From Spirochaetia bacterium (lineage in GTDB: Bacteria; Spirochaetota; Spirochaetia; UBA9216), in the NCBI GenBank assembly GCA_963675665.1, contig OY776510.1:96001-160000 (forward strand): DNA of 64,000 nucleotides. The letters are read 5' to 3'. The position numbers were made by a program, and so were the translations under genes. This document shows positions 1-64,000 of this stretch, in pieces. The notes below the pieces were generated by a model, which was not told the DNA's origin, made no database searches, and was given only the letters and a program-made list of their open reading frames with translations. Numbering within the stretch: position 1 is the stretch's first letter; each line of letters starts with the position of its first letter.

Positions 1-196
1 GACGTCTTGAGCTATCTCGTAACGCAGGGCGTTTACCTTCTTCATATCGTCTACGCCATTTTCTAACTGTCTTTACGCTGGTTTGGAACTTTCGTGCTGC
101 AGGCTTGTTTCCATGCTTGATGGCATATTTTACTAATTCTGCTCTATGCGGCACAGGGTCTTTACTGTTTTTGATAAGTTGGTAGTATGTATACAT
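1..196 (-). mobile_element. Transposase N-terminus (HTH, IS481/IS630-like), running off the window edge
   Basis: Not in the ORF track. Manual translation from ATG at 196 gives MYTYYQLIKNSKDPVPHRAELVKYAIKHGNKPAARKFQTSVKTVRKWRRRYEEGKRPALRDSSRR. The 'AARxFxxSxxTVRKWxxRY..L.D.SRR' pattern is typical of IS transposase HTH domains. SD-like GGAAGGA lies upstream. Confidence 0.75.
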
Positions 197-310
197 GGTT
201 CCTTCCTTGGGTTGGTTTTTTGTGGAACCCTATGCTGCCTGATTTCGTTGACTTTGGGCAACAGGGGGGAACCATGTTTCTTCTCCGGCCAATTTTTTTC
301 TTATCGCCCC

Positions 311-339
311 TTGACCGATAAGAAAAACAGGGGTATTGT
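311..339 (+). promoter_or_regulatory. sigma70-type promoter of the ilv leader
   Basis: TTGACC (311-316), 17 bp spacer, TATTGT (334-339); leader ATG at 346. Confidence 0.6.
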
Positions 340-345
340 TACTAT

Positions 346-465
346 ATGAAGAATCCGGCATCTGTGCTTGTCAGCGCAGTCGTCAATATCCTTAATATCC
401 TCGTCGAAGTCGCAGTGGTGGTCGCTGTCGTCGTCGTGGACAGGAGACGTTTTGTAGCCGGATAA
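346..465 (+). CDS. ilv attenuator leader peptide (39 aa, Val/Ile/Leu-rich)
   Basis: MKNPASVLVSAVVNILNILVEVAVVVAVVVVDRRRFVAG*, directly upstream of a terminator and ilvB. Confidence 0.85.
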   Translation: MKNPASVLVSAVVNILNILVEVAVVVAVVVVDRRRFVAG

Positions 466-491
466 CCTGGTTTTGTATTTTTAGCAAATAC

Positions 492-527
492 GGCCTGTTG
501 ACGGTTACAGTCAGCAGGCCTTTTTTT
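492..527 (+). terminator. Attenuator terminator upstream of ilvB
   Basis: Stem GGCCTGTTGAC / GTCAGCAGGCC followed by T7. Confidence 0.9.
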
Positions 528-544
528 ATGGGGGAATGCAGTAA

Positions 545-2254
545 GTGAAAGAAAATGAAAACAGAAAAGACAAAACTTTAAGCGGAGCCGATGCTGTTCT
601 GAAAGCATTAAAGAAAGAGGAAACTGAAATCATTTTCGGTTATCCCGGCGGGGCGACCCTGCCGATTTACGACAATCTTGAAAAATACGGTATCAGGCAC
701 ATCCTGTGCAGACACGAACAGGGCGGGGCCCATATGGCGGACGGATATGCCCGTGCAACGGGAAAAGCCGGGGTATGTATGGCCACAAGCGGGCCGGGGG
801 CGACAAATCTTGTCACAGGCATCGCTACTGCTTTTATGGATTCATCTCCGGTTGTAGCAATAAGCGGTCAGGTTCCGAGAGAGATGATCGGCAACGATGC
901 ATTTCAGGAAGTAGATATTACCGGCATCACTATTCCTGTAACAAAACACAATTATCTGATTTCCGATCCTGAAGCACTGTCCGATTCGATACATGAAGCT
1001 TTTTATCTGTCGACAACAGGCAGAAAAGGCCCGGTTTTGATCGATATTCCCAGAGATGTAATGACATCGGAGATCAAAATGAGCTCAAAACCCCGCAGCG
1101 CCCCGTTGCTCGAGGGATATAATCCTACGATTAAAGGCCATAAGGGCCAGATCAAAAAAGCAGCAGAACTTCTGAAAAAAGCAAAGAAACCCTTGATTAT
1201 TTCCGGCGGCGGGGTTGTATCTTCCGGTGCAGAAGATGCATTGACGACTTTCGCCCGAAAAAACAAGATCCCTGTAGCAGCAACACTGATGGGCAAAAAC
1301 GGTTTTCCAAATACGGATAATTTATACCTGGGCTTGATAGGCTATCACGGAACAGCAGCAGGAAATAATGCCGTTCAGAAAGCAGACGTCATCATCGCAA
1401 CCGGAACCCGTTTCGGCGACCGCACAACCGGACCTCTCGGCAATTTCGCACCGAACGCACAGATAATCCATATTGATATAGATCCGGCGGAAATCAGCAA
1501 AAATGTTCCGTCATTTTTACCTATTGTAGGAGACGCTTCCAATATAATAACTTCAATAGGTCAACATCTTGAGGCGGAAGGTTCTTTAGCCGGCGGCAAT
1601 GAAAGAAAAGAATGGCTCGACTTTCTGCTGAAAATCAAGGCTGATCGCCAAAAACCGGCTGACAACAGCAGGCTTAATATACCGCTGATTTTAGAGAGGC
1701 TTAAATCCATAATACCGGATCCAATCATTACCACCGATGTCGGGCGGCACCAGATTTTTACTGCGCATCATTTTCCAATCGACAGAAAAAATACTTTTAT
1801 AACTTCCGGCGGTCTTGGAACAATGGGTTTCGGTTTGCCGGCAGCAATCGGAGCCAAAGCGGGAAAACCTGATGATACTGTAATTTCAATTAATGGCGAC
1901 GGATCTTTTCTCATGTGCTGCCAGGAACTTGTAACCGCTGTAGAAGAAAATCTGCCGGTTATTGCAATGGTAATGAAGGACAGCAGGCTGGGAATGATAA
2001 GCCAGCTTCAGGACACATTTTACAGCCGGCGATATAACTGCTGCAATCTGGGCTCATGTGTGGATTTCACCAAAATAGCCGAAGGGATGGGGGCTTTTGG
2101 AATAAGAGCAGAGACCCCGGATCAGATCAACTCTTCTATTGAAAAAGCAATTGAATCCGGACGGCCGACTGTAATTGAATTCATTCTGCAGGAACAGGGC
2201 AATACCTATCCGATGGTAACGGGAGACAGCCTTACGGATTTTATTGAATCTTAA
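545..2254 (+). CDS. ilvB: Acetolactate synthase large subunit
   Basis: IFGYPGG, RHEQGG, ATSGPGATN, TSGGLGTMGFGLPAAIG and GDGSF TPP motif. Confidence 0.95.
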   Translation: MKENENRKDKTLSGADAVLKALKKEETEIIFGYPGGATLPIYDNLEKYGIRHILCRHEQGGAHMADGYARATGKAGVCMATSGPGATNLVTGIATAFMDSSPVVAISGQVPREMIGNDAFQEVDITGITIPVTKHNYLISDPEALSDSIHEAFYLSTTGRKGPVLIDIPRDVMTSEIKMSSKPRSAPLLEGYNPTIKGHKGQIKKAAELLKKAKKPLIISGGGVVSSGAEDALTTFARKNKIPVAATLMGKNGFPNTDNLYLGLIGYHGTAAGNNAVQKADVIIATGTRFGDRTTGPLGNFAPNAQIIHIDIDPAEISKNVPSFLPIVGDASNIITSIGQHLEAEGSLAGGNERKEWLDFLLKIKADRQKPADNSRLNIPLILERLKSIIPDPIITTDVGRHQIFTAHHFPIDRKNTFITSGGLGTMGFGLPAAIGAKAGKPDDTVISINGDGSFLMCCQELVTAVEENLPVIAMVMKDSRLGMISQLQDTFYSRRYNCCNLGSCVDFTKIAEGMGAFGIRAETPDQINSSIEKAIESGRPTVIEFILQEQGNTYPMVTGDSLTDFIES

Positions 2255-2286
2255 TAAAGAAATCACTTCCGTGTGATTTCTTTATT
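2253..2286. repeat. 14-bp perfect inverted repeat between ilvB and ilvN
   Basis: AATAAAGAAATCAC-ttccgt-GTGATTTCTTTATT. Confidence 0.8.
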
Positions 2287-2329
2287 CATACAAACCGCCT
2301 TCCATGGCGGTAGTAATTGGGAGTAAACC

Positions 2330-2815
2330 ATGAATCATACAATATCAATACTTTGCGATGACCAGCCGGGTGTAATGACGAGGATATCCGGTCTTTTTTC
2401 AAGACGGGGGTTCAATATCGAAAGCCTTACTGTCGGGCATACTGAACTTCCAGGAAAAAGCCGTTTTACCATAGTGGTTACCGGCGACGACACTGTTCTG
2501 GAACAGGTCAGAAAACAGCTTCAGAAGATTGTTCATGTTATAAAAGTCTGGGACATCAAAAACGCCGAGGCTGTCGAGAGAGAACATGCGCTTCTGAAAA
2601 TAGAAGTAACTCCGGATATAAGAAGCGATGTTCTTCAGATTATCACGGCGCTTCAGGCACGAATAATAGATTCCAGCGATGCCGTCTGGATTCTGGAAAT
2701 AACAGGCGACACAAACGCAGTAAATAACGCGTTTAATCTTCTCGGCGATTACAATATAATTGAATCAATAAGGACAGGGAAGATTTCTCTCAAGCGGGGA
2801 GCCCTGGTAAAATAA
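2330..2815 (+). CDS. ilvN: Acetolactate synthase small (regulatory, ACT) subunit
   Basis: PGVMTRISGLFSRRGFNIESL ACT signature; follows ilvB. Confidence 0.95.
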   Translation: MNHTISILCDDQPGVMTRISGLFSRRGFNIESLTVGHTELPGKSRFTIVVTGDDTVLEQVRKQLQKIVHVIKVWDIKNAEAVEREHALLKIEVTPDIRSDVLQIITALQARIIDSSDAVWILEITGDTNAVNNAFNLLGDYNIIESIRTGKISLKRGALVK

Positions 2816-3548
2816 GCGAAAAAGTGCTCCCTTTACCGGGAGTACTTTCAGCAGTTATTTCGACACCGAAAAAGTCTGCATATCTCCCGGAGGCTATAAG
2901 CCCGAGCCCGATACCGGCTTCTCCTTCCGTTCCGTGTGTTTTCCATTTTGAATCAATCCGAAACAGGTTTTTAAGATTCTCCGGTTCAATACCCACGCCT
3001 TCATCCTTAACGCTGACAATACAACCGTCACCTTTTTCAACATACGAGATAATAACACGGCTGCCCCTGACGGAGAATTTCACGGCATTTGAAACAAGAT
3101 TTTTAAGTATGAATTCGAACATTTTTGAATTTGCCTTTATCATCTGCTCGGGATTATACCGGTGATCAATTTCAATATCTTTTCCGGTTAAAACCTCTTC
3201 AAGTCCTGTCAAAACCTCTTCAAGCACAAGTTTCAGCGGTATTGTCTCAATAGTTGTATTATACTTTCGACGTTCTATCCGACCCCACTCAAAAAGATTT
3301 TCAATAAGCTGATAAGTATTTTTTAGTGTCTCGTGAATGGTCGAAACATAAGTTTTTACATCATCTGTTGATAAATCTTCCACTCCGGAAGCAAGCATTT
3401 CAGACAATCCCAGCAACCCGCTGAACGGACTGCGCAGATCATGCGAGGCGATTACAAAAACTTTATCGCGGGATTTCTGTAAATCCTTGTAAGCCTCAAT
3501 GAGTTCATCCTTCGACAGACTATTCAGATCAGCTTCATCAATATTCAT
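2790..3548 (-). CDS. Cytoplasmic histidine kinase (HisKA + HATPase only)
   Basis: ASHDLRSPF H-box, NLVSNAVKF N-box, DEGVGI and GIGLGL G-boxes. Confidence 0.9.
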   Translation of the reverse strand: MNIDEADLNSLSKDELIEAYKDLQKSRDKVFVIASHDLRSPFSGLLGLSEMLASGVEDLSTDDVKTYVSTIHETLKNTYQLIENLFEWGRIERRKYNTTIETIPLKLVLEEVLTGLEEVLTGKDIEIDHRYNPEQMIKANSKMFEFILKNLVSNAVKFSVRGSRVIISYVEKGDGCIVSVKDEGVGIEPENLKNLFRIDSKWKTHGTEGEAGIGLGLIASGRYADFFGVEITAESTPGKGSTFSLILPGLPA

Positions 3549-3621
3549 TACACAGCTCCGTTTACATTATCGGCTGAATTTCAGTGAACGAAAAGTTTTT
3601 TACCTACGTTCTGTCGACGGC

Positions 3622-4110
3622 TTAAACATCCTGATGTTCAGTATCGCGACCTTCCAGCATTTTAATTGCATGCTGCAGCACAGGTTTGAGAATATCCAGA
3701 TTTTCTGCTACCGCTTTGGGATTCCCGGGCAAATTGATTATAAGGCTGCCCTTTCTTATTACCGCCCTCCCCCTTGAGAGCACTGCATAAGGCGTAATTT
3801 CATAACCTTTCATTCTCATCAGCTCGGCAAGTCCGGGCATTTCCCGCTCCCCGACAGCAAGAGTTGCTTCGGGCGTATTGTCCCGGGGAGAGGCTCCGGT
3901 TCCGCCGGAGGTTACAATAAGATTAATCCCGTTGTCGGAATGTCTGATCAGGGCCTGCTCTATTACAATCCTGTCATCAGGAATTATTTCAGTCCCAACC
4001 ACCTTAAATCCCATTTTCGACAGTTCATCTGAAGCAAGAGGTCCGGACTTGTCTTCACGAAGCCCGGCAGCGCCTTTGTCGCTGACTGTGATTACAGATG
4101 CTGTATACAT
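3622..4110 (-). CDS. mog: Molybdopterin adenylyltransferase MogA/MoaB
   Basis: VITVSD, REDKSGP, TSGGTGASPRDNTPEAT, INLPGNPKAV; start moved to ATG 4110. Confidence 0.9.
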   Translation of the reverse strand: MYTASVITVSDKGAAGLREDKSGPLASDELSKMGFKVVGTEIIPDDRIVIEQALIRHSDNGINLIVTSGGTGASPRDNTPEATLAVGEREMPGLAELMRMKGYEITPYAVLSRGRAVIRKGSLIINLPGNPKAVAENLDILKPVLQHAIKMLEGRDTEHQDV

Positions 4111-4111
4111 A

Positions 4112-4588
4112 TTACTCTTCAATAAACACATCTCCGCTTTTCCCGCCGGTTTTGCTTGCCAGCCTGATATTATTTATAACCATGGTCTTTTCCACGGCCT
4201 TGCACATATCATATACGGTCAAAGCAGCAGTACTCACTGCCTGCAAAGCTTCCATTTCCACACCGGTTTTCCCGGAGGAACGTACCTCCGCCTCAATCCT
4301 TACTCCGGGAAGATTTTCATCCGCTGCCAAATCTACCCTGGCCCCGGTAACCATAACAGTATGGCACAACGGAATCATATCCGGCACTTTTTTGGCGGCC
4401 ATGATACCGGCTATCCGGGCAGTCTGAAGAACATCGCCCTTCCTGTTGTCATTTTTCAAAATTTCCCTGAGGGTTTCGATTTTCATTATAACTTCACCCC
4501 TGGCTACCGCCCTGCGAACGGTTACGTCCTTGTCGCTGACATCGACCATCCGGGCTTTTCCGGCTTCGTCTACATGATTCAATCCCAT
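4112..4588 (-). CDS. moaC: Cyclic pyranopterin monophosphate synthase
   Basis: [37 protein letters not shown]. Confidence 0.95.
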
Positions 4589-4589
4589 A

Positions 4590-5573
4590 TCAGCCTCCTA
4601 TCTCATGCATGCATCTGCTGTCGGTGTTAACCCGCTGAAAGTCGGCATGCGATTCGGGTTTCATCCCGACCGCGTCCTTAAACAGTCCGGCAAGACGCTC
4701 AGGCATCCCTCCATCGCCGCTTCTTAGAGCCTGGACGAGATCTACTTCATCGTTGGAAAAAAGACATGGTTTCAGTTTACCGTCGGCAGTAAGCCGTATA
4801 CGGTTACAATTCTCGCAGAACGCATGACTTACGGCTTCAATCAGTCCCAGACTTCCAAGATCTCCGGTTCGGCACCAGCTTTGAGCCGGCCCGCTTCCGT
4901 ATACCCCGCATTGCTTAAGGTCCGGAAAACCTGAAAAAATGCGTGTCCTGATATCATCCGACGGATAATGGCTCTGTTTAAAAGGAAAACTGCTGTCGTT
5001 AACCGGCATAAATTCTATAAACCGCAGATGCAGATGATTTTCTAGCGCCCAGTCAGACAAAGGAATAATCTCATGATCATTGAAACCGCGAATAATTACA
5101 GAATTTATCTTGATGGGGAATAAACCGGCATGTTTTGCAGCCGCAATTCCGTTAAAAACATCTTCAATATTCCCAACCCTGGTTATAGTCTTAAAACTCT
5201 CGGGATCAAGCGTATCAAGGCTGATATTGACCCTGTCCAGACCTGCTTCCGCCAGCTCTTCTGCAGCCCCTGCAAGAAGAATTGCATTCGTGGTCAGTGA
5301 AATATTTTCAATTCCATTAACTGCTTTTATCATACGGACAAGCTCGCTTACACCTGGACGCACAAGCGGTTCGCCGCCGGTAAGCCGGATTTTTTTTATG
5401 CCGAGCCCTGCGACAACCTTTACCACCTCGGCTATTTCTTCATACCTGAGAATATCCGGATGCTTCAGGCTTGTTACTCCGGATTCAGGCATACAGTACA
5501 AACACCGAAGATTGCATCGATCCGTTATTGATATCCGCAGATAATCTATCTTGCGCTTAAAGGAATCATTCAT
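4590..5573 (-). CDS. moaA: GTP 3',8-cyclase (radical SAM)
   Basis: [33 protein letters not shown]-terminal IGG; start at MNDSF. Confidence 0.95.
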
Positions 5574-5629
5574 CGTCAATACAGTAGTGAAGAATTTACT
5601 AAATTTCAATAGTGTGTTATACATTAGGA

Positions 5630-6082
5630 ATGGAAGAAAACAAAGAAAGCGTTGAATTCTGGGAAGAAAAGAAAAAGGAAACCGGGAAAGATATTATTTT
5701 TAAAAGCTTTGCCCGTTTTATCGGCGAGTCCGGACAGGGAGAAAACAATCTTAGCGGGTTGATCTATTCAACTGATGAGCGAATATACTTCGAGGATTTT
5801 GAAAAATCATCCATGCTTGATATTTTCATGAAGAAAAAAAGAAAATACGAAAAATTCACAATGAATTTTCTTATAGCTGATGTGAATGGAATGAGAAAGG
5901 TTTCGCAGTCCAGCGCTGTCGCCTGTATTAATGGTGAAATTGACGAAGGGAAACCGCAGGGAGCATTGACGGGCCTTTTTAATTCACCGGCATGGGAGAT
6001 AAAATTCGGCTCAGGCTCGTCTTATTTCTTTGAACTTTTTGAGCCGAACGAACTTGTTAAAATAATTAATAGTAATGACTGA
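5630..6082 (+). CDS. Hypothetical protein
   Basis: About 150 aa ORF overlapping the suhB start; no family recognised. Confidence 0.7.
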   Translation: MEENKESVEFWEEKKKETGKDIIFKSFARFIGESGQGENNLSGLIYSTDERIYFEDFEKSSMLDIFMKKKRKYEKFTMNFLIADVNGMRKVSQSSAVACINGEIDEGKPQGALTGLFNSPAWEIKFGSGSSYFFELFEPNELVKIINSND

Positions 6083-6866
6083 AAATAAAGAAAAAATTCT
6101 CGAAACAGCAAAAGAGGCGGCAGAAGAAGCTTCACGAATTATTCTGGAGTTTTTAAATAAAGCCTCTATAAGCAACAAGGGGACAAACAACCTTGTGACG
6201 GAAGCCGACGTGAGATCAGAAAAAGCTGTAAGAGAAATTATATCAAGAGAGTTCCCGTCTCATTCGATTCTTGGAGAGGAAAACGGCGGCGAGAAAAATC
6301 ATGAAGCAGAAAATCTGTGGATAATTGATCCCCTTGACGGAACAAACAATTATGCTCACGGTTTTCCTTTTTTCTCGGTATCAATAGGATATGCCGAAAA
6401 AGGTTTGATGAAAGTCGGATACGTTCTGGACGTGATAAGAGATGAGCGGTTCCATGCAATCGAAGGTGCGGGAGCCTTTTGCAACGGCAAACTCATCAGG
6501 GTGTCTGAGCGGAACCTTAACGAAGCGCTTGTCGGAACTGGTTTTTATTATGACCGCGGAACCATGATGCAAAGCACTCTTAAATCAATCGGCAGGCTTT
6601 TCGAAAATAACATACGCGGAATCAGGCGAACAGGAAGCTCCGCCCTCGACATCTGCTTTGTTGCAGCAGGACGTCTGGATGCATATTTTGAATACAAACT
6701 GGGTCGCTGGGATTTTGCTGCAGGAATGCTCATTCTCAGAGAAGCCGGCGGAGACTGCCGGGACGCAACAGGCAGGCAGCTGACGCTTGAATCCGAATCT
6801 TACGTATTCAGCAACGGCGTTTTTGCCGACAGGCTTATCGAACTTGTGAGATACCCCGAGGAATAA
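6075..6866 (+). CDS. suhB: Inositol monophosphatase family protein
   Basis: LVTEAD, ILGEE, WIIDPLDGTNN, RRTGSSALD, WDFAAG. Confidence 0.9.
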   Translation: MTENKEKILETAKEAAEEASRIILEFLNKASISNKGTNNLVTEADVRSEKAVREIISREFPSHSILGEENGGEKNHEAENLWIIDPLDGTNNYAHGFPFFSVSIGYAEKGLMKVGYVLDVIRDERFHAIEGAGAFCNGKLIRVSERNLNEALVGTGFYYDRGTMMQSTLKSIGRLFENNIRGIRRTGSSALDICFVAAGRLDAYFEYKLGRWDFAAGMLILREAGGDCRDATGRQLTLESESYVFSNGVFADRLIELVRYPEE

Positions 6867-6869
6867 CGT

Positions 6870-7238
6870 TTGGGCGTTCTCGGTGAATTTCTGATAATTT
6901 CCGGCGCAGCTGCGGCGGGTGTGTTGCTTTCCGCAATACCGCAGTTTCCGCTGCCCGGCAGCGTTACAGGCATGCTGATATTGCTCTTTTTAATGCTAAT
7001 CGGGGTGCTTAAACCCGAACGCATAAAGCACGCAGCTGATTTTCTGATCAGGTTTCTGCCTTTATTTTTTATTCCCCTTATTGTTAATCTTCTCAAGGAA
7101 TCTGAACTTCTTGAAACCTACGGCCTGAAACTTTTAATAATAATTATATCGACGACCCTGATAACACTTGCAGCAACAGGGCTTACCGCGCGCCTGCTTC
7201 TTTCAGCTGCATCACGGAGAAAACAGCGTGATGTTTGA
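6870..7238 (+). CDS. CidA/LrgA family membrane protein
   Basis: PLPGSVTGMLILL and LPLFFIP motifs; upstream of LrgB. Confidence 0.85.
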   Translation: MGVLGEFLIISGAAAAGVLLSAIPQFPLPGSVTGMLILLFLMLIGVLKPERIKHAADFLIRFLPLFFIPLIVNLLKESELLETYGLKLLIIIISTTLITLAATGLTARLLLSAASRRKQRDV

Positions 7239-7926
7239 ATCTTTCTGCAGCAATCCTGCTTTCGGACTGGTAATTACCCTTTCGGCCTATGCTGCCGGCC
7301 TCAGACTGTATAAAAAGGCAAGTGTTTCGTTACTGCATCCGGTACTGACTGCTTCAGTTCTGATAATTGCCTTCCTGCTGATATTCGGTGTTGACATTGA
7401 AAGTTATCAAAAAGGCGGAGCTGTAATTTCATTCATGCTGCCCCCGGCAACAGCCGCCCTGGCAGTTCCTCTTTACAGGCAAAGGAAGGTTTTAAAAAAA
7501 CATGCTGTTATCATATTTATTTCAATAAGTGTCGGCGCTGTAGTTTCGATAGTTTCAGCAATACTTTTTTCAAAAGTTTTAGGACTTCCGGAAGAATTGA
7601 TTTTGTCAATGGCTCCCAAATCGATTACAACTCCGATTGCAATTGAGGCGTCCGCCAGGATCGGCGGCCTGCCGTCGATAACCGCCCTTGCTGTCATTTT
7701 TACGGGCATCACCGGGGCAATCCTCGGCCCGCTGGTTCTAAAACTACTGCATATTTCTGATCCGACGGCAAAGGGTCTTGCCATGGGGACAGCCGCTCAT
7801 GCGATCGGAACATCAAGAGCTCTGGAAATGGGAGAAACTGAAGGCGCTCTCGGCAGCCTTTCAATCGGGCTTGCCGGAATAATAACCGTAATGATCATAC
7901 CGCCGATTGTTTTGTTTTTACTTTAA
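7231..7926 (+). CDS. LrgB family membrane protein
   Basis: PATAALAVPLY, PKSITTPIA, GLAMGTAAHAIGT. Confidence 0.9.
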   Translation: MFESFCSNPAFGLVITLSAYAAGLRLYKKASVSLLHPVLTASVLIIAFLLIFGVDIESYQKGGAVISFMLPPATAALAVPLYRQRKVLKKHAVIIFISISVGAVVSIVSAILFSKVLGLPEELILSMAPKSITTPIAIEASARIGGLPSITALAVIFTGITGAILGPLVLKLLHISDPTAKGLAMGTAAHAIGTSRALEMGETEGALGSLSIGLAGIITVMIIPPIVLFLL

Positions 7927-7942
7927 CCGAAACAATCCGGGT

Positions 7943-9256
7943 TCAGTTTTTAAGTTCCTTTGCTCTTGACTCCATGAGCTTCAGCATGGCTGTTCTGTCC
8001 TTTCCTATGGAAAAAATAACGCCTATAAAAAGAATAGAGCAAAGAAACCAGAAAGACACGGACGTATTTACCATAAAGGAGTAACTTCCCGTGGCGGCAA
8101 GCATTGCTCCGCCGATAGCGGGACCGAATCCTTTTCCAATATTATCAGTAAGATTAAAGACCGCAAAGACGGATCCCCTGTGTTCCGGACGGTTTATGTT
8201 CATCAGGATAGCTTTATTGTTGCTCGATGCTGTTGAAATACATATTCCGCCCAGCAGGCTGAACAGCATAACAGTCAGGCTCGAACTGAACCCGATATTG
8301 AAAAAGATAAAACATGGAACGGTTCCCACCGCAATTCCAATTGTACAAAGCAGAGGCAGATAGGACGGCTTTTTGGCAAAAAGCCTGTCGCCGACAATGG
8401 CCCAGAGCAGCCCGCCGGTAACAGCGCCCACGCCGAACAACTCCCAGATCAGGGTGGCTTCAGCCTGTCCCATGGCCTGGGTTTCCTTAAAAAACGTTAT
8501 GACCCAGAAAGTTAGCACACCCCAGGGAATTGTCCCCGGAATCCCCTGCAGAAAAAGAAAGATGTTTGTTTTATTGCTGAATACGAATCTGAAATCAGAA
8601 AACCTGATCCGATGCCTGTATGTCGCACCGGCGCTTATTGCTTCAGCGAGAGCTTCTTCGGTTGCGCCGCGTTCTGGTGATTTTGCGGTCAGTGCAAATA
8701 AAAGAACCACCGGAAAATTCGGTACGGCGGCAAGAATGAAGGCCAGGCGCCAGCCGTAACCCGATCCGAGCCCGATACCGGCCATAATCGGACCGACCAT
8801 GATGCCGAGAGCCCAGGCAATGTCTACTACTGCAACGGCCTTGGCTCTGTTCCTGTCGGTAAAGTAATCCGACACCAGAGAAAACAACAACGGATAAATC
8901 CCTCCGACGCCGATTCCTGTGAGAACCCTTAGAATTACAAAACCCTGAAAACTGGTTGTTAAGGGTTTAATTCCTGTCAACAGGCATGGAACCTCTCCAA
9001 TTAGAACAACACCAATAAGCAAAGCTTTTCTTGAAGATTTATCTGAAAAATATCCGAAGATTATACTTAATGCTGCTCCAAGCAGTGTAAAAGCTGAAGC
9101 CACATAACTTATGGATTCTTTCGCTACGCCATATTCAGCTGCAAGCTCCGGGACAATAGCCGGAGTAATATACAGATCACACTGAAGAAAAAACGACATA
9201 AGAACCATCAGTGCAAGCGTTATTTTGTCACGGGTCTCCATTTTATAAACAGACAT
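7943..9256 (-). CDS. MFS transporter
   Basis: About 12 hydrophobic segments; GYFSDKSSRK motif A; RVLTGIG. Confidence 0.9.
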   Translation of the reverse strand: MSVYKMETRDKITLALMVLMSFFLQCDLYITPAIVPELAAEYGVAKESISYVASAFTLLGAALSIIFGYFSDKSSRKALLIGVVLIGEVPCLLTGIKPLTTSFQGFVILRVLTGIGVGGIYPLLFSLVSDYFTDRNRAKAVAVVDIAWALGIMVGPIMAGIGLGSGYGWRLAFILAAVPNFPVVLLFALTAKSPERGATEEALAEAISAGATYRHRIRFSDFRFVFSNKTNIFLFLQGIPGTIPWGVLTFWVITFFKETQAMGQAEATLIWELFGVGAVTGGLLWAIVGDRLFAKKPSYLPLLCTIGIAVGTVPCFIFFNIGFSSSLTVMLFSLLGGICISTASSNNKAILMNINRPEHRGSVFAVFNLTDNIGKGFGPAIGGAMLAATGSYSFMVNTSVSFWFLCSILFIGVIFSIGKDRTAMLKLMESRAKELKN

Positions 9257-9321
9257 CGATAATACCTCCGGGATTATTCTAACTCACCGTATAAGAAATG
9301 ACAGTAATTATTTTCTTTAAT

Positions 9322-9350
9322 AAAAAAACTGCCGCCATTGACGGCGGCAG
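9322..9350 (-). terminator. Intrinsic terminator after the caspase gene
   Basis: Minus strand CTGCCGCCGTCAATGGCGGCAG followed by T7. Confidence 0.8.
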
Positions 9351-9426
9351 TCCAGTTAAAAACTGTTACAGTTTGGGGAACTGTAGGGCGCCTCATCGGC
9401 GCGCCTTTAATATTTTTTAAGGAATA

Positions 9427-11868
9427 CTAAATACGTATTCCCACAAACCATGTTGGATACATATCAAATGAACCGTATTCATTTTTAAAGGAAAGCGGCT
9501 CAATTCTGTCTATAAATGAGGCTGCGGCATCTTCACCAATCTCAATATTATCTCCATCGAAAACTGTATTGATATAACAATCAAAATTCACGCCTACAAA
9601 GACAGACATAAAATCAAACACCTTCATTCCCGCGGAAAGTCTCAACGCCGGATAAAAATCAGTATTGCCCATTATTATACCCTGTATATTTTCATCAGCG
9701 CCGCCCATTCCGGACATATAGGCTTTGGCGTAGATATCAGTATCTAGATAGAGTAAATCTCCGCCGAGCTCAAGCCCTAACCCAATTCCCAATGATGAAG
9801 CATCAGTCCAGTTCTCGGAAAATCCGGCGTGCATGAATGTGTAAACCGTCGACGTTCCAAGCTGATAGCCGAAGTTTATAAAATCATTATCACTGTACCA
9901 GAAGGACATATCGTTAAGGCCGTTCTCGCTGATGTTTATCAGGCCTATCGGAAGCCCGTGCAGGTCCTCGCTTATATTTATCAGCCCGACCTGCAATCCG
10001 TAAACTTCTCCGCCGAAATTCAGCAAACCGAACTGCCCGCCGCGGACGTCTTCTGCAATATTGATAATGCCTGCTGCCTGTACGCCGTCGACATCCTTTG
10101 CCGCATTGAATACACCGGCCGCCTGGACACCGACAACCTTTTCTTCGGAAATATTAAATACTCCCGAGGACTGAATGCCGGTAACCTTTCCTTCCGCAAT
10201 ATTGAAAACGCCGGCACTTTGAATAAAAGCAATATCATGAGCTGAATTCCAGACGCCGGAAAACTGCCCGCCTGTTACATCACCTTCGGCAGCCGCCCAG
10301 ATACCTCCGATCTGAACTCCGCTGACATCACCTTCAGATGTCGTATATACTCCGGCAATCTGGGCGCCCTGAACATTGCCTTGAACCGAGCCGAAGATCC
10401 CGGCGAGCTGAATACCGTCGAGCTTTCCTTCTACATCCGCACCTATTGCACCAAGCTGTATTCCGTTCAAATTCTCTGCTGAAGCAACTATTCCAAAATC
10501 CATGCCGTAGTCGGTTTTCATCGGTTTGTATTCACGGCTCTCAGCCTGTGGTTTCTGTACCCCGGCGGTTTGAGATGCTGAAGGTCCATCAGTATTTCCA
10601 CTTTCTCCCGTGCTCATTCCTGCAGCTTCAAGCGCTCTCTTTTTTGCTTTTTCAGCTATAATATCGAGTTCTGCTGCAGTATCATTAACTGAGCGTTCTT
10701 CGCTTTCGACGGTGGTTTCGAAATCTGCGGCAGGCTTGTCAAGGCTGCGGCCGTCATCCGCTGCGATATGCGTGCCTCCGCGGACGACATTATTTGAACG
10801 CGGAACAGGATAAAATTCATCCTTCATTACCATTATCTTTGAACCGCCGGCAAGCATGAGATCCGCCGAAAGCAGACGATCGCCGTCGTCGAGGATCATT
10901 GAGTAGCGCCCCGGACCGATTGACACGACAAGCGGAGTACCCTCAATTTTCTTGAGTTCAACTACAAGCCTTCCGGCGCTGTCCCTGACAAAAATCCGTC
11001 CCCGAAGATCTTCCTCAAACATTATCTGCTCCGAAACGGACCTTAAATCGGTCAGGACCAGGTCTCCCGTGCCGGCAAGCTGAATATCGTAACTTGGGTG
11101 TTGCGGCCCGGCGAGGGTGTCTTCCGTTCTCGCAAGAGTTTCCGATGAAGCATAGGAGTATGCTTCATTCAGCGAAACCGTACCGTCAAGGGTTGAATCA
11201 GCAGCGCCGCGAAGGGCCGTTACAAAATAGTGGGTAAAAAAGGAAGCGCCGAGATCATCAGATTCCTGGGCCGCCTCATCCTCCGAACTTGAGGTAAGAA
11301 ATGCATGCCCTGAAGCATTCACGGATTCATCCGAAAGAAACGGAGATTTTCTGATTCCGCCTTTCATGCGTGTAAACGCGCCTGAGGAACATGAGTCAAG
11401 AACCGCAATATTCACATCAGCTTCAACCGAGTCAATTGCATCTTTCAACTCTTCATATTTATAAACCGAATCGCCAAGAAGCAACCCCTCTTCATCGGAA
11501 TGCCCTGAGTAATAAAAGAAAAACTCGGAGCGTTTTATATTATCTGATTTTATACTCTTCTGAATCTCTTTTATTGTGTGATTAACCATCATCGGGGAAG
11601 GATCAGTAAGAATAATACTGTCGGTGGGCATTACTCCGCCCAGCTGCTGCATTACATCGGATACCGTTCTGGCGTCGGTAACGGCATAGGAAAGGGTTAC
11701 ACGATCCCTTCCGCCGTAATTGGAACCGACATAGAGACCGTACCTGCGTAATACTGTATCCTGTGCCGAAACGTTGACTGCGGAAAACAGCATAAGGAAT
11801 GCTATAAACATTATAAGTCCGATCTGGATCGCTATATTTCGAAAAGAATTATTCGTCGTCTTTTTCAT
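9427..11868 (-). CDS. Exported caspase-family (peptidase C14) protein with Gly-Gln repeats and a beta-rich C-terminus
   Basis: Signal peptide ending ...VSA|Q; His-Cys dyad YYSGHSD / VLDSCSSG; ~15-aa G.Q..G..N repeats; C-terminus WFVGIRI. Confidence 0.85.
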   Translation of the reverse strand: MKKTTNNSFRNIAIQIGLIMFIAFLMLFSAVNVSAQDTVLRRYGLYVGSNYGGRDRVTLSYAVTDARTVSDVMQQLGGVMPTDSIILTDPSPMMVNHTIKEIQKSIKSDNIKRSEFFFYYSGHSDEEGLLLGDSVYKYEELKDAIDSVEADVNIAVLDSCSSGAFTRMKGGIRKSPFLSDESVNASGHAFLTSSSEDEAAQESDDLGASFFTHYFVTALRGAADSTLDGTVSLNEAYSYASSETLARTEDTLAGPQHPSYDIQLAGTGDLVLTDLRSVSEQIMFEEDLRGRIFVRDSAGRLVVELKKIEGTPLVVSIGPGRYSMILDDGDRLLSADLMLAGGSKIMVMKDEFYPVPRSNNVVRGGTHIAADDGRSLDKPAADFETTVESEERSVNDTAAELDIIAEKAKKRALEAAGMSTGESGNTDGPSASQTAGVQKPQAESREYKPMKTDYGMDFGIVASAENLNGIQLGAIGADVEGKLDGIQLAGIFGSVQGNVQGAQIAGVYTTSEGDVSGVQIGGIWAAAEGDVTGGQFSGVWNSAHDIAFIQSAGVFNIAEGKVTGIQSSGVFNISEEKVVGVQAAGVFNAAKDVDGVQAAGIINIAEDVRGGQFGLLNFGGEVYGLQVGLINISEDLHGLPIGLINISENGLNDMSFWYSDNDFINFGYQLGTSTVYTFMHAGFSENWTDASSLGIGLGLELGGDLLYLDTDIYAKAYMSGMGGADENIQGIIMGNTDFYPALRLSAGMKVFDFMSVFVGVNFDCYINTVFDGDNIEIGEDAAASFIDRIEPLSFKNEYGSFDMYPTWFVGIRI

Positions 11869-12695
11869 CTCTCAGCCCCCTTTTTAAGAAGGATTGTTGT
11901 CTGGTAATAGGTTTCCGGAATATCCAGAAACTCGCGTCTGGAAGAATTACCCTTTGAAGCCAGCTCATAAGCAGCATCAAAGACCTCGTCGATATCAAAA
12001 CTGCTTCCTCCGGTAATGAAGAAAAACCTTTCAAACTCAGGAGCGTCGTCAAGCTCATAAGCATACGGAAGCAGAATAGCTCCGTTATTATCAAGTTCCG
12101 CAGCTATTCCTTTATAAGTCGGAAAATGAAGGGTAACAGTACCGCGTCCGTCAATAGAAAATATCACGCCGTACTTGAAACTTCCTGCAATATATTCAAT
12201 CTGAAGCAGATCTTTTTCATATGCCGTATCACGATTTGCAAGGATTTCCGCCGATTCGCCGGACCTGCGGTAAATTTTCAATGAAGGTTTCAACCCCTTT
12301 ATTCGTTCGGCAGATAACCCCTCCGAGGCTTCAATCATTGCTCCGGTACTTGTTGCAGGGCCGTTATAGAAGCTGATGCCCAAAACCAGAGCAAGAACGG
12401 CTGCAGCCGCTATCACGGAAAAACGGACCGCTTTAAAAGCGTTAAACGGCTTAATTTTATCATTGTCTTCAACATCTGAATTTTCTGTATCCGAATCATC
12501 AAGCCTGGCTTTAATTTTCGCTGCCATTTGCTCAGGTTTATATTTTTTAAGTATTTCCGCATCTGAAATTTCAAGACGCTCCAACTCACGCTTCAGTTCA
12601 TCCTGATCCGGATAACCGGCTTCAAGCGCCCTCTTTTCATCTTCGGTTAATTCACCCAATCTGTATTTCTCAAGTAAAAGATTTCCGGGTTTCAT
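11865..12695 (-). CDS. Putative membrane anti-sigma factor (ActD-like, DUF4384-like C-terminal domain)
   Basis: N-terminal LLEKYRLGEL anti-sigma-like motif, one TM helix, C-terminal IFSIDGRGTVTLHFP...LPYAYELDDAPEFERFF; start at ATG 12695 after GGAGG. Confidence 0.75.
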   Translation of the reverse strand: MKPGNLLLEKYRLGELTEDEKRALEAGYPDQDELKRELERLEISDAEILKKYKPEQMAAKIKARLDDSDTENSDVEDNDKIKPFNAFKAVRFSVIAAAAVLALVLGISFYNGPATSTGAMIEASEGLSAERIKGLKPSLKIYRRSGESAEILANRDTAYEKDLLQIEYIAGSFKYGVIFSIDGRGTVTLHFPTYKGIAAELDNNGAILLPYAYELDDAPEFERFFFITGGSSFDIDEVFDAAYELASKGNSSRREFLDIPETYYQTTILLKKGAER

Positions 12696-12791
12696 TGATT
12701 TATCCTCCTGTTTCTCCGGGGGCGAATGTTCATGAAACAAACTTCTGAAGAAAATTGAATCGAAGGCGCTTGCGCCTGAGAGGCAATTTCC

Positions 12792-13283
12792 TTACTCCCC
12801 CTTAAAGGCCAGTCCCCGCTCTCTGAGGCCTCTCAGCCTCTTACGGACTCCGGAAACCGACATTTCCATCATGTCTGCGGTTTGTTCAAGCGTATAACCG
12901 TCCACATAATGCAGAACAGCCATTGTTCTTGTTGTTTCTTTCTCACTCGCAAACAGCTGTTCAAGAAAATGCCCGGTAAGAACGACTTCTTCATGATCCC
13001 TGAATCCGCTTTCAAACGCTGCGATAGTATCAAGCATCTCGTTTCCGTCGTTCACAAAACGGCTGCGGTTTTTCCGCAGTTCATTCAGACAGATATTGGT
13101 TGCAATAGTGTAAAGCAGGCTGGACGGCGCGCGGTCGTCCAGAACGTCGGCTTTTTGCAGAACCTTCACAAAAACTTCCTGCATGGCATCAAGAGCCTGC
13201 TCTTCATTCTTCAGAAGAGACCGGCAGCGGCGAAGTACCATCGGGCCGTATTTTGTGTAAAACTGTTCAACATCAATCTTCAA
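12792..13283 (-). CDS. ECF RNA polymerase sigma factor
   Basis: Region 2 (ALDAMQEVFVK...LYTIATNICLN) and region 4 (HYVDGYTLEQTA...SVSGVRKRL); probable TTG start at 13283 after GGAAGG. Confidence 0.9.
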   Translation of the reverse strand: MKIDVEQFYTKYGPMVLRRCRSLLKNEEQALDAMQEVFVKVLQKADVLDDRAPSSLLYTIATNICLNELRKNRSRFVNDGNEMLDTIAAFESGFRDHEEVVLTGHFLEQLFASEKETTRTMAVLHYVDGYTLEQTADMMEMSVSGVRKRLRGLRERGLAFKGE

Positions 13284-13316
13284 GAATTCCGTTCCTTCCC
13301 ATTGTCTATATATTGA

Positions 13317-13343
13317 ACACGCTAAATGAGGATAAGTGTTACC
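13317..13343 (-). promoter_or_regulatory. Candidate autoregulatory ECF promoter
   Basis: GGTAAC-N16-CGTGT upstream of the sigma gene, fitting the generic ECF AAC..CGT pattern. Confidence 0.45.
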
Positions 13344-13381
13344 TGATAATAACATTTTTACCAATAATTATGTTGGAAGAC

Positions 13382-13768
13382 TTAATTTATTTTATCGCCG
13401 TTGATATAAATATTAAAACCGTTTGTGGTAATATTTCCGGTTGATCCTGTCAGTTCCGACAGATATGTATCACCGTTTAAAACTCATTTACTGGTTTCAT
13501 CGATATTTACAGTAATGCAGCCTCCGGAGTTTTCCGCATTTTTTGTTCCTTCGTATACCGTACCGTCGGCGCCTTCATTCTGAACTATCCCCTATTCATA
13601 GAGATCGTCCACGATTATGTTTAAGTCGGAAGTATTTTCATCAAGGTCATAAAAATATTCAGACGAGCTGTTAACTGCCGGTTCTGTTTCAGATACTGAG
13701 GGATTTGTATTGTTGTTACTCCTGTCCAAGGTATACAGCAAATATAACAAACCAGTTAAAAAGAAGAG
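13382..13768 (-). pseudogene. Decayed gene with in-frame stops
   Basis: One protein-like frame: LFFLTGLLYLLY...DDLYE*GIVQNEG...VNIDETSK*VLNGDTYLSELTGSTGNITTNGFNIYINGDKIN*, with TAG at 13594-13592 and TGA at 13486-13484. Confidence 0.55.
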
Positions 13769-13817
13769 TTAATGAAGTGTAAATAGAGTGCAAACAACGT
13801 AAAAACGTGAATAGTGT

Positions 13818-15737
13818 CTATTTATTCTTGATTTTTTTGAATTTCCCGCTCCTGATTTCTTTCGCCGCAAGCCTTACGCCTGCAGCCTTTACGCCTTTTA
13901 CAAGATAGTCATCCACGGGAAAGCTTTCTTCAAGAACTTTCAGCCTCGGTTTAGGTTTATAATTAAGTTTTACCGCTTCACCATCTTTCGTGGACAATTT
14001 TAGAATGGTACAGCCGTCAGGAACAAGTTCATATGATTTATCCAGGATGAATTTTTCAATCTTGCACCGTTTCAGATGGGCATATCCGGTTTTATCATTC
14101 TTATAGATAATATTGAATATCCTCCCGGCCATTTCATCCTTTTCCGCAAGCCCGCAGAAGAGCATACCCTTATCTACAAAAAGTTTGTCCGGAACATCGG
14201 TAACTGAGTAAACGCCGCTCTTCCTGATAATCAGGATTCTGTCATAGCTGGAAACATTAAACAGGACTTTCCCCGACTTAACCTCATGTCCGAGATACCC
14301 TGTTTGATCATCGTAGCACAAAGTCAGATTCCGCTGGGCGGCTTCACGCACATCAACCTTATCAAAAGCGAGAATCTCCGTCCTGCGTCTCTGCTCAACG
14401 GTTACTCCTTCCAGCAGCTGGTCCACAAATGAAACGGCATAGCTTATAATATTTTTCAGATGATGTCTTACCTGCTTCAACCTGTCGTTAAGCTGCTGCA
14501 TCTCTTCCCGAGCCTTGTTGATATCGTAAAGAGATATCCGGCGTATCGGAATCTTAAGCAGACGTTCAACATCTTCCTCGGTAACTTCCCGTTTTATTTC
14601 ACTCTGAAAGGGTTTAAAACCTTCTATTACGGTATCTATAACACCTTTTCGCGTTTTCATCTGCTCAATTCGTTTGTAGATTCGTTCTTCGATAAATATC
14701 CGTTCAAGAGTCCGGGCATGTATCTTGTCTTTAAGGCCCCTTTCTTCAAGTTTGAGTTCATCCGTTAAGACCTCAACAATCTGTTTCGCATAGTAGCGGA
14801 TAACTTCGGTTACAGTCATCTGGGTAGGAAGACCGTTTTTAATTACAAGAAGATTTACCGAGATTGAAACCTCGCAATCGGTAAAAGCGTATAATGAATC
14901 AACTACCTCATTGGTGTATGCGCCGCGGGCCAGCTTTATTTCAATTTCCGCCTTCTCGGTTGTATAGTCGGTAATTCCGGAAACTTTTATCTTGTTGCGG
15001 CGGGCGGCGTTCTCGATCGAATTCATCAGGGTTTCGGTAGTCGTGCCGAAAGGGATTTCCCTGATTACTATACGTTTGGGATCCTTCGTATCAAGCTTTG
15101 CCCTCACGAGGATTTTGCCGTTTCCGTCTTCATAATCGGATACATCGACCAGACCGCCCGTCGGGAAATCCGGGTAAAGTTGAAACGCCTTGTTATTAAG
15201 GCAGGCCTTTAACGCTTCAAGTACTTCTTCATAGTTGTGCGGAAGTATCTTTGTCGACATTCCTACCGCAATTCCTTCGGCGCCGTGCACAAGCACAACA
15301 GGTATCTTTGAACGGAATGCGACCGGTTCTTTATTCCGCCCGTCATAAGAATCTACATATTCTGTAATATCCGGGTTGTAAAGCACCTTTTTTGCCAGCG
15401 GAAGCGCCCGGCACTCGATATATCTTGATGCTGAAGCCGGATCTCCCGTAAGAATATTACCGAAATTACCCTGCTTCTCTATGAATAAATCCTTATTGGC
15501 CAGTACCACAAGGGCCGAATATATCGAAGCGTCTCCATGAGGATGATATTTCATGCAATGCCCGACTATATTTGCAACTTTATGAAACTTCCCGTCGTCC
15601 ACCTCGAAAAGCGAATGCAGAATCCTTCGCTGGACCGGTTTTAATCCGTCCGCTATATCGGGGATTGCCCTGTCCTTGATAACGTATGAGGCGTACTCAA
15701 GAAAATTGCTGTTGAATACTGTTTTTGCGTATGCCAT
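13818..15737 (-). CDS. parC: DNA topoisomerase IV subunit A
   Basis: DGLKPVQRRIL, YHPHGD, ASASRYIE catalytic Tyr; short C-terminal domain, no GyrA box seen. Confidence 0.9.
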   Translation of the reverse strand: MAYAKTVFNSNFLEYASYVIKDRAIPDIADGLKPVQRRILHSLFEVDDGKFHKVANIVGHCMKYHPHGDASIYSALVVLANKDLFIEKQGNFGNILTGDPASASRYIECRALPLAKKVLYNPDITEYVDSYDGRNKEPVAFRSKIPVVLVHGAEGIAVGMSTKILPHNYEEVLEALKACLNNKAFQLYPDFPTGGLVDVSDYEDGNGKILVRAKLDTKDPKRIVIREIPFGTTTETLMNSIENAARRNKIKVSGITDYTTEKAEIEIKLARGAYTNEVVDSLYAFTDCEVSISVNLLVIKNGLPTQMTVTEVIRYYAKQIVEVLTDELKLEERGLKDKIHARTLERIFIEERIYKRIEQMKTRKGVIDTVIEGFKPFQSEIKREVTEEDVERLLKIPIRRISLYDINKAREEMQQLNDRLKQVRHHLKNIISYAVSFVDQLLEGVTVEQRRRTEILAFDKVDVREAAQRNLTLCYDDQTGYLGHEVKSGKVLFNVSSYDRILIIRKSGVYSVTDVPDKLFVDKGMLFCGLAEKDEMAGRIFNIIYKNDKTGYAHLKRCKIEKFILDKSYELVPDGCTILKLSTKDGEAVKLNYKPKPRLKVLEESFPVDDYLVKGVKAAGVRLAAKEIRSGKFKKIKNK

Positions 15738-17533
15738 CAGATAAGGTTCTCCATAATAAAACTGCGGCGGGCAGGCGTATTCTTACCCATGAAAAATTCC
15801 AGCGTATCGGGGATATCTTTCATTGTCTTAATGTTAACCTTAACCAGCCTCATATCTTCTCCAATAAACTGCCCGAATTCTTTGGGTGAAATCTCTCCAA
15901 GGCCTTTAAAGCGTGTAATCTCCGCTCCTGAAATGGAATCCGAAGCTTCATCCCGCTCCTTGTTGTTATAGCAGTACCGGGTCTCTTTCTTGTTTCTTAC
16001 CCGGAACAATGGTGTTTCAAGGATATATACATGCCCTGCGCTTACAAGTTCTTCAAAAAAACTTAAAAAGAAGGTCATCAGAAGATTCCTGATATGAAAC
16101 CCGTCGTAATCAGCATCTGTGGCGATTATCAGCCTGTTATAGCGCAGGTTCTCAACATCATTCTCAATACCCAGCGCCATCATCAGGTTGAAAAGCTCTT
16201 CATTCTTGTATATTGCAGCTTTTGTTTTACCGAAAACATTGAACGGCTTTCCCCGAAGGCTGAAAACCGCCTGGGAATAAACGTCACGAGCGGAGACAAT
16301 GGAACCCGATGCAGATTGACCCTCGGTAATAAAAATCATTGAGCTGTCGCCTTTTTTATCGCCGAGATGATATTTGCAGTCTTTAAGATTCGGAATTTTC
16401 AGCGCTACTTTCTTGGCGGCTTCGCGGGCTTCTTTCTTTACGGCATTAAGTTCCTTGCGCAGTTTTTCATTGCTGATTATCTTGTTCTCAAGTTTCTTTG
16501 CCGCTTCCTTGTTCTTGTGCAGGAAGTCGACAACGCCTGATTTAACCTCATTTACAAGCCAGCCCCGAATTTCCGTGTTGCCCAGCTTGTTCTTTGTCTG
16601 GCTTTCAAACACAGGGTTCTGAAGCTTGATGGCCACCGCACCGGCAAGTCCGTCGCGCGCATCTACACCTGAATAATTCTTTTTATAAAATTCGTTTACT
16701 CCCTTCAGAAACCCTTCGCGAAATGCGCTCTGATGGGTTCCTCCGTCTGAAGTATACTGGCCGTTAACAAAAGAGAAATAATTTTCCCCGTAGGTATTTG
16801 TATGTGCAAAAGCGAATTCCAGCTTATCACTTCGGTGATAGCCTATATCATAAATAGTAGTCTCGCCGACTTCGGAATCCAGCAGATCAAGCAGACCATT
16901 CTTTGATTCATACTTCTGCTTGTTAAGGTACAGCGTCAAACCGCTGTTCAGGTAGGCGTAGTTCCAGATCCGCTGATCGATAAATTCGAAATTGTAGCTG
17001 TATTCGCCGAAAATCTCCGGATCGGGAACAAACTCAACATAAGTGCCGTCGGCTTCCTTCTCTGTTTTGCCCTGCCGTTTTTTCTTTAAATTCCCACGTT
17101 CAAAAACAGCTTCAAAAAACTTGCCGTCGCGAAACGATACAACACGAAAATATTCCGATAATGCATTAACAGCCTTTGTGCCGACACCGTTCAGGCCGAC
17201 CGAAAACTGAAACACGTCGTCATTGTATTTGGCGCCGGTATTAATAACCGATACGCAGTCAATAACCTTGCCGAGGGGAATGCCGCGCCCGTAGTCACGA
17301 ATCTTGACCCGGCTGCCTTCAACATTTACGATAATCCTGGAACCGTTTCCCATTATGAATTCGTCAATTGAGTTGTCGATTACTTCTTTCAGAAGAACAT
17401 ATATTCCGTCGTCGAGATTTGTTCCGTCTCCGAGCCGGCCGATATACATACCTGTACGCAAACGGATATGCTCAAGCGAGCTTAGAGTCTTTATTTTACT
17501 TTCATCGTATGTTGTGTTCTTAGCTTTTGCCAT
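15737..17533 (-). CDS. parE: DNA topoisomerase IV subunit B
   Basis: EVIDNSIDE, DYGRGIP, GLNGVG, ITEGQSA, TDADYDG, TRFKGLGE. Confidence 0.9.
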   Translation of the reverse strand: MAKAKNTTYDESKIKTLSSLEHIRLRTGMYIGRLGDGTNLDDGIYVLLKEVIDNSIDEFIMGNGSRIIVNVEGSRVKIRDYGRGIPLGKVIDCVSVINTGAKYNDDVFQFSVGLNGVGTKAVNALSEYFRVVSFRDGKFFEAVFERGNLKKKRQGKTEKEADGTYVEFVPDPEIFGEYSYNFEFIDQRIWNYAYLNSGLTLYLNKQKYESKNGLLDLLDSEVGETTIYDIGYHRSDKLEFAFAHTNTYGENYFSFVNGQYTSDGGTHQSAFREGFLKGVNEFYKKNYSGVDARDGLAGAVAIKLQNPVFESQTKNKLGNTEIRGWLVNEVKSGVVDFLHKNKEAAKKLENKIISNEKLRKELNAVKKEAREAAKKVALKIPNLKDCKYHLGDKKGDSSMIFITEGQSASGSIVSARDVYSQAVFSLRGKPFNVFGKTKAAIYKNEELFNLMMALGIENDVENLRYNRLIIATDADYDGFHIRNLLMTFFLSFFEELVSAGHVYILETPLFRVRNKKETRYCYNNKERDEASDSISGAEITRFKGLGEISPKEFGQFIGEDMRLVKVNIKTMKDIPDTLEFFMGKNTPARRSFIMENLI

Positions 17534-17668
17534 TGAGTATTTTAAATCTCCCCCAGTCTGATTACTATTTTATCACTTATCAGTCCGGGATTCAAGAATG
17601 AGATTTTAAAAGAATGAACAGAGATTTATAATATGGAGATCTCCAGGCTTTAAAATGTTTATTTCGTC

Positions 17669-18703
17669 CTATTGATCGATATACTCTTCGCTCAGGATAT
17701 TATAGCAAAGATATTCAGGGAATTTCTTTCTGAGGGAAGACACAAGCACCTTCGAATCCATATCGGAAAAGAACGGCCGGGTCGGATTGACCGTTATTGC
17801 AAGCGTATTGACCGAATCAAAGACCCTCAGGCTTATTCCTTTTTTCTCCATTTTACCCTGCAGACGTGAATTTAAAAACAGGCGAGTGCTGTCTTTAATA
17901 ATTACACTTAAATCCCGTCCCCGATCGCTGTTCAGAATCTGCTCTGCACGCTTATCGGTAAGCGCCCCCGACAGAACAACCGCCCTTACGGAGTTTTCCT
18001 TTCCCAGTCCGGAGATCGCCTCATCAGCATTGCCGGCTTGCAGAACACTGCCGTCGTCGGTTATACAGCCGCTTTTTTGAGATACAAATAAATCCCGGGC
18101 GATTTCCACAAGATCCGGATCATCTAGTTCCGGTACCTTTAATTTTGATACAGCCTCTTCAGTATGCCTGACTACATCGTCTTCGGTCATTCCGAGAACA
18201 GCGCCTGTGGAGAGTATACATGCATCCGAGATCAGCGGAACTGCAGAACTTCGCCTGTCCAGCGCTCCGTCGATTAAAACCAGATCGGACTGCCGTTCCA
18301 GCAAAGGTATTATTTTTAATAATCCGGCAACCGTGTTCACTCCGATCAACTCGGCCATGCCCCCGTTGGAACCGCTGGTATATACTTTTGTCTCTCCGAA
18401 AACCGTAAAAAGGCCTGTGCCGGTTTCGGATTTAATATCAATCACAGCCGGATTAATAAAGCGTTCGGCCGTTACAAAAAGTGTATTCGGCGGTACATGT
18501 ATACGTGGTTTTTCCAGCAGGGTTATTGCATCAACCGATTCCCCATCCCGCCCGAACGAGATGAGCGCCGGTTTAAGCCCTACGGTCCGGCACTCCGCAA
18601 TAAGTGTATTGAAGGTAACTGTTTTACCTGTATTTTTTGCAAGACCAATAACCGATAACCGTTTAATTTTCTTCTCAATAATTCTGTCAACTAATCTTGC
18701 CAC
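17669..18703 (-). CDS. kamB: Lysine 5,6-aminomutase reactivase subunit KamB-like
   Basis: IGLAKNTGKTVT P-loop, SFGRDGE, LIDGALDR; position next to the kam cluster; probable GTG start at 18703. Confidence 0.7.
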   Translation of the reverse strand: MARLVDRIIEKKIKRLSVIGLAKNTGKTVTFNTLIAECRTVGLKPALISFGRDGESVDAITLLEKPRIHVPPNTLFVTAERFINPAVIDIKSETGTGLFTVFGETKVYTSGSNGGMAELIGVNTVAGLLKIIPLLERQSDLVLIDGALDRRSSAVPLISDACILSTGAVLGMTEDDVVRHTEEAVSKLKVPELDDPDLVEIARDLFVSQKSGCITDDGSVLQAGNADEAISGLGKENSVRAVVLSGALTDKRAEQILNSDRGRDLSVIIKDSTRLFLNSRLQGKMEKKGISLRVFDSVNTLAITVNPTRPFFSDMDSKVLVSSLRKKFPEYLCYNILSEEYIDQ

Positions 18704-18719
18704 TATCAATCCCGCAATG

Positions 18720-18758
18720 TAAAAATAAGCGGCGGGCCGGACGAAGCACAGCCCCCGC
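18720..18758 (-). terminator. GC-rich hairpin/terminator after nhaC
   Basis: Minus strand GCGGGGGCTG...CGGCCCGCCGC followed by TTATTTTT. Confidence 0.55.
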
Positions 18759-18787
18759 AGAGACATTTTATAATCTATTATATTGCA

Positions 18788-20230
18788 TTAAACCGATACT
18801 TTCTCTTTTTTCTTCGGATTCATGCACATCTTCTCGTCACCATACCATATTGCCCTTCCCGTGAAAGCATAGATAACCGCAATAATCGGTACAAAAAGGG
18901 CAAGATATACGAACGGAAAATACTGGGTAGTCGGTACCCCAAGCGCCCCGGTAAAAAATACACCGCAGAGACCCCACGGAACCATCGGTGAAAATACGGT
19001 ACCGGAATCTTCAAGTGTTCTTGAAAGAACATTGTTTCTCAGGTTCTGCTTCCTGTATTCAGGAATCATCATTCTTCCGGTAATTATAATTGCCATATAC
19101 TGGCTTGCTGTTGCAAGGTTAAGAAGAATACCTGAAACGACGGTTGTTGTAACAAGACCGCTTGGTTTTCTCAGCAGGACGGAAAGCTTGCCGAGGAAGA
19201 CTTCCAGCATTTTTGTTTTTTCCAGAATACCGCCAAAGGCAACACCGATAAATCCGAGTGAGACTGTCCACATCATGCCCTGAAGACCGCCCCTGCTGAC
19301 CAGTTTATCAACTACGGCAACACCGGTGTCTCCGGAGAATCCGTAATTCATAACATTTGTAATGGAAGTCAATGTGGCGCCCTGAAAGATCATTGCCAGA
19401 ATTGCCGCAATGATAGCCGAAATTATCATTGTCGGCAGCGAAGCCACTTTCTTGACGGCAAGAACAATAACCACTACAGGCGGGATAAGCAGCACAGGAT
19501 TAATAAAGTAATTTTCCTTGAGAGTAGTCAGAATGAGCCTAACCTGTGAGGTGTCTGCACTTCCCTTAACCTGAAAAGCTCCGAGTATTCCGTAAACTAC
19601 CAGTGCAAGAACAAAAGCAGGAACAGTTGTATACATCATGCTCTTAATATGGTCAAAAAGATCAGCTTCTCCTACTGCTGCAGCCAGGTTGGTTGAATCC
19701 GAAAGCGGCGACATTTTATCACCTATGATTGCTCCGCTTATAACAGCACCCGCCGTCATGGCAGGCGATACGCCAAGACCCATTCCGATACCCATCATGG
19801 CCACGCCTACGGTTCCGCCTGAAGTATAGCTGCTTCCGGTAGACATTGAAGTCAGGCCTACAATAACCGCGGCAGCTACCAGAAAATACGAAGGCTTAAG
19901 AATCAATAGTCCGTAATAGATAATTGTCTGAATTGTTCCCGAAGCAACCCAGGTTCCTATTACAACACCGATAATCATCAGTATAAGCATGGGGATCATT
20001 GCAAGATCCGCGCCGTATTGAATTGCATCCTGGATATCTTTCCACTTATATCCGGATCTCATAGCTACAATGGTTGCCACAATGATGTTTACAATCAAGG
20101 TAATATGTACGGGTATCCCTAACCACAGGACGGAGATGCCCATACTGGCAAACAGAAACAACAGAACGAATAAAACACTACCGAAACTTATTGCTTTCTT
20201 CCTTTCTTGATCTTTGATTTCGCTCATCAA
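18788..20230 (-). CDS. nhaC: NhaC-family transporter (probable amino-acid substrate)
   Basis: GSSYTSGGTVG, GAVISGAIIGDKMSPLSDSTNL, SRTLEDSGT. Confidence 0.9.
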   Translation of the reverse strand: MMSEIKDQERKKAISFGSVLFVLLFLFASMGISVLWLGIPVHITLIVNIIVATIVAMRSGYKWKDIQDAIQYGADLAMIPMLILMIIGVVIGTWVASGTIQTIIYYGLLILKPSYFLVAAAVIVGLTSMSTGSSYTSGGTVGVAMMGIGMGLGVSPAMTAGAVISGAIIGDKMSPLSDSTNLAAAVGEADLFDHIKSMMYTTVPAFVLALVVYGILGAFQVKGSADTSQVRLILTTLKENYFINPVLLIPPVVVIVLAVKKVASLPTMIISAIIAAILAMIFQGATLTSITNVMNYGFSGDTGVAVVDKLVSRGGLQGMMWTVSLGFIGVAFGGILEKTKMLEVFLGKLSVLLRKPSGLVTTTVVSGILLNLATASQYMAIIITGRMMIPEYRKQNLRNNVLSRTLEDSGTVFSPMVPWGLCGVFFTGALGVPTTQYFPFVYLALFVPIIAVIYAFTGRAIWYGDEKMCMNPKKKEKVSV

Positions 20231-20246
20231 ATTCTCCTCTATCTCT

Positions 20247-21458
20247 TCAATCTAATAATATTTTTATGAGGTAGTCATATATCGTTTCAGCTGTTCGGGC
20301 AGCCGTATCAATATAGACAAACTCATCTGCGCTGTGAAAATTTTCACCCATCGGACCGAATACATAAGTAGGTAAATCAGCTCGTGTGCCGAGATAGTTG
20401 AAATCGCCAATGCTGGAAAAATAATCAATATTTGCAGCAATCCCGGTTACATCCTTTATGCTTTGCTTCAGGATTTTCGTGTACGGGTTGCTCTCTGATA
20501 CTGTATATGGAAGGAAACTGTCGGCCCCGGGGTTCGGAGCCTCCCTGAACCTGACTTTAACCGTCCCCTTTACCCCGGCATCTTTGGCAGCCTTCAGTAT
20601 TTCATCACGAACCGAATCCGGCGTTTCCCCTACAGTAATATGACGGAACACTGAAAAGACAGCTTCTTCCGATACGGAGCAGGCTGCCTGGCCGCCACCG
20701 GAAGAGCTTGTTATACAGGTTGATCCTGCGCCCAGCTTCGGGTCTTCTATTCCCTTCAGCTCTTTTAACGCCACGATTAATTTTGAGGCTTCATAAATCG
20801 CGCTGACCCCCTTTTCAGGCTCTGCAGCATGCGCGCTTCGCCCTTTTACCGTTACCGTGTAGCTGAAACCGCCCCGCGCACCGAGGCACAGACAGGGAAA
20901 AGGCACGCGACAGAACCCCGAGCTCGGTTCCGGAACAATGGCAACATCACAATTATCAATAATTCCGTCTACAATTGCTGCATTGGTACCAAGGCCGTAA
21001 GGGCCTTCTTCATCACTTACAAGCGTATATAAAATACTGCCGTTAAATTCTTTTACATTTTCTTTGAACGCTTCGATAGCCAGCATAATGGCGGCGCAAC
21101 CGCTTTTCATATCAAGCGCGCCCACCCCATAGAGCTTTCCATCCACAAACTCGGCCCCGTACGGATCTTTTGTCCAGCCCTCGCACAAATTGACAGTATC
21201 AAGATGCCCGTTAAGCAGAACTTTCGGGCCGTCGCTGCCGCCCTTCAGCTCTCCTACTATATTTTTCCCGTTAAATCCGGTTACTTTATCTTCCTTAAAT
21301 TCATGCACCCGTGCGGGAATACCACGTTCTTTAAACCATTTATACGCAAAGTCCATAATTCGTGATTCATGAAAATACGGACTTTCAATTTGTATAAGAT
21401 CAGAAGTCAGTTTCAGTATTTTTTCATCAATACCTTCTATTACTTTTTCTCCATTCAT
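20247..21458 (-). CDS. M20 family (ArgE/DapE-like) metallo-deacylase
   Basis: NGHLDTV, GALDMKSG, SDEE, PEP and FHSADE metal ligands intact. Confidence 0.9.
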   Translation of the reverse strand: MNGEKVIEGIDEKILKLTSDLIQIESPYFHESRIMDFAYKWFKERGIPARVHEFKEDKVTGFNGKNIVGELKGGSDGPKVLLNGHLDTVNLCEGWTKDPYGAEFVDGKLYGVGALDMKSGCAAIMLAIEAFKENVKEFNGSILYTLVSDEEGPYGLGTNAAIVDGIIDNCDVAIVPEPSSGFCRVPFPCLCLGARGGFSYTVTVKGRSAHAAEPEKGVSAIYEASKLIVALKELKGIEDPKLGAGSTCITSSSGGGQAACSVSEEAVFSVFRHITVGETPDSVRDEILKAAKDAGVKGTVKVRFREAPNPGADSFLPYTVSESNPYTKILKQSIKDVTGIAANIDYFSSIGDFNYLGTRADLPTYVFGPMGENFHSADEFVYIDTAARTAETIYDYLIKILLD

Positions 21459-21467
21459 TAATTCATC

Positions 21468-22502
21468 CTATGTATACAGTTTTTCGAACATTTCTCTTAT
21501 CACGGGATTTTCCCTTAACACGTTTAAAGCTACCTCCGCATGTCCTTTTGTGTACCCGTTACCGATAATCATCTCTATATCCTTTCCTACACCTTCCGCG
21601 CCGAGCGCAGCCTTGGTAAAACTTGTTGCCATGCTGAAGAAATAGATTAAACCGTCTTCCTTAACGGAAAGGATCGAGGCCATTTCAGTATTCGGGATAT
21701 TTACATTATTTATTACGATATCAGCCGGCTTGCCGTGATTTGCTTTAAACAGCTTCTCCATAACATCCACAGCCATAGCGGCATCTGCCTGTATGATAGC
21801 ATCGGCAAGCCCGGTCTTGCGTATCCGCTCGCAACCGGCTTCGGAATGCGACAGGCCTATAATGCGTCCGGTTACGCCGGCGTGTTTTCTGGCTTCATGA
21901 AGACATAAAAGACCCGACTTGCCGCCGGCGCCTATGATAAAAACAGTTTGCCCCGGCTGAACAAGTTTTGCCGTCTGCGCGGGAGCTCCCGCTACATCAA
22001 GAACAGCAAGCCCGAGCGTGTCTTCCATGTCTGACGGCAGTTTCGCGTAAATTCCGCTTTCGAACAGTATGGCCTGCCCGTCGATATCAACCTGATCTAT
22101 ATTCTTTTTAATTTTCCTGATTTTATCTATTTTGAGCGGCGTTAACGACAGGGACACAAGGGTTGCAATCCTGTCTCCGACCTTGAGACCGTCATCTATC
22201 CGTGCATCTCCGATCTTCACAACCTCGCCGATCAGCATGCCGCCCGATCCGGTTACCGGATTCTGCATTTTTCCGCGTTCGTTAACTATGGCAAGAATCT
22301 GTTCGGCGATCTTGTCCTCATCTCCATTCGCCGCGTTTTTCAATTGGGTAAAACTTGCCGAATCAATATTAAGAGTCTGAACCTTGATCAGAACCTCGTT
22401 ATCATAGATTTCCATTGAATTATCAATTTTAACTGCCGTTTGAGGAAGAACTCCCTCAGGTTTGATAACCCGGTGCAATCCATAGCTGTTTCCTTTTTTC
22501 AT
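21468..22502 (-). CDS. kdd: L-erythro-3,5-diaminohexanoate dehydrogenase
   Basis: YGLHRVI, LNIDSASF, QNPVTGSGGM, TLVSLSLTPL, LDVAGAPAQ, GAGGKSG. Confidence 0.95.
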   Translation of the reverse strand: MKKGNSYGLHRVIKPEGVLPQTAVKIDNSMEIYDNEVLIKVQTLNIDSASFTQLKNAANGDEDKIAEQILAIVNERGKMQNPVTGSGGMLIGEVVKIGDARIDDGLKVGDRIATLVSLSLTPLKIDKIRKIKKNIDQVDIDGQAILFESGIYAKLPSDMEDTLGLAVLDVAGAPAQTAKLVQPGQTVFIIGAGGKSGLLCLHEARKHAGVTGRIIGLSHSEAGCERIRKTGLADAIIQADAAMAVDVMEKLFKANHGKPADIVINNVNIPNTEMASILSVKEDGLIYFFSMATSFTKAALGAEGVGKDIEMIIGNGYTKGHAEVALNVLRENPVIREMFEKLYT

Positions 22503-22516
22503 TATTGTTTCTCCTT

Positions 22517-23335
22517 CTAAGATATTTTCAGTATTTTTCGTGCTTCATCCGGAGCGGCTATTTCACGGCCGAATTCTTTTGCCAGACGCGCAACCCGCTC
22601 AACAAGCTGGGCATTACTTTCAGCAAGAACTCCGTATGAATAATAAATATTGTCTTCAAACCCGACCCGGACATGACCGCCGAGCGGGATCGTGTGATAA
22701 ACCATAGCCAGCTGATGCCGTCCTATACCCGAAGCGGTCCAGGTTGCTCCCGGGGGCAGCATTGAAATCATAAGAAGTAAATGCTCTATTGTTGCCGGCA
22801 TTCCACCCTTCACTCCAAGAACAAAATTGAAATGCATATGTTTAAGGCTCAGCTCTCCACGACAGATATCAAGCGCATTTGCAACATGTCCGGAATCAAA
22901 ACATTCAAGCTCCGGCAGAATATTCAGAGTGGTCAGCCGGTGCGCAAAACTGCGGATCATCTCAGGAGTATTGATAAAGACATCGTTTTCTCCGAAATTT
23001 ATCGAACCGCAATCAAGGCTTACCATTTCAGGCTTCAGTTCCACAGGCTGCTGGCGCTCTTCATAAGACATATTCACCGCCCCTCCGGTCGAGGGCTGTA
23101 TTATCGCCCGGACACCTTTCTGCTTCATCAGGTCTATTGTCTCCCTGAAGACTTCAATATCCTGAGTCGGCAGTCCTTTATCATCTCTTACATGGAGATG
23201 AATAACTGAAGCCCCGGCTTTTTCCGCATCCAGTGCGGCAACCGCAAGCTCTTCAGGTGTTATCGGAAGATTCTTGTTATCGACTTTTCTGACCTCAGCT
23301 CCGCATATGGCTGCAGTGATTATTAGTTTTTCCAT
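22517..23335 (-). CDS. kce: 3-keto-5-aminohexanoate cleavage enzyme
   Basis: KLIITAAICGAE, IHLHVR, QPSTGG, GGHVRVGFEDN. Confidence 0.95.
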   Translation of the reverse strand: MEKLIITAAICGAEVRKVDNKNLPITPEELAVAALDAEKAGASVIHLHVRDDKGLPTQDIEVFRETIDLMKQKGVRAIIQPSTGGAVNMSYEERQQPVELKPEMVSLDCGSINFGENDVFINTPEMIRSFAHRLTTLNILPELECFDSGHVANALDICRGELSLKHMHFNFVLGVKGGMPATIEHLLLMISMLPPGATWTASGIGRHQLAMVYHTIPLGGHVRVGFEDNIYYSYGVLAESNAQLVERVARLAKEFGREIAAPDEARKILKIS

Positions 23336-23337
23336 TT

Positions 23338-24075
23338 TTACATCCTTATGTTCTGTACAATATATGAAGCTACATCCGGCGGAAGAGATCCCGGCCCAAA
23401 CCCTGCGTCAAATCCCAGTTCCAGCGCCAATTCATGACTCAGCCTTGGTCCTCCGACAATCGTAACGAATTTATCTCTCAGTTCTTCCGCTTCCAGAAGC
23501 TCAACAAACTGAGTCAGGTTTTTGATGTGCACATCCTTTTGAGTGACGATCTGGGAGATCAGAATTGCATCGGCCTTTTTTTCAACGGCAAATTTAATCA
23601 GTTCTTCGTTAGAAACCTGGCTGCCGAGATTATATGCATCTATTTCCGGATACCGCTCAAGGCCGTATTCACCGGCATACCCTTTCATATTCATTATCGC
23701 ATCCAGCCCAACCGTATGAGCATCTGAACCGGTGCAGGCGCCTACGACTACTACCTTGCGACCAATATTTTTCTTTATGTAAGCATTGATCTCGTAAAAA
23801 CTCATTACGGGGGTTTCAACTTTCGGAATATGAATTGCGGTTGCATCTATGGAATGAACACAGGAGCCGTATACAACAAAAAAAGTTAATCCGCTGCCGA
23901 CTGTTTTCATATCCGCTACATCAATATTTTCCATTCCCATTTTTGCGGCCAGCTGCCTTGCGGCTTCACGTCCTTCAGGACTTCTTTCAACCGGAAGGCT
24001 GAAACTGAGCTGAACTTTGCCGTCGTTCAGGGTATCTCCGTATGCCCGAAGGTTCTTTTTATCTACACCTTTCAT
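23338..24075 (-). CDS. kamE: Lysine 5,6-aminomutase beta subunit (B12/PLP)
   Basis: YGDTLNDGKVQLSF; DAHTVG B12 motif; MNMKG PLP lysine. Confidence 0.95.
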   Translation of the reverse strand: MKGVDKKNLRAYGDTLNDGKVQLSFSLPVERSPEGREAARQLAAKMGMENIDVADMKTVGSGLTFFVVYGSCVHSIDATAIHIPKVETPVMSFYEINAYIKKNIGRKVVVVGACTGSDAHTVGLDAIMNMKGYAGEYGLERYPEIDAYNLGSQVSNEELIKFAVEKKADAILISQIVTQKDVHIKNLTQFVELLEAEELRDKFVTIVGGPRLSHELALELGFDAGFGPGSLPPDVASYIVQNIRM

Positions 24076-25646
24076 TTTATTCCAAGTTCCTTTTTAAAGA
24101 TTTCCAAGAATGGATTCAGATAGTCTTTATCTTTTTCGATTACACCGGCGGCACCCTTGCCCCCGTTAAGCGGCCTTGAAATATTTGCAAAAACGCCCCG
24201 GGATATGGCATCCATCAGGCCTTTTTCCGATATTTCTTCAAGCATATCCGTTGTTTCCTGTAAAACCTGATCTGCCCTTTTTTGAATCCGGCCGTCCTTC
24301 TTGAATTGGATTTCTTCACTTAAATGTCTTGCATTATTAAATACATAATTTGCGTTTTCGATAGAAAGGGCCCTGTCCTGAAGAAACGGTGTGTGAATAG
24401 CTTCCGTAAGCATGCCGAGAAGCTGAATGCTTTGCCCGGTCAGCACCGACGCCAGATTGAACATGCAATCCATCAGATGTCCCTTGAATATATTTCCTGT
24501 CATGTGCTTTGTCGGAGGCATGTATTTGATCGGGGCTTCGGGAAAAAGCTGCCGGACAAGCTGAGCCTGAGCCAATTCCATCAGAAATCCGTCTTCAATA
24601 TCCGGGTTTATCTCGAAAGCATGACCCAATCCCATCTGATCAGGTTTTAATCCGGATCGATATGCCAGTTCTTCATTGATAAACTGGGAAACAACTACGG
24701 TATGTGCTTCCTCAACCGCATCGGCGGTAGTCAGGTAATTATCCTCGCCGGTATTTATTATAATTCCGGCAAAAGCGTTAATCATTCTGGAAAAATACTG
24801 ATCGATAAATGTCCGCTTCATATTGATATCTCTGAACAGAATGCCGTACATTGCATCGTTGAGCATCATATCAAGCCGCTCAACAGCACCCATTGCGGAT
24901 ATTTCAGGCATTGCCAGCCCTGAGGCATAATTCACTAGCCTTACATATTTTCCGGTTTCAAGTGCAACTTCATCCAGGGCTTTTCGCATAATGCGAAAAT
25001 TCTCCTGAGTAGCATAAGTTCCCCCGAAACCTTCCGTTGTAGCCCCATACGGAACATAATCCAGCAGACTCTGCGCTGTGCTTCGGATAACCGCAATAAT
25101 ATCCGCTCCGCTTCGGGCTGCCGACTGGGCCTGAAAAACATCTTCGTATATATTACCTGTTGCAACTATGACATACAGCCAGGGTTCAGGCCCGGACGGT
25201 CTCACACTGAGCTCTTCCTCTCTTTTTTTCCGCTGTTCTTCAATTCTCTGTACGGTTTTTGCTGTATAACTTTCAAGCGCCTTTCTTACTTCTGCTTCCG
25301 AATGCTGCGGCAACCCGGTGAGTCGAATCTCGTTCTTGTCAACCATTTCGGCAATTTCCCGGGGCGTTTTCCCTGTTTCAATAACAGCGTTACCCAGCCA
25401 GTAATATATTCCGCGGCCTAAAGCTCCTGATTCGTTGACACTATCAACTACGATATTCGGCAGGGGTGTTCCGCCTGAATCAACCCCGTCGATACCTAGA
25501 AACCTTGCAACGGTTCTCTCCACCGAGGTTGTAGTATTTTTATCAATATGAACCTGAATATCATCAGCTATGGAACGGGAAGCACTGCGGCAGCGTGCCA
25601 CAAGCGCCTGATCAACTATTAATTTATCCTGTAAATTTCTTCCCAT
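24072..25646 (-). CDS. kamD: Lysine 5,6-aminomutase alpha subunit
   Basis: YVIVATGNIYED, IRSTAQSLLDYVPYG, GGTYATQENF, KYMPPTK, LTEAIHTP. Confidence 0.95.
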   Translation of the reverse strand: MGRNLQDKLIVDQALVARCRSASRSIADDIQVHIDKNTTTSVERTVARFLGIDGVDSGGTPLPNIVVDSVNESGALGRGIYYWLGNAVIETGKTPREIAEMVDKNEIRLTGLPQHSEAEVRKALESYTAKTVQRIEEQRKKREEELSVRPSGPEPWLYVIVATGNIYEDVFQAQSAARSGADIIAVIRSTAQSLLDYVPYGATTEGFGGTYATQENFRIMRKALDEVALETGKYVRLVNYASGLAMPEISAMGAVERLDMMLNDAMYGILFRDINMKRTFIDQYFSRMINAFAGIIINTGEDNYLTTADAVEEAHTVVVSQFINEELAYRSGLKPDQMGLGHAFEINPDIEDGFLMELAQAQLVRQLFPEAPIKYMPPTKHMTGNIFKGHLMDCMFNLASVLTGQSIQLLGMLTEAIHTPFLQDRALSIENANYVFNNARHLSEEIQFKKDGRIQKRADQVLQETTDMLEEISEKGLMDAISRGVFANISRPLNGGKGAAGVIEKDKDYLNPFLEIFKKELGIK

Positions 25647-25683
25647 CTGCGAATCCTCTCATAACACTATTATAAACTTATGA

Positions 25684-25699
25684 TGCAACAACTGTGCCA
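25684..25699 (-). promoter_or_regulatory. sigma54 -24/-12 promoter of the kamD operon
   Basis: TGGCAC-AGTTG-TTGCA, a consensus match 38 bp upstream of kamD. Confidence 0.9.
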
Positions 25700-25793
25700 A
25701 AAAAGTTTCTCCCGATATAAGCATACTTTTGTTGTATATTGGCCGAAACGGATGTATAATCCGTATAAACAGCTGATGCAAATAAGATTCAAT

Positions 25794-25829
25794 GATTCGT
25801 TTTAGAATCGTTTGATTCATAAATGAATC
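25794..25829. promoter_or_regulatory. Tandem palindromic upstream activator sites
   Basis: GATTC-N6-GAATC at 25794-25809 and 25814-25829, about 100-130 bp from the sigma54 promoter. Confidence 0.65.
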
Positions 25830-27574
25830 GTTTTATTGAGGAGATCATTATTTTAAATTCAATTTTGAATTCGCTTGAAGAAGGAATACTGGTTGCAGAT
25901 CCTGAGTTAAGAATTATTTTCATGAACCCCAAGGCCGAAACGATTCTTAAACTGAATACCGACAAGCATACCGGCCGGGTTTTATGGGAAACTGATCTCG
26001 CCCCCGAGATACTCCTTATCCTGACATCAAAAAAAACGGGATACACCCACAGGCTTGATGTCGGAGGCGAATCCATTCTTGTAAAAGGACTGCCTTTTTC
26101 CGATAAAACAGAAGCAAAAGGTTCGATCTGGATAATACAAAGAACCTCTGATGCACCGGAAACAGACTCGCTCATCTGCAAAACAACCGAACAGGAACTG
26201 AACGCAATTATTGAATCGGTCTCCGACGGCATCTACGTAACGGACGGAAAAGGAATAACCCTGCGTGTTAATTCAGCTTTTCAACAGATTACGGGAATTA
26301 AAGAAAATGACGTTAAGGGTCTTCATGTTGAAGATCTGATAAAAATGGACGTCTTCAGGAAATCAGCTACAGTTTCCGTTCTTGCAGAAAAAAGACAGGT
26401 CAGTATGGTAGAGAACCTTAAGATAGGAAAAGAAGTTCTTCTTACCGGCACGCCTGTATTTGATAACAATAATGAGATCTTCAGGGTTGTAACCACATTA
26501 AGGGATATTGAAAGCCTCAATGAACTCAAGAAAAAGCTTGCCGTCTCCCAGGAAAAAACAAAACTGTATGAGAAGGAACTTTTTCAGCTAAGACTTCAGC
26601 AGATGGATATGGAGAATGTCGTAATTAACTCCCGCCAGATGCATGAAGCGGTACAGACCGCCATGCGCCTTGGAGAAGTTAATTCAAATGTGCTGATTTC
26701 CGGAGAATCCGGGGTAGGAAAGGATATTATTGCCAGAATTATACATAAAACCGGGCTCGGAGAGGACGCGCCGCTGATTACAAGCAATTGCGGGGCTATT
26801 CCGGAGTCATTAATCGAGTCTGAGCTCTTCGGATACGAAGGAGGCGCCTTTACCGGTGCGAAAAAAGAAGGCAGCCCCGGACTGTTTGAACTGGCCCGCG
26901 GAGGCACCCTTTTCCTGGACGAGATTGGAGAACTGCCGATCAGTTTTCAGTCGAAGTTCCTCAGGGCTATCCAGGAAAAGGAAATAAGACGAGTTGGGGG
27001 CAACAAGCCCATCAAACTGGACTTCAGGCTTATTGCCGCTACCAACCGTGATCTTGAAGAAATGGTCAGCAGGAAACTTTTTCGCAGCGACCTGTTTTAC
27101 CGGCTGAATGTTGTTCCTCTTAACATCCCGCCGTTACGGGAACGCAGGGAAAGTATCGTAATTTTTGTTTATAAATTCCTCGAAGTATATAACCGCCAGT
27201 TCAACAGGGTTGTTCAGATCAGTCCGGAAGCGCTTCAGATCCTCGAGGATTACGACTGGCCCGGAAACGTACGTGAACTGAAAAACCTGATTGAGCGGCT
27301 GGTGGTTCTGGTTGTCGGAAACGTTATTGAAGCAAACGATATTCCGAGATATATCAGAAGCGTACATTCGGAAGAAACAGAAAACCAGATCTCACTGCAT
27401 GGAATTATGCCGCTGAACAGGGCCATTGAGGAACTCGAATATCAACTGCTGACAAAAACTTACAAAAAATACTCATCAACCAGGGAAACCGCCAAAATAC
27501 TCGGTATCAGCCAGTCTCAGGTGTCGAGAAAACTGACCAAATACAATATCTATAACGGCCCCGAAGAAAACTGA
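25823..27574 (+). CDS. PAS-PAS sigma54-dependent transcriptional activator
   Basis: Two PAS-like regions, GESGVGKD, ESELFG..GAFTGA, FLDEIGE, WPGNVREL, C-terminal HTH. Confidence 0.95.
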   Translation: MNRFIEEIIILNSILNSLEEGILVADPELRIIFMNPKAETILKLNTDKHTGRVLWETDLAPEILLILTSKKTGYTHRLDVGGESILVKGLPFSDKTEAKGSIWIIQRTSDAPETDSLICKTTEQELNAIIESVSDGIYVTDGKGITLRVNSAFQQITGIKENDVKGLHVEDLIKMDVFRKSATVSVLAEKRQVSMVENLKIGKEVLLTGTPVFDNNNEIFRVVTTLRDIESLNELKKKLAVSQEKTKLYEKELFQLRLQQMDMENVVINSRQMHEAVQTAMRLGEVNSNVLISGESGVGKDIIARIIHKTGLGEDAPLITSNCGAIPESLIESELFGYEGGAFTGAKKEGSPGLFELARGGTLFLDEIGELPISFQSKFLRAIQEKEIRRVGGNKPIKLDFRLIAATNRDLEEMVSRKLFRSDLFYRLNVVPLNIPPLRERRESIVIFVYKFLEVYNRQFNRVVQISPEALQILEDYDWPGNVRELKNLIERLVVLVVGNVIEANDIPRYIRSVHSEETENQISLHGIMPLNRAIEELEYQLLTKTYKKYSSTRETAKILGISQSQVSRKLTKYNIYNGPEEN

Positions 27575-27649
27575 GATCGAATTGATCTGACGGCTGCCGC
27601 AATCTTTCACTTTTTGCTTCAAACGCGCCTCCGTTATCCCTTTTGATAA

Positions 27650-27665
27650 TGGCACACTTATTGCA
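27650..27665 (+). promoter_or_regulatory. sigma54 promoter of the CoA-transferase-kal operon
   Basis: TGGCAC-ACTTA-TTGCA. Confidence 0.9.
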
Positions 27666-27698
27666 TATATTAAATTAACTTTTAGGAGGAACAGAAAT

Positions 27699-28718
27699 AT
27701 GGATACAAAATATGATGACTGCGGTGTCCTGGATTCCGGTACGGGACCTGTTTTTATGGATCCCGATCCGGACAAAGCCCGATTATTTTTTAGAAATAAA
27801 TCAAAAAAAATGTCTGTTAAACTTACATCCATGGAAGAAGCCGTTCGGGCAAATGTTCATGACGGGGATTACCTTGTGGTTGGAGGATTCGGTTCCAACC
27901 GAACTCCGTTCCATGCTGTTCACGAGATTGTCCGTCAAAAAAGAAAACATCTGAAATTTGCCGGACACACGTCCACTCACGATATGCAGGTTCTGGCTGC
28001 CGGCAATACCTTTGATTGCATCGATATAGCTTATATCATCGGGCTGGAAGCCCGCGGACTTTCGAAATGCAGCCGCAAACTCTTCGAGGAAAACCGTGTA
28101 CAGTTCAATGAAGATACGAACTACGGTCTTGCCATGAGGTTTAAAGCGGCAGCCATGGGTATTCCGTACATACCGACACGTAATGTTATGGGAACAGACA
28201 CATTCAGGAACGGATGCGGGAAGATCATAACCTGTCCGTTTACAGGAAAGAAACTTGTTGCAAAACCTGCCATTTATCCCGATGTTTCAGTCCTTCATGT
28301 ACATGAAGCAGACAAATACGGCAATGCACGTTTCAGGGGCATATCTGTTTCCGATATAGATGTAGCCAATTGCACAAAGAGGCTGATCATAACTGCCGAA
28401 CGTATTATTGACCATGAGGAATTCCGCAACAACCCGGATTCTACAATGATTCCGTACTATCTGGTAGACGCCGTCGTTTCTTCCCCATGGGGAGCATACC
28501 CGGGAACCATGCCTTATGAATATTTTTCCGATGAAGATCATCTCGGCGAATGGCTTTCAGCTGAAAAAGACCCCGAAACATTCAGGAAATTTCTCGACAA
28601 AAACATTTACAGCTGCAAAAATCATTTCGAATATATAGAAAAAAACGGCGGACTCGAAAAAATGGCGCATCTTCACGAGCTTGAGATGCTTACTTACAAG
28701 GAGGACAGCAATGGCTGA
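27699..28718 (+). CDS. Family I CoA-transferase subunit A (glutaconate CoA-transferase-like)
   Basis: DGDYLVVGGFG, RFKAAAMGIPY, CPFTG, HVHEADKYGNA. Confidence 0.85.
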   Translation: MDTKYDDCGVLDSGTGPVFMDPDPDKARLFFRNKSKKMSVKLTSMEEAVRANVHDGDYLVVGGFGSNRTPFHAVHEIVRQKRKHLKFAGHTSTHDMQVLAAGNTFDCIDIAYIIGLEARGLSKCSRKLFEENRVQFNEDTNYGLAMRFKAAAMGIPYIPTRNVMGTDTFRNGCGKIITCPFTGKKLVAKPAIYPDVSVLHVHEADKYGNARFRGISVSDIDVANCTKRLIITAERIIDHEEFRNNPDSTMIPYYLVDAVVSSPWGAYPGTMPYEYFSDEDHLGEWLSAEKDPETFRKFLDKNIYSCKNHFEYIEKNGGLEKMAHLHELEMLTYKEDSNG

Positions 28719-29478
28719 TTACAATACAATGGAACTGATGATTGTCGCCGCATCCAGAGAGCTGGAAAACGGCGCAACCGTCGGTGTAGGTACCGGGGCC
28801 CCCTGCGCCGCCGCCATGCTTGCCCAGAAAACGCATGCGCCGGATCTGGTCATCCTTTTTGAAGCGGGCGGAATCAGCCCCCAACTGCCTGAAATGCCCA
28901 TAAGCGTCGGCGACAGCCGGACTTTCTACCGCGCAATCAAGGCAGGCGGCATGTGCGATATCATGGATGCATGCGCCAGGGGTCTGGTTGATTATACCTT
29001 TCTCGGAGGTGCGCAGATAGACATGTACGGCAACCTTAATTCAACAGTTATCGGCGACTATGAAAAACCGAAGGTCAGACTTCCCGGAAGCGGAGGCGCA
29101 AACGATTTTGCTTCATTCTGCTGGCGGACAATGGTAATTACGCCCCAGGACAAACGGCGGTTTGTTGAAAAACTTGATTTTCTGACCACTCCGGGATGGA
29201 TTACCGGGGGTAATTCAAGAACAGAGGCAGGTCTTCCGGAAGATACAGGCCCATATAAAATAATCACTGATATGGCAATTATGGGTTTTGACGAAGAATC
29301 AAAGCGTATGACCGTTCTGAGCCTCAATCCGGGAAGCACAAAAGAAATGGTGCAGGAAAACTGCGGCTTCGAGCTTCTCTGGGCAAAAAACATCACTGAA
29401 ACGCCTCCTCCGACAAAAGAGGAGCTCAGGATATTAAGAGAACAGGTTGACCCAAAGAAATATATTATAGGCCGGTAA
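28711..29478 (+). CDS. Family I CoA-transferase subunit B (GctB-like)
   Basis: VGTGAP, LFEAG catalytic Glu, [20 protein letters not shown]. Confidence 0.85.
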
Positions 29479-29500
29479 AATAAAAAGGAGAAATACATCA

Positions 29501-29890
29501 ATGGGAAATATAAACTCAACATTAAGACTGAGAATGTCGCATAAAGACGCACATTACGGAGGGAGCCTTATCGACGGGGCCCATATGGTTCATCTGTTCG
29601 GAGATCTGGCCACCGAGCTTCTGATAATTCTTGACGGCGACGAAGGCCTCTTTCTTCGATACGATGAGGTTGAATTCCTGGCCCCGGTATATGCGGGAGA
29701 CTACATAGAAGTATACGGGGAAATAACCGGGATCGGAAACACATCCAGAACAATGGAATTCACGGCAAAGAAGGTTGTTGCGGCACGACCTGACATCAGC
29801 CCGTCAGCCGCTGATGCACTTGACGAACCGATAACCGTAGTAAGGGCTAAAGGTGTCTGCGTAACACCGAAAGAATCAAAGCGGAAATAA
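29501..29890 (+). CDS. kal: 3-aminobutyryl-CoA ammonia-lyase (hotdog fold)
   Basis: [51 protein letters not shown]. Confidence 0.9.
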
Positions 29891-29932
29891 TTACAGCAAC
29901 GTTTTAAGGATTTGCAGTTGCTCAGGCAAGTC

Positions 29933-29969
29933 GCCGGTTTCAACCTGGTTGCTTTCGGTTGAAACCGGC
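29933..29969. terminator. Hairpin between convergent kal and pheT
   Basis: GCCGGTTTCAACC...GGTTGAAACCGGC 13-bp stem. Confidence 0.65.
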
Positions 29970-29989
29970 AATTTATATTATTGCCGTTA

Positions 29990-32410
29990 TCACCCCTGTT
30001 TAAGCGGGTAACCGGCTTTGTCAAGCTCAGCTACAATCCTGTCTTCAGCAGATCTCAGAAAATCAGGAGTCAGTGTCTTGTCCCGATCAAGCAGCCAGGA
30101 ACGCAGTGTTACTGTTTTATTTGTTTCAGACAGCGGGTAAACATCGACAATTTTTGTATCAACAAGTTCCTTCATCTTCACTTTTCCAAGGACAGCCAGA
30201 ACATCGGCAACCGGAGCAGCGGTATCGGCAACAACAGTACAATCGAAGGTTGAGCCGGGAAATTTCGGAAGAGGCTGATATCTGGTCTTGTCACTGACAG
30301 GCCTGTCCATGAAATCAGTAATATCAAGTACCGCCATAACAAGATTGCCCTTGATTTTAAAGTTTCTGCACATCAGCGGATGAACTGTTCCGATAAAACC
30401 GCAGTTTTTGCCCATAACCATTATATCAAGGAACTCGTTCGGATGCCGGCCGACCCAGTCGGAAGCAACAAGAGGGTTTTTAAATTTTGCAGTCGGGGGT
30501 TGAATCCGGGCATTAAGACTCAGATTCTCAAGCAAGTCTCCCATCAGGTTCACGACTTCCATAAAAGGCGAACCGTTCCTGTCATGATAGATGATTCCAA
30601 GCTGGTGCCGTTCCTCACTGAAATTTTCATCTGATTCCAGATAGCTTCTGCCTAGTTCGAACAGTCTGAATCTGGAATGAAATTTCTGGTTGAACGCTGC
30701 TTTCTCTATAAGCGACGGCACAAGAGAAGGCCGCATTCTGTCAGTCTCCGGGCTGAGCGCATTTGCAAGAACAAGCCCCTCATTCAGAACATTCCATCCG
30801 GCCTGTTCCAGCAGTTTTGCCCCGGTGAGCGGATAACTGTAAATTTCAAGCGCCCTGCCCCGATAAACCATAAAGTCCATGATACTGCGTTCCATTGTCC
30901 TGGCGGAGCTCAGGGATACAGCGGTAACTTCATTGTGAGGAGCTACAGGAACAAGTTTGTCATAACCGTAAATTCTGCCGATATCTTCTATCAGATCAGC
31001 ATCAACCTCAACATCTTTTGTTGAACGGTATGAAGGAACAGTAACTTTCAGAACTTTATCGCCCGGTCCTATCACGTAATCAAGCGATTCAAGTATACGT
31101 ATTACTTCGTCCTGCTCCAGTTTCGTTCCAAGAATGGAATTTACCCGGGCAAGGGTTAAATCAATAACCAGCGGCGGAGAAAGTTCCAGACGATCAGACA
31201 CAAGCGGCCCGACGACTTTCGCCTGCGGACAGCTTTCCTGCAACAGTTCCAGAATCCTCAGCGCCGTACGTTCAAGCTGATGACTGTCCAGCGACTTCTC
31301 GTAACGCTGAGACGCATCGGTCCTCAATCCCAGTCTGGTTGAGGTATGGCGGATCCGTTCAGGTTTCCAGTTGGCTACTTCTATAAAAACACGGCTTGTA
31401 TCATCTTTAACGCTTGACGTGAGCCCGCCCATAATACCGCCGATTGATGAAGGCCCTTCAGCATCGCACACCATCGTGTCCGAAGGAATCATTTTCCGCT
31501 CAACTTCATCAAGGGTTATAAAAATTGAATCTTCACCGTTTTCGCGGACGATTATCTTTCCCCCGCAGATTGTATCACGATCAAAAATATGGTTCGGCAT
31601 ACCCTGTTCAAGCATCACGTAGTTTGAAATATCAACTATATTATTGATAGGCCTCATCCCGCAGGCTGTAAGGCGCTGCTGCATCCAGACGGGGCTCGGC
31701 TTAATCTCAACATTATCAACACTCAAGCCCAGGAATCCCAGGCATGCGCAGTCTTCCTGCACCTCAATTGTTACGGGAGGAACCGAATCGTTATAAAACG
31801 CGCGCATTTTCTCAATCCATGCATCGTCAAAAGGTTTCGCAAGCGGCTTTCCGAACGCGGCGGCAAACTCGCGCGCCATACCGTAATGCCCCCAGAGGTC
31901 GGGGCGGTGAGTAATTGATTTATTATCAATATCAAGCAGAACATCGTGCTTGATCTGCATCAGCTGTGCCAGTGTAACGCCCACAGCCGCGTCGGACGGA
32001 AGCTCGAGAAGCCCCTCATGCCCGTCGCCCAGGCCCAGCTCGTCTTCGGCACAGAGCATTCCCTCGCTCAGGATTCCCCGTATCTTCTTCGGCTCAAGGG
32101 TGAATCCGATCGGAAGTGTTGTTCCGACCGGCGCAAAAGGAACCTTCATACCCGGGGCTACATTCGGCGCGCCGCAGACAACCCGTCGCTCTCCGCTGCC
32201 TGTTTCAAAGCTGACCAGCCTCAGCTTGTCGGCTTCGGGATGAGGCTCAACCTTTGTTATTTCGGCAACTATCACCTTTTCCATATGCGCATTGGCTTCT
32301 TCAACACCTTCAACTTCGCATGTGGACAGCGTGAACCTCACACCCATTTCTCTGGGCGAAAGCTCCGGTAATTCAACAAAATCTTTTATCCAGTCTAAAC
32401 TGATTATCAT
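29990..32410 (-). CDS. pheT: Phenylalanine-tRNA ligase beta subunit
   Basis: HPEADKL, VVCGAPN, IRGILSEGMLC, ITHRPDL, INNIVDISNY. Confidence 0.95.
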   Translation of the reverse strand: MIISLDWIKDFVELPELSPREMGVRFTLSTCEVEGVEEANAHMEKVIVAEITKVEPHPEADKLRLVSFETGSGERRVVCGAPNVAPGMKVPFAPVGTTLPIGFTLEPKKIRGILSEGMLCAEDELGLGDGHEGLLELPSDAAVGVTLAQLMQIKHDVLLDIDNKSITHRPDLWGHYGMAREFAAAFGKPLAKPFDDAWIEKMRAFYNDSVPPVTIEVQEDCACLGFLGLSVDNVEIKPSPVWMQQRLTACGMRPINNIVDISNYVMLEQGMPNHIFDRDTICGGKIIVRENGEDSIFITLDEVERKMIPSDTMVCDAEGPSSIGGIMGGLTSSVKDDTSRVFIEVANWKPERIRHTSTRLGLRTDASQRYEKSLDSHQLERTALRILELLQESCPQAKVVGPLVSDRLELSPPLVIDLTLARVNSILGTKLEQDEVIRILESLDYVIGPGDKVLKVTVPSYRSTKDVEVDADLIEDIGRIYGYDKLVPVAPHNEVTAVSLSSARTMERSIMDFMVYRGRALEIYSYPLTGAKLLEQAGWNVLNEGLVLANALSPETDRMRPSLVPSLIEKAAFNQKFHSRFRLFELGRSYLESDENFSEERHQLGIIYHDRNGSPFMEVVNLMGDLLENLSLNARIQPPTAKFKNPLVASDWVGRHPNEFLDIMVMGKNCGFIGTVHPLMCRNFKIKGNLVMAVLDITDFMDRPVSDKTRYQPLPKFPGSTFDCTVVADTAAPVADVLAVLGKVKMKELVDTKIVDVYPLSETNKTVTLRSWLLDRDKTLTPDFLRSAEDRIVAELDKAGYPLKQG

Positions 32411-32449
32411 CTATATCTCCTCTGCCCTGCTTTCCGGAACACTTGATAT

Positions 32450-33493
32450 TTAATAGGATCTGAACTGTTCCGAAAACTGCAGGTTTCCGCTGTGAAGATG
32501 CCGTATGTCGTCAATGTGATAACGCATCATTGTAAGACGATCTATTCCCATCCCGAAAGCAAAACCGTTAAACTCGTTCGGATCGATATTTCCGTATTTG
32601 AGCACATTCGGGTGCACCATTCCGCAGCCGAGGGCTTCAACCCATCCGACCTGCTTGCAGACCGGGCAGCCTTTTCCCCCGCAAAGCATGCATTCGTAAT
32701 CAAGCTCGAACCCCGGCTCAACAAAGGGGAAAAAGCCGGGCCTGAGTCTGACCTTGATTTCCCGCTTGAAGATTTCGGACAAAAGCGTCCTGAGAAAATG
32801 AATCATGTTCGGCACGGCAATATCCCGTCCGACCATCATTCCTTCAAGCTGGTGAAAGGCTGCTTCGTGACCTGCATCCAGGGTTTCACATCGAAAAACC
32901 TTTCCCGGGCCGACAAATTTAAACGGAGGCTTTTTCATTTCCATGCCGCGAATCTGAAGATTTGACGTATGTGTTCTCAGCAGGTGTTTTTTGTCCGTAA
33001 ACCAGAAGGTATCCTGCATATCACGGGCAGGATGAGATTCGGGAATATTCAGCGCTTCAAAGTTATAATACTCATTTTCAATATGCGGACCGTCAAGAAT
33101 ATCAAAACCCATCGAAAGGAAAATATCTTCAAGCTCCCGGGTAACCTTTGTAAGCGGATGAAGTCCCGCAGCCTGTTGGCCGAGATCGGTTATCCGATCG
33201 GTCCAGCTTATATCCTGTCTGTTCTTTTCAAGCTTACTGTTTATTTCCTCAATCTCAATTTCAAGGCTTCGGGTTTCTATTGCGGCAATCATTTCCTGTT
33301 TTATATCATTTGCCTTTGAACCGAAGCTTTTTTTATCTTCCGTGGAAAGGTCCCGCATTCCTCCCATAAGAGCGTTAAGCTTACCTTTTTTGCCGAGATA
33401 ATCAGCTTTAAACTGCGCCATATCGGGCATCGAAGCAACTGAACCGATCAGGGAATCAAATTCCTTCTTCACCTCTTCCAGTTTCTGAAGCAT
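32450..33493 (-). CDS. pheS: Phenylalanine-tRNA ligase alpha subunit
   Basis: HPARDMQDTF, LRTHTS, FHQLEG, FPFVEP, GFAFGMGIDR. Confidence 0.97.
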   Translation of the reverse strand: MLQKLEEVKKEFDSLIGSVASMPDMAQFKADYLGKKGKLNALMGGMRDLSTEDKKSFGSKANDIKQEMIAAIETRSLEIEIEEINSKLEKNRQDISWTDRITDLGQQAAGLHPLTKVTRELEDIFLSMGFDILDGPHIENEYYNFEALNIPESHPARDMQDTFWFTDKKHLLRTHTSNLQIRGMEMKKPPFKFVGPGKVFRCETLDAGHEAAFHQLEGMMVGRDIAVPNMIHFLRTLLSEIFKREIKVRLRPGFFPFVEPGFELDYECMLCGGKGCPVCKQVGWVEALGCGMVHPNVLKYGNIDPNEFNGFAFGMGIDRLTMMRYHIDDIRHLHSGNLQFSEQFRSY

Positions 33494-33529
33494 TGTCCGT
33501 CTCCTTTACCGTCTTTTAAGGCTTTAACT

Positions 33530-33565
33530 AAAAAAAAAGCGGATTCCCCCTAAGAGGAACCCGCC
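33530..33565 (-). terminator. Attenuator terminator upstream of pheS
   Basis: Minus strand GCGGGTTCCTC-tta-GGGGGAATCCGC followed by T9. Confidence 0.85.
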
Positions 33566-33582
33566 GTCAAGCCCTGTTGTTG

Positions 33583-33669
33583 TTAATTCAGGGAAAACCG
33601 CCGCTCCTCCTTATCGGAGCCGTTAAAAAAGAAAAAATAAAAATTAAAAAAGCTTTTCCGGTTTTCCAT
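33583..33669 (-). CDS. pheST leader peptide (PheM-like, 28 aa)
   Basis: MENRKSFFNFYFFFFNGSDKEERRFSLN*; 7 of 9 consecutive codons are Phe. Confidence 0.85.
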   Translation of the reverse strand: MENRKSFFNFYFFFFNGSDKEERRFSLN

Positions 33670-33679
33670 GGTGAGTACC

Positions 33680-33707
33680 ATTATAGTGCTGACCGTAATT
33701 TAGTCAA
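33680..33707 (-). promoter_or_regulatory. sigma70 promoter of the pheST leader
   Basis: TTGACT-16 bp-TATAAT. Confidence 0.75.
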
Positions 33708-33712
33708 GACAG

Positions 33713-33750
33713 AAAAGGGGCTGCTCCCGTTAAACAGGAGCAGCCCAAAA
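33713..33750 (-). terminator. Terminator of the ato operon
   Basis: GGGCTGCTCC...GGAGCAGCCC stem with T-runs. Confidence 0.75.
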
Positions 33751-33766
33751 ATAAAATCAGGTGCGA

Positions 33767-34432
33767 TTATAAAATCTCAACCTGCTTGAAATCAGGCGCG
33801 ACAACAAGATTTGCGGTAGTGCTCTCCTGAACAAACTCTGCCGTATACGGCGCAAAAGTTTCTTTCAGAATAAAAGCGCCGTCCTTTATCTCAAAGTACC
33901 CGACATCAGTCACAAGGATATCAACCTCGTTCTGTGCAGTCAGCGGAAGCGTGCATTTTTCCATGAGCTTTGAATTGCCGTGCTTGTCAAAATGAACAGT
34001 GGCCGCAATCACCTTTTTTGATCCTACAGTAAGATCCATTGCTCCGCCCATACCGGGCACCATTTTGCCCGGTATCTTGTAATTCGCAAGGTTCCCGTGC
34101 TGGTCGACCTCAAGCACGCCGAGGACCGTATAATCAACATGTCCTCCCCGGATTATTCCGAATGACGTTGCCGAGTCAAAATAACAGCCGCCCTTCAACA
34201 AGGTTACCGGAGAACCGCCGGCGTTTACCAGAAACGGATCGACATTATCCTTATCAGGAACTGGTCCGAGACCGATAAAACCGTTTTCCGACTGAAGAAT
34301 AATCTCTACGCCCTCAGGCAGATAATTGCCTACAAGAGTCGGCAGTCCGATTCCCAGGTTTACAACATTTCCGTTTGAGAACAGAAGGGCAATCCGCTTT
34401 GCAATTACATCTTTATTGGGTTTATAATCCAT
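33767..34432 (-). CDS. atoA: Acetate CoA/acetoacetate CoA-transferase beta subunit
   Basis: VNLGIGLPT, LQSENG catalytic Glu, IIRGGH, GMGGAMDL. Confidence 0.9.
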   Translation of the reverse strand: MDYKPNKDVIAKRIALLFSNGNVVNLGIGLPTLVGNYLPEGVEIILQSENGFIGLGPVPDKDNVDPFLVNAGGSPVTLLKGGCYFDSATSFGIIRGGHVDYTVLGVLEVDQHGNLANYKIPGKMVPGMGGAMDLTVGSKKVIAATVHFDKHGNSKLMEKCTLPLTAQNEVDILVTDVGYFEIKDGAFILKETFAPYTAEFVQESTTANLVVAPDFKQVEIL

Positions 34433-34433
34433 T

Positions 34434-35123
34434 TTACCTGCCCCCCTTTTTTTCAGTTTTGACCAGATATTTCACGAATATCGACGGTGTTACAACACAT
34501 TCCGGGTCAATTTCACCTATTTCAACAATCTCATCCGCCTGTACTATTACAGTCTCGCATGCCATAGCCATCAGGGGACCGAAATTCCGCGCTGATCGCG
34601 CATACATCAGGTTGCCGGCCTTGTCAGCCACACTCGCATGCAGCAGCGCAATATTTCCGGATATAGGGTGTTCCAGAAGGTACCTGCGGCCCTGGTACTC
34701 CAGGACCTGTTTCCCTTCCTCTACCTCGGTTCCGACTCCGGTCGGGGTCAGGAACCCTCCGAGACCGCAGCCCGCGGAACGAATCCTCTCGGCAAGCGTT
34801 CCCTGCGGCACAAGCTCCACATCCGTTTCGCCGGCAATCATCTGCCGCTGAATCTCGGCATTAAGCCCGATGTGCGTTGCAACAACCCTTGAAAACTGCT
34901 TGTCAAGCACGTTCATTGCCACACCGGTAATCATGTCCTTATCGGGTATATACCAGCCACAGTCGTTACAGACAAGGGTTAAATTCTTTGTGCCCGCGTT
35001 TCTCAGGCACTCCAGCAGTTCCGGAGGCGATCCGCAGCCCATAAATCCCCCGACCATAACCACATCGCCGGATTTTATAAGCTTTACCGCCGCCTCACAG
35101 GACAGTATTTCTTTTTCTACCAT
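34434..35123 (-). CDS. atoD: Acetate CoA/acetoacetate CoA-transferase alpha subunit
   Basis: MVGGF, HIGLN, PQGTLAERIR, LTPTGVGT, ARNFGP. Confidence 0.9.
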   Translation of the reverse strand: MVEKEILSCEAAVKLIKSGDVVMVGGFMGCGSPPELLECLRNAGTKNLTLVCNDCGWYIPDKDMITGVAMNVLDKQFSRVVATHIGLNAEIQRQMIAGETDVELVPQGTLAERIRSAGCGLGGFLTPTGVGTEVEEGKQVLEYQGRRYLLEHPISGNIALLHASVADKAGNLMYARSARNFGPLMAMACETVIVQADEIVEIGEIDPECVVTPSIFVKYLVKTEKKGGR

Positions 35124-35138
35124 TACTTAAGCGTCCTC

Positions 35139-36317
35139 CTACATCTCGACACAGAGAGCCGCACCCATTCCGCCGCCTATGCACAGGGTTGCAATTCCTT
35201 TATGAAGATTGCGTCTTTTCATTTCATATATCAGTGTTACAAGAATCCTGGCGCCGCTGGCCCCGATCGGGTGACCGATCGCAATGGCCCCGCCGTTTAC
35301 ATTGATTAACGAGGTATCCCAGCCGAGTTCCCTGTTTACCGCTATCGACTGCGCGGCAAAAGCTTCGTTGGCTTCAATCAGCTCAAGGTTGCCAATGCTC
35401 CATCCGGCTTTTTTCAGCGCAACCTTGACCGCTCCTACGGGTCCGATACCCATAATCTCCGGCGGACAGCCGGCATAACCGTATGAAACAATGCGGGCCA
35501 GCGGTTCAACATTTTTCTGTTTTAAAACATCCTCTGAAACAAGAATCGCCGCCGCAGCGGAGTCGTTGATTCCTGATGCGTTTCCGGCTGTTACAGTCCC
35601 GTCTTTTTTGAACGCGGGGCGCAGTTTCGCAAGCCCCTCAACAGTTGCACCTTCACGGATATACTCGTCATCCTTGAAAGCAACCGGATCGCCCTTCCGC
35701 TGAGGAATTCCAACAGAGGTTATTTCTTCCTGGAACCGCCCGGACTTTCTTGCTTCTTCGGCCTTATTCTGCGACGCACATGCAAATTCGTCCTGCTCTT
35801 CACGGCTGATTCCATATTTTTCAGCAAGGTTCTCTGCTGTTATGCCCATATGATAGTTATTGTATTTTTCCCATAAACCGTCATAAACCATACCGTCTAC
35901 AATCTCTCCGTTGCCCATCCGGTACCCGTAACGGGCTTTCGGAAGAAGATACGGCGCCATAGACATATTTTCGGTTCCGCCGGCAATAATTGTATCGGCA
36001 TCACCGCATTTAATGCTCTGGGTTCCCAGCATTAAAGCCCTTAACCCTGAACCGCATACCATATTCACGGACATTGCAGTCTTTTCCACCGGAATACCGG
36101 AATAGATGGCAGCCTGGCGTGCTACATTCTGTCCCAGGCCCGCGCCCAGAACATTACCCAATATCACCTCATCAATTTCTTCGGGCATGATGTCATTTCT
36201 TTTATAAAGATCAACAATAACATCCTTTGCAAAATCTGCGGGGTGGACGTTTGATAACGTCCCCCCGAAACTGCCCACAGCGGTCCTGGAGCAGTCCAGT
36301 ATATATACATCTTTCAT
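35139..36317 (-). CDS. atoB: Acetyl-CoA acetyltransferase (thiolase)
   Basis: [30 protein letters not shown]. Confidence 0.95.
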
Positions 36318-36327
36318 ACTTAATCCC

Positions 36328-37662
36328 TCAGAAAGCGAGCAGCATGAACAGCGAAATGATGATGCCTGAATACAACAGGATGACCGTCGTATATCCCATA
36401 ATGTCGCGGATATTCAGCTTGGCAACACCCAGCAACGGCAACGCCCAGAAAGGTTGAATCATGTTTGTCCAGGCATCGCCCCAGGCTACCGCCATGGCGG
36501 TGGAAGAATAGGAAACACCGAGCGCTTTTGCCGCTGGAATCATTATCGGACCCTGAACACCCCACTGGCCTCCTCCTGACGGAACAAAAAAGTTAACAAC
36601 ACCGGCGGAAAGGAAGGTAAAGAACGGGAAGGTTGTCTGATTCGAAATATTTACAAATCCCTGTGAGAAAGTGCTTGCCAGCCCGCTGTTTATCATCATG
36701 CCCATGATACCCGCATAAAACGGGAACTGCAGAATAACACCGCCGCAGCCTTTAACGGCTTCTGCAACAGCACGTACGTATCTGATAGGTGTTTTGTGAA
36801 GAAGAATTCCGATTATAAGGAAAATAAAGTTTACAATATCAAGAGATATTCCTCCGCCCTTAACGAAATACCTTACAATGTAAACTACGCCGATTGCGCC
36901 GATTAAAAGCGAAACAATCATGTTATTTTCAAGCTTTTCTGCGGGAGTCATTTCCTTTTTGTCTTTTACCGGCTGTTCGTCCTTGTCGTCCTCTGCAAAA
37001 AGAGAAGCACTGACTTCAAAGACTTCTTCTTTTTTCGGATGCATCAGACGGTTTATAATCGGCAGAGTGACAACGAGCAACACAACAAGAATTATATTCG
37101 GAACACAGAAAATAGTTTCAGAAGCAGGAACAATCGTACCGTCGGCGAACTTATCCATAATTGAGTCCGCTCCGGCTATCTTCAGCGGAATGGATGCCGA
37201 AAGGCCGGCATGCCAAACCAGGAAGCCGCTGTATGCTGCGGCAACAAGAAGCGGATAGTGAATTCCGCGGACTGTCCGCGCCAGTTCCTTGGCAAGAAGG
37301 GCACCGATTATAAGACCGAAACCCCAGTTTATCCAGCAACAGATGGCTGCAACAAATGCAACAAGCATGATTGCCTGAGTCGGGGTTTTTGCCGATTTGG
37401 CAATGGTCTTTAACAGCGAGTGCACCGGTTTCGATGTTGCCATTGCGCTTCCGGTAACGATAATCAACGCCATCTGCATTGAGAACGACAGAAACGCCCA
37501 TACTCCGCCGCCGAAGTATCCGGCCATAACCGTAAAACTCTGACCTTCAACAATCATTCCGAGTGCGAAGACCAGAAAACAGAGAATCAGCGCAAACAGG
37601 AATGCATCCGGGAGCCATCTCCGTGCAATGTTTGAAAAGGCCCTACCTAAAACACGAATCAT
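36328..37662 (-). CDS. atoE: Short-chain fatty acid transporter
   Basis: [52 protein letters not shown]. Confidence 0.9.
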
Positions 37663-37693
37663 ATTATTCCTCCAAATTGTTTTTCACCATTAA

Positions 37694-37709
37694 AGCAATA
37701 AGGAGGCCA
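37694..37709 (-). promoter_or_regulatory. sigma54 promoter of atoEBDA
   Basis: TGGCCT-CCTTA-TTGCT. Confidence 0.8.
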
Positions 37710-37805
37710 ATTTTTATCTGCTTGATTAATTTAAATAATTCCTTTCCGGACAGACATATACACAGGATAACAAAAAGAGCTGTTTGGTCGGCGTTGATTA
37801 CAGGA

Positions 37806-37840
37806 TGCAAAATCCTGCATCCCGCATGCATATTCCTGCA
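37806..37840. promoter_or_regulatory. Tandem AtoC-type activator sites
   Basis: TGCA-AAATCC-TGCA and TGCA-TATTCC-TGCA, 21 bp apart and about 100 bp upstream of the sigma54 site. Confidence 0.7.
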
Positions 37841-37844
37841 GATA

Positions 37845-39188
37845 TTACATATCTATCTCATACTCTGCAATCTTGTACTGAAGGTTTCTGAGGCTTATCT
37901 GAAGCTCTGTCGCGGCATTCTTCCTGTTTCCTTTCTGAGCGGACAGAGTACTGATGATAATCTGTTTCTCGAATGTCTGCAGCTGCTTTTTCAGCCCCTG
38001 GCTGTACTCGGACACCGGGAAATCCCTGTTTGCCTGAAGCTCATCGACAGCGAGGACCTCGCCGTCGCTGTAGATATAGGCCCTCTCAATCTGGTTTTTC
38101 AGCTCACGTGTATTGCCGGGCCAGGAATAATTTTTCAATAATTCGAAACCTGGGGCATCCAGGATCTTTCTGATACCCCCGTAATTCTGAAAAAACAGGT
38201 TTAAAAAATGACTGCACAGCAGCGCAATGTCTTCACGCCTTTCACGCAGAGGCGGAATATGAAAATGAATTACATTCAAACGGTAAAAAAGGTCCTTTCT
38301 GAAACGACCCTCATCAACCTCTTTCTCAATATCACGGTTGGTCAATGCGATAATACGTGTTTCCACCCTGATTTCCCTTGTTCCGCCTACCCGAAAAAAT
38401 GTTTTTTCCTGCAAAAAAGTAAGCAATTTTGCCTGCAACTTGTAAGGTATTTCAGAAATCTCGTCAAGAATAACAGTGCCGCCTTCCGCTTCTTCCAGGC
38501 GCCCTCTTTTTCTTTCAATCGCTCCTGTAAAAGCGCCTTTTTCATGCCCGAAAAGCTCAGACTCAAAAAGATGTCCCGAGATGTTGCTGCAGTTTATATA
38601 GACGTACGGGGCCGAGGATTCATTTATCGTATAATGAATCTGTTTTGCAAGAATGTTTTTACCCGTTCCGGTTTCCCCTGTTATCAGCACAGGAACGTCC
38701 GTGTTTTTCAATTTCAAAATACGCTGTTTGATACGTTCCACCTTCGGTGATTCGCCAATAAATTCCTGGTAGAGCGGGCAATCCTGCTGCATCTTTCTCA
38801 GCCGACGGTTTTCACGCGAAAGAGTCTGGTATTCGCAACATCGTTTCAGGGTCAGGATTATTTTCTCGATATCAAACGGCTTTGTTATAAAGTCGTAGGC
38901 GCCCAGCTGTGTGGCCTTTACTGCATTTTCTACGGTTCCAAGGGCGGAAATAATGATTATCTGGGGCAGTGATTCTATCTTCTTGAGCGGTGTGATTAAA
39001 TCCAGTCCGTTTGCGTCGGGCAGCTTCAAATCAAGAAAAACAATATCAGGAAGAAAGGAACCGCTTACATCACCGGCTTCAGCCCCGCTTGCCGCTGTTT
39101 TTATAATATATGTTTCATTCTCAAGCAGTTCCTGCAGGAAAAGCCGGACATTGGGTTCGTCATCCACGATGAGTATTTTATGCTTCAT
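37845..39188 (-). CDS. atoC: sigma54-dependent response regulator
   Basis: Receiver (IVDDE, FLDLKLP), GETGTGK, GAFTGA, Fis-type HTH; upstream of the ato genes. Confidence 0.8.
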   Translation of the reverse strand: MKHKILIVDDEPNVRLFLQELLENETYIIKTAASGAEAGDVSGSFLPDIVFLDLKLPDANGLDLITPLKKIESLPQIIIISALGTVENAVKATQLGAYDFITKPFDIEKIILTLKRCCEYQTLSRENRRLRKMQQDCPLYQEFIGESPKVERIKQRILKLKNTDVPVLITGETGTGKNILAKQIHYTINESSAPYVYINCSNISGHLFESELFGHEKGAFTGAIERKRGRLEEAEGGTVILDEISEIPYKLQAKLLTFLQEKTFFRVGGTREIRVETRIIALTNRDIEKEVDEGRFRKDLFYRLNVIHFHIPPLRERREDIALLCSHFLNLFFQNYGGIRKILDAPGFELLKNYSWPGNTRELKNQIERAYIYSDGEVLAVDELQANRDFPVSEYSQGLKKQLQTFEKQIIISTLSAQKGNRKNAATELQISLRNLQYKIAEYEIDM

Positions 39189-41037
39189 TCAGTTTCTCCA
39201 GCTCCTTCCTGTTGAATGTCATCACGATTTCTGTGTAGACACCTTCTTCCGAATTAATCTCTATCTTTCCCTTGTGCCTTTCAATGATGCCAAGACAAAA
39301 ACTCAGGCCCAGTCCTGTTCCTTCTTTCTTGGTCGTAAAGAACGGCGTCAGCACACGGCTTCTGTTTTCCTGCGGGATCCCCTCCCCCGAATCGCAAACT
39401 TTCAGAACAATAATATCCGAACTGATGCATAGATAAAAGTTTATGTTTTTACTTTTGGGATCCGGTTTGACCATAATTGATTCAACGCTGTTTTTTACCA
39501 GGTTATCAAGCAGCTGGGCAATATTATTTTTGTCCATCCGGATAAAACAGGATCCCTTGAGATCCGTCTTCAGGCTGAATTTTATTTTTGGATAGCTGTT
39601 GCTGTAAATTACAAGAAACTCACTCAGCATATCCAGAATATTAACCAGTTCGGGCTGCAGTTTTGATTTTCCCCCGTTTATCAGAAGATCATTTAAAAGC
39701 TTGTCGATTCTGTTCAGCTCGTCATCCATCAATTCAAGATAATGGTCCATTTTCCCGACAGGGAGGTTTCTGCGGTGCATCAGCTGTGAAAAACCCTTAA
39801 CTGCCGTCAGAGGGTTTTTGATTTCATGGGCAATGTTTAAACCCATCTCTCCCAGAATGACAAGTCGCTGCTGTTCCTGGAGTCGTCTTTCATACAACTT
39901 GATCAATGTCTGGTCACGAAATATGAAAACAACGCCTATATTAATATTCTCGTCGTTATATACGTCATTACTGTAGACCTCAAAAATACGCCCCTTGAAT
40001 ATTATGTCGCCCTTCCTGCTATCAACACTCATCTCCGGATTATTGTCTATAAAGGAACAGATTTCATCAGGTAAAACCGACAGATATTTTTCACCCGGAA
40101 GATTCCGTCCTTCCATATCGACAATTTCCAGAAAGGCCGGGTTTGCCAGCAGAATTTCACCGTCAATCGAGATTGCCAGTATTCCGCTTTTCAAACTGTC
40201 GAAAATAAACTCGTTGTGGCTCTTAAAGAAGAAAATCTTGTCGAGAAGACTGTTAACACTGCTTACCACACTGGCCAGAGGACCGGTAATTTTCGACAGG
40301 CGCTCTTTCGGGTTATGCATTACAATATCTATATCGCTTATAAGCAGATCAATTCTTCGGTTAAAATACCAGGTGGGAAGAAACACGGCAACATAGAGAA
40401 GGATAAAAATAATTATTGTAAAAAAAAGTATCTGCTTGAAGACTATCGACAGCCTGCTGGAAACATCTTCCAGGGTCTCATTGGCCCATATGTATCCTAT
40501 TGTAGTTCCGTTTCTGATTACAGGGCGCATACAGTTCATGATGTTTCCCCTGACAAGTTCACCGTGCTGCACCATTGACTGCCCTTCAGCCATTACCTGG
40601 TACCCCAGATGTCCCTCAAAAATCGACTGCCCTATCGTATGACCGAATTCTGCTTCCGGCCCGTACGTGAGAATAGCATCAAGCTCCTTCGAGTAATACC
40701 CCACCCCCACTCCGGAAACACCTGAAGCAACAAAATCGGTAATTTCCCACAGCTCATCATGCAGAATCTTTATCTTTTCTTCACGCGTAACGGAAACCCC
40801 GCCATACCGATTAATTATATCTTCATAGGTTCCATCCAGCGCGTTATCAAGCTGGGTTGCCAGACCGAACAGCATCACCTCTTTTTCTTCGATAAGTTCT
40901 TTTGATATGATAACTCTCAGAGAACTTTCAGTAGCAAAGAAAGCAATAAGAATTATCGCCAGAATTATCAATAGAAGTCTGACAGTATAACTTTCAGTGA
41001 GTCTTTTCTGAATTGTATTAAAAATCGTTCCGGGCAT
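39178..41037 (-). CDS. atoS: Sensor histidine kinase
   Basis: Two TM helices; periplasmic GVGYYSKELDAILTYGP resembling AtoS; PAS; AHEIKNPL; PFFTTK GTGLGL. Confidence 0.8.
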   Translation of the reverse strand: MPGTIFNTIQKRLTESYTVRLLLIILAIILIAFFATESSLRVIISKELIEEKEVMLFGLATQLDNALDGTYEDIINRYGGVSVTREEKIKILHDELWEITDFVASGVSGVGVGYYSKELDAILTYGPEAEFGHTIGQSIFEGHLGYQVMAEGQSMVQHGELVRGNIMNCMRPVIRNGTTIGYIWANETLEDVSSRLSIVFKQILFFTIIIFILLYVAVFLPTWYFNRRIDLLISDIDIVMHNPKERLSKITGPLASVVSSVNSLLDKIFFFKSHNEFIFDSLKSGILAISIDGEILLANPAFLEIVDMEGRNLPGEKYLSVLPDEICSFIDNNPEMSVDSRKGDIIFKGRIFEVYSNDVYNDENINIGVVFIFRDQTLIKLYERRLQEQQRLVILGEMGLNIAHEIKNPLTAVKGFSQLMHRRNLPVGKMDHYLELMDDELNRIDKLLNDLLINGGKSKLQPELVNILDMLSEFLVIYSNSYPKIKFSLKTDLKGSCFIRMDKNNIAQLLDNLVKNSVESIMVKPDPKSKNINFYLCISSDIIVLKVCDSGEGIPQENRSRVLTPFFTTKKEGTGLGLSFCLGIIERHKGKIEINSEEGVYTEIVMTFNRKELEKLNEA

Positions 41038-41127
41038 TATGGTCCTTGTTGATATATTCTAAGTCTATGAGATACAGGGGTCAATCGACTATTTTATTTT
41101 TATATTGAAAAAATAATATCTGGAAGT

Positions 41128-41976
41128 TTATTCCGTCAGCTTCCTGAGTAAATCAAGCTCTCCGGACCAGTTTCTCCTGTCCGGGGTTTCAAGAATCATC
41201 GGGATACAGTTGATTTGCGGATCATTCATAATAGCCCTGAAGCCTTCAAGCCCGATTTGTCCCTTTCCGATATTCTCATGCCTGTCGCTTTTCGATCCCA
41301 GCCCTTCTTTCGAATCATTAAGGTGCATTCCTTTCAGATAACCAAAACCTATGATTCGATCGAATTCAGATGCAGTCCGCGTCCAGCCCTTCGGGTTTGA
41401 AATATCATAACCCGCGGCGAAAATATGGCAGGTATCGATACATACTCCTATGCGGGATTTGTCTTTAACCTGTTCAATTATGGCGGCAAGTTCCTCAAAA
41501 CTGCCGCCTATCTTGTTGTCCTGGCCGGATGTCGTTTCCAGTACATGAACCACATCCGGTACAAATTTGTGAGCACGGTTAATTGAATCGGAAATGCGGC
41601 TGATACCTTCTTCTTTACTGATGATACCGACGGTACTGCCCGGATGAAAGTTAAGATATTTCAGTCCCAGAACGCGGACTCTTTCCAGTTCATCAACAAA
41701 TGCGGCAAATGAACGTTCTCTCTTCTCATTGTCTGGCTGGGCAAGGTTTATCAGGTATGAATTATGCGGAAGGACCATATCGGCTGTATATCCGTATTCG
41801 GTCATTCTTTCTTTAAAAAGTCTTATGCTTTCGTCGCTCAGATCCGGAGATTCCCAGCGCCGCTGATTACGGGTAAAAATGGCAAAACCGGCTGCCGCAA
41901 TCCTGTCGGCATGGAGCGGAGCATTCTCTACACCGCCGGCAGTAGTTACATGGGCCCCGATATATTTGGTTTTCAT
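41128..41976 (-). CDS. nfo: Endonuclease IV
   Basis: IGAHV, HNSYLINL, NFHPG, LET, CIDTCH, HLNDSK, DRHE, ILETP. Confidence 0.95.
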   Translation of the reverse strand: MKTKYIGAHVTTAGGVENAPLHADRIAAAGFAIFTRNQRRWESPDLSDESIRLFKERMTEYGYTADMVLPHNSYLINLAQPDNEKRERSFAAFVDELERVRVLGLKYLNFHPGSTVGIISKEEGISRISDSINRAHKFVPDVVHVLETTSGQDNKIGGSFEELAAIIEQVKDKSRIGVCIDTCHIFAAGYDISNPKGWTRTASEFDRIIGFGYLKGMHLNDSKEGLGSKSDRHENIGKGQIGLEGFRAIMNDPQINCIPMILETPDRRNWSGELDLLRKLTE

Positions 41977-42082
41977 GTATACAATATAATAAAAAGAATC
42001 GATTGAATCCAGTTCGACTTTCATTCTTTATTGTTTCAGCTTCTGCTTGAAAAAGAGACATCTAACGGGTAATATCATTCTC

Positions 42083-42358
42083 ATGGAATGGAAAGCAAGT
42101 CATATACTGGTTAAAAGCGAAAGTCAGGCAAGAGAACTGCAGCGCAAGGTTAAACAGGGCGCCAATTTTGAAGCAATAGCCCGCGATTTCTCAACCTGCC
42201 CAAGCAAATCGAAGGGCGGAGATCTCGGGTGGTTCGGTCCCGGGAAAATGGTTCCCGAGTTTGAAAGGGCATGCACCAGAATGGGAGTCGGCGGCATAAG
42301 CGATGTTGTAAGAACCCAGTTCGGTTACCATATAATAAAGCTGACCGGAAAACGCTGA
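42083..42358 (+). CDS. ppiC: Parvulin peptidyl-prolyl isomerase
   Basis: ASHILVK, STCPS..GGDLG, MVPEFE, TQFGYHII. Confidence 0.9.
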   Translation: MEWKASHILVKSESQARELQRKVKQGANFEAIARDFSTCPSKSKGGDLGWFGPGKMVPEFERACTRMGVGGISDVVRTQFGYHIIKLTGKR

Positions 42359-42436
42359 TCGAAAACAAACAGGCCGAAGGATTAATCCTCCGGCCGAAAA
42401 AACATGAATCTGCGCAGGTGTTTATTCTTAAAGCAT

Positions 42437-43813
42437 TTAAACTATTGCGTTCATTATAAAAAGTACGACAGCGCCGACTACTGAAAGCGATAAAACAGCG
42501 CCGAACCAGTGCCAGAGCATTTCCTTGACATCGGTCAATCCCGTTGTTCTGTTAACAACCCAGAAATAACTGTCGTGCAGGTTTGTAATACCTATTGAAC
42601 CGATACAACATGCCAGTCCTGCAATGTACGGATTAATTCCGGGCATTGCAAGAAGAATCGGCGCTGAAATCGAACCTGCCGTAAGCATACCGACCGTGGC
42701 GGATCCTGTAACAATCCTTAAAAGAAAAGCCATTAGATAAGGCAGTACTATGCCGGGAATATTGGCATCAACAAGAGCCTGGGCAATCTGCTCGCCTGCT
42801 CCGCTTGCCTTAAGTACTGCGCCCAGAGCCCCGCCGGCGCCGGTTACAAATACTATTATTCCTGCATGTTTGATTGAGTCATCAAGAATTCCCACAACCT
42901 TTTTGCGATCAGTTTTACCGGCAAGACCGTAAATGGCAATAAGAACACCGATTCCTACCGCAACTATCGGATGACCGAAAAGACCTACCACAGTTTTAAG
43001 CGAACCGCTGAATCCGGCCATGTTTCCGACTGTATTCAGAAGAATAAGCACAATCGGAATAAGAATAGGCGCGAATGAGATAAAAGTTCCCGGAAGACCT
43101 TCCGTCTCAATCTTGTCTGTCGCCTGAAGTTCTTCTGCAGTATAATTTCGTTCGATAAGAACCGAAGAATCAATCGGATCCGGAAGTTTAAACAGTTTTT
43201 TCCCAATCCATTTTGAATAAGCAAGCCCTGCAAGCGTGATGGGAATGGAAGCAATCAAACTGTATATCATGAATATCCCGATATCCAGACCAAAGAAATT
43301 GGTGATGGCAAGGGGGCCGGGCGTAGGCGGAATAAGGGAGTGTGTAACAAGCAGCGCCGTACCGAGTGCACAGCTGATTGTTATCAGACTCCGGCCTGTA
43401 TTTCTCGACAGGGATTTTGCCAGCGGTGAAAGAACAACAAAAGCCGAGTCACAGAAAACCGGAATAGATACTATAAATCCGGTAATCATCATGGCAATAT
43501 CTTCTTTACCTTTTCCGAGTATCTTTATAAAGGTTACGGCCATTCTTTTTGCAGCGCCGCTGACCTCAAAGATTGCTCCCATCATGACACCAAAACCGAT
43601 AATAATTCCTATACTTCCCAGGGTCCCGCCGAATCCGTTCTTTACCGAATTAAGAACGTCAACCGGGGGAAGTCCGGCAATCAGACCGGCGGCTATCGCG
43701 CCGATGATCATTGCGGGGAAAACATGAATTTTGGTTCGCATTACGAAGTAGAGTATTACAAATATTGCAACCGCAAGACCTATAATGACCCTAATTACAT
43801 TTACGTCTCCCAT
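42437..43813 (-). CDS. GntP family sugar-acid/H+ symporter
   Basis: GFGGTLG, SIPVFCDS, IPPTPGP, TGAGG, GSATV, DSYFWVV. Confidence 0.9.
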   Translation of the reverse strand: MGDVNVIRVIIGLAVAIFVILYFVMRTKIHVFPAMIIGAIAAGLIAGLPPVDVLNSVKNGFGGTLGSIGIIIGFGVMMGAIFEVSGAAKRMAVTFIKILGKGKEDIAMMITGFIVSIPVFCDSAFVVLSPLAKSLSRNTGRSLITISCALGTALLVTHSLIPPTPGPLAITNFFGLDIGIFMIYSLIASIPITLAGLAYSKWIGKKLFKLPDPIDSSVLIERNYTAEELQATDKIETEGLPGTFISFAPILIPIVLILLNTVGNMAGFSGSLKTVVGLFGHPIVAVGIGVLIAIYGLAGKTDRKKVVGILDDSIKHAGIIVFVTGAGGALGAVLKASGAGEQIAQALVDANIPGIVLPYLMAFLLRIVTGSATVGMLTAGSISAPILLAMPGINPYIAGLACCIGSIGITNLHDSYFWVVNRTTGLTDVKEMLWHWFGAVLSLSVVGAVVLFIMNAIV

Positions 43814-43885
43814 ATCTCTCTCCTTATGTAATTTTAAAAGAAGTTCCGGGTTTTGGGAAAGTCCCGGAAACTTCAATCTTCACTA

Positions 43886-45049
43886 TTAAATAACCGGCCC
43901 AAGGCAGTAAAAGTCCATGGACTTTGTATATCTGATGGCCTCGCCCTTGTTGGTTTCTCCGGAAGCAATCCTGAGAAGCAGTTCAAAGGTTTCCTCGCCT
44001 ACTTCCTCTATGGATTTTTCACCTGTAACAATTCGTCCGGCATTTATATCCATATCACCCTGCATACGCTCGTAGGTAACAGGATTGCCGCAGATTTTAA
44101 CAACCGGTACTACAGGAAATCCCTGGGGGGCGCCGCGGCCTGTTGAAAAAAGAATTACCTGGGCCCCGCCGACGGCCATTCCGGAAAGAAGCTCTATTTC
44201 ACGGCCCGGCGAATCCTTTATCCAGAGGCCTTTTCCTGAGGGCTGCTGCGTATAATCAATCACACCTTCAATTGTTTTTGAGCCTGATTTCACGATTGCA
44301 CCAAGTGATTTTTCCTCGATTGTACTGAGCCCGCCTTCTATATTTCCCGGTGTAGGCTGGCCTTTACGCATGTCGACACCAATCGCTTTTGCACGGGCTT
44401 CCATTTCGTCTACAATCCGCTTGATTTCCGAAGAGACAAAATCGTTTTTTGCCCGTCTCTGCAGAATATGTTCCGCTCCTATGAATTCCGTAGTCTCACC
44501 GAATATTACGGTTCCGCCCAGATCTACAACCTTGTCCGCAACATATCCGATAACCGGGTTTGAAGCCACACCGGAGGTTGTATCGGAAGCGCCGCATTTT
44601 ATACCCATAACGAAGGTCGACATGTCAACCTCAGTTCTCTGCTGACCGGAAATCTGCATTACAAGTTTCTGGGCCTTATCAATCCCTTCCTTGATTGCAA
44701 TACTTGTTCCGCCGAGTTCCTGGATATTTATTCTCTCTACAGGTTTGCCAGTGGCCCTGAGTTCGGCTTCAAGCCTGTCGGTATCAACTCCTTCACAGCC
44801 GAGACTGACAATCAGGGATGCGCCGACATTGGGGTTTTTACCTATGCCTATCAGACACTCGGTAATCCTTTCAAGATCAGGAGGCGTCTGGCAGCATCCC
44901 TGATGGTGAATAATCCCCTGGGTCATAACTGTATTCGCCACAATGCTTTCAACTACCTCATTCGCACATACGACCGAAGGTATTACCGCAACATGGTTCC
45001 GACTGCCTACAGAGCCGTCTTTTCTGATATATCCTGTATAGGTAATCAT
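43886..45049 (-). CDS. UxaA/GarD family dehydratase, large subunit
   Basis: GSRNHV, NPNVG, LGCE, KCGASD..SG..SNP, TIEEKSLG, FSTGRG. Confidence 0.9.
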   Translation of the reverse strand: MITYTGYIRKDGSVGSRNHVAVIPSVVCANEVVESIVANTVMTQGIIHHQGCCQTPPDLERITECLIGIGKNPNVGASLIVSLGCEGVDTDRLEAELRATGKPVERINIQELGGTSIAIKEGIDKAQKLVMQISGQQRTEVDMSTFVMGIKCGASDTTSGVASNPVIGYVADKVVDLGGTVIFGETTEFIGAEHILQRRAKNDFVSSEIKRIVDEMEARAKAIGVDMRKGQPTPGNIEGGLSTIEEKSLGAIVKSGSKTIEGVIDYTQQPSGKGLWIKDSPGREIELLSGMAVGGAQVILFSTGRGAPQGFPVVPVVKICGNPVTYERMQGDMDINAGRIVTGEKSIEEVGEETFELLLRIASGETNKGEAIRYTKSMDFYCLGPVI

Positions 45050-45363
45050 TCTGCTGCTCCCTCTTTTTCCCAGTCTCCGCGTCCGCGGATACTGTCGATG
45101 TTTTGAATGTGCACATGCTCTCCGGGTTTAATAGGCTTTGTTGCGATTCCTATTTCTTCACCGTATTTTGTAACCTGCTCTTTTATCCCTATTTCTTTCA
45201 GGGCAATTTTATGCCCATAGGGAATATCATTGAGTACTTTAACCTCAAAACTGTTTCCGTTCTTTTCCATTACGGTCACAGCGCTTCCTGCCGAAGCAGT
45301 ACCGAACAGGGTTGCAACATTGTCATCATCATGATTTTTTATTGCTTTTACCATTTCCTGCAT
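45046..45363 (-). CDS. UxaA family SAF-domain small subunit
   Basis: DNVAT, IPYGHKIAL, KYGEEIG, GEHVHIQN. Confidence 0.9.
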   Translation of the reverse strand: MQEMVKAIKNHDDDNVATLFGTASAGSAVTVMEKNGNSFEVKVLNDIPYGHKIALKEIGIKEQVTKYGEEIGIATKPIKPGEHVHIQNIDSIRGRGDWEKEGAAE

Positions 45364-45365
45364 TA

Positions 45366-46640
45366 CTATGCTCTCCTTACTATTACGCCGACACCGTCGG
45401 GGATAACCGTTATTCCAGCATCTTCGCCCTTTAAACTGCGTGCTGTACTTAAAGCATCCTCTATGGAATCAGCGTAGATAAAATTCATCTGTTCAACTGT
45501 TTTTTTGTCCAGACCATCCGAAACAAGAATTATCGTGTATCTGCAAAGAGCATCTGAAAATCTCTGTGCACACCATTGTTCCGATATTGTCTTCTCAGGC
45601 GGGATCAAAAGAATTCGCTCCAGCAACTCCTGCGGCGGCGCCGACAGCATTAATTCACCGAAATTTTCGCCGCCTAGCCCCTCTGAACATTCGGCGGCCA
45701 GTATTATTACAGCATTCTCATTGGCACAGGCCAGCGCCGCATCAAGACCTTTCGGACATTGATAAAGGTTTTGATCAAGCGGATAGCCTCCGTTTGAAGT
45801 AACGACAATATCGGCCTTAACGGCATCTACCCCGCACCGGTCCATAAGGCTTGCACAGCCTGCCTTATGGGCTTCCCCGACATCGCCGCAGTAGGCTTCG
45901 ATAATTTTCTTTTCATCATCAAGAAGAACGTTGCATATAAAAGCCAGATTCGCCATGCGCGCCGCTCTTATCATGTCCTCGTGAATCGGATTACCGTCCA
46001 GAACTCCTGTTGCCGCACCCGAATGTTTTATCGCATCCGCGCTGTGATTGATATTTACACAGTCCTGAGAGGCAATCCCCGGCAGCACACTTTTTCTGCC
46101 GCCGGAGTATCCTGCAAAAAAATGAGGTTCTATGAAACCTTCAGCTACAAGCAGATCAGCCTCTATGGCAATTTTGTTTATCTCGCATTTGCTGCCCGAC
46201 GGCAGAGTTCCAAGGTTTATGAAACTGCTTTTATCGAACGCATTATGATTAAGAATCTTCTCATTCTCAAAGATCTCGTCGCTGAAACGTTCCCTCATTT
46301 CTTCTTCAGTCATTCCCCGGTGCAGACCGGTTGCTACAAGAATTGAAATGTCGGCATCCGGGTTGCCTTTTCTTATTTCATCCAGCAACAGGGGCATTGT
46401 TATTCTGCTTGGAACAGCCCTTGTATGGTCGCTGGTAATAATCACAATCTTTTTTTTACCTGCCGCCAGGGTATGGAGAGGTTCCGTTCCGATCGGATTC
46501 GCCAGAGCTTCAAGAACAATCCCACTTTCGGATAAATCCGAAGGCACTGCCTCTCCGCCTGTTAATACCGCTTTCAGATACCGCTTCTCGAGTTCACATT
46601 TAATTGTTCCCCGACCGTATACAAGATTTATTTGTTCCAT
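45366..46640 (-). CDS. larA: Nickel-pincer-dependent lactate racemase homolog
   Basis: SDHTR, ATGLHR, IEPHFFAGYSGGRKSVLPG, GGYPLDQNLYQ..K. Confidence 0.9.
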   Translation of the reverse strand: MEQINLVYGRGTIKCELEKRYLKAVLTGGEAVPSDLSESGIVLEALANPIGTEPLHTLAAGKKKIVIITSDHTRAVPSRITMPLLLDEIRKGNPDADISILVATGLHRGMTEEEMRERFSDEIFENEKILNHNAFDKSSFINLGTLPSGSKCEINKIAIEADLLVAEGFIEPHFFAGYSGGRKSVLPGIASQDCVNINHSADAIKHSGAATGVLDGNPIHEDMIRAARMANLAFICNVLLDDEKKIIEAYCGDVGEAHKAGCASLMDRCGVDAVKADIVVTSNGGYPLDQNLYQCPKGLDAALACANENAVIILAAECSEGLGGENFGELMLSAPPQELLERILLIPPEKTISEQWCAQRFSDALCRYTIILVSDGLDKKTVEQMNFIYADSIEDALSTARSLKGEDAGITVIPDGVGVIVRRA

Positions 46641-46660
46641 ATATCAATGTTCCATGTGTT

Positions 46661-46703
46661 ATGCATCATGTATACATTATACCTGAAAAATAAATCCTGT
46701 CAA
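46661..46703 (-). promoter_or_regulatory. sigma70 promoter of the larA operon with an overlapping candidate GntR operator
   Basis: TTGACA-16 bp-TATAAT (46703-46676); palindrome ATGTATACAT at 46668-46677 plus adjacent ATGCAT. Confidence 0.7.
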
Positions 46704-46742
46704 ATTCTTTAGTCATTCAAACCGAAAACTCTATCCTGAATT

Positions 46743-47444
46743 TTACTTAAGAAGGGAATTATTTTTAATATTGCGAAGTATTTCTTCTCTGGCAAGGGTC
46801 AGATGATTATCGCATGACGCAACAGCGGCGGCTTTATCCTTTTTCAGCAGATTGTCGATAATATCGGTATGCTCCCTGATGGAGTCATAAAACCGGTTCT
46901 GTTTTGACAAAGCAAGAACCCTGAACGGACTCACCATCATGGAAACCTTATCAAGGGCTTCTTTTATTACCTTGTTACCGGAAATCTCAACAAGATACTC
47001 GTGAAACTCAGCATCTGTCGCAAGGTATTCCTTCATATCAGAAATATCACCATGCTCAATAAAAGTTTTCCTGAATTTCTTAAGCCGGGATATAATGCTG
47101 TCGTCCAGTTTGTCAACTATCTTCTCAACAGCAAATTTTTCTATAATCAGCCTGAATTCATACGACTCATTAATGTCCCGTACCGTAAACTGTTTTACAC
47201 AGACATATTTATTGGGAATACTCTGAAGAAAACCTTCCCCTACAAGCTGATTGATTGCATTTCGAACAGGAGACCTGCTTACTTCCAGTTTTTCGGCGAT
47301 CTGGACTTCCTGAATACGTTCACCGGGCTTGAGCTCACCGTTGAGAATGCCCGCTTTAAGGACTTCATAAACCTGATCTTTAATTGTTGAAGCTATTTTT
47401 GTATTACCAATACCCATGAATAAACAATAAACAAAAAGAACCAT
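46743..47444 (-). CDS. GntR (FCD) family transcriptional regulator
   Basis: LKPGERI, VSRSPVRNA HTH, DAEFH..SGN, EH; start may be 47417. Confidence 0.9.
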   Translation of the reverse strand: MVLFVYCLFMGIGNTKIASTIKDQVYEVLKAGILNGELKPGERIQEVQIAEKLEVSRSPVRNAINQLVGEGFLQSIPNKYVCVKQFTVRDINESYEFRLIIEKFAVEKIVDKLDDSIISRLKKFRKTFIEHGDISDMKEYLATDAEFHEYLVEISGNKVIKEALDKVSMMVSPFRVLALSKQNRFYDSIREHTDIIDNLLKKDKAAAVASCDNHLTLAREEILRNIKNNSLLK

Positions 47445-47459
47445 CTGGGCAAGATAAAA

Positions 47460-48749
47460 TTAATTATCGTCCTCTTCCTCAAAAACCATATCGTAAAGAG
47501 TATGATGCCGGTTAACCTGAAAGCCGATTACTGCCGCAAGACCGGCAGGAAGACTGTAATACATGCCGAACAATTCGATCGTCAACACACTTACAGCAAT
47601 CGGCGTATTCATCGTACTTGAAAAAACTCCGGCAAACCCGGCAGCCAATAATGCAAAATAATTCGGGGTGCCGGCAGAAATGCCAAAGAATGATGCAAAC
47701 GCAGCCCCGGCAAGAAGGCCTATGAGCATTGACGGGCCGGCAAATCCGGCGCTCATACCAGAGCCCACTGTCAGGGAATTAGCTGCCGCCTTCAGGATCA
47801 TAAGCAGGATTATAACCAGGAAAAGAGGCGCCGAATTGCTTATATTACCGTAGAGAAGATTGAAATCGCCCTCAAACACCGCCCTGAAAATATCGGGGCT
47901 TGTTCCGGCCAGAGCGGGATTTAAAAAATATACTGCAAAGAAAGCTGCGGTTGAACCGATTACCGCACGGACGGCAACACCGCAATGGGAAAGCTTGTGA
48001 TCACGGTGAAACATGCGTGAGACCAGCGCGTAAAGCAATGTAAAGCCGCGCCCTGCAAAACCTGCCGCAACGCTGAGCAGCAGAATAATTCCAGCTATTC
48101 GAAGATCGATCAATCCCCCGACGGCGTTCAGTGAAAACATGGGCTTAAAACCAAAAAACCTTGATGTATAAACACTTACCGTGCTGGCAAGAATCGCCGG
48201 AAAGAGCTGCCTGTAACGCATACTGGATTTCTGCATAATTTCCACGGCAAAGATTCCTGCGCCTATCGGGCTGTGAACAAGCGCGCCGAATGCCGCGGCA
48301 AGCCCGCAGATTGGAAAAAGCGGTTTGTGTTCCGCTGATATTATTTTACCGGGAATAATCCTGTACAGTGCAGACATTATACCGGCGGAAACCCGCCCGC
48401 CGGGACCGAGGAATCCCCCGTTTCCGAATGTTCCGAGCGTCAATAGCGCTGCCCAAAATTTAAAAAATGTTTCCGAGACGGACATTTCGCCGCCTCTTTC
48501 CCTCAGGCTTATAATATACGAAGGCATTCCTTCGCCCTTTGCCCGCGGTTCTATCCTGTAGATTAGCAGGCTGACTACTGCAGCTCCGGCCACCGGCCAT
48601 ATAAAAACCGGAACCGCGTTTACCGATCTTAAAAAACCCGACAGACAGCCGTAAAAAGCAAGAAATATATGAATAGTGATACTTCCTGTAATGCCGGCTA
48701 TACACGCGATGATCAGCCATTGAAACAGAAAAATATATGATTTTTTCAT
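47460..48749 (-). CDS. ClC family anion transporter (no CBS domains)
   Basis: Multi-TM protein; GEGMP, GFLGP, CGLAAAFG..SPIGAGIFAVE, GSGMSAGFAGP, NTPI..ELFG. Confidence 0.85.
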   Translation of the reverse strand: MKKSYIFLFQWLIIACIAGITGSITIHIFLAFYGCLSGFLRSVNAVPVFIWPVAGAAVVSLLIYRIEPRAKGEGMPSYIISLRERGGEMSVSETFFKFWAALLTLGTFGNGGFLGPGGRVSAGIMSALYRIIPGKIISAEHKPLFPICGLAAAFGALVHSPIGAGIFAVEIMQKSSMRYRQLFPAILASTVSVYTSRFFGFKPMFSLNAVGGLIDLRIAGIILLLSVAAGFAGRGFTLLYALVSRMFHRDHKLSHCGVAVRAVIGSTAAFFAVYFLNPALAGTSPDIFRAVFEGDFNLLYGNISNSAPLFLVIILLMILKAAANSLTVGSGMSAGFAGPSMLIGLLAGAAFASFFGISAGTPNYFALLAAGFAGVFSSTMNTPIAVSVLTIELFGMYYSLPAGLAAVIGFQVNRHHTLYDMVFEEEDDN

Positions 48750-48774
48750 TCAGCTGTGCAATTCCTGATTCATT

Positions 48775-50940
48775 TCAGAATTTAAGCTTGCTTCCAAGCG
48801 TACTTTTTAATGTCTCCGCGGCATCTTCCGCGGCCTTTTCAACCTCATCGGGGACCGCATCCTGAAGCAATTTTTCCGCCTGTTTTGCGATATTGTCCTT
48901 TACCGACTGTTCAATTTCAGCAATTTTGTCATCAGCCATCGATCTGTATTTATCGAGTTCCTGTTCATAATTTCTGATTTTATCAGCATAGGACTCAAAC
49001 TGCTCCCTTGCCGAATCGAACTCCCGGAGCGGTTCTGCGAGCTCAGCGTCCAGATAATCCTTCAGCATCTGTAACCCCTCATCAGCGCCCTCTTTCAGCA
49101 TGGCTGAAGCAGCATTGCCGAGGCTGTCATCCAGTTCGGTTTCAACCGAAATATCAAAACCGGTGCTATCGTTCCAGGTAAAACTGCCGATCGCCGTCAG
49201 GGGTTTTACCGATTCAAGGCTGGTGTTGACAAGCCTGTATAAAAGTCCCTCCGGTTTTTCTGACTCGAGATTAAGCTCAACTGCTTCCAGACCGAAATCA
49301 CCGGCAAATCCGTCTTCGTTCCACCCAAGGCCACTGTCAAGCGACAGCGAACCGGAAAATACGGAAATATCAAGCGCCGACAGGCTGCCGCCCAAATCAA
49401 ACGGCACGGAAGGCACATCAAGCGTAAGGCTGCTCTCGGTAATCAGGGCTTCCGCGGCTCCTGTCGCCGGGGTATCTATCCCGATTTCGAGGCTGGTTTC
49501 GTTTTCCCATTTGTCCGGTTCGCTTACCAGATCATTTAAAGACAGGTTATAACTCAACCCTGGCTCTTCACCGGAAGCAAAAGCATGAACCAGAACAAAG
49601 CCCGGCGGGGCGTCTGCCGGAGGGGGAAGACTTCTGCCGGGCCTTCTTTTCTCCGGAGACTTTTCCTTTTTAAGATCTGAAAGACGTTTAAAACGTCCGT
49701 ACCACTCAAGGCCGCGATCCAGGTACGACAGGTATTTCTGAAGCGGTGCGGACAGCTTTTCTTCAAGAATTGAAGCCGCCCAGTCAACCTTCTCACCGGC
49801 CGGCAATGTAACAAGACCTTCAATATAGTCATAATCGTTCGAGATTGCAGTCTTTATTGCATCAATCATTGATGAGGCTTCATTAATCCCGGCTTCAACG
49901 GCAGCCAAATCGTTTGCTGCGGATGAGTAATCCTGTTCCGCATCATTATATATCTTTTCAAGCTTTGAGATTGTGGACTGTGCGCTTTCAAGGGTCTGAA
50001 AGGAACCGGCGTTTACCGTTTTGATGTAATTAACGGAAGTCTCCCAGCCGTCAATCCTTGATTCCCATTCCCCGGCCTTGCCCTCCCACTGCCCTGCGTA
50101 GCCTTCAACTTTCATCTTTGAATCTTCAAGAACTGTAAAACTTTCAAGGTTTTCCTTCTGCTGCGCAAGAATCTCTTCAACGTCGATTTCCCCGGCAATG
50201 GCCCCAAGCTGGTTGACAACATCCGTAATGGAATCCTTTCCGGCAGACACCAGTTTCCCGGCGGCCCCCTGCTTCTGATTTCCGGAAGACGCCTTGTCCG
50301 AATCTTCCGGTACAGCATCTCCGTCTTTGTCCGCAGGCGCTCCCGTTTCGGGAGCAGGAAGCAGCCCTGATTCGGCTCTTTCAGTGCCCCGCTTCAGTCC
50401 TGAAAACCCAAGCTCCTCTATAAGAACCCGGCCCTGAAGAAGTTCCGCCGTATCAAGATCAGCAGTAACCGATGAACATTCAAAAAGATTTTTCATAGGG
50501 TTCTGCGCGTCCGCTACAGCAAAGTATTCGAGCGAAAATTCACCCTTGAAGATTGAAAGCTCAACGCCGTCCGTATCAACCTGTGCGAGAAATATCTTTT
50601 CAAGTTGAGTTTCCAGCAATCTCTGAACAAGCATATTCTTCAGATAGAATTCAAAGAAGACTATACCGCCTGCAACAATCACCAAGATAAAGATGAGTAT
50701 GAAATTAAGACGCTTCCTGTTCTGTTTTATCGCTTTTCCGAGGGCTTTCAGTCGTTTCAGATCTTTTTTGGACAAACCCTCTGCATTCACCCTTACCATG
50801 CCGTTTTCTTCAACCAGCAGCGATTCAAGAAATTTCCGGTCCTCCGGCAGGTAAATTTTCTTTATATACTTTTTTTCCCATTTCTTCTTATCAACAGCCT
50901 TTGAAAATATTCCGGGCGCTTTCCTTTTTTTATCAGCCAT
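48775..50940 (-). CDS. TIGR03545-like membrane-anchored protein
   Basis: Single TM, AsmA-like N-terminal region (AVADAQNPMKNLF, GTER..SG), coiled coils; paired with the downstream-annotated TIGR03546-like gene. Confidence 0.7.
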   Translation of the reverse strand: MADKKRKAPGIFSKAVDKKKWEKKYIKKIYLPEDRKFLESLLVEENGMVRVNAEGLSKKDLKRLKALGKAIKQNRKRLNFILIFILVIVAGGIVFFEFYLKNMLVQRLLETQLEKIFLAQVDTDGVELSIFKGEFSLEYFAVADAQNPMKNLFECSSVTADLDTAELLQGRVLIEELGFSGLKRGTERAESGLLPAPETGAPADKDGDAVPEDSDKASSGNQKQGAAGKLVSAGKDSITDVVNQLGAIAGEIDVEEILAQQKENLESFTVLEDSKMKVEGYAGQWEGKAGEWESRIDGWETSVNYIKTVNAGSFQTLESAQSTISKLEKIYNDAEQDYSSAANDLAAVEAGINEASSMIDAIKTAISNDYDYIEGLVTLPAGEKVDWAASILEEKLSAPLQKYLSYLDRGLEWYGRFKRLSDLKKEKSPEKRRPGRSLPPPADAPPGFVLVHAFASGEEPGLSYNLSLNDLVSEPDKWENETSLEIGIDTPATGAAEALITESSLTLDVPSVPFDLGGSLSALDISVFSGSLSLDSGLGWNEDGFAGDFGLEAVELNLESEKPEGLLYRLVNTSLESVKPLTAIGSFTWNDSTGFDISVETELDDSLGNAASAMLKEGADEGLQMLKDYLDAELAEPLREFDSAREQFESYADKIRNYEQELDKYRSMADDKIAEIEQSVKDNIAKQAEKLLQDAVPDEVEKAAEDAAETLKSTLGSKLKF

Positions 50941-50949
50941 TAAGTCCTC

Positions 50950-51480
50950 CTAGTACACTTCGCTGAACTGCCTGACCGCGGCAATCAGCTTTCCGAGAAC
51001 AGGGGCTTTCTTTAAGGCGTTTATGAATTTTGATTTTGCTATCCTGGGCGAAATCTTCTCCCGGAAAAGTACAATTATCAGCCTTGCAAGAAAAAATAAA
51101 GGCAGCCACGCCGCAACGCCCGCTATAAGCCCGCCGACCATCAGCGAATCATTCAACCCCAGGTATATCAGCCCGGGAATATCATTAATTCTGTATACGA
51201 AGGCGGATACAGTCTCCGATTGAAGTATTCTCCAGCCCACAGGTTCGGTAAAAGTATCAATTAAAGGGACAATCCACTTAAAAAGCGCTATAAAAACAAT
51301 CTCAAAGCCCCAGTTAAGCCTGGCAATGAGACTTATTATAAACAGAACCGGCCAGAGCAGGTTTATTGAAGGAACAAGCGCCAGTAAAAAGGCAACAGCA
51401 ACAGCGGCCGCTACAGCCCCCGGTTTTGAGTTCGAATTAAGCGCCGCAATCAATTTTGCAACAGGTCTGATAAAAAACAT
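50950..51480 (-). CDS. TIGR03546/DUF2062-like membrane protein
   Basis: LNSNSKP, LVP..NL, P...L.LND..M.GG pattern. Confidence 0.75.
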   Translation of the reverse strand: MFFIRPVAKLIAALNSNSKPGAVAAAVAVAFLLALVPSINLLWPVLFIISLIARLNWGFEIVFIALFKWIVPLIDTFTEPVGWRILQSETVSAFVYRINDIPGLIYLGLNDSLMVGGLIAGVAAWLPLFFLARLIIVLFREKISPRIAKSKFINALKKAPVLGKLIAAVRQFSEVY

Positions 51481-51591
51481 TTTAAAACCTCACTTTATGT
51501 GATTATACCCCGGGCGGCAGCAGCCCGGCAAATAAAAAAGCTGTCTTAAATCCTGCGGGACAAAGACAGCCTGGATTTCACTCAGCTAAAA

Positions 51592-51963
51592 TCAGCTTTT
51601 AAAAGGTAAATCTGTCTTGTAGTTTTCTCCCCATTCGGTATCAATCGTCATTTCAAGATCAAGGTTTGTAGGGGGTTTCAGAAATTCGTAGTCCCTTCCG
51701 CTTTCTGCACATGAGAATTTAAGTGTGATCCCGTCCAGGGCTACTGAGACCTTAAAATTGGTAATGGTTTTCCCGCGAAAATCATAGTAAACACCGCCGT
51801 CGGCATCAAGAATTCTTATATTGTTTGAGCTGAATTCCCAGTAGGCATCATAGTTCTCATCCACCCATTTACCGAGAGGAAACTCGCCAAGTTCAATCCC
51901 CTGGGCAAAAGCCCCGACAGAAACAGCAATCAGTACCATAGAAATAATTAAAATCTTTTTCAT
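51592..51963 (-). CDS. Hypothetical exported protein
   Basis: Signal peptide MKK...AFA|Q; SD GAAGGGG; downstream terminator near 51533-51571. Confidence 0.75.
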   Translation of the reverse strand: MKKILIISMVLIAVSVGAFAQGIELGEFPLGKWVDENYDAYWEFSSNNIRILDADGGVYYDFRGKTITNFKVSVALDGITLKFSCAESGRDYEFLKPPTNLDLEMTIDTEWGENYKTDLPFKS

Positions 51964-52068
51964 AATTTGCCCCTTCCTTAAACAGTTTCATTAATTATAA
52001 AACACTTGATGAGGTATTTCTATTTCTTTTTCTACCATATATTTCAATTTATGGAGAAAATATAACAC

Positions 52069-53073
52069 TCAGCCGAGAATATCCGATTCCACCGTCTTCA
52101 GCATCCGTGAAACTTCGTCGCGGTCGGCGGAATAATAGATCCTTTTGCGTTCTCCCCGCTGGTAGCCTACCAGGTTCAGATTACTCAGCTTGCTCATATG
52201 ATATGATACCGTAGCCGAAGTAAGATCAAGTTCATCGGCCAGTTCCCTGATAAACCACGGTTTCCGGCACAGCATGCGCAGAATAGTCCGCCTGCTTTCA
52301 TCTGCAAGAAGACTGTAAATTTGATCCAGCGGAAGAGAAAATTCCCGAACAAGATCTTTCCGCCGCCGTCCGTAAACAATTGCCTGGGGGTTATCCAACT
52401 GGATAATGTCCGTTTCATCGTAGTAACTGATATAAATTTCCTGCCCTGCATCATCTTCAGAATAATTAATATGAAATACTTCCGAATAGAATGCAGCCGG
52501 ATCCTGCTCAAACAGCAGTTGCTCCTCTGAAAGTTCCTTCTTCATCAGATCAAGCACTGCCTTTTCATACGGCGCTATTGCCGCGCTGTAAAAATCCTCC
52601 ATAATTATAACCAGTCTTTGCCGGATGACATCCGGCCTGTGATAAAAGTCAAGAAAAAACTCAGGTTCATTCGCCCTGGTTGTCCCGCCTGCTTTTTGGA
52701 TAGCATTTATAATTTTTTCAGGCTCATCCTTTACCGAGTTGAAATCTATATCGGTTTTATATGAATTAAAAAGTCTTTCAGGCAGACCGGCGGAAGGTAA
52801 TTCTTTGAATGTTTTTATCAATTCAGCCGGTGAATTTATTTCATTTTGTAAGGCTGTCTCGACAGGCAGGAACAAGAGTCCCAGAAAATTAGTGACGAGA
52901 TATCGAATATCATTGTCGAGCAGACCCGGCAGATTCGACTTTGCTGTTCTGTACCACTTCTCAAGTTCGGAACTGACACGGTATCCGGGAATATTAACCG
53001 CAAATTCATCCCAGTGTGCATACTGAAGCAATGCACAGCACAGATCCACTGCCGGATTATATCTTATCTTCAT
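52069..53073 (-). CDS. ArsR/SmtB family regulator with C-terminal wHTH
   Basis: LADESRRTILRML...ELADELDLTSATVSYHM. Confidence 0.85.
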   Translation of the reverse strand: MKIRYNPAVDLCCALLQYAHWDEFAVNIPGYRVSSELEKWYRTAKSNLPGLLDNDIRYLVTNFLGLLFLPVETALQNEINSPAELIKTFKELPSAGLPERLFNSYKTDIDFNSVKDEPEKIINAIQKAGGTTRANEPEFFLDFYHRPDVIRQRLVIIMEDFYSAAIAPYEKAVLDLMKKELSEEQLLFEQDPAAFYSEVFHINYSEDDAGQEIYISYYDETDIIQLDNPQAIVYGRRRKDLVREFSLPLDQIYSLLADESRRTILRMLCRKPWFIRELADELDLTSATVSYHMSKLSNLNLVGYQRGERKRIYYSADRDEVSRMLKTVESDILG

Positions 53074-54283
53074 TCGCAGGCTCCCTGATTAAGAGATAGG
53101 CGAAGGCTGATAATGCAAGCAGCCCTCCCGATAACATCCATGCCGCCGGAATATTTGCCTTAAGCGCAATCTGACCGGCAACAACAGCGCCCGCAGCACC
53201 TCCGGCCTGAAGGAAAAGGGAATTGAGCGACAGCAGGCTGGAACGTTTGTCCGACGGAATATTCCGGTTAAAAACAGTCATTTCCGGCGATTCTGTAATG
53301 CCGTGTGTAAAGAAAAGTATAAAGTATATGGGCGCAAAACTGCCTGTTGTGGATGTAAAAGAAAGTAGAATATAAAATACTCCCATTAATAACCTGAAAG
53401 ACACCATTACCGGCACATATCTGTTTCCGGTCAGCTTCAGGATTCTGGAAGAAATCGCATTGCCCGCCGCCGCCGAAACAAAATACCCGGCGGCAAGCAG
53501 ACCAAGGATCCAGGTGCCGGTCTCCGGCGAAATATTTCTGACATGCGGTTGCCACAGCTGTTCAAGACCCGAAAGACCGATACCCAACGCGCCTGTTGCC
53601 ATCAGAACTGCAAAAACATTGCGCTGCCGTATACCGAATTTCATTGCGGAGCCGAGCACATGAGGGAAGTTCTGAAACCCGGCGGCAATGTTTTTTGAAA
53701 AGCCGTCCCTGCTTTCCTTTATGACGACCACCGTCAGAAAAATTTGAATAATATAAAGCAGAATAAGAACAACAATATTTGTACGAATGGTACCGGATAT
53801 ATCGGGAATAATACCGCCGGCCAAAGTCCCCGCCCCCAAGGCCGCAGGGATTACAACACCGGCCGCGGCAAGATCTTTCTGCAGTTGCCGGTCGTCGCCG
53901 CCCAGGCGCTTGTGTTCATCCACAAACCAGGCATCAATCGAACCGGACGACAGCGCGCGTCCGGTACCTGCAAGAATTACTGCAGCAAGCAGAATAATAA
54001 AAGTACCGGCGGCAAGTATCAGCGAATATCCGGCTATATAAAAGACAACTGCAATGATATAAACCCGTTTTCTACCGAGAGTATCTGATAATCCTCCGGT
54101 AGGCAGTTCCAGCACCAGAACTGTAGTTCCCATCACTGCCATGGCGATTCCTACCTGCCCGATATTAAATCCCAAATCCATCAGAGCAAGAATCATCACG
54201 GGGATAACAATACCCATTGAAAACCAGTGCATCCCCTGGTTTATGCTGTAACGAATTAACAGTTCTTTATGCGAACGGACCAT
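53057..54283 (-). CDS. MFS transporter
   Basis: ELPTGGLSDTLGRK motif; about 12 TM helices. Confidence 0.9.
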   Translation of the reverse strand: MVRSHKELLIRYSINQGMHWFSMGIVIPVMILALMDLGFNIGQVGIAMAVMGTTVLVLELPTGGLSDTLGRKRVYIIAVVFYIAGYSLILAAGTFIILLAAVILAGTGRALSSGSIDAWFVDEHKRLGGDDRQLQKDLAAAGVVIPAALGAGTLAGGIIPDISGTIRTNIVVLILLYIIQIFLTVVVIKESRDGFSKNIAAGFQNFPHVLGSAMKFGIRQRNVFAVLMATGALGIGLSGLEQLWQPHVRNISPETGTWILGLLAAGYFVSAAAGNAISSRILKLTGNRYVPVMVSFRLLMGVFYILLSFTSTTGSFAPIYFILFFTHGITESPEMTVFNRNIPSDKRSSLLSLNSLFLQAGGAAGAVVAGQIALKANIPAAWMLSGGLLALSAFAYLLIREPANEDKI

Positions 54284-54332
54284 AAAAACCCCATTTCAGG
54301 ATTAAAACAAAATACTTATCATGATAGATATT

Positions 54333-54385
54333 TATTATATTAGACTATCATCTAATATAATATATTCAAACTTACCGTTTGTCAA
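54333..54385 (-). promoter_or_regulatory. Promoter with a 12-6-12 palindromic operator for the MFS-ArsR operon
   Basis: TTGACA-17-TATTAT on minus; perfect IR TATTATATTAGA-ctatca-TCTAATATAATA (54333-54362) overlapping the -10. Confidence 0.75.
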
Positions 54386-54422
54386 TTAAGTTATCTGCGC
54401 TATAATATTTTATGAGGTCAGT

Positions 54423-55391
54423 ATGAAAAAAACAGAAAGCAGCAATTTTAAAACCTCTCTTGAAACAGGCAACAGGCTGTTAATGAAAAGCGTTCCCAGG
54501 GCGGACGTGCATAATCATGCGGGGCTGGGAGGCAGCTTTGAAGAATGGAGAAAAAAGGAAGGGCTGAATATTGAAGACAACTCCCACAACTTCCCCGATT
54601 TCACCGATTTCCAGAGGTTTGTAGACAAAATATACTTCTACCCCAACAAGAATCCGACTAATGAACAAAACCGCGCAAGAATCCTCAGTCTTTATGAAGC
54701 AACTTATGATCTCGCCGTTTCCGACGGCGTAACCTATATAGAGCCCGGAGTAGACGCATTAATTCTCGACTACTTTGAAGGCGATATTGAAAAAATGGTT
54801 TCGGCCCTGCAGAACCAGATATCCCGGTATTCAGGAAGACTGATTATAAAACCGGACGTTGGAATGGTCAGGGTGTTCAGTCAGAAAGAAATAGAAAGGA
54901 CTATCTACCCATGCATCGAATCCGGGTTTTTCAGTGCCCTGGACGTTTTTGCTGATGAGAGGCATGGTCCTCCCGAACAATTCAGGCAGATTTACCGTGA
55001 TGCAAAAAAGGCCGGGATGAAACTGAAAGCCCATGCCGGAGAGCTTCTTGACGCCGACTTTGTTCGAAAAAGCGTTGAAATACTTGAACTGGACGAGGTC
55101 CAGCACGGCATAGCCGCGGCAACATCTTCTGAAGTGATGCGTTTTCTGGCGGACAACAGCATAAGGCTGAATATATGCCCGTCCAGCAATATTCAGCTAT
55201 GCCAGGTAGAATCGTTTAAAACACACCCGATGCGGGTCCTGATGGATAACGGCGTGAAAGTCAGCCTGAATACCGATGACGCCATAATATTCGGGCAAAA
55301 ATCTTCGGATGAGTTCTTTAACATGTATGAAACAGGACTCTACACGACTGAAGAACTTGACAAAGTGCGTTTAGACGGCTTCCCGGATTGA
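54423..55391 (+). CDS. Adenosine deaminase family protein
   Basis: DVHNH, HAGE, HGI, CPSSN, NTDD. Confidence 0.85.
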   Translation: MKKTESSNFKTSLETGNRLLMKSVPRADVHNHAGLGGSFEEWRKKEGLNIEDNSHNFPDFTDFQRFVDKIYFYPNKNPTNEQNRARILSLYEATYDLAVSDGVTYIEPGVDALILDYFEGDIEKMVSALQNQISRYSGRLIIKPDVGMVRVFSQKEIERTIYPCIESGFFSALDVFADERHGPPEQFRQIYRDAKKAGMKLKAHAGELLDADFVRKSVEILELDEVQHGIAAATSSEVMRFLADNSIRLNICPSSNIQLCQVESFKTHPMRVLMDNGVKVSLNTDDAIIFGQKSSDEFFNMYETGLYTTEELDKVRLDGFPD

Positions 55392-56071
55392 AAGTCTCAC
55401 GGCTTCTGCAGCATGAAGCTCCATAGTGTTGAAAACAGGGATATCAACATCTTTCTGTTTTATCAGCAGCGGGATTTCCGTACAGCCCAGAACAACCCCT
55501 CGGCGCCGGCCTTTTCCAATTCGGAGATTATATTACGAAAAAGATCTCTTGACTTGTCCTTTAACTCGCCGAGGCAGAGTTCATTATATATCACGCTGTG
55601 AACAATATCCATCTCGCTGCTTTCAGGAATAATTACATCTATACCGTGCCGGTCTTTTAACCTTCCCCTGTAGAAATCCTGCTCCATGGTGAACCTGGTG
55701 CCGAGAAGCCCTACGGTATGAAATCCGCGACGTTTTATTTCTTCGGCTGCGGCATCGGCAATATGAAGCAAAGGTATACCAATGTTTTTCTGCACGTCAT
55801 CAGCCATTTTATGCATCGTATTTGTACATATCATAAGCATATCCGCACCCGCATTCTCCAGCATGATCGCAACCTCAGTCATCTGCCTGCTGAGTTCACC
55901 CCAGTCTTCTTTATGCTGGAGGGCTTCAATTTCTTCAAAATCAACAGAATACATCAAAGTCTTTGCCGAATGAAGTCCGCCGAGCGCTGATTTGACCCCG
56001 GTATTCAGCAGCCGGTAGTATTCAAGAGAAGACTCCCAGCTCATTCCGCCTATCATTCCTATTGTTTTCAT
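55371..56071 (-). pseudogene. Aspartate/glutamate racemase (YgeA/RacX-like), frameshifted near the C-terminus
   Basis: IGGMSWESS, ICTNTMH; the continuation VVLGCTEIPLL...HAAEAV lies in another frame after the G-run at 55496-55499. Confidence 0.85.
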
Positions 56072-56248
56072 ATGCCCTCCTGATTCCGGTATCAGTACAT
56101 CTTCTTACAATACAGTCCTTTTTTCAAGCAGAAATACCGGTTTTAAAGTGAGGCCTCCATATTGGACAGTAACATCTCTGCCGGCTACAGGGTTATATAA
56201 CAGGAAATGTGTGCTTTTCCAATCGCAATGTGATAACATTACGGCTGA

Positions 56249-57190
56249 ATGCAGAACAATGAATATTTCTCACAGTTATTATATCTTCTTGTCTATTCCA
56301 GCGCGCTTATCTGTGTCGCAGCAGTAGTCGTATTCAGGACAAGACTGAAAACCGAACCAGGCGTGCATCTGAACAGGTTTATACTTTCGCTTGCATTCAC
56401 CGGGTCACTGGTTTCAATTCAGGTCTTTCTGAATGCGGTAGGAATCCTTGACCGGTTGAACGAATCAAGCACTTCAAGACTAATTATAATAATGAATATG
56501 CTCATAATAGCTGCAATTTCTTTGATTGTTCATTCGGCCGTTTCAATTTCTCTGTTAACAAGGCCTTCCGGATTCAACCGCAGGATTATTTTTACCGTAT
56601 CAGTCGTTATTACTGCAATGCTTATAAATACCGCCGCGCTTCAGATCCTGACTCTTGTTTCTCACTCAACTGCTGCCTCGGCACTTCTGGAGATAGTAAT
56701 GTCGGCGGGGATCATCCTGTATGCCGCAGGCATAACCTTCTCGGCGATCCGGCTGTTTATACCTCTCAGGATGAAAGACGACCCCGTGATTCTACCGGCA
56801 ATCAGACTGAATCTGCTGTTCATTTTGATTCTGCCGGCGTTTTATATAATTTCTGACAGTTTAATAGGCGCCCTCCTTGCGCCCGCGGGGTTTATCGCAA
56901 TTAATATCCTCAGCCTCAGAATTCTGTACTTGAGATTAAATACTCATCCGAAGGACCACGCAAAAAAGGATGAACCGGAAACAGCAGCAACCTGCAGGGA
57001 ACTGGGCCTTTCGGGAAGGGAAACCGATGTTGCGCTTCTGCTTGCAGAGGGAAGATCGTATAAAGAGATCGCAGCCGACTTGTGTATATCAATGTCTACT
57101 ACCCAGACGCATGTCGGCAGGATATATACGAAACTGGGAATAAACAGTAAAACTGAACTGGCAAACCTTTTATTCTACAAAAAAACCTGA
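56249..57190 (+). CDS. Membrane-bound LuxR-type HTH regulator
   Basis: About 7 TM segments then LSGRETDVALLLAEGRSYKEIA..L.IS..T..TH...IY.KLG. Confidence 0.9.
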   Translation: MQNNEYFSQLLYLLVYSSALICVAAVVVFRTRLKTEPGVHLNRFILSLAFTGSLVSIQVFLNAVGILDRLNESSTSRLIIIMNMLIIAAISLIVHSAVSISLLTRPSGFNRRIIFTVSVVITAMLINTAALQILTLVSHSTAASALLEIVMSAGIILYAAGITFSAIRLFIPLRMKDDPVILPAIRLNLLFILILPAFYIISDSLIGALLAPAGFIAINILSLRILYLRLNTHPKDHAKKDEPETAATCRELGLSGRETDVALLLAEGRSYKEIAADLCISMSTTQTHVGRIYTKLGINSKTELANLLFYKKT

Positions 57191-57281
57191 TTATACGACA
57201 AAAATCATACAAACATACGACTGTTTAGCAACCGATAACAAGCCTATATTAAATGCAGACAACTGATAAGGAGTATTCAGA

Positions 57282-58421
57282 ATGAAAAAGATGATATTGA
57301 TTTTACTTGCAGTTCTGCTTTCACCAACAGGAGTGTTTGCAGCCTCTTTCAATATCAATGAAAATAAAAATGAGGATCTGGCGGATATCAGAAAAATAGT
57401 TTTTGATTTGAAGTCGCCGAATTGTGCAATCTGCATAAGTACAGGCCGTCAGTCGTACAGCTTTACCGGCGGAGGCAGGCCGGGGATTCTTTCGCTTTCA
57501 CTTGAAGGAGATTTAAAATCAAACAATAAAAAGGCCGTGCCCTCAATTATCACCAGCAGGGAAGGAGATATCCTCTATATAAGGCTTTTCGGCAACAACA
57601 ATCTTTTCTTCGGCCTTGTTCAAAGCGGGTCTGTTCATATGCACGCAGAATTTCCTGATTACTTTAACGGCGATATCACTATAAAAACCTCATCCGGGAA
57701 TTCAACTGTTGCTGATCTGAATCTGAAGTCCTTTATGCTTGATTCCAGCTCCGGAGATAATGAACTCAGAGACATTGAGGCTGAAAAGATCGGAATCGAA
57801 CTGAGCTCGGGAAATGTAACTGCTGAAAATCTTGCATCGGTCGGTGGAATCAGCATCAAATCATCTTCGGGAGACCTGAACCTCGATGAGCTGCTGTCGG
57901 AATCGGCGGAAATCAGGGCCAGCTCGGGACGAATTAATATACAAAGACTCAGATGCACCGGCAATCTTGATATCCATGCAAGCTCCGGCAGAATTTCCGC
58001 CGGATATCTTGAAGGAGGCGCAGTAGCGGTAGATGCAACCTCGGGCAGCATAACCATAAAAGAGCTGCAGGGCAAGAATGTACAGATAGAAGCCTCGTCG
58101 GGTGACATTACCCTGGGAGCCCTTGCTGCCGAATCATCCGCATTTGAAGCCTCGTCAGGAAACACGGTAATAGGTGTAGAACCTTTTAACGGTGATATTT
58201 CCGTAAAAAGCAGCTCAGGGGATGTAACTATTGAACTGCCGGCTGATGCTTCATTTACAGCAGACCTTAATGCTTCCTCAGGCAAAATAAGAAGCGATTT
58301 CCCTCTGCTTGCTGAAATAACCGGCGACAGAAAGAACGAAATAAAAGGCGAAGCCAACGGAGGCGGCTATTCAGTCAGAGTTAAAGCTTCAAGCGGAAAC
58401 ATAACTATCAAGGAAAGATAA
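57282..58421 (+). CDS. Exported DUF4097-type beta-strand repeat protein
   Basis: Signal peptide; repeated x-S-S-G-x-I motifs about every 19-20 aa. Confidence 0.85.
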   Translation: MKKMILILLAVLLSPTGVFAASFNINENKNEDLADIRKIVFDLKSPNCAICISTGRQSYSFTGGGRPGILSLSLEGDLKSNNKKAVPSIITSREGDILYIRLFGNNNLFFGLVQSGSVHMHAEFPDYFNGDITIKTSSGNSTVADLNLKSFMLDSSSGDNELRDIEAEKIGIELSSGNVTAENLASVGGISIKSSSGDLNLDELLSESAEIRASSGRINIQRLRCTGNLDIHASSGRISAGYLEGGAVAVDATSGSITIKELQGKNVQIEASSGDITLGALAAESSAFEASSGNTVIGVEPFNGDISVKSSSGDVTIELPADASFTADLNASSGKIRSDFPLLAEITGDRKNEIKGEANGGGYSVRVKASSGNITIKER

Positions 58422-58454
58422 AACCGGCTGAATTTTATCGGTAACAGTTTGTCC

Positions 58455-58476
58455 GGCAGCCGAAAAACGGCTGCCG
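58455..58476. terminator. Hairpin between convergent genes
   Basis: CGGCAGCCG-aaaaa-CGGCTGCCG. Confidence 0.65.
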
Positions 58477-58498
58477 TTATGTTTTTTTGCCGTACGAA

Positions 58499-59383
58499 TT
58501 ACACAGCTTTCCAGTACATCCTGTTGTCGCGGAATTTGTATTCCGCCTTTCCGTTATTATAAAGATAAGATAAAAAAGATTTCACAGTGCTGCCGACAAG
58601 GACGTACTGCCCGTGATTCAGGGTTATTTTTCTTTCGTCACAGAAAAACTTCAATAAATCTTCAAAAATAATTTCATCACAAATCAAACGCAGTATGTCG
58701 CGAACGGCTTCTGCAACCGTATTCAGATTAAGCGCGGCTATTTTAGAAACATCATTTACCAAATCGCCGTGGCAGGGCACATAATAATCCGCTTTTACTG
58801 CCATAATCTTCTCTATGCTTCCGATAAAGGCTTCAACATCGTAGATAAACGGAAGCCCGTATTTTTTTATTATATCCTCGCCGAAAAGACTGTCTCCCAG
58901 GAAAAACACGCCGTCGTCGGTAAGAATTCCGTACTGATTAAAAAAATGTCCCGGAAGCCCGATAAAATTCAATCCTTCAATCTTCGAATCTTCGGAGATA
59001 ATCCGGTCAACATGAGAAGCTTTCGCTTCAAAAAACTTGGAACGCAGTTCCTTAAAAGGAAAGCCTCCCCATAAAAAACTCGGCTCAAGAAGCGGGGTTT
59101 CGGTAAATGAGGCTTCTGTTTGAGATGTCCAGATTTCACATCCGGCATTATTCTGAAGATAAGCATTGCCTCCGATATGGTCCGCATTTGAATGGGTATT
59201 TATTACAGCCTTGATCTTTCGGCCGCTCTCCCTGACTACCTTGTACAGTTTTCGTCCGGCGTCCTTGTCGCCTCCGCTGTCTATCAGGTAAACTCCGTCG
59301 CTGCCTTCAATAATACCTATATTGACCGCTCCCCTTGATATGAACGTACTTCCTTTCAATTGCTCAAAAAACCCTTCTGACAT
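58499..59383 (-). CDS. MBL-fold metallo-hydrolase
   Basis: LIDSG, THSNADHIGG, PGH, GD, PCHG. Confidence 0.85.
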   Translation of the reverse strand: MSEGFFEQLKGSTFISRGAVNIGIIEGSDGVYLIDSGGDKDAGRKLYKVVRESGRKIKAVINTHSNADHIGGNAYLQNNAGCEIWTSQTEASFTETPLLEPSFLWGGFPFKELRSKFFEAKASHVDRIISEDSKIEGLNFIGLPGHFFNQYGILTDDGVFFLGDSLFGEDIIKKYGLPFIYDVEAFIGSIEKIMAVKADYYVPCHGDLVNDVSKIAALNLNTVAEAVRDILRLICDEIIFEDLLKFFCDERKITLNHGQYVLVGSTVKSFLSYLYNNGKAEYKFRDNRMYWKAV

Positions 59384-59499
59384 TATTCTGTTATTCTCCG
59401 TATTCTATTCCTCTTCCTTTTTTAGAATACCTTTTTTTTTAAAACTGCGCAATTTATTGATTTGACATCCGGTTGAAATAGATTATAGTTAATAAAAAG

Positions 59500-62469
59500 A
59501 TGAAAAACAGTATAACTAAAGTATCAAAAATACACCTTAGATTTCAGATAAGCCTGCTTTTTTTGATTCTGGTTATGCTGATCATTTTAACATTTTCAAT
59601 TCTTTTCGCAGTACTGTCGGTCAATAAAAATATCAGCAGGCAAAGAGCTGAGCAGTTATTCAGCAAAACAGGGCAGTCAATAATACTAAAACTTGATTCA
59701 CAGCTTGAAAAGGCTATTCAGTTTGCCGGCCTGATGACGCATCTGCAGCAGTTTTCAGCAGAAATTGAAAACAACGGCCAGTCCCATCCGGGACTTCCTT
59801 TCATGTTCGAGGCGCTTAAACACAACAGCTATTTTTATTCTGTTTATGCAGGCTTTGAAAACGGAGATTTTATCCAACTTATCAACACCTTGGGAAGCCC
59901 ATTAATCATCAATGCCCACTCGGCCCCGGACGAGACCGCTTTTATCCTGAGAGCCATCAACAGCTCAGAAGGCAACCGCACGGAATACTGGACGTTTTTC
60001 GATTCCTCATATAGAACCCTGGGTTCGGCGATTAACAACTCTCCTGATTATTTTCCTTCAGAGAGGCCATGGTATATATCAGCCGACCAAAACAGAGGAG
60101 AGGTAATTCTTACCGAACCCTATGTTTATAATTCGTTGAAGCAACCCGGAATAACAGCCGCCTCATCTGTTTCCGGACTCTCTGTCGCCGGAATTGATAT
60201 TACCCTTTCAGGTCTGAATACGTTTCTCGACAGCATGTTTATTTCACCGGGCACCGGCATTATTGTTCTTACCGGCGAGAACAGGGTTCTGGCATCCAGT
60301 CGGCAAATGAGCGAAAAACTTGGAATATCGGGAACTGAACTTTCAAAAACGGACCCGATTCAGCACGAGAGGAATCAAATGCTTTGGGAAAATCCATGGA
60401 CCACTCCCGGCGGGCAGAATTACAGACTTGTCATTACAGCACCCGCATCGGACTTCCTTCAGCATCAGTATATAATTCAGAGACAAATAATATTGATTTC
60501 CATAATTATTTTTGTCCTTTTTCTTCCGGCAATAATAGTCTCAAGCAAATATCTGAGCCGTTTTCTGGAAAATCTTGCCGATGACGCTGAAAAAATTCAG
60601 AATCTGGTTTTCGACGAAAAGGATGAGGAACATTCATTTATTATTGAGTTTGACAAGCTTGCAGAAGCCTTCAGGGTTATGAAAAAGGCAATTGCCGCCA
60701 AAACTAAAGCGCTTCAGGATGCGAAAACAAAGCTTGAGCGAATAATCAACCTCGGCATTGCCATGACAGTAGAGGAAGATACCGATAAGCTTATTGAGAT
60801 GATTCTTACCGGAGCAAAAGAGATTTCTCATGCGGACGGAGGAAGCCTGTATCTGAAAGGTGATAAGGACGAACTTGATTTCAGGATTGTTTTTAACGAC
60901 AGTCTTGGTTTTATCCAGGGAGGAACCAGTAAAAACCGGATTACAATGCCGCCTGTATGTCTGTATGATGAAGACGGTACACCCAACTTTCATAATGTTG
61001 TTTCCTGTGCTTTTCATAAGGGAAAAACAATCGTAATAGAGGATGCTTACAAAGATCCCGACTTTGATTTTTCGGGAACAAGAAAATTCGACGAACTTAA
61101 CAATTACCGATCAAAATCCTTTATCACAGTACCACTCAAGCTTGAAGGAAGCGAAATCCTCGGCGCGCTTCAGCTTATAAATTGTATGCCTGACAAAACC
61201 GGCGGAATTGTCCCTTTCAATAGTGAGATCCGCAGCTTTGTAGAAGCCCTGAGCGCGCTTGCTGCAGTTATTCTGTACAACAGAAGCCTGATGGAATCAC
61301 AGGAAGCACTGTTTGAAGCCCTGATACGCCTGATTGCAAGCGCCATAGACACAAAAAGTCCGTACACGGGAGGCCACTGCGAACGTGTTCCAGTTCTGGC
61401 GACAATGCTTGCCGATGCGGCAGAAAAAGCAGAGACAGGGTCTCTCGGTAATTTTCGGTTTCAATCACAGGAAGACAGAAAAGCTTTTATTATCGGGGCA
61501 TGGCTTCATGATGCCGGCAAAATGACAACTCCGGAATTTGTTGTCGATAAAGCTGTCAAACTTGAAACAATATACAACAGAATACATGAGATAAGAACAA
61601 GGTTTGAAATACTTCTGCGAGATGAACTTCTAAAACAGAAAGAAGCTCTTCTGGCCGGCAGGAACCCCGAAGCGGCAACAGCAGAACTTGAAGCTGCAGT
61701 TGCCAGGCTGCATGATGATTTTAATTTTATCGCCAGCTGCAATACCGGAGAAAATCCTGTAGCGGAAGAATGTGAAAAACGGATAACAGAATTAAGCCGT
61801 ATAACATGGACAAGCCATTTTGATCATACAATCGGCTTGTCGCGGGAAGAAGCAGAAAAAACCGAAACACCGTTTGTAATGGGAAAAACAATTGAAGAAC
61901 CTCTGATAGCGGACAAACCGGCACATATTATCGCAGACAGGGGGAAAACCAAAGCCCTGTATGAAAGTTACGGTTTTGCACTTCCAAAACCGTCATATCT
62001 TTACAACAGAGGTGAAATCCATAACCTGATGATATGGAAAGGAACACTCACTGATGAAGAACGCTTCAAGGTAAATGAACATATAATGCAGACCATAGTC
62101 ATGCTGGATCAGCTCCCGTTTCCGAAAGGCCTTCACAAAATTCCGGAATATGTAGGAACACATCATGAAACATTATCGGGTAAAGGTTATCCGCGGGGCC
62201 TGGATGCTTCAAAACTTTCCATACCGTCAAGGATAATGGCAATTGCAGATATTTTTGAAGCCTTGACTGCCGCTGATCGGCCGTATAAAAATGCTTATAA
62301 ATTGTCAAAAGCAATCGCGATACTGCATGAACTTGCAGTTTCAAGGCATATTGATTCTGATCTTTTCGAACTGTTTCTGACGTCAGGTATTTACCGGAAA
62401 TATGCGGAACAGTACCTGCCTCCTGAAATGATTGATGAAGTAGATATAAATAAATATCTGGGTCAATAA
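59500..62469 (+). CDS. Cache-HAMP-GAF-HD-GYP cyclic di-GMP phosphodiesterase
   Basis: Two TM helices; ERPWY/TEPY Cache motif; GAF; YTGGHC, LHDAGK, HHE..SGKGYP, IADIFEALTA.DRPYK. Confidence 0.9.
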   Translation: MKNSITKVSKIHLRFQISLLFLILVMLIILTFSILFAVLSVNKNISRQRAEQLFSKTGQSIILKLDSQLEKAIQFAGLMTHLQQFSAEIENNGQSHPGLPFMFEALKHNSYFYSVYAGFENGDFIQLINTLGSPLIINAHSAPDETAFILRAINSSEGNRTEYWTFFDSSYRTLGSAINNSPDYFPSERPWYISADQNRGEVILTEPYVYNSLKQPGITAASSVSGLSVAGIDITLSGLNTFLDSMFISPGTGIIVLTGENRVLASSRQMSEKLGISGTELSKTDPIQHERNQMLWENPWTTPGGQNYRLVITAPASDFLQHQYIIQRQIILISIIIFVLFLPAIIVSSKYLSRFLENLADDAEKIQNLVFDEKDEEHSFIIEFDKLAEAFRVMKKAIAAKTKALQDAKTKLERIINLGIAMTVEEDTDKLIEMILTGAKEISHADGGSLYLKGDKDELDFRIVFNDSLGFIQGGTSKNRITMPPVCLYDEDGTPNFHNVVSCAFHKGKTIVIEDAYKDPDFDFSGTRKFDELNNYRSKSFITVPLKLEGSEILGALQLINCMPDKTGGIVPFNSEIRSFVEALSALAAVILYNRSLMESQEALFEALIRLIASAIDTKSPYTGGHCERVPVLATMLADAAEKAETGSLGNFRFQSQEDRKAFIIGAWLHDAGKMTTPEFVVDKAVKLETIYNRIHEIRTRFEILLRDELLKQKEALLAGRNPEAATAELEAAVARLHDDFNFIASCNTGENPVAEECEKRITELSRITWTSHFDHTIGLSREEAEKTETPFVMGKTIEEPLIADKPAHIIADRGKTKALYESYGFALPKPSYLYNRGEIHNLMIWKGTLTDEERFKVNEHIMQTIVMLDQLPFPKGLHKIPEYVGTHHETLSGKGYPRGLDASKLSIPSRIMAIADIFEALTAADRPYKNAYKLSKAIAILHELAVSRHIDSDLFELFLTSGIYRKYAEQYLPPEMIDEVDINKYLGQ

Positions 62470-62486
62470 ATCAGGATCGTCTGAAC

Positions 62487-63206
62487 CTATTCAACTATAA
62501 TTTTTATAGCTTCAATCATTTCTGCAGCACTATCTATTCCGGTTAAATCCGTATAAAGCCCTGGATTTTCATCCAGAGAACCTCCGTGACCGACCAGCGA
62601 AAGAGAAACCGATTGCCCTTTTTCAATACAGCTGATATCAGCAGAATATATAATTGACGGTTGCCCTGCCCAATCATTATTGTCCTCTGTATATACAGCG
62701 TTTACATCATCCGATTTGTTCAGTTCTGCAAAAACTCTGGTTGCAGACGGAAGTTCATCTGTTGAAGTTTCAAGAGAAAAATCCGCCATGGGTGTTGCGG
62801 ACGTCAAAGTATCAGGATACGGATATTCCCTGCACGGCAGCCGGCTTCCGGAGTTTTTGAGTTTAAAACTCCAGAACGGCAGGCATTCAGAATAAAAGGC
62901 CTCTCCGTCTTCATTCTTTGCGGAATGATTTACCTCAGTAAAATCCGCTCCGGTTACATAAAGGGTCTGAACAAGCTCACCTTCCGCATTCTCAAGCCAG
63001 ACAGCCATTTGTGGAAGTACATTAAAGATGAACGGTCCTATATGCATTTGACTGCTCCACTCATCTCCGGTATCTGTATCGATAGTCAGAAGACGCTCTG
63101 CAGAATCGTCCAGTTGTATTACGGTATAAGAGGTATCCAGTTTATTCATTACACAACCTGAAAAAGTCAAAGTTGCAGCAACAACAATCAGTATTATTTT
63201 ATTCAT
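62487..63206 (-). CDS. Putative lipoprotein (DUF2271-like)
   Basis: Lipobox-like TFSGC; PQMAVWLE..G..VQTLYVT; D.LTSATP; GQPS. Confidence 0.65.
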   Translation of the reverse strand: MNKIILIVVAATLTFSGCVMNKLDTSYTVIQLDDSAERLLTIDTDTGDEWSSQMHIGPFIFNVLPQMAVWLENAEGELVQTLYVTGADFTEVNHSAKNEDGEAFYSECLPFWSFKLKNSGSRLPCREYPYPDTLTSATPMADFSLETSTDELPSATRVFAELNKSDDVNAVYTEDNNDWAGQPSIIYSADISCIEKGQSVSLSLVGHGGSLDENPGLYTDLTGIDSAAEMIEAIKIIVE

Positions 63207-63289
63207 TTCTGCTCCCAAATATATTGCTTCAGTATTATTTCAACTGAATATTACAACAATTGAAGCAGTTAAAAATGTTACCTTATTTT

Positions 63290-63691
63290 TCAGGAATTGC
63301 TTTTTTCCTCTTCCTTAATCATTTTTTCGATTCTCTGAACTCTTTTACCTACATCGTTTACCCGGTATTCAATTGTATTGAGAATCCAGAAAATGAAGTG
63401 GTTGTATTTATGCTGGGAATGGATCATCCAGACAATCTTTATTGACACAAGCAGCACAGAGATCTCCAGGGAAATAAAAGCCGGAAGCCAGTGGGTTGTG
63501 GTTTCCAGAATAAACATCAGGAGAATCAGTCCCAGAAAAACCAGGTTTATTATATTATCCCGGTTGGAATAGCTTTTACCGCCGATATTGCCGATGAGAG
63601 CCTTTATCTCTTCCTTTTCCTTATTGAATTCGGCTATTTCGGCTTCCAGCTGCGCCTTGTTCTGTTCCCATTCAGAATGATCGATACTCAT
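63290..63691 (-). CDS. Hypothetical membrane protein (coiled coil plus 2 TM)
   Basis: ATG 63691 after GGAGG; two hydrophobic helices. Confidence 0.7.
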   Translation of the reverse strand: MSIDHSEWEQNKAQLEAEIAEFNKEKEEIKALIGNIGGKSYSNRDNIINLVFLGLILLMFILETTTHWLPAFISLEISVLLVSIKIVWMIHSQHKYNHFIFWILNTIEYRVNDVGKRVQRIEKMIKEEEKSNS

Positions 63692-63711
63692 AAATTGCCT
63701 CCACCGAATTA

Positions 63712-64000
63712 TTACATAATTGGAATCTCTAACAGCTTTTCTGAAATTTCCACAAAACCCTTTCCGCCGCATAACGACGCAACATAAGCAGGTTCGTTTT
63801 CAAGTATATCAGCAAAATCCAGAATATTGGCAACAGCAAATGAATTGGGCAGTAATCCAAACAGGGGTTCGTCATTCGGCGAATCACCGCAAAACACAGC
63901 TTCTGCCTTGAACTCATCTTCATCTAATCCGTAACGCTCTTTCATAAACAGAATCGCCATATCGCGCTTGCTGTAATTTCCAAACCAGGTATTAACGTGA
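63712..64000 (-). CDS. HAD-IIB family hydrolase, C-terminal part (5' end outside the window)
   Basis: Motif IV CGDSPNDEPLF; frame open to the window edge (HVNTWFGNYSK). Confidence 0.8.
   Translation of the reverse strand, partial: HVNTWFGNYSKRDMAILFMKERYGLDEDEFKAEAVFCGDSPNDEPLFGLLPNSFAVANILDFADILENEPAYVASLCGGKGFVEISEKLLEIPIM

Follow-up and report, generated by a model that had tools for sequence, protein, structure and literature searches.

In a 64,000-nt window of DNA from a Spirochaetia bacterium (GCA_963675665.1 OY776510.1:96001-160000; positions are counted from the first letter of this stretch) we found a minus-strand operon which encodes an ECF sigma factor, then a single-pass anti-sigma protein and then an exported caspase-family protein of 813 aa. 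The triad is genuine and widely conserved as a unit, and we regard it as a widespread, uncharacterised signalling module. Its best reading is that the caspase carries out site-1 cleavage of the anti-sigma within a self-contained and autoregulated envelope signalling operon, to which we give a rough probability of 0.55.

Operon structure and distribution

The operon spans from an ECF-type promoter (13316-13343) to an intrinsic terminator (9326-9353), and its status as a single unit is backed by overlapping or abutting genes together with the conserved promoter and the terminator (Table 1). As an earlier note on this DNA had described, the three genes are co-oriented and the anti-sigma stop overlaps the caspase start in an ATGA at 11865-11868. 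The candidate promoter which that note placed at 13317-13343 coincides with an element, GTAACA-N16-(G/T)TGTT, which was kept in 9/9 aligned upstream regions with GTAACA and TGTT invariant. The exact pattern, searched as a strict regular expression, was also found 5' of the sigma gene in 16 of 66 distant loci.

We set the start of the sigma gene at the TTG codon by alignment with 8 relatives. The protein matched Sigma70_r2 (55 bits, Pfam cut-off 24), Sigma70_ECF (25.1 bits, cut-off 21.1) and TIGR02937 (69.3 bits, cut-off 42.9), with Sigma70_r4_2 slightly below its cut-off (24.7 versus 25.7 bits). It is an ECF (group 4) sigma factor by its regions, which are sigma-2 and sigma-4 only, and by its setting, with a predicted AAC/CGT-type autoregulated promoter and the anti-sigma gene directly downstream.

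The sigma/anti-sigma/caspase operon is present in hundreds of bacterial species, and the gene order is identical in 8/10 relatives from the same order. We compared 80 loci from Spirochaetota, Acidobacteriota, Aminicenantes, Myxococcota and others: the caspase gene lay directly 3' of the anti-sigma gene in 74 and a sigma gene lay upstream in 75. The caspase gene is single copy in the source genome. Myxobacterial genomes carry 6-9 caspase paralogues each, and of the ten such loci checked, nine had an anti-sigma relative upstream and seven a sigma gene. The earlier note favoured a signalling system over a cell-death module, and this part of its proposal gained some ground, since a 6-9 fold multiplication of the triads fits signalling better. 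We looked for an anti-sigma-caspase fusion and found none, which is weak evidence against cleavage of the anti-sigma by the caspase. Among the PADLOC defence models there was no match for the sigma or the anti-sigma, and a single weak match for the caspase (generic 'caspase' model, E = 2.9e-5, residues 45-133).

Table 1 Features of the sigma/anti-sigma/caspase operon, listed in the direction of transcription.
Feature	Position	Strand	Basis or remark
ECF-type promoter	13316..13343	-	GGTAACAC (-35) 13343-13336, 14-nt gap, CGTGTT (-10) 13321-13316
ECF sigma gene, 163 aa	12792..13283	-	TTG start 13283; longest ORF to 13364
Single-pass anti-sigma gene, 276 aa	11865..12695	-	Likely ATG start 12695; longest ORF to 12740
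Anti-sigma TM helix, residues 89-110	12366..12431	-	Hydropathy and AF2 helix
RIKG motif, residues 131-134, juxtamembrane linker	12294..12305	-	Proposed cut after Lys133
Ig-like (DUF4384-like) beta-sandwich of anti-sigma, periplasmic	11880..12284	-	AF2 pLDDT mostly >90
Exported caspase-family gene, 813 aa	9427..11868	-	Pfam and NCBIfam matches
Signal peptide, residues 1-35, VSA before QD	11764..11868	-	Hydropathy peak 8-30; site read by eye
Caspase catalytic domain, ~residues 40-275	11044..11751	-	His123 11500-11502, Cys160 11389-11391
RMKGG motif, residues 167-171, loop after Cys	11356..11370	-	Proposed autoprocessing after Lys169
Ig-like beta-sandwich after caspase domain, ~residues 276-365	10774..11043	-	AF2 strands, model residues 236-320, pLDDT ~90
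~18-residue G-x-Q-x-x-G repeat array, ~residues 470-650	9919..10461	-	NCBIfam LA_2272 model
C-terminal domain, ~165 aa, putative small outer-membrane beta-barrel	9430..9918	-	Inferred from segment pattern
Intrinsic terminator after caspase gene	9326..9353	-	12-bp stem, 7 GC pairs, then T run

The exported caspase

The protein matched Peptidase_C14 (PF00656; 31.5 bits, cut-off 21.4), and its nearest relatives by sequence are the metacaspases. Its AlphaFold2 (AF2) model (pTM 0.83) was closest in fold to executioner caspases, with Z 20.0 for caspase-7 (rmsd 2.8 Å over 194 residues) and also Z ~20 for caspase-3. Foldseek returned 319 matches at E ≤ 1e-3, with metacaspase and MALT1 at E ~2.5e-8; MALT1 caspase-Ig3 chains align over ~390 columns, in keeping with an Ig-like domain after the caspase domain. 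The signal peptide and the intact His-Cys dyad claimed by the earlier note both hold up: a hydrophobic N-terminus is followed by VSA-QD, and such a hydrophobic segment occurs in 50/50 testable homologues, while His123 and Cys160 are intact in the window and invariant in 66/66 caspases. D65, which corresponds in alignment to the Asp in the N-D-A segment of metacaspases, and D158 are also invariant, and both would belong to the S1 pocket. Metacaspases cleave after Arg/Lys, and the caspase described here is probably Lys-specific.

Just after the catalytic Cys, where the earlier note had pointed out RMKG, the protein reads DSCSSGAFTRMKGG (11356-11397), with RMKG itself at 11359-11370. RMKGG lies inside a segment with pLDDT <50 in the AF2 model (residues 162-184), which links the Cys-bearing strand to the one after it, and the motif is strongly conserved: K169 in 66/66, G170 in 65/66, G171 in 62/66 and R167 in 59/66. 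Executioner caspases are cut in the loop after the catalytic Cys when they are activated. It should be noted that a conserved loop at this position could serve catalysis and not processing.

Further towards the C-terminus the LA_2272 repeat model (NF047436) matched at 40.6 bits against a cut-off of 25. The nearest Atlas clusters are stand-alone LA_2272-type proteins. The last 173 aa contain eight alternating-hydrophobic segments, and in 45/66 homologues the last residue is F, L or I, preceded by such a pattern; the C-terminal domain is probably a small outer-membrane beta-barrel. With a repeat stalk and an outer-membrane barrel as anchor, the catalytic domain would hang into the periplasm, and we infer that it faces this compartment. 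Alternatively, the caspase may be displayed on the cell surface in the manner of an autotransporter.

The anti-sigma protein

The protein is a candidate class I membrane anti-sigma. NCBIfam anti-sigma models covered residues 22-126 and scored far under their cut-offs (29.2 bits versus 100). The AF2 model consists of four N-terminal helices (5-76), the TM helix (89-110), a disordered linker (111-131) and a beta-sandwich (138-272). When the beta-sandwich was compared by VIA-align, only Ig-like and macroglobulin-type domains were matched (Z 8-9). PF14326 (DUF4384) matched 18 of 40 members of the anti-sigma family at E ≤ 1 (best E = 1.4e-5) and did not match the window's own protein at this threshold; the likeness to DUF4384 thus holds for the family only.

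The second motif of the earlier note, RIKG between the TM helix and the extracytoplasmic domain, was found as ERIKGL at 12291-12308. R131, K133 and G134 are invariant across 40 diverse anti-sigmas, and in a set of 81 the Lys was kept in 81, the Gly in 80 and the Arg in 72, whereas the flanking columns have an entropy of 3.3-3.8 bits. In the median case the Lys comes 21 residues after the TM segment. Between the Lys-Gly and the folded domain the spacing varies, and insertions of 3-6 residues are tolerated.

A motif shared by both proteins

We compared 73 anti-sigma/caspase pairs from several phyla. The earlier note had expected R-x-K-G to be co-conserved in homologous triads, and this was borne out: in each protein all 73 sequences had the Lys and 72 the Gly directly after it, and an Arg two residues before the Lys was present in 66/73 caspases and 64/73 anti-sigmas. 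The motif can still be read in both proteins of very divergent paralogues, and in both it falls in a loop of low confidence (AF2 pLDDT <50), namely the anti-sigma linker and the post-Cys loop of the caspase. These patterns suggest that the caspase would cut the anti-sigma at the shared motif and so switch the sigma on.

We found no covariation between the two motifs which survived phylogenetic correction. The raw association at P2 (Fisher P = 6e-4) came down to three independent pairs on the tree (P = 1). In several lineages a single partner has lost the P3 Arg. Three Leptospirales-type caspases have S-x-K-G-G beside R-x-K-G anti-sigmas, seven anti-sigmas without the Arg stand beside caspases which retain it, and the P3 Arg was lost from both partners in one clade only (loci L057, L058 and L090).

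Alternative explanations

A motif of only four residues could be alike in two proteins by coincidence, serving as an active-site loop element in the caspase and as the opening element of the Ig-like domain in the anti-sigma; some members lack the Arg, and the two proteins have unlike residues at P2 and P2', as this explanation would allow. We consider it quite improbable. R.KG occurs at 1.74e-4 per residue in source-genome ORFs of at least 200 aa, so that one chance match in a 30-residue stretch has P ~0.005, and a match in both stretches ~2.5e-5 in this one genome. The variable insertions of 3-6 residues also part the Lys-Gly from the anti-sigma domain, and the linker which precedes it is unstructured in the AF2 model.

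The protease might also be merely an output of the sigma, for example an effector of envelope remodelling or death, with the anti-sigma sensing otherwise through its Ig-like domain and R-x-K-G being cut by another periplasmic protease or having another role. Its gene does lie behind the sigma's own predicted promoter, no covariation was found (see above), and five orphan anti-sigmas of Archangium/Vitiosangium, paired with a sigma factor, retain R-T-K-G although no caspase gene is adjacent; the genomes which bear these orphans nevertheless hold 6-9 caspase paralogues which could act in trans. The near-obligate linkage across phyla (74/80 loci) makes this account unlikely, as does the presence of the Lys-Gly core, with an Arg at -2, in a flexible loop of the protease itself (Lys in 66/66). 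About as unlikely, in our view, is control in the reverse direction, in which the anti-sigma docks on the protease through its periplasmic domain, with R-x-K-G in the active site as a pseudosubstrate or slow substrate, and the protease stays latent until some other route has removed the anti-sigma. It would agree with the position of both motifs in flexible loops adjoining folded Ig-like domains and, as far as the consulted part of one preprint goes, with the frequent fusion of DUF4384 domains to protease domains (bioRxiv 10.1101/2022.08.17.504292). Against it, a Lys-Gly kept so strictly would point to a scissile bond more than to an inhibitor loop, and the median stub of 21 residues fits site-2 processing.

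Proposed mechanism

Under the preferred reading, cleavage of the anti-sigma by the caspase, the ECF sigma would be held at the inner membrane by the anti-sigma, whose N-terminal helical domain would be cytoplasmic. Beyond the membrane, the flexible linker of ~21 residues is seen to end in R-x-K-G and is followed by the Ig-like domain. The Sec-exported protease, with its caspase fold and Ig-like domain, would be joined through the repeat stalk to the small C-terminal barrel in the outer membrane, and R-x-K-G-G is seen in its flexible post-Cys loop, the candidate position of the activation cut. An envelope signal would lead the protease to cut itself after Lys169 and the anti-sigma after Lys133, and the site-2 protease RseP would take the short remaining stub as its substrate. 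Once free, the sigma would act on the promoter of its own operon, and probably also on the promoter of a small membrane protein with a 2TM domain. The source genome has one RseP homologue (Peptidase_M50, E = 3.9e-51, above cut-off); such a match was also found in 14/14 control genomes, so it has no discriminating power. More tentatively, and at clearly less than even odds, the outer-membrane-anchored caspase may be both the sensor and the site-1 protease: on an envelope cue it would cut itself between the Lys and Gly of R-x-K-G-G in its activation loop and then the motif in the anti-sigma linker, which would define an undescribed class of trans-envelope signalling. Such a bacterial caspase cascade of two steps would end in transcription and not in death. 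With its six to nine paralogous copies in a myxobacterial genome, it would then rank with TonB-dependent cell-surface signalling as a signalling currency of general use.

Comparison with known systems

Linkage of sigma-70 and metacaspase genes was tabulated in 2012 by Asplund-Samuelsson et al. (PMC3501461). Their Table S2 includes four operons of Myxococcus xanthus with an ECF sigma, a hypothetical protein (two marked as single-TM) and a metacaspase, the same gene arrangement as in the window, and an equal operon structure is named for Anaeromyxobacter, Haliangium, Sorangium, Ralstonia and Fibrobacter. In the parts of that paper used here the linkage is only tabulated, in the context of cell death; the middle gene is not called an anti-sigma, and no motif, cleavage model or topology is given. 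We found no mechanism for the linkage in print.

Two systems are precedents for a caspase-fold protease with an anti-sigma-like target. One is DdvS/DdvA of Myxococcus xanthus, which, from the sections consulted (PMC11506125), also combines an ECF sigma, a transmembrane anti-sigma and a periplasmic caspase-fold (CHAT) module. A cut in the DdvA linker, after the TM helix and before the periplasmic domain, is proposed there to precede RseP; in both systems cleavage is a proposal. The TPR-CHAT module of DdvA is fused to the anti-sigma part and would work in trans, inside a dimer, whereas the triad has a separate C14 protein with a putative outer-membrane anchor and a defined motif shared by both proposed sites. 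The other is the type III-E craspase, in which, as described in the consulted part of the preprint (bioRxiv 10.1101/2022.08.17.504292), Csx29 cuts Csx30, which is bound to Csx31 and RpoE, and in one group of Csx30 proteins the C-terminal domain is DUF4384. As proposed for the triad, a caspase-fold protease cuts a sigma-binding partner and transcription is altered; the craspase differs in being a cytoplasmic, RNA-guided TPR-CHAT protease, with no membrane anti-sigma or envelope signal in that account.

Executioner caspases, metacaspases and MALT1 share with the triad caspase the fold, the His-Cys dyad and the flexible post-Cys loop, and MALT1 caspase-Ig3 also has an Ig-like domain after the catalytic domain. 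Identity to these proteins is only 10-22%, and the triad caspase differs from them in being exported, in having repeats and a putative barrel anchor and, probably, in its Lys specificity. As in FecI-FecR-FecA cell-surface signalling, a sigma and an anti-sigma are grouped in the triad with a protein of the outer membrane, here a predicted one. A signal could plausibly pass from the outer membrane to the anti-sigma in the inner membrane. Unlike in that system, no TonB-dependent transducer or FecR domain was found in the triad with Pfam and NCBIfam, and the predicted outer-membrane partner carries a protease.

In the sigmaE-RseA-DegS-RseP pathway of E. coli, as proposed for the triad, the single-pass anti-sigma is shortened by a separate site-1 protease of the periplasm, and a short stub is left for RseP; the source genome has an RseP homologue, and the stub predicted for the triad has a median of 21 residues. 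DegS is a PDZ serine protease with an inner-membrane anchor, and its gene lies elsewhere, whereas the candidate in the triad is a caspase-fold cysteine protease which is encoded in the same operon and is probably tied to the outer membrane.

Organisation of the operon and its promoter

The triad is a minus-strand operon encoding an ECF sigma factor, a single-pass anti-sigma factor and an exported caspase-family protein. We recovered all of the elements which an earlier note on this DNA had described: the genes, the ATGA at which the caspase start overlaps the anti-sigma stop, and the two R-x-K-G motifs, RIKG in the anti-sigma linker and RMKG in the caspase. The sigma gene product is an ECF sigma factor, matching Sigma70_r2 (55 bits, cut-off 24) and TIGR02937 (69.3 bits, cut-off 42.9). 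The anti-sigma product, of 276 aa once its start had been revised, has weak N-terminal matches to anti-sigma models and one hydrophobic helix. The caspase product of 813 aa begins with a signal-like segment and matches Peptidase_C14 (31.5 bits, cut-off 21.4) and an LA_2272-type repeat (40.6 bits, cut-off 25).

Table. Coordinates of the triad, of its sequence elements and of other features discussed in the text. Positions are those of the window, except where the prefix G000:C1 marks a position outside the window in its own genome (G000).
Feature	Position	Strand	Basis or location
Triad ORFs, three	9427-13364	minus	ORF calling
Sigma start, TTG (revised)	13283	minus	comparison with eight relatives
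Anti-sigma start, ATG (revised)	12695	minus	comparison with eight relatives
ATGA overlap	11865-11868	minus	anti-sigma stop and caspase start
RIKG	12294-12305	minus	anti-sigma gene
RMKG	11359-11370	minus	caspase gene
Terminator, 12-bp stem	9353-9326	minus	3' of caspase gene
Candidate promoter, GGTAACAC, 14-nt gap, CGTGTT	13343-13316	minus	upstream of sigma gene
LrgA/LrgB pair	6870-7926	plus	PF03788, E 2e-24; PF04172, E 6e-80
Topoisomerase IV/gyrase-like A and B subunit genes	13818-17533	minus	directly upstream of operon
2TM-domain protein gene	G000:C1:1871885-1872160	minus	promoter-motif scan; PF13239, E 4e-21
Exact promoter motif	G000:C1:2553870-2553896	minus	74 nt 5' of a 100-aa protein gene

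The candidate promoter which the earlier note had placed at 13317-13343 coincides with the element listed in the table. Across an alignment of nine sigma upstream regions GTAACA and TGTT were invariant and the flanks variable. Of 66 distant loci, 16, Aminicenantes and myxobacteria among them, have the strict motif ahead of their sigma gene. The sequence is that of a typical autoregulated promoter of the ECF type.

Within the window's genome the strict motif has 10 sites, compared to about 4 expected, mostly within ORFs, and among the candidate regulon genes conservation backs only the one encoding a 2TM-domain protein. GTAACA-N15-17-GTGTT lies 35-55 nt upstream of the orthologous 90-100-aa gene in 7 of 10 relatives (loci L110, L122, L125, L128, L140, L141 and L142), and with one mismatch in the window's genome; this gene is a likely second member of the regulon. 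An exact copy of the motif also precedes a gene for a 100-aa predicted lipoprotein or membrane protein.

Two neighbouring features should also be mentioned. The LrgA/LrgB pair lies near the operon on the opposite strand and was not conserved with the triad in distant loci. Several close relatives also have the C-terminus of the topoisomerase IV/gyrase-like A subunit encoded upstream of their triad, and this neighbourhood is ordinary local synteny.

Distribution and linkage of the three genes

The triad is present as a single copy in its own 5.15-Mb genome, and 8 of 10 further genomes from the order carry it with the genes arranged alike. Of 301 genomes sampled from the window's phylum, 41, belonging to 31 of 125 genera, encode a family member. 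The anti-sigma family comprises 906 protein clusters at E ≤ 1e-3, with relatives encoded in at least 530 stretches from one-genome-per-species contigs. Among the candidates that were scored for the caspase-plus-Ig part, 2,480 clusters reached E ≤ 1e-5.

We retained 80 loci, originating from Spirochaetota, Acidobacteriota, Aminicenantes, Myxococcota, Fermentibacteria, Bradymonadia and others. A caspase ORF lies directly downstream of the anti-sigma gene in 74 of these, mostly with gaps of -4 to +25 nt, and matches the caspase HMM at E 1e-85 or better in 73, the remaining one being cut by the contig end. In one of the six caspase-less loci the contig stops 61 nt past the anti-sigma gene; the other five (L042, L053, L070, L082 and L093, all Archangium/Vitiosangium) are orphan sigma/anti-sigma pairs, with a TPR protein and a second ECF sigma in the caspase's place and, in L070, also a Metal_resist protein. 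The sigma gene is found no more than 900 nt upstream of the anti-sigma gene in 75 of the 80 loci, and three of the other five have no sequence on that side.

Three myxobacterial genomes of the Archangium/Vitiosangium type (G011-G013) contain 6, 8 and 9 caspase paralogues. Ten such paralogue loci (L099-L108) were examined; an anti-sigma relative was encoded just upstream in nine and a sigma factor in seven. The module has multiplied in these genomes like other signalling families. No fused anti-sigma-caspase protein was found among 8000 longer candidates, which is weak evidence.

Conservation of the motif in both proteins

The earlier note had proposed that the caspase is the site-1 protease of the anti-sigma and self-activates at RMKG, and co-conservation of R-x-K-G in the two proteins, which it named as a check on this, was borne out. 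We compared 73 pairs, consisting of the window and the 72 of 74 caspase loci with a readable D-x-C-x-[SA]-G; L059, truncated where its contig ends, and L072, which did not match this pattern, were left out. With the proposed cut between Lys (P1) and Gly (P1'), the Lys is present in 73/73 caspases and 73/73 anti-sigmas, the Gly in 72/73 of each, and the Arg at P3 in 66/73 caspases and 64/73 anti-sigmas.

R131, K133 and G134 of the anti-sigma were invariant in an alignment of 40 diverse members (35-75% identical), and over 81 sequences Lys was found in 81, Gly in 80 and Arg in 72. The ten columns before the motif have entropies of 3.3-3.8 bits. From the hydrophobic segment to the Lys the median distance is 21 residues (range 7-42), and in some members an insertion of 3-6 residues separates K-G from the strand with which the folded domain begins. 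Among 66 caspase sequences H123, C160 and K169 were invariant, with G170 conserved in 65, G171 in 62 and R167 in 59. In very divergent myxobacterial paralogues the anti-sigma still has N-R-L-K-G, G-R-T-K-G, T-R-P-K-G or H-L-K-G, and the caspase T-R-[TV]-K-G.

Predicted structures

The anti-sigma model (mean pLDDT 84) consists of four helices (5-76), a TM helix (89-110) and a confident beta-sandwich (138-272), with pLDDT below 50 over residues 111-131, running into the motif at 131-134. Foldseek returned no match to this model at E ≤ 1e-3, and the sandwich had only generic Ig-like or macroglobulin-type neighbours by VIA-align (Z 8-9). At E ≤ 1, PF14326 (DUF4384) had matches in 18 of 40 family members and none in the window's own anti-sigma. 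A similarity of this ectodomain to the caspase's own Ig-like domain was considered and rejected (hhalign probability 1.3%).

Residues 36-365 of the caspase were modelled with a pTM of 0.83 as a catalytic domain and a second beta-sandwich. The catalytic domain superposes on caspase-7, caspase-3 and caspase-6 (Z 19-20, rmsd 2.8-2.9 Å, about 200 residues) and in Foldseek matches metacaspases and MALT1 (E about 2.5e-8), MALT1 caspase-Ig3 chains aligning over about 390 columns; among solved structures, fungal metacaspase-1 and Arabidopsis metacaspase-4 are closest in sequence. Cleavage by metacaspases and paracaspases follows a basic residue. In executioner caspases, activation comes about through cleavage of the loop that follows the catalytic Cys. 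The sole long stretch of the caspase model with pLDDT below 50 is residues 162-184, which contain RMKGG (167-171) and form the loop linking the strand that has the catalytic Cys at its end to the one that follows.

Alternating-hydrophobic segments in the last 165 residues, and a C-terminal F, L or I in 45 of 66 homologues, suggest that the caspase protein ends in a small outer-membrane barrel. The nearest neighbours of the repeats and C-terminal part are stand-alone LA_2272-type proteins.

A candidate mechanism and its alternatives

Conserved K-G motifs are found in flexible loops of two proteins which are nearly always encoded together, one of them a caspase-fold enzyme from a branch with a preference for basic residues at P1. 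On the simplest reading, both loops are cut by this enzyme. The caspase would cut its own post-Cys loop, activating itself, and would cut the anti-sigma loop as site-1 cleavage, so that RseP would be left with a stub of some 21 residues; with an outer-membrane tether the whole would form a trans-envelope system. We give this reading a probability of roughly 0.55. RseP is encoded in the window's genome, although its presence is not discriminating. The interpretation in the earlier note has gained partial support, comparative and structural, and cleavage itself stays a proposal.

It is improbable that the likeness of the two motifs is coincidental: R.KG occurs at 1.74e-4 per residue in long ORFs of the window's genome, and in a single genome chance would place it in both 30-residue stretches with a probability of about 2.5e-5. 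Partners tend to agree in having a hydrophobic P2 (odds ratio 9, Fisher p 6e-4, 73 pairs), an association due to shared ancestry: a tree built without the motif columns gave only three independent contrasts for P2/P3 covariation (sign test p = 1). Arg was lost in both partners in one clade only (L057, L058 and L090, with [FL]-P-K-G-V in the caspase and [LV]-x-K-G-[IV] in the anti-sigma), and this joint loss, being a single evolutionary event, is suggestive only. At seven loci the anti-sigma alone has lost the Arg, and at three Leptospirales-type loci and one other the caspase alone.

Two further alternatives, each somewhat less doubtful than coincidence yet still unlikely, assign the proteins other roles. 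The protease may be a mere output of the sigma factor, or the anti-sigma ectodomain may be a regulator or pseudosubstrate of the protease. Five orphan myxobacterial anti-sigmas retain R-T-K-G without an adjacent caspase.

Comparison with known systems

The question of what bacterial caspase homologues cut, and to what end, goes back to their first cataloguing and has mostly been discussed in terms of programmed cell death. The triad offers a specific proposed substrate, with the scissile bond between the invariant Lys and the next Gly, and a transcriptional read-out. The system reaches at least 530 loci of species-representative genomes, and its protein clusters number more than 2,400.

Asplund-Samuelsson et al. 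(2012) described sigma-70 factors as common to four metacaspase operons of M. xanthus, in a structure which recurs in other genera, and Table S2 of the same paper gives an ECF sigma, a hypothetical protein and a metacaspase for each such operon (PMC3501461); two myxobacterial metacaspase entries in its supplement are named 'ActD-like protein'. The portion of the ECF re-classification supplement that was covered has DUF4384 anti-sigmas under ECF25 only. Our literature search, which included that portion, turned up no publication in which the neighbouring caspase is suggested, or has been tested, as the enzyme that cleaves this anti-sigma family. In DdvA a periplasmic TPR-CHAT module is fused to the anti-sigma, and autoproteolysis in trans has been proposed (PMC11506125). 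Craspase cuts Csx30, and some Csx30 C-terminal domains are DUF4384 (bioRxiv 10.1101/2022.08.17.504292).

If the proposed cleavage takes place, the triad would share a common logic with the fused system of the DdvA type and with cytoplasmic craspase-Csx30, and a cysteine-protease route to ECF sigma activation would stand beside the DegS, Prc and signal-peptidase routes. It would also be a compact switch gated by a protease, with a recognition motif that is short and portable. Through its outer-membrane tether the triad would be trans-envelope in the manner of FecIRA, and its candidate site-1 protease, a dedicated, separately encoded and outer-membrane-tethered caspase, would represent a variant on regulated anti-sigma proteolysis.

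Follow-up and report, generated by a model that had tools for sequence, protein, structure and literature searches.

The locus described here encodes all steps of lysine fermentation except the first, that of kamA, and has in addition a putative amidohydrolase and a carrier, which raises the question of what compound feeds the pathway and at which step it enters. To our knowledge, published clusters of textbook lysine fermentation start with KamA. The window, meaning the whole stretch of 64,000 nucleotides that was analysed, belongs to the closed 5.15-Mb genome of an anaerobic spirochaete (G000).

Gene content and control of the cassette

Gene identities were assigned with NCBIfam equivalog models, by bit score against the cut-off of each model, and with Pfam domains, while sigma54 elements were searched as the exact TGGCAC-N5-TTGCA. 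The following features were found.

17534..29989, no strand: entire 12.4-kb cassette in the parE-pheT interval, an insertion relative to the same-genus genome G005
17669..18766, minus: kamB, lysine 5,6-aminomutase reactivase subunit (NF052386, 259 bits versus 210)
18788..20230, minus: NhaC-superfamily carrier, candidate importer of the M20 substrate (TIGR00931, 447.9 bits versus 370)
20247..21458, minus: M20 (DapE/ArgE-like) amidohydrolase, candidate feeder deacylase (Pfam Peptidase_M20 89.7 bits, M20_dimer 53.4 bits)
21468..22502, minus: kdd, 3,5-diaminohexanoate dehydrogenase (NF052381, 276 versus 200)
22517..23335, minus: kce (NF052387, 398 versus 382; BKACE domain)
23338..24075, minus: kamE, lysine 5,6-aminomutase beta (B12-binding) subunit (NF052385, 391 versus 280)
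24072..25646, minus: kamD (NF052384, 888 bits versus a cut-off of 600; PF09043)
25684..25699, minus: exact sigma54 -24/-12 element, TGGCAC-N5-TTGCA, 38 nt before kamD
25774..25830, no strand: three tandem TGATTC-N6-GAATCG palindromes, 19-20 bp apart, candidate UAS (motif search)
25823..27574, plus: sigma54 enhancer-binding protein with PAS, AAA+ and HTH (Sigma54_activat, 220 bits)
27650..27665, plus: second exact sigma54 -24/-12 element, TGGCAC-N5-TTGCA, 34 nt before the CoA-transferase-like/kal operon
27699..28718, plus: glutaconate-CoA-transferase-like subunit A (CoA_trans; top PDB match 1POI_A, E 3e-36)
28681..29478, plus: CoA-transferase-like subunit B (CoA_trans, 100 bits)
29501..29890, plus: kal, 3-aminobutyryl-CoA ammonia lyase (NF052388, 180 versus 160)

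The minus-strand genes kamD-kamE-kce-kdd-M20-nhaC-kamB follow one another closely downstream of an exact sigma54 promoter, with spacings from kamD to nhaC of -4, 2, 14, 9, and 16 nt, in agreement with a sequence-only reading of this DNA that had put these gaps at 16 bp or less. As that reading also had it, kamB follows nhaC (by 21 nt, on the same strand) and kal is divergent, lying on the plus strand behind the enhancer-binding protein, the second promoter and two glutaconate-CoA-transferase-like genes that separate regulator and kal. All 11 cassette genes are intact open reading frames. In the congener G005, parCE at C126:11070-14637 is about 590 bp away from the beginning of pheT at C126:15229-16118, and no sequence matching the cassette is present between them; by this comparison the whole cassette entered the parE-pheT interval in one piece.

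The canonical pathway is given in PMC3149608 as kamA, kamDE, kdd, kce, and kal. The cassette resembles it in that the set of the 3-keto-5-aminohexanoate route (KamD, KamE, Kdd, Kce, and Kal), together with KamB, scores above the equivalog cut-offs and that AtoDA and a thiolase are encoded nearby, but differs in lacking kamA and in adding the M20 gene, the NhaC carrier, the glutaconate-CoA-transferase-like pair, and control by sigma54 and an enhancer-binding protein. According to the same source, a Kat variant uses 3-aminobutyryl-CoA aminotransferase; its upstream steps are the same, whereas the cassette has Kal, and no Kat-like gene is found among its open reading frames.

One consensus sigma54 promoter had been proposed to serve the operon. 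The exact site before kamD is confirmed, but it is one of two, the other preceding the plus-strand operon. The two exact copies of the palindrome are the only ones in the genome, and a search allowing up to two mismatches detected no copy of the motif before the second promoter. The adjacent regulator scores 446 bits against the PrdR model (cut-off 795), and rpoN is present in the genome (413.6 bits versus 277.35). With two exact sites, an adjacent enhancer-binding protein and rpoN, the features of sigma54-dependent operons are in place, and such control is predicted.

Absence of kamA and the 363-aa paralogue

No match to TIGR03820 at the cut-off of 525.4 bits, and no kamA pseudogene, was found in the whole closed genome, which extends to the entire genome what had been noticed for the cluster and the window. 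The best KamA-family match is a 363-aa EpmB-like protein at 287 bits. A co-regulated kamA elsewhere would have told against the proposed scavenging route, and none was found: the EpmB-like gene has no sigma54 site, and the rest of the genome contains no further copy of the candidate UAS motif. This paralogue appears to be an enzyme of EF-P modification, since the genome also holds an EpmA/GenX-like gene; it occurs alongside true KamA in G004, G008, and G010, as well as in relatives without KamD. It might nevertheless supply some beta-lysine, because its cluster cysteines are retained, as are Asp/Lys motifs aligning with the lysine-binding residues of 2A5H. A 762-aa ATP-grasp/radical-SAM protein was ruled out as KamA, as it adjoins NeuB and reaches 114.7 bits against the KamA model.

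KamC had likewise been reported missing from the cluster and window, and the genome-wide profile search agrees, with no match above 300 bits or at the cut-off. This absence is uninformative and typical of the lineage, because none of five relatives with kam clusters has KamC above cut-off, four of the five having kamA in the cluster. In the host genus the kam genes are patchy, and the kamA of G001 contains four in-frame TGA codons in a genome with no kamD.

A second kamA-less copy, about 80% identical, is present in another spirochaete family (L006, genome G012). Nine of ten proteins share 71-86% identity with the cassette and KamB 53%. With dN at 0.09-0.39 and synonymous sites saturated, the kamA-less arrangement is old and maintained by purifying selection, a comparison that speaks for the two copies together and cannot show selection within G000 alone. 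Moreover, the closed genome G321 has the order sigma54 site, M20, NhaC ... KamB-KamD-KamE-Kal-Kce-Kdd-Kat, with its kamA 310 kb from the M20 operon and beside a different regulator. Further M20-NhaC-led operons without kamA are carried by the MAG contigs L096, L099, and L097; beyond G000 and G321 the kamA-less cases are mostly MAGs of unknown completeness, and the apparent absences in G054 and G088 are contig-edge fragments. In Halanaerobiales, a sigma54 promoter is followed immediately by M20 and NhaC, and the operons related to the cassette include a HemL-like Kat homologue. This gene was rejected as a substitute aminomutase in the kamA-less operons, as it matches the published description of the Kat aminotransferase.

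The M20 amidohydrolase, the carrier and their distribution

The M20 protein scores 200.9 bits against TIGR01910 (ArgE/DapE), under the cut-off of 217.6. Residues H85, D87, D116, E150, E151, E177, and H375 are invariant across 28 orthologues, and are candidate metal ligands, as their spacing is consistent with the ligand pattern of DapE. The predicted structure (pLDDT 93.5) has the two-domain M20 fold, with DapE enzymes as the best PDB matches (TM 0.75-0.82, 19-24% identity) and the DapE/ArgE structures 7UOI, 5VO3, and 7RSF at TM 0.71-0.82, while matches in the ESM Atlas carry generic M20 names only. The protein is like these deacylases in fold and putatively in its metal-ligand pattern, but is no more than 24% identical to any solved enzyme, falls below the family cut-off, and is located in a catabolic context rather than among genes of lysine or arginine biosynthesis.

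The carrier belongs to the NhaC superfamily, which includes LysW, given as a candidate lysine carrier in PMC5584792. It shares this superfamily with LysW and the ArcD model, but reaches 362 bits against the latter (NF052307, cut-off 650) and has no lysine riboswitch ahead of it. A riboswitch as a pointer to L-lysine was dropped, since none was found in the window or in nine related NhaC-M20 loci; only T-box and SAM elements, at other genes, were detected. In 35 of 80 loci an NhaC carrier accompanies M20, which suggests that it is a solute carrier, and genomic context suggests a basic amino-acid-like substrate. Across loci M20 is partnered with carriers of three families, NhaC, SSS, and AgcS, and because the pairing persists over all three, M20 and carrier may be expected to have a common substrate. 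Other orthologues occur in an NhaC-M20-Amidohydro_3-BTAD module (27-30 loci) or with AgcS carriers.

The genome counts omit L041 and L053, whose MAGs are already represented by L039 and L051. Of 78 M20-bearing genomes, 61 encode KamD, versus 14 of 200 sampled Clostridia, in which all three M20 holders are KamD-positive. All nine M20 holders among Halanaerobiales have KamD, and M20 is present in none of 21 KamD-negative genomes of that order. Either KamD or KamA is present in 72 of the 78, so the M20 orthogroup tracks the enzymes of beta-lysine. The M20 tree was a quick IQ-TREE, from which L052, L080, and L085 were left out, no M20 reading frame having been called in them. M20-NhaC is supported, by gene order and distribution, as a conserved and predicted co-transcribed pair linked to lysine-fermentation genes in several phyla. 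The earlier expectation that M20 and NhaC would go with kamA-less clusters did not hold: 63 of 77 M20-bearing genomes encode true KamA (a count without G092), and in Halanaerobiales seven of nine genomes with M20 do so, versus 18 of 20 KamD-positive genomes without it.

Indeed, kamA directly adjoins M20 in G008/G010, in L007, and in Synergistota and Atribacterota, where the order KamA-M20 (KamA 581-648 bits) is followed in two loci by an SSS carrier. KamD was found in none of the five KamA-M20 genomes and in none of eight Synergistota, and AblB in none of the five. Nothing is concluded about lysine auxotrophy in these genomes, LysA being above cut-off in three of the five. Beta-lysine is the only metabolite common to the KamA-only and the KamDE-only contexts.

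Proposed routes into the pathway and their significance

With no canonical or co-regulated kamA and with a conserved M20-NhaC pair, entry at the level of beta-lysine is therefore the simplest reading for the host genome. We give a probability of roughly 40% to the carrier importing beta-lysine or an N-acyl-beta-lysine, M20 deacylating it, and the pathway being entered after KamA. The NhaC-family carrier would import the compound and the M20 amidohydrolase would strip its acyl group, after which KamDE, kept active by KamB, would shift the amino group at carbon 6 to carbon 5, Kdd would oxidise 3,5-diaminohexanoate, Kce would use acetyl-CoA to form acetoacetate and 3-aminobutyryl-CoA, and Kal would yield crotonyl-CoA and ammonia, the acetoacetate being handled by CoA-transferases and the nearby thiolase. 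We infer all these steps from gene identities, operon layout, promoters, the lack of canonical kamA, and comparative distribution. A regulator, a transporter, a hydrolase, and all enzymes past beta-lysine are encoded within the cassette, which may well be a self-contained sigma54-controlled unit that catabolises external beta-lysine, free or as an N-acyl conjugate, made by other microbes. It is doubtful, though conceivable, that KamDE holders ferment the released beta-lysine to acetate/butyrate and ammonia while the KamA-only Synergistota and Atribacterota run KamA backwards and salvage L-lysine.

N-epsilon-acetyl-beta-lysine, the substrate first proposed for this pair, is an abundant archaeal osmolyte. 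The amides that M20 enzymes of the DapE/ArgE type are known to cleave are N-alpha-acyl (or beta-ureido) ones beside a carboxylate, and these enzymes are not known to act on epsilon-amides; a carboxylate-adjacent amide is missing from this compound. It is the best-known candidate among natural compounds and a possible substrate, but would be unusual for the family; an N-beta-acyl-beta-lysine would suit the chemistry better. N-epsilon-acetyl-beta-lysine is synthesised by AblA/AblB (cited in PMC3543383), a system that concerns the same metabolite family as the proposed cassette substrate (beta-lysine and its acetyl derivative) but runs in the opposite direction; the host genome has neither canonical AblA/KamA nor a match to the AblB acetyltransferase model TIGR03827. 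No literature on acetyl-beta-lysine catabolism, on a fermentation or salvage route of this kind, or on M20 in lysine fermentation was found outside subscription journals.

M20 might equally release L-lysine, because most M20 genomes have true KamA, often adjoining M20. The carrier would then import either an acyl-L-lysine, acetylated at N-alpha or N-epsilon, or a lysine-containing peptide, M20 would free L-lysine for KamA, and in the present genome the EpmB-like paralogue would substitute or the route would be crippled. The KamA counts and KamA-M20 neighbourhoods favour this route, as do the modelled DapE/ArgE-like fold, of a family that acts on N-alpha-acyl diamino acids, and the lysine-type motifs retained by the paralogue; N-alpha-acetyl-lysine is, moreover, named as a solute of a halophile in PMC4685198. 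We consider it the main rival, though somewhat doubtful for the cassette, which is intact and under purifying selection (in the comparison with G012) in a closed genome without canonical KamA. The paralogue is found together with true KamA in relatives, and also in KamD-less genomes, the kamA of G321 is unlinked, and KamD-less KamA-M20 genomes would leave the beta-lysine made from L-lysine with no known fate.

A looser coupling, in which the carrier takes up free beta-lysine (or lysine), or simply balances Na+/H+ in an ammonia-releasing fermentation, and M20 is a general peptidase or aminoacylase that provides amino acids, would fit the candidate lysine carrier LysW, the substantial sub-threshold ArcD score, and the M20 orthologues of other contexts. 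It appears improbable, since the M20-carrier pairing is retained over three carrier families, pointing to a shared substrate, M20 is nearly confined to KamD or KamA genomes, and both genes are promoter-proximal in Halanaerobiales. Still less probable is that the cassette came in by horizontal transfer as a mere passenger, nonworking for want of beta-lysine: its insertion relative to the congener, the patchiness of kam genes in the genus, and the state of kamA in G001 would be in keeping with this, but every gene is open, both promoters match the consensus exactly, and in the comparison with the copy in G012 dN is much lower than dS, a measure that does not address G000 by itself.

The pair of uncharacterised hydrolase and carrier recurs in lysine-fermentation operons, often close to the promoter, in at least five phyla, mostly of saline or subsurface anaerobes, and a complete genome keeps lysine fermentation without its first enzyme. 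On either reading the M20 enzyme and the carrier are directly testable. If the pair handles an acyl-L-lysine, it would still be a new feeder step, and if it handles a beta-lysine conjugate, it would provide the first degradation route for an abundant archaeal osmolyte and would connect methanogens with fermenters by cross-feeding.

Gene content and promoters of the cassette

The 12.4-kb cassette between parE and pheT (window 17534-29989) carries seven minus-strand genes in the order kamD, kamE, kce, kdd, M20 amidohydrolase, NhaC-family carrier and kamB, with spacings of -4, 2, 14, 9, 16 and 21 nt. Every kam, kdd, kce and kal gene exceeds its NCBIfam equivalog cut-off, and gene calls and profile scores bear out the sequence-only reading of kam genes with an M20 hydrolase and an NhaC carrier but no kamA.

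Features of the cassette
24072-25646, minus strand: kamD, above the equivalog cut-off
20247-21458, minus strand: M20 amidohydrolase, slightly under the ArgE/DapE subfamily cut-off (200.9 vs 217.6)
18788-20230, minus strand: NhaC-family carrier, passes the NhaC model
17669-18766, minus strand: kamB, above the equivalog cut-off
25823-27574, divergent from the kamD operon: enhancer-binding protein, PAS-AAA+-HTH
29501-29890, divergent: kal, above the equivalog cut-off

The divergent side also holds two CoA-transferase-like genes, whose nearest solved structure is glutaconate CoA-transferase. Exactly two perfect TGGCAC-N5-TTGCA sites occur in the window, 38 nt ahead of kamD and 34 nt ahead of the CoA-transferase/kal operon, and rpoN was found in the genome. 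Three tandem TGATTC-N6-GAATCG palindromes lie about 75-145 nt upstream of the kamD promoter, two of them exact copies with no others in the 5.15-Mb genome. A one-mismatch sigma54-like site within pheT (31956-31971) has probably arisen by chance, given that 1.87 sites with ≤1 mismatch are expected. Just past pheST (33785-38804), atoA, atoD and a thiolase gene are 53-58% identical to genes of a Halanaerobiales operon, so acetoacetate handling is encoded adjoining the cassette; another sigma54-type regulator (38% identity) follows them.

Missing kamA and history of the cassette

The absence of kamA holds genome-wide: when the closed genome, a single contig, was searched in six frames with the lysine 2,3-aminomutase model, no match came close to the 525.4-bit cut-off and no disrupted copy turned up. 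The top match (287 bits) is a 363-aa KamA-family protein without most of the C-terminal domain. The simplest reading of this protein is an EpmB-like enzyme of EF-P modification, because such paralogues occur in relatives with true KamA (G004, G008 and G010) as well as in relatives without KamD, no sigma54 site was found for its gene, and the genome has a gene of EpmA/GenX type (264 bits, cut-off 286.9). It may also contribute to the pathway, given retained motifs aligning with the lysine-binding residues of 2A5H. KamC was not found in this genome either, which is uninformative because none of five relatives with kam clusters has it above cut-off; AblB, the acetyltransferase of N-epsilon-acetyl-beta-lysine synthesis, was likewise not found. 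Elsewhere in the genome (L002:1384-3672, about 806-808 kb), a 762-aa protein in which an ATP-grasp-like region is fused to a KamA-like radical SAM domain is encoded next to a NeuB-family gene.

In the congener G005, about 590 bp separate parCE from pheT, which makes the entire cassette an insertion in the source genome. Another congener, G004, has a kam cluster that includes kamA, with a different gene order and protein identities of only 28-62% (54-62% for KamD, KamE and Kdd). The same kamA-less cassette is present in G012 (the same genome as L006/G046), from a different family; identity is 71-86% for nine of ten proteins and 53% for KamB, with dN of 0.09-0.39 and saturated synonymous sites. 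Its kamA is isolated on a separate contig, with no acetyltransferase nearby. Other spirochaete clusters run kamD-kamE-kce-kdd-kamA-kamB (G006), kamD-kamE-kce-kdd-M20-kamA-kamB (G008) and kce-kdd-M20-nhaC-kamA-kamB (L007), beside kamD-kamE-kce-kdd-M20-nhaC-kamB in the window. Together with the G012 copy, this series indicates that the kamA-less form is derived, old and maintained.

Two further relatives show irregular genes. A kamA-like frame in a congener without kamD (G001:C57:1770-2894, L089; 469 bits) has four in-frame TGA codons, which suggests gene decay, though recoding or a problem of assembly may also account for them. In G010, of the same family, an otherwise G008-like cluster has kamD in two overlapping frames (G010:C4:2215368-2216898), which could be a frameshift.

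Distribution of the M20 hydrolase and its partners

M20 orthologues (49-81% identity) were gathered from 80 loci, 35 of which have an NhaC homologue, nearly always immediately adjoining; others have an SSS or AgcS carrier as neighbour. Most often, in 27-30 loci with L067 of Clostridium subterminale among them, M20 stands in a four-gene module, NhaC-M20-Amidohydro_3-BTAD. Here, for instance at L012:8528-14193, two different amidohydrolases, M20 and Amidohydro_3 (516 aa), accompany one carrier, and the module recurs among Clostridia whose kamD lies at another site in the genome. A maximum-likelihood tree, built quickly from 79 rows, places the window M20 within a 21-row clade (SH-aLRT 91) uniting Spirochaetota, Halanaerobiales, Atribacterota and Synergistota, of which 13 rows adjoin kam or butyrate genes by the labels assigned in this analysis and two more (L032, L078) by tblastn.

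KamD was present in 61 of 78 M20-bearing genomes (34/40 + 27/38). In this and the following counts related genomes are not independent, and G041-G118 are without known completeness. KamD occurred in 14/200 of an even sample of class Clostridia (all three M20 holders KamD-positive), above cut-off in 8/41 spirochaete relatives (M20 holders 4/4), and in 29/50 Halanaerobiales of at least 90% completeness, where M20 was found in nine genomes, all with KamD, and in 0/21 without it. M20 genomes lacking KamD are chiefly Synergistota (8/8) and Atribacterota (2/2); true KamA occurs in 7/8 M20-bearing Synergistota, and KamD or KamA in 72/78 M20 genomes overall. KamA directly adjoins M20 in five KamD-negative loci (L068, L069, L071, L078 and, from Atribacterota, L023), with 602-615 bits in the three scored (L068, L071, L023). 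This compact module (L068:8478-11173 and the other four; KamA 581-648 bits), followed by an SSS carrier in L068 and L071, lies in genomes where neither KamD nor AblB was found; one possible role is to recover lysine from a conjugate of beta-lysine.

The predicted tie of M20 to kamA-less clusters failed, as true KamA is present in 63/77 M20 genomes and, within Halanaerobiales, in 7/9 with M20 (one more split over contig ends, one, G055, without) vs 18/20 with KamD but not M20. Apparent absences in G054 and G088 proved to be assembly artefacts. Complete operons without kamA are carried by contigs L096, L099 and L097. In Halanaerobiales, as in the closed genome G321, a sigma54 promoter opens a long operon whose first genes are M20 and NhaC and which continues atoD-thl-atoA-kamB-kamD-kamE-kal-kce-kdd-kat. 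The kamA of G321 (L106:4905-8038) is monocistronic, 310 kb away, adjoins its own, different PAS-AAA+ regulator (32% identity) and has no consensus sigma54 site that could be found.

Point of substrate entry

We tentatively favour entry at beta-lysine or an acyl-beta-lysine (probability roughly 0.4), based on the closed kamA-less genome and the old cassette common to G012, the distant and differently regulated kamA of G321, the complete kamA-less operons of the three contigs, and beta-lysine being the sole metabolite that links the two settings of one M20 clade, with KamA only and with KamDE only. KamA-only organisms would then run the reversible aminomutase toward L-lysine. The common co-occurrence of KamA with M20, often adjoining, argues against beta-lysine entry and speaks for entry via an acyl-L-lysine, the main rival reading, which we regard as somewhat less likely. 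The M20 structure model (pLDDT 93.5) bears on this choice, as it resembles DapE and ArgE (TM 0.71-0.82, 19-24% identity). Such enzymes cut amides adjoining a carboxylate, so N-alpha-acetyl-L-lysine, a candidate of the acyl-L-lysine route, or N-beta-acyl-beta-lysine would suit them better than N-epsilon-acetyl-beta-lysine with its epsilon-amide. The specific cross-feeding account, with NhaC importing the latter and M20 deacetylating it, is rather improbable in our estimate. The sequence-only interpretation finds support in part: the kamA-less genome stood, and the predicted tie of M20 to kamA-less clusters did not. AblB is absent from the source genome and from 5/5 KamA-M20 genomes, which makes it unlikely that an osmolyte made by the cell itself is turned over through the known route.

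The cassette is a maintained, mobile lysine-fermentation unit without its first enzyme, and its M20-carrier pair is a conserved, putative hydrolase-carrier feeder, as yet uncharacterised; a literature search found no published account of such a feeder. The pathway itself is already known; what is new here is its occurrence with a hydrolase-carrier feeder and with the first enzyme missing.
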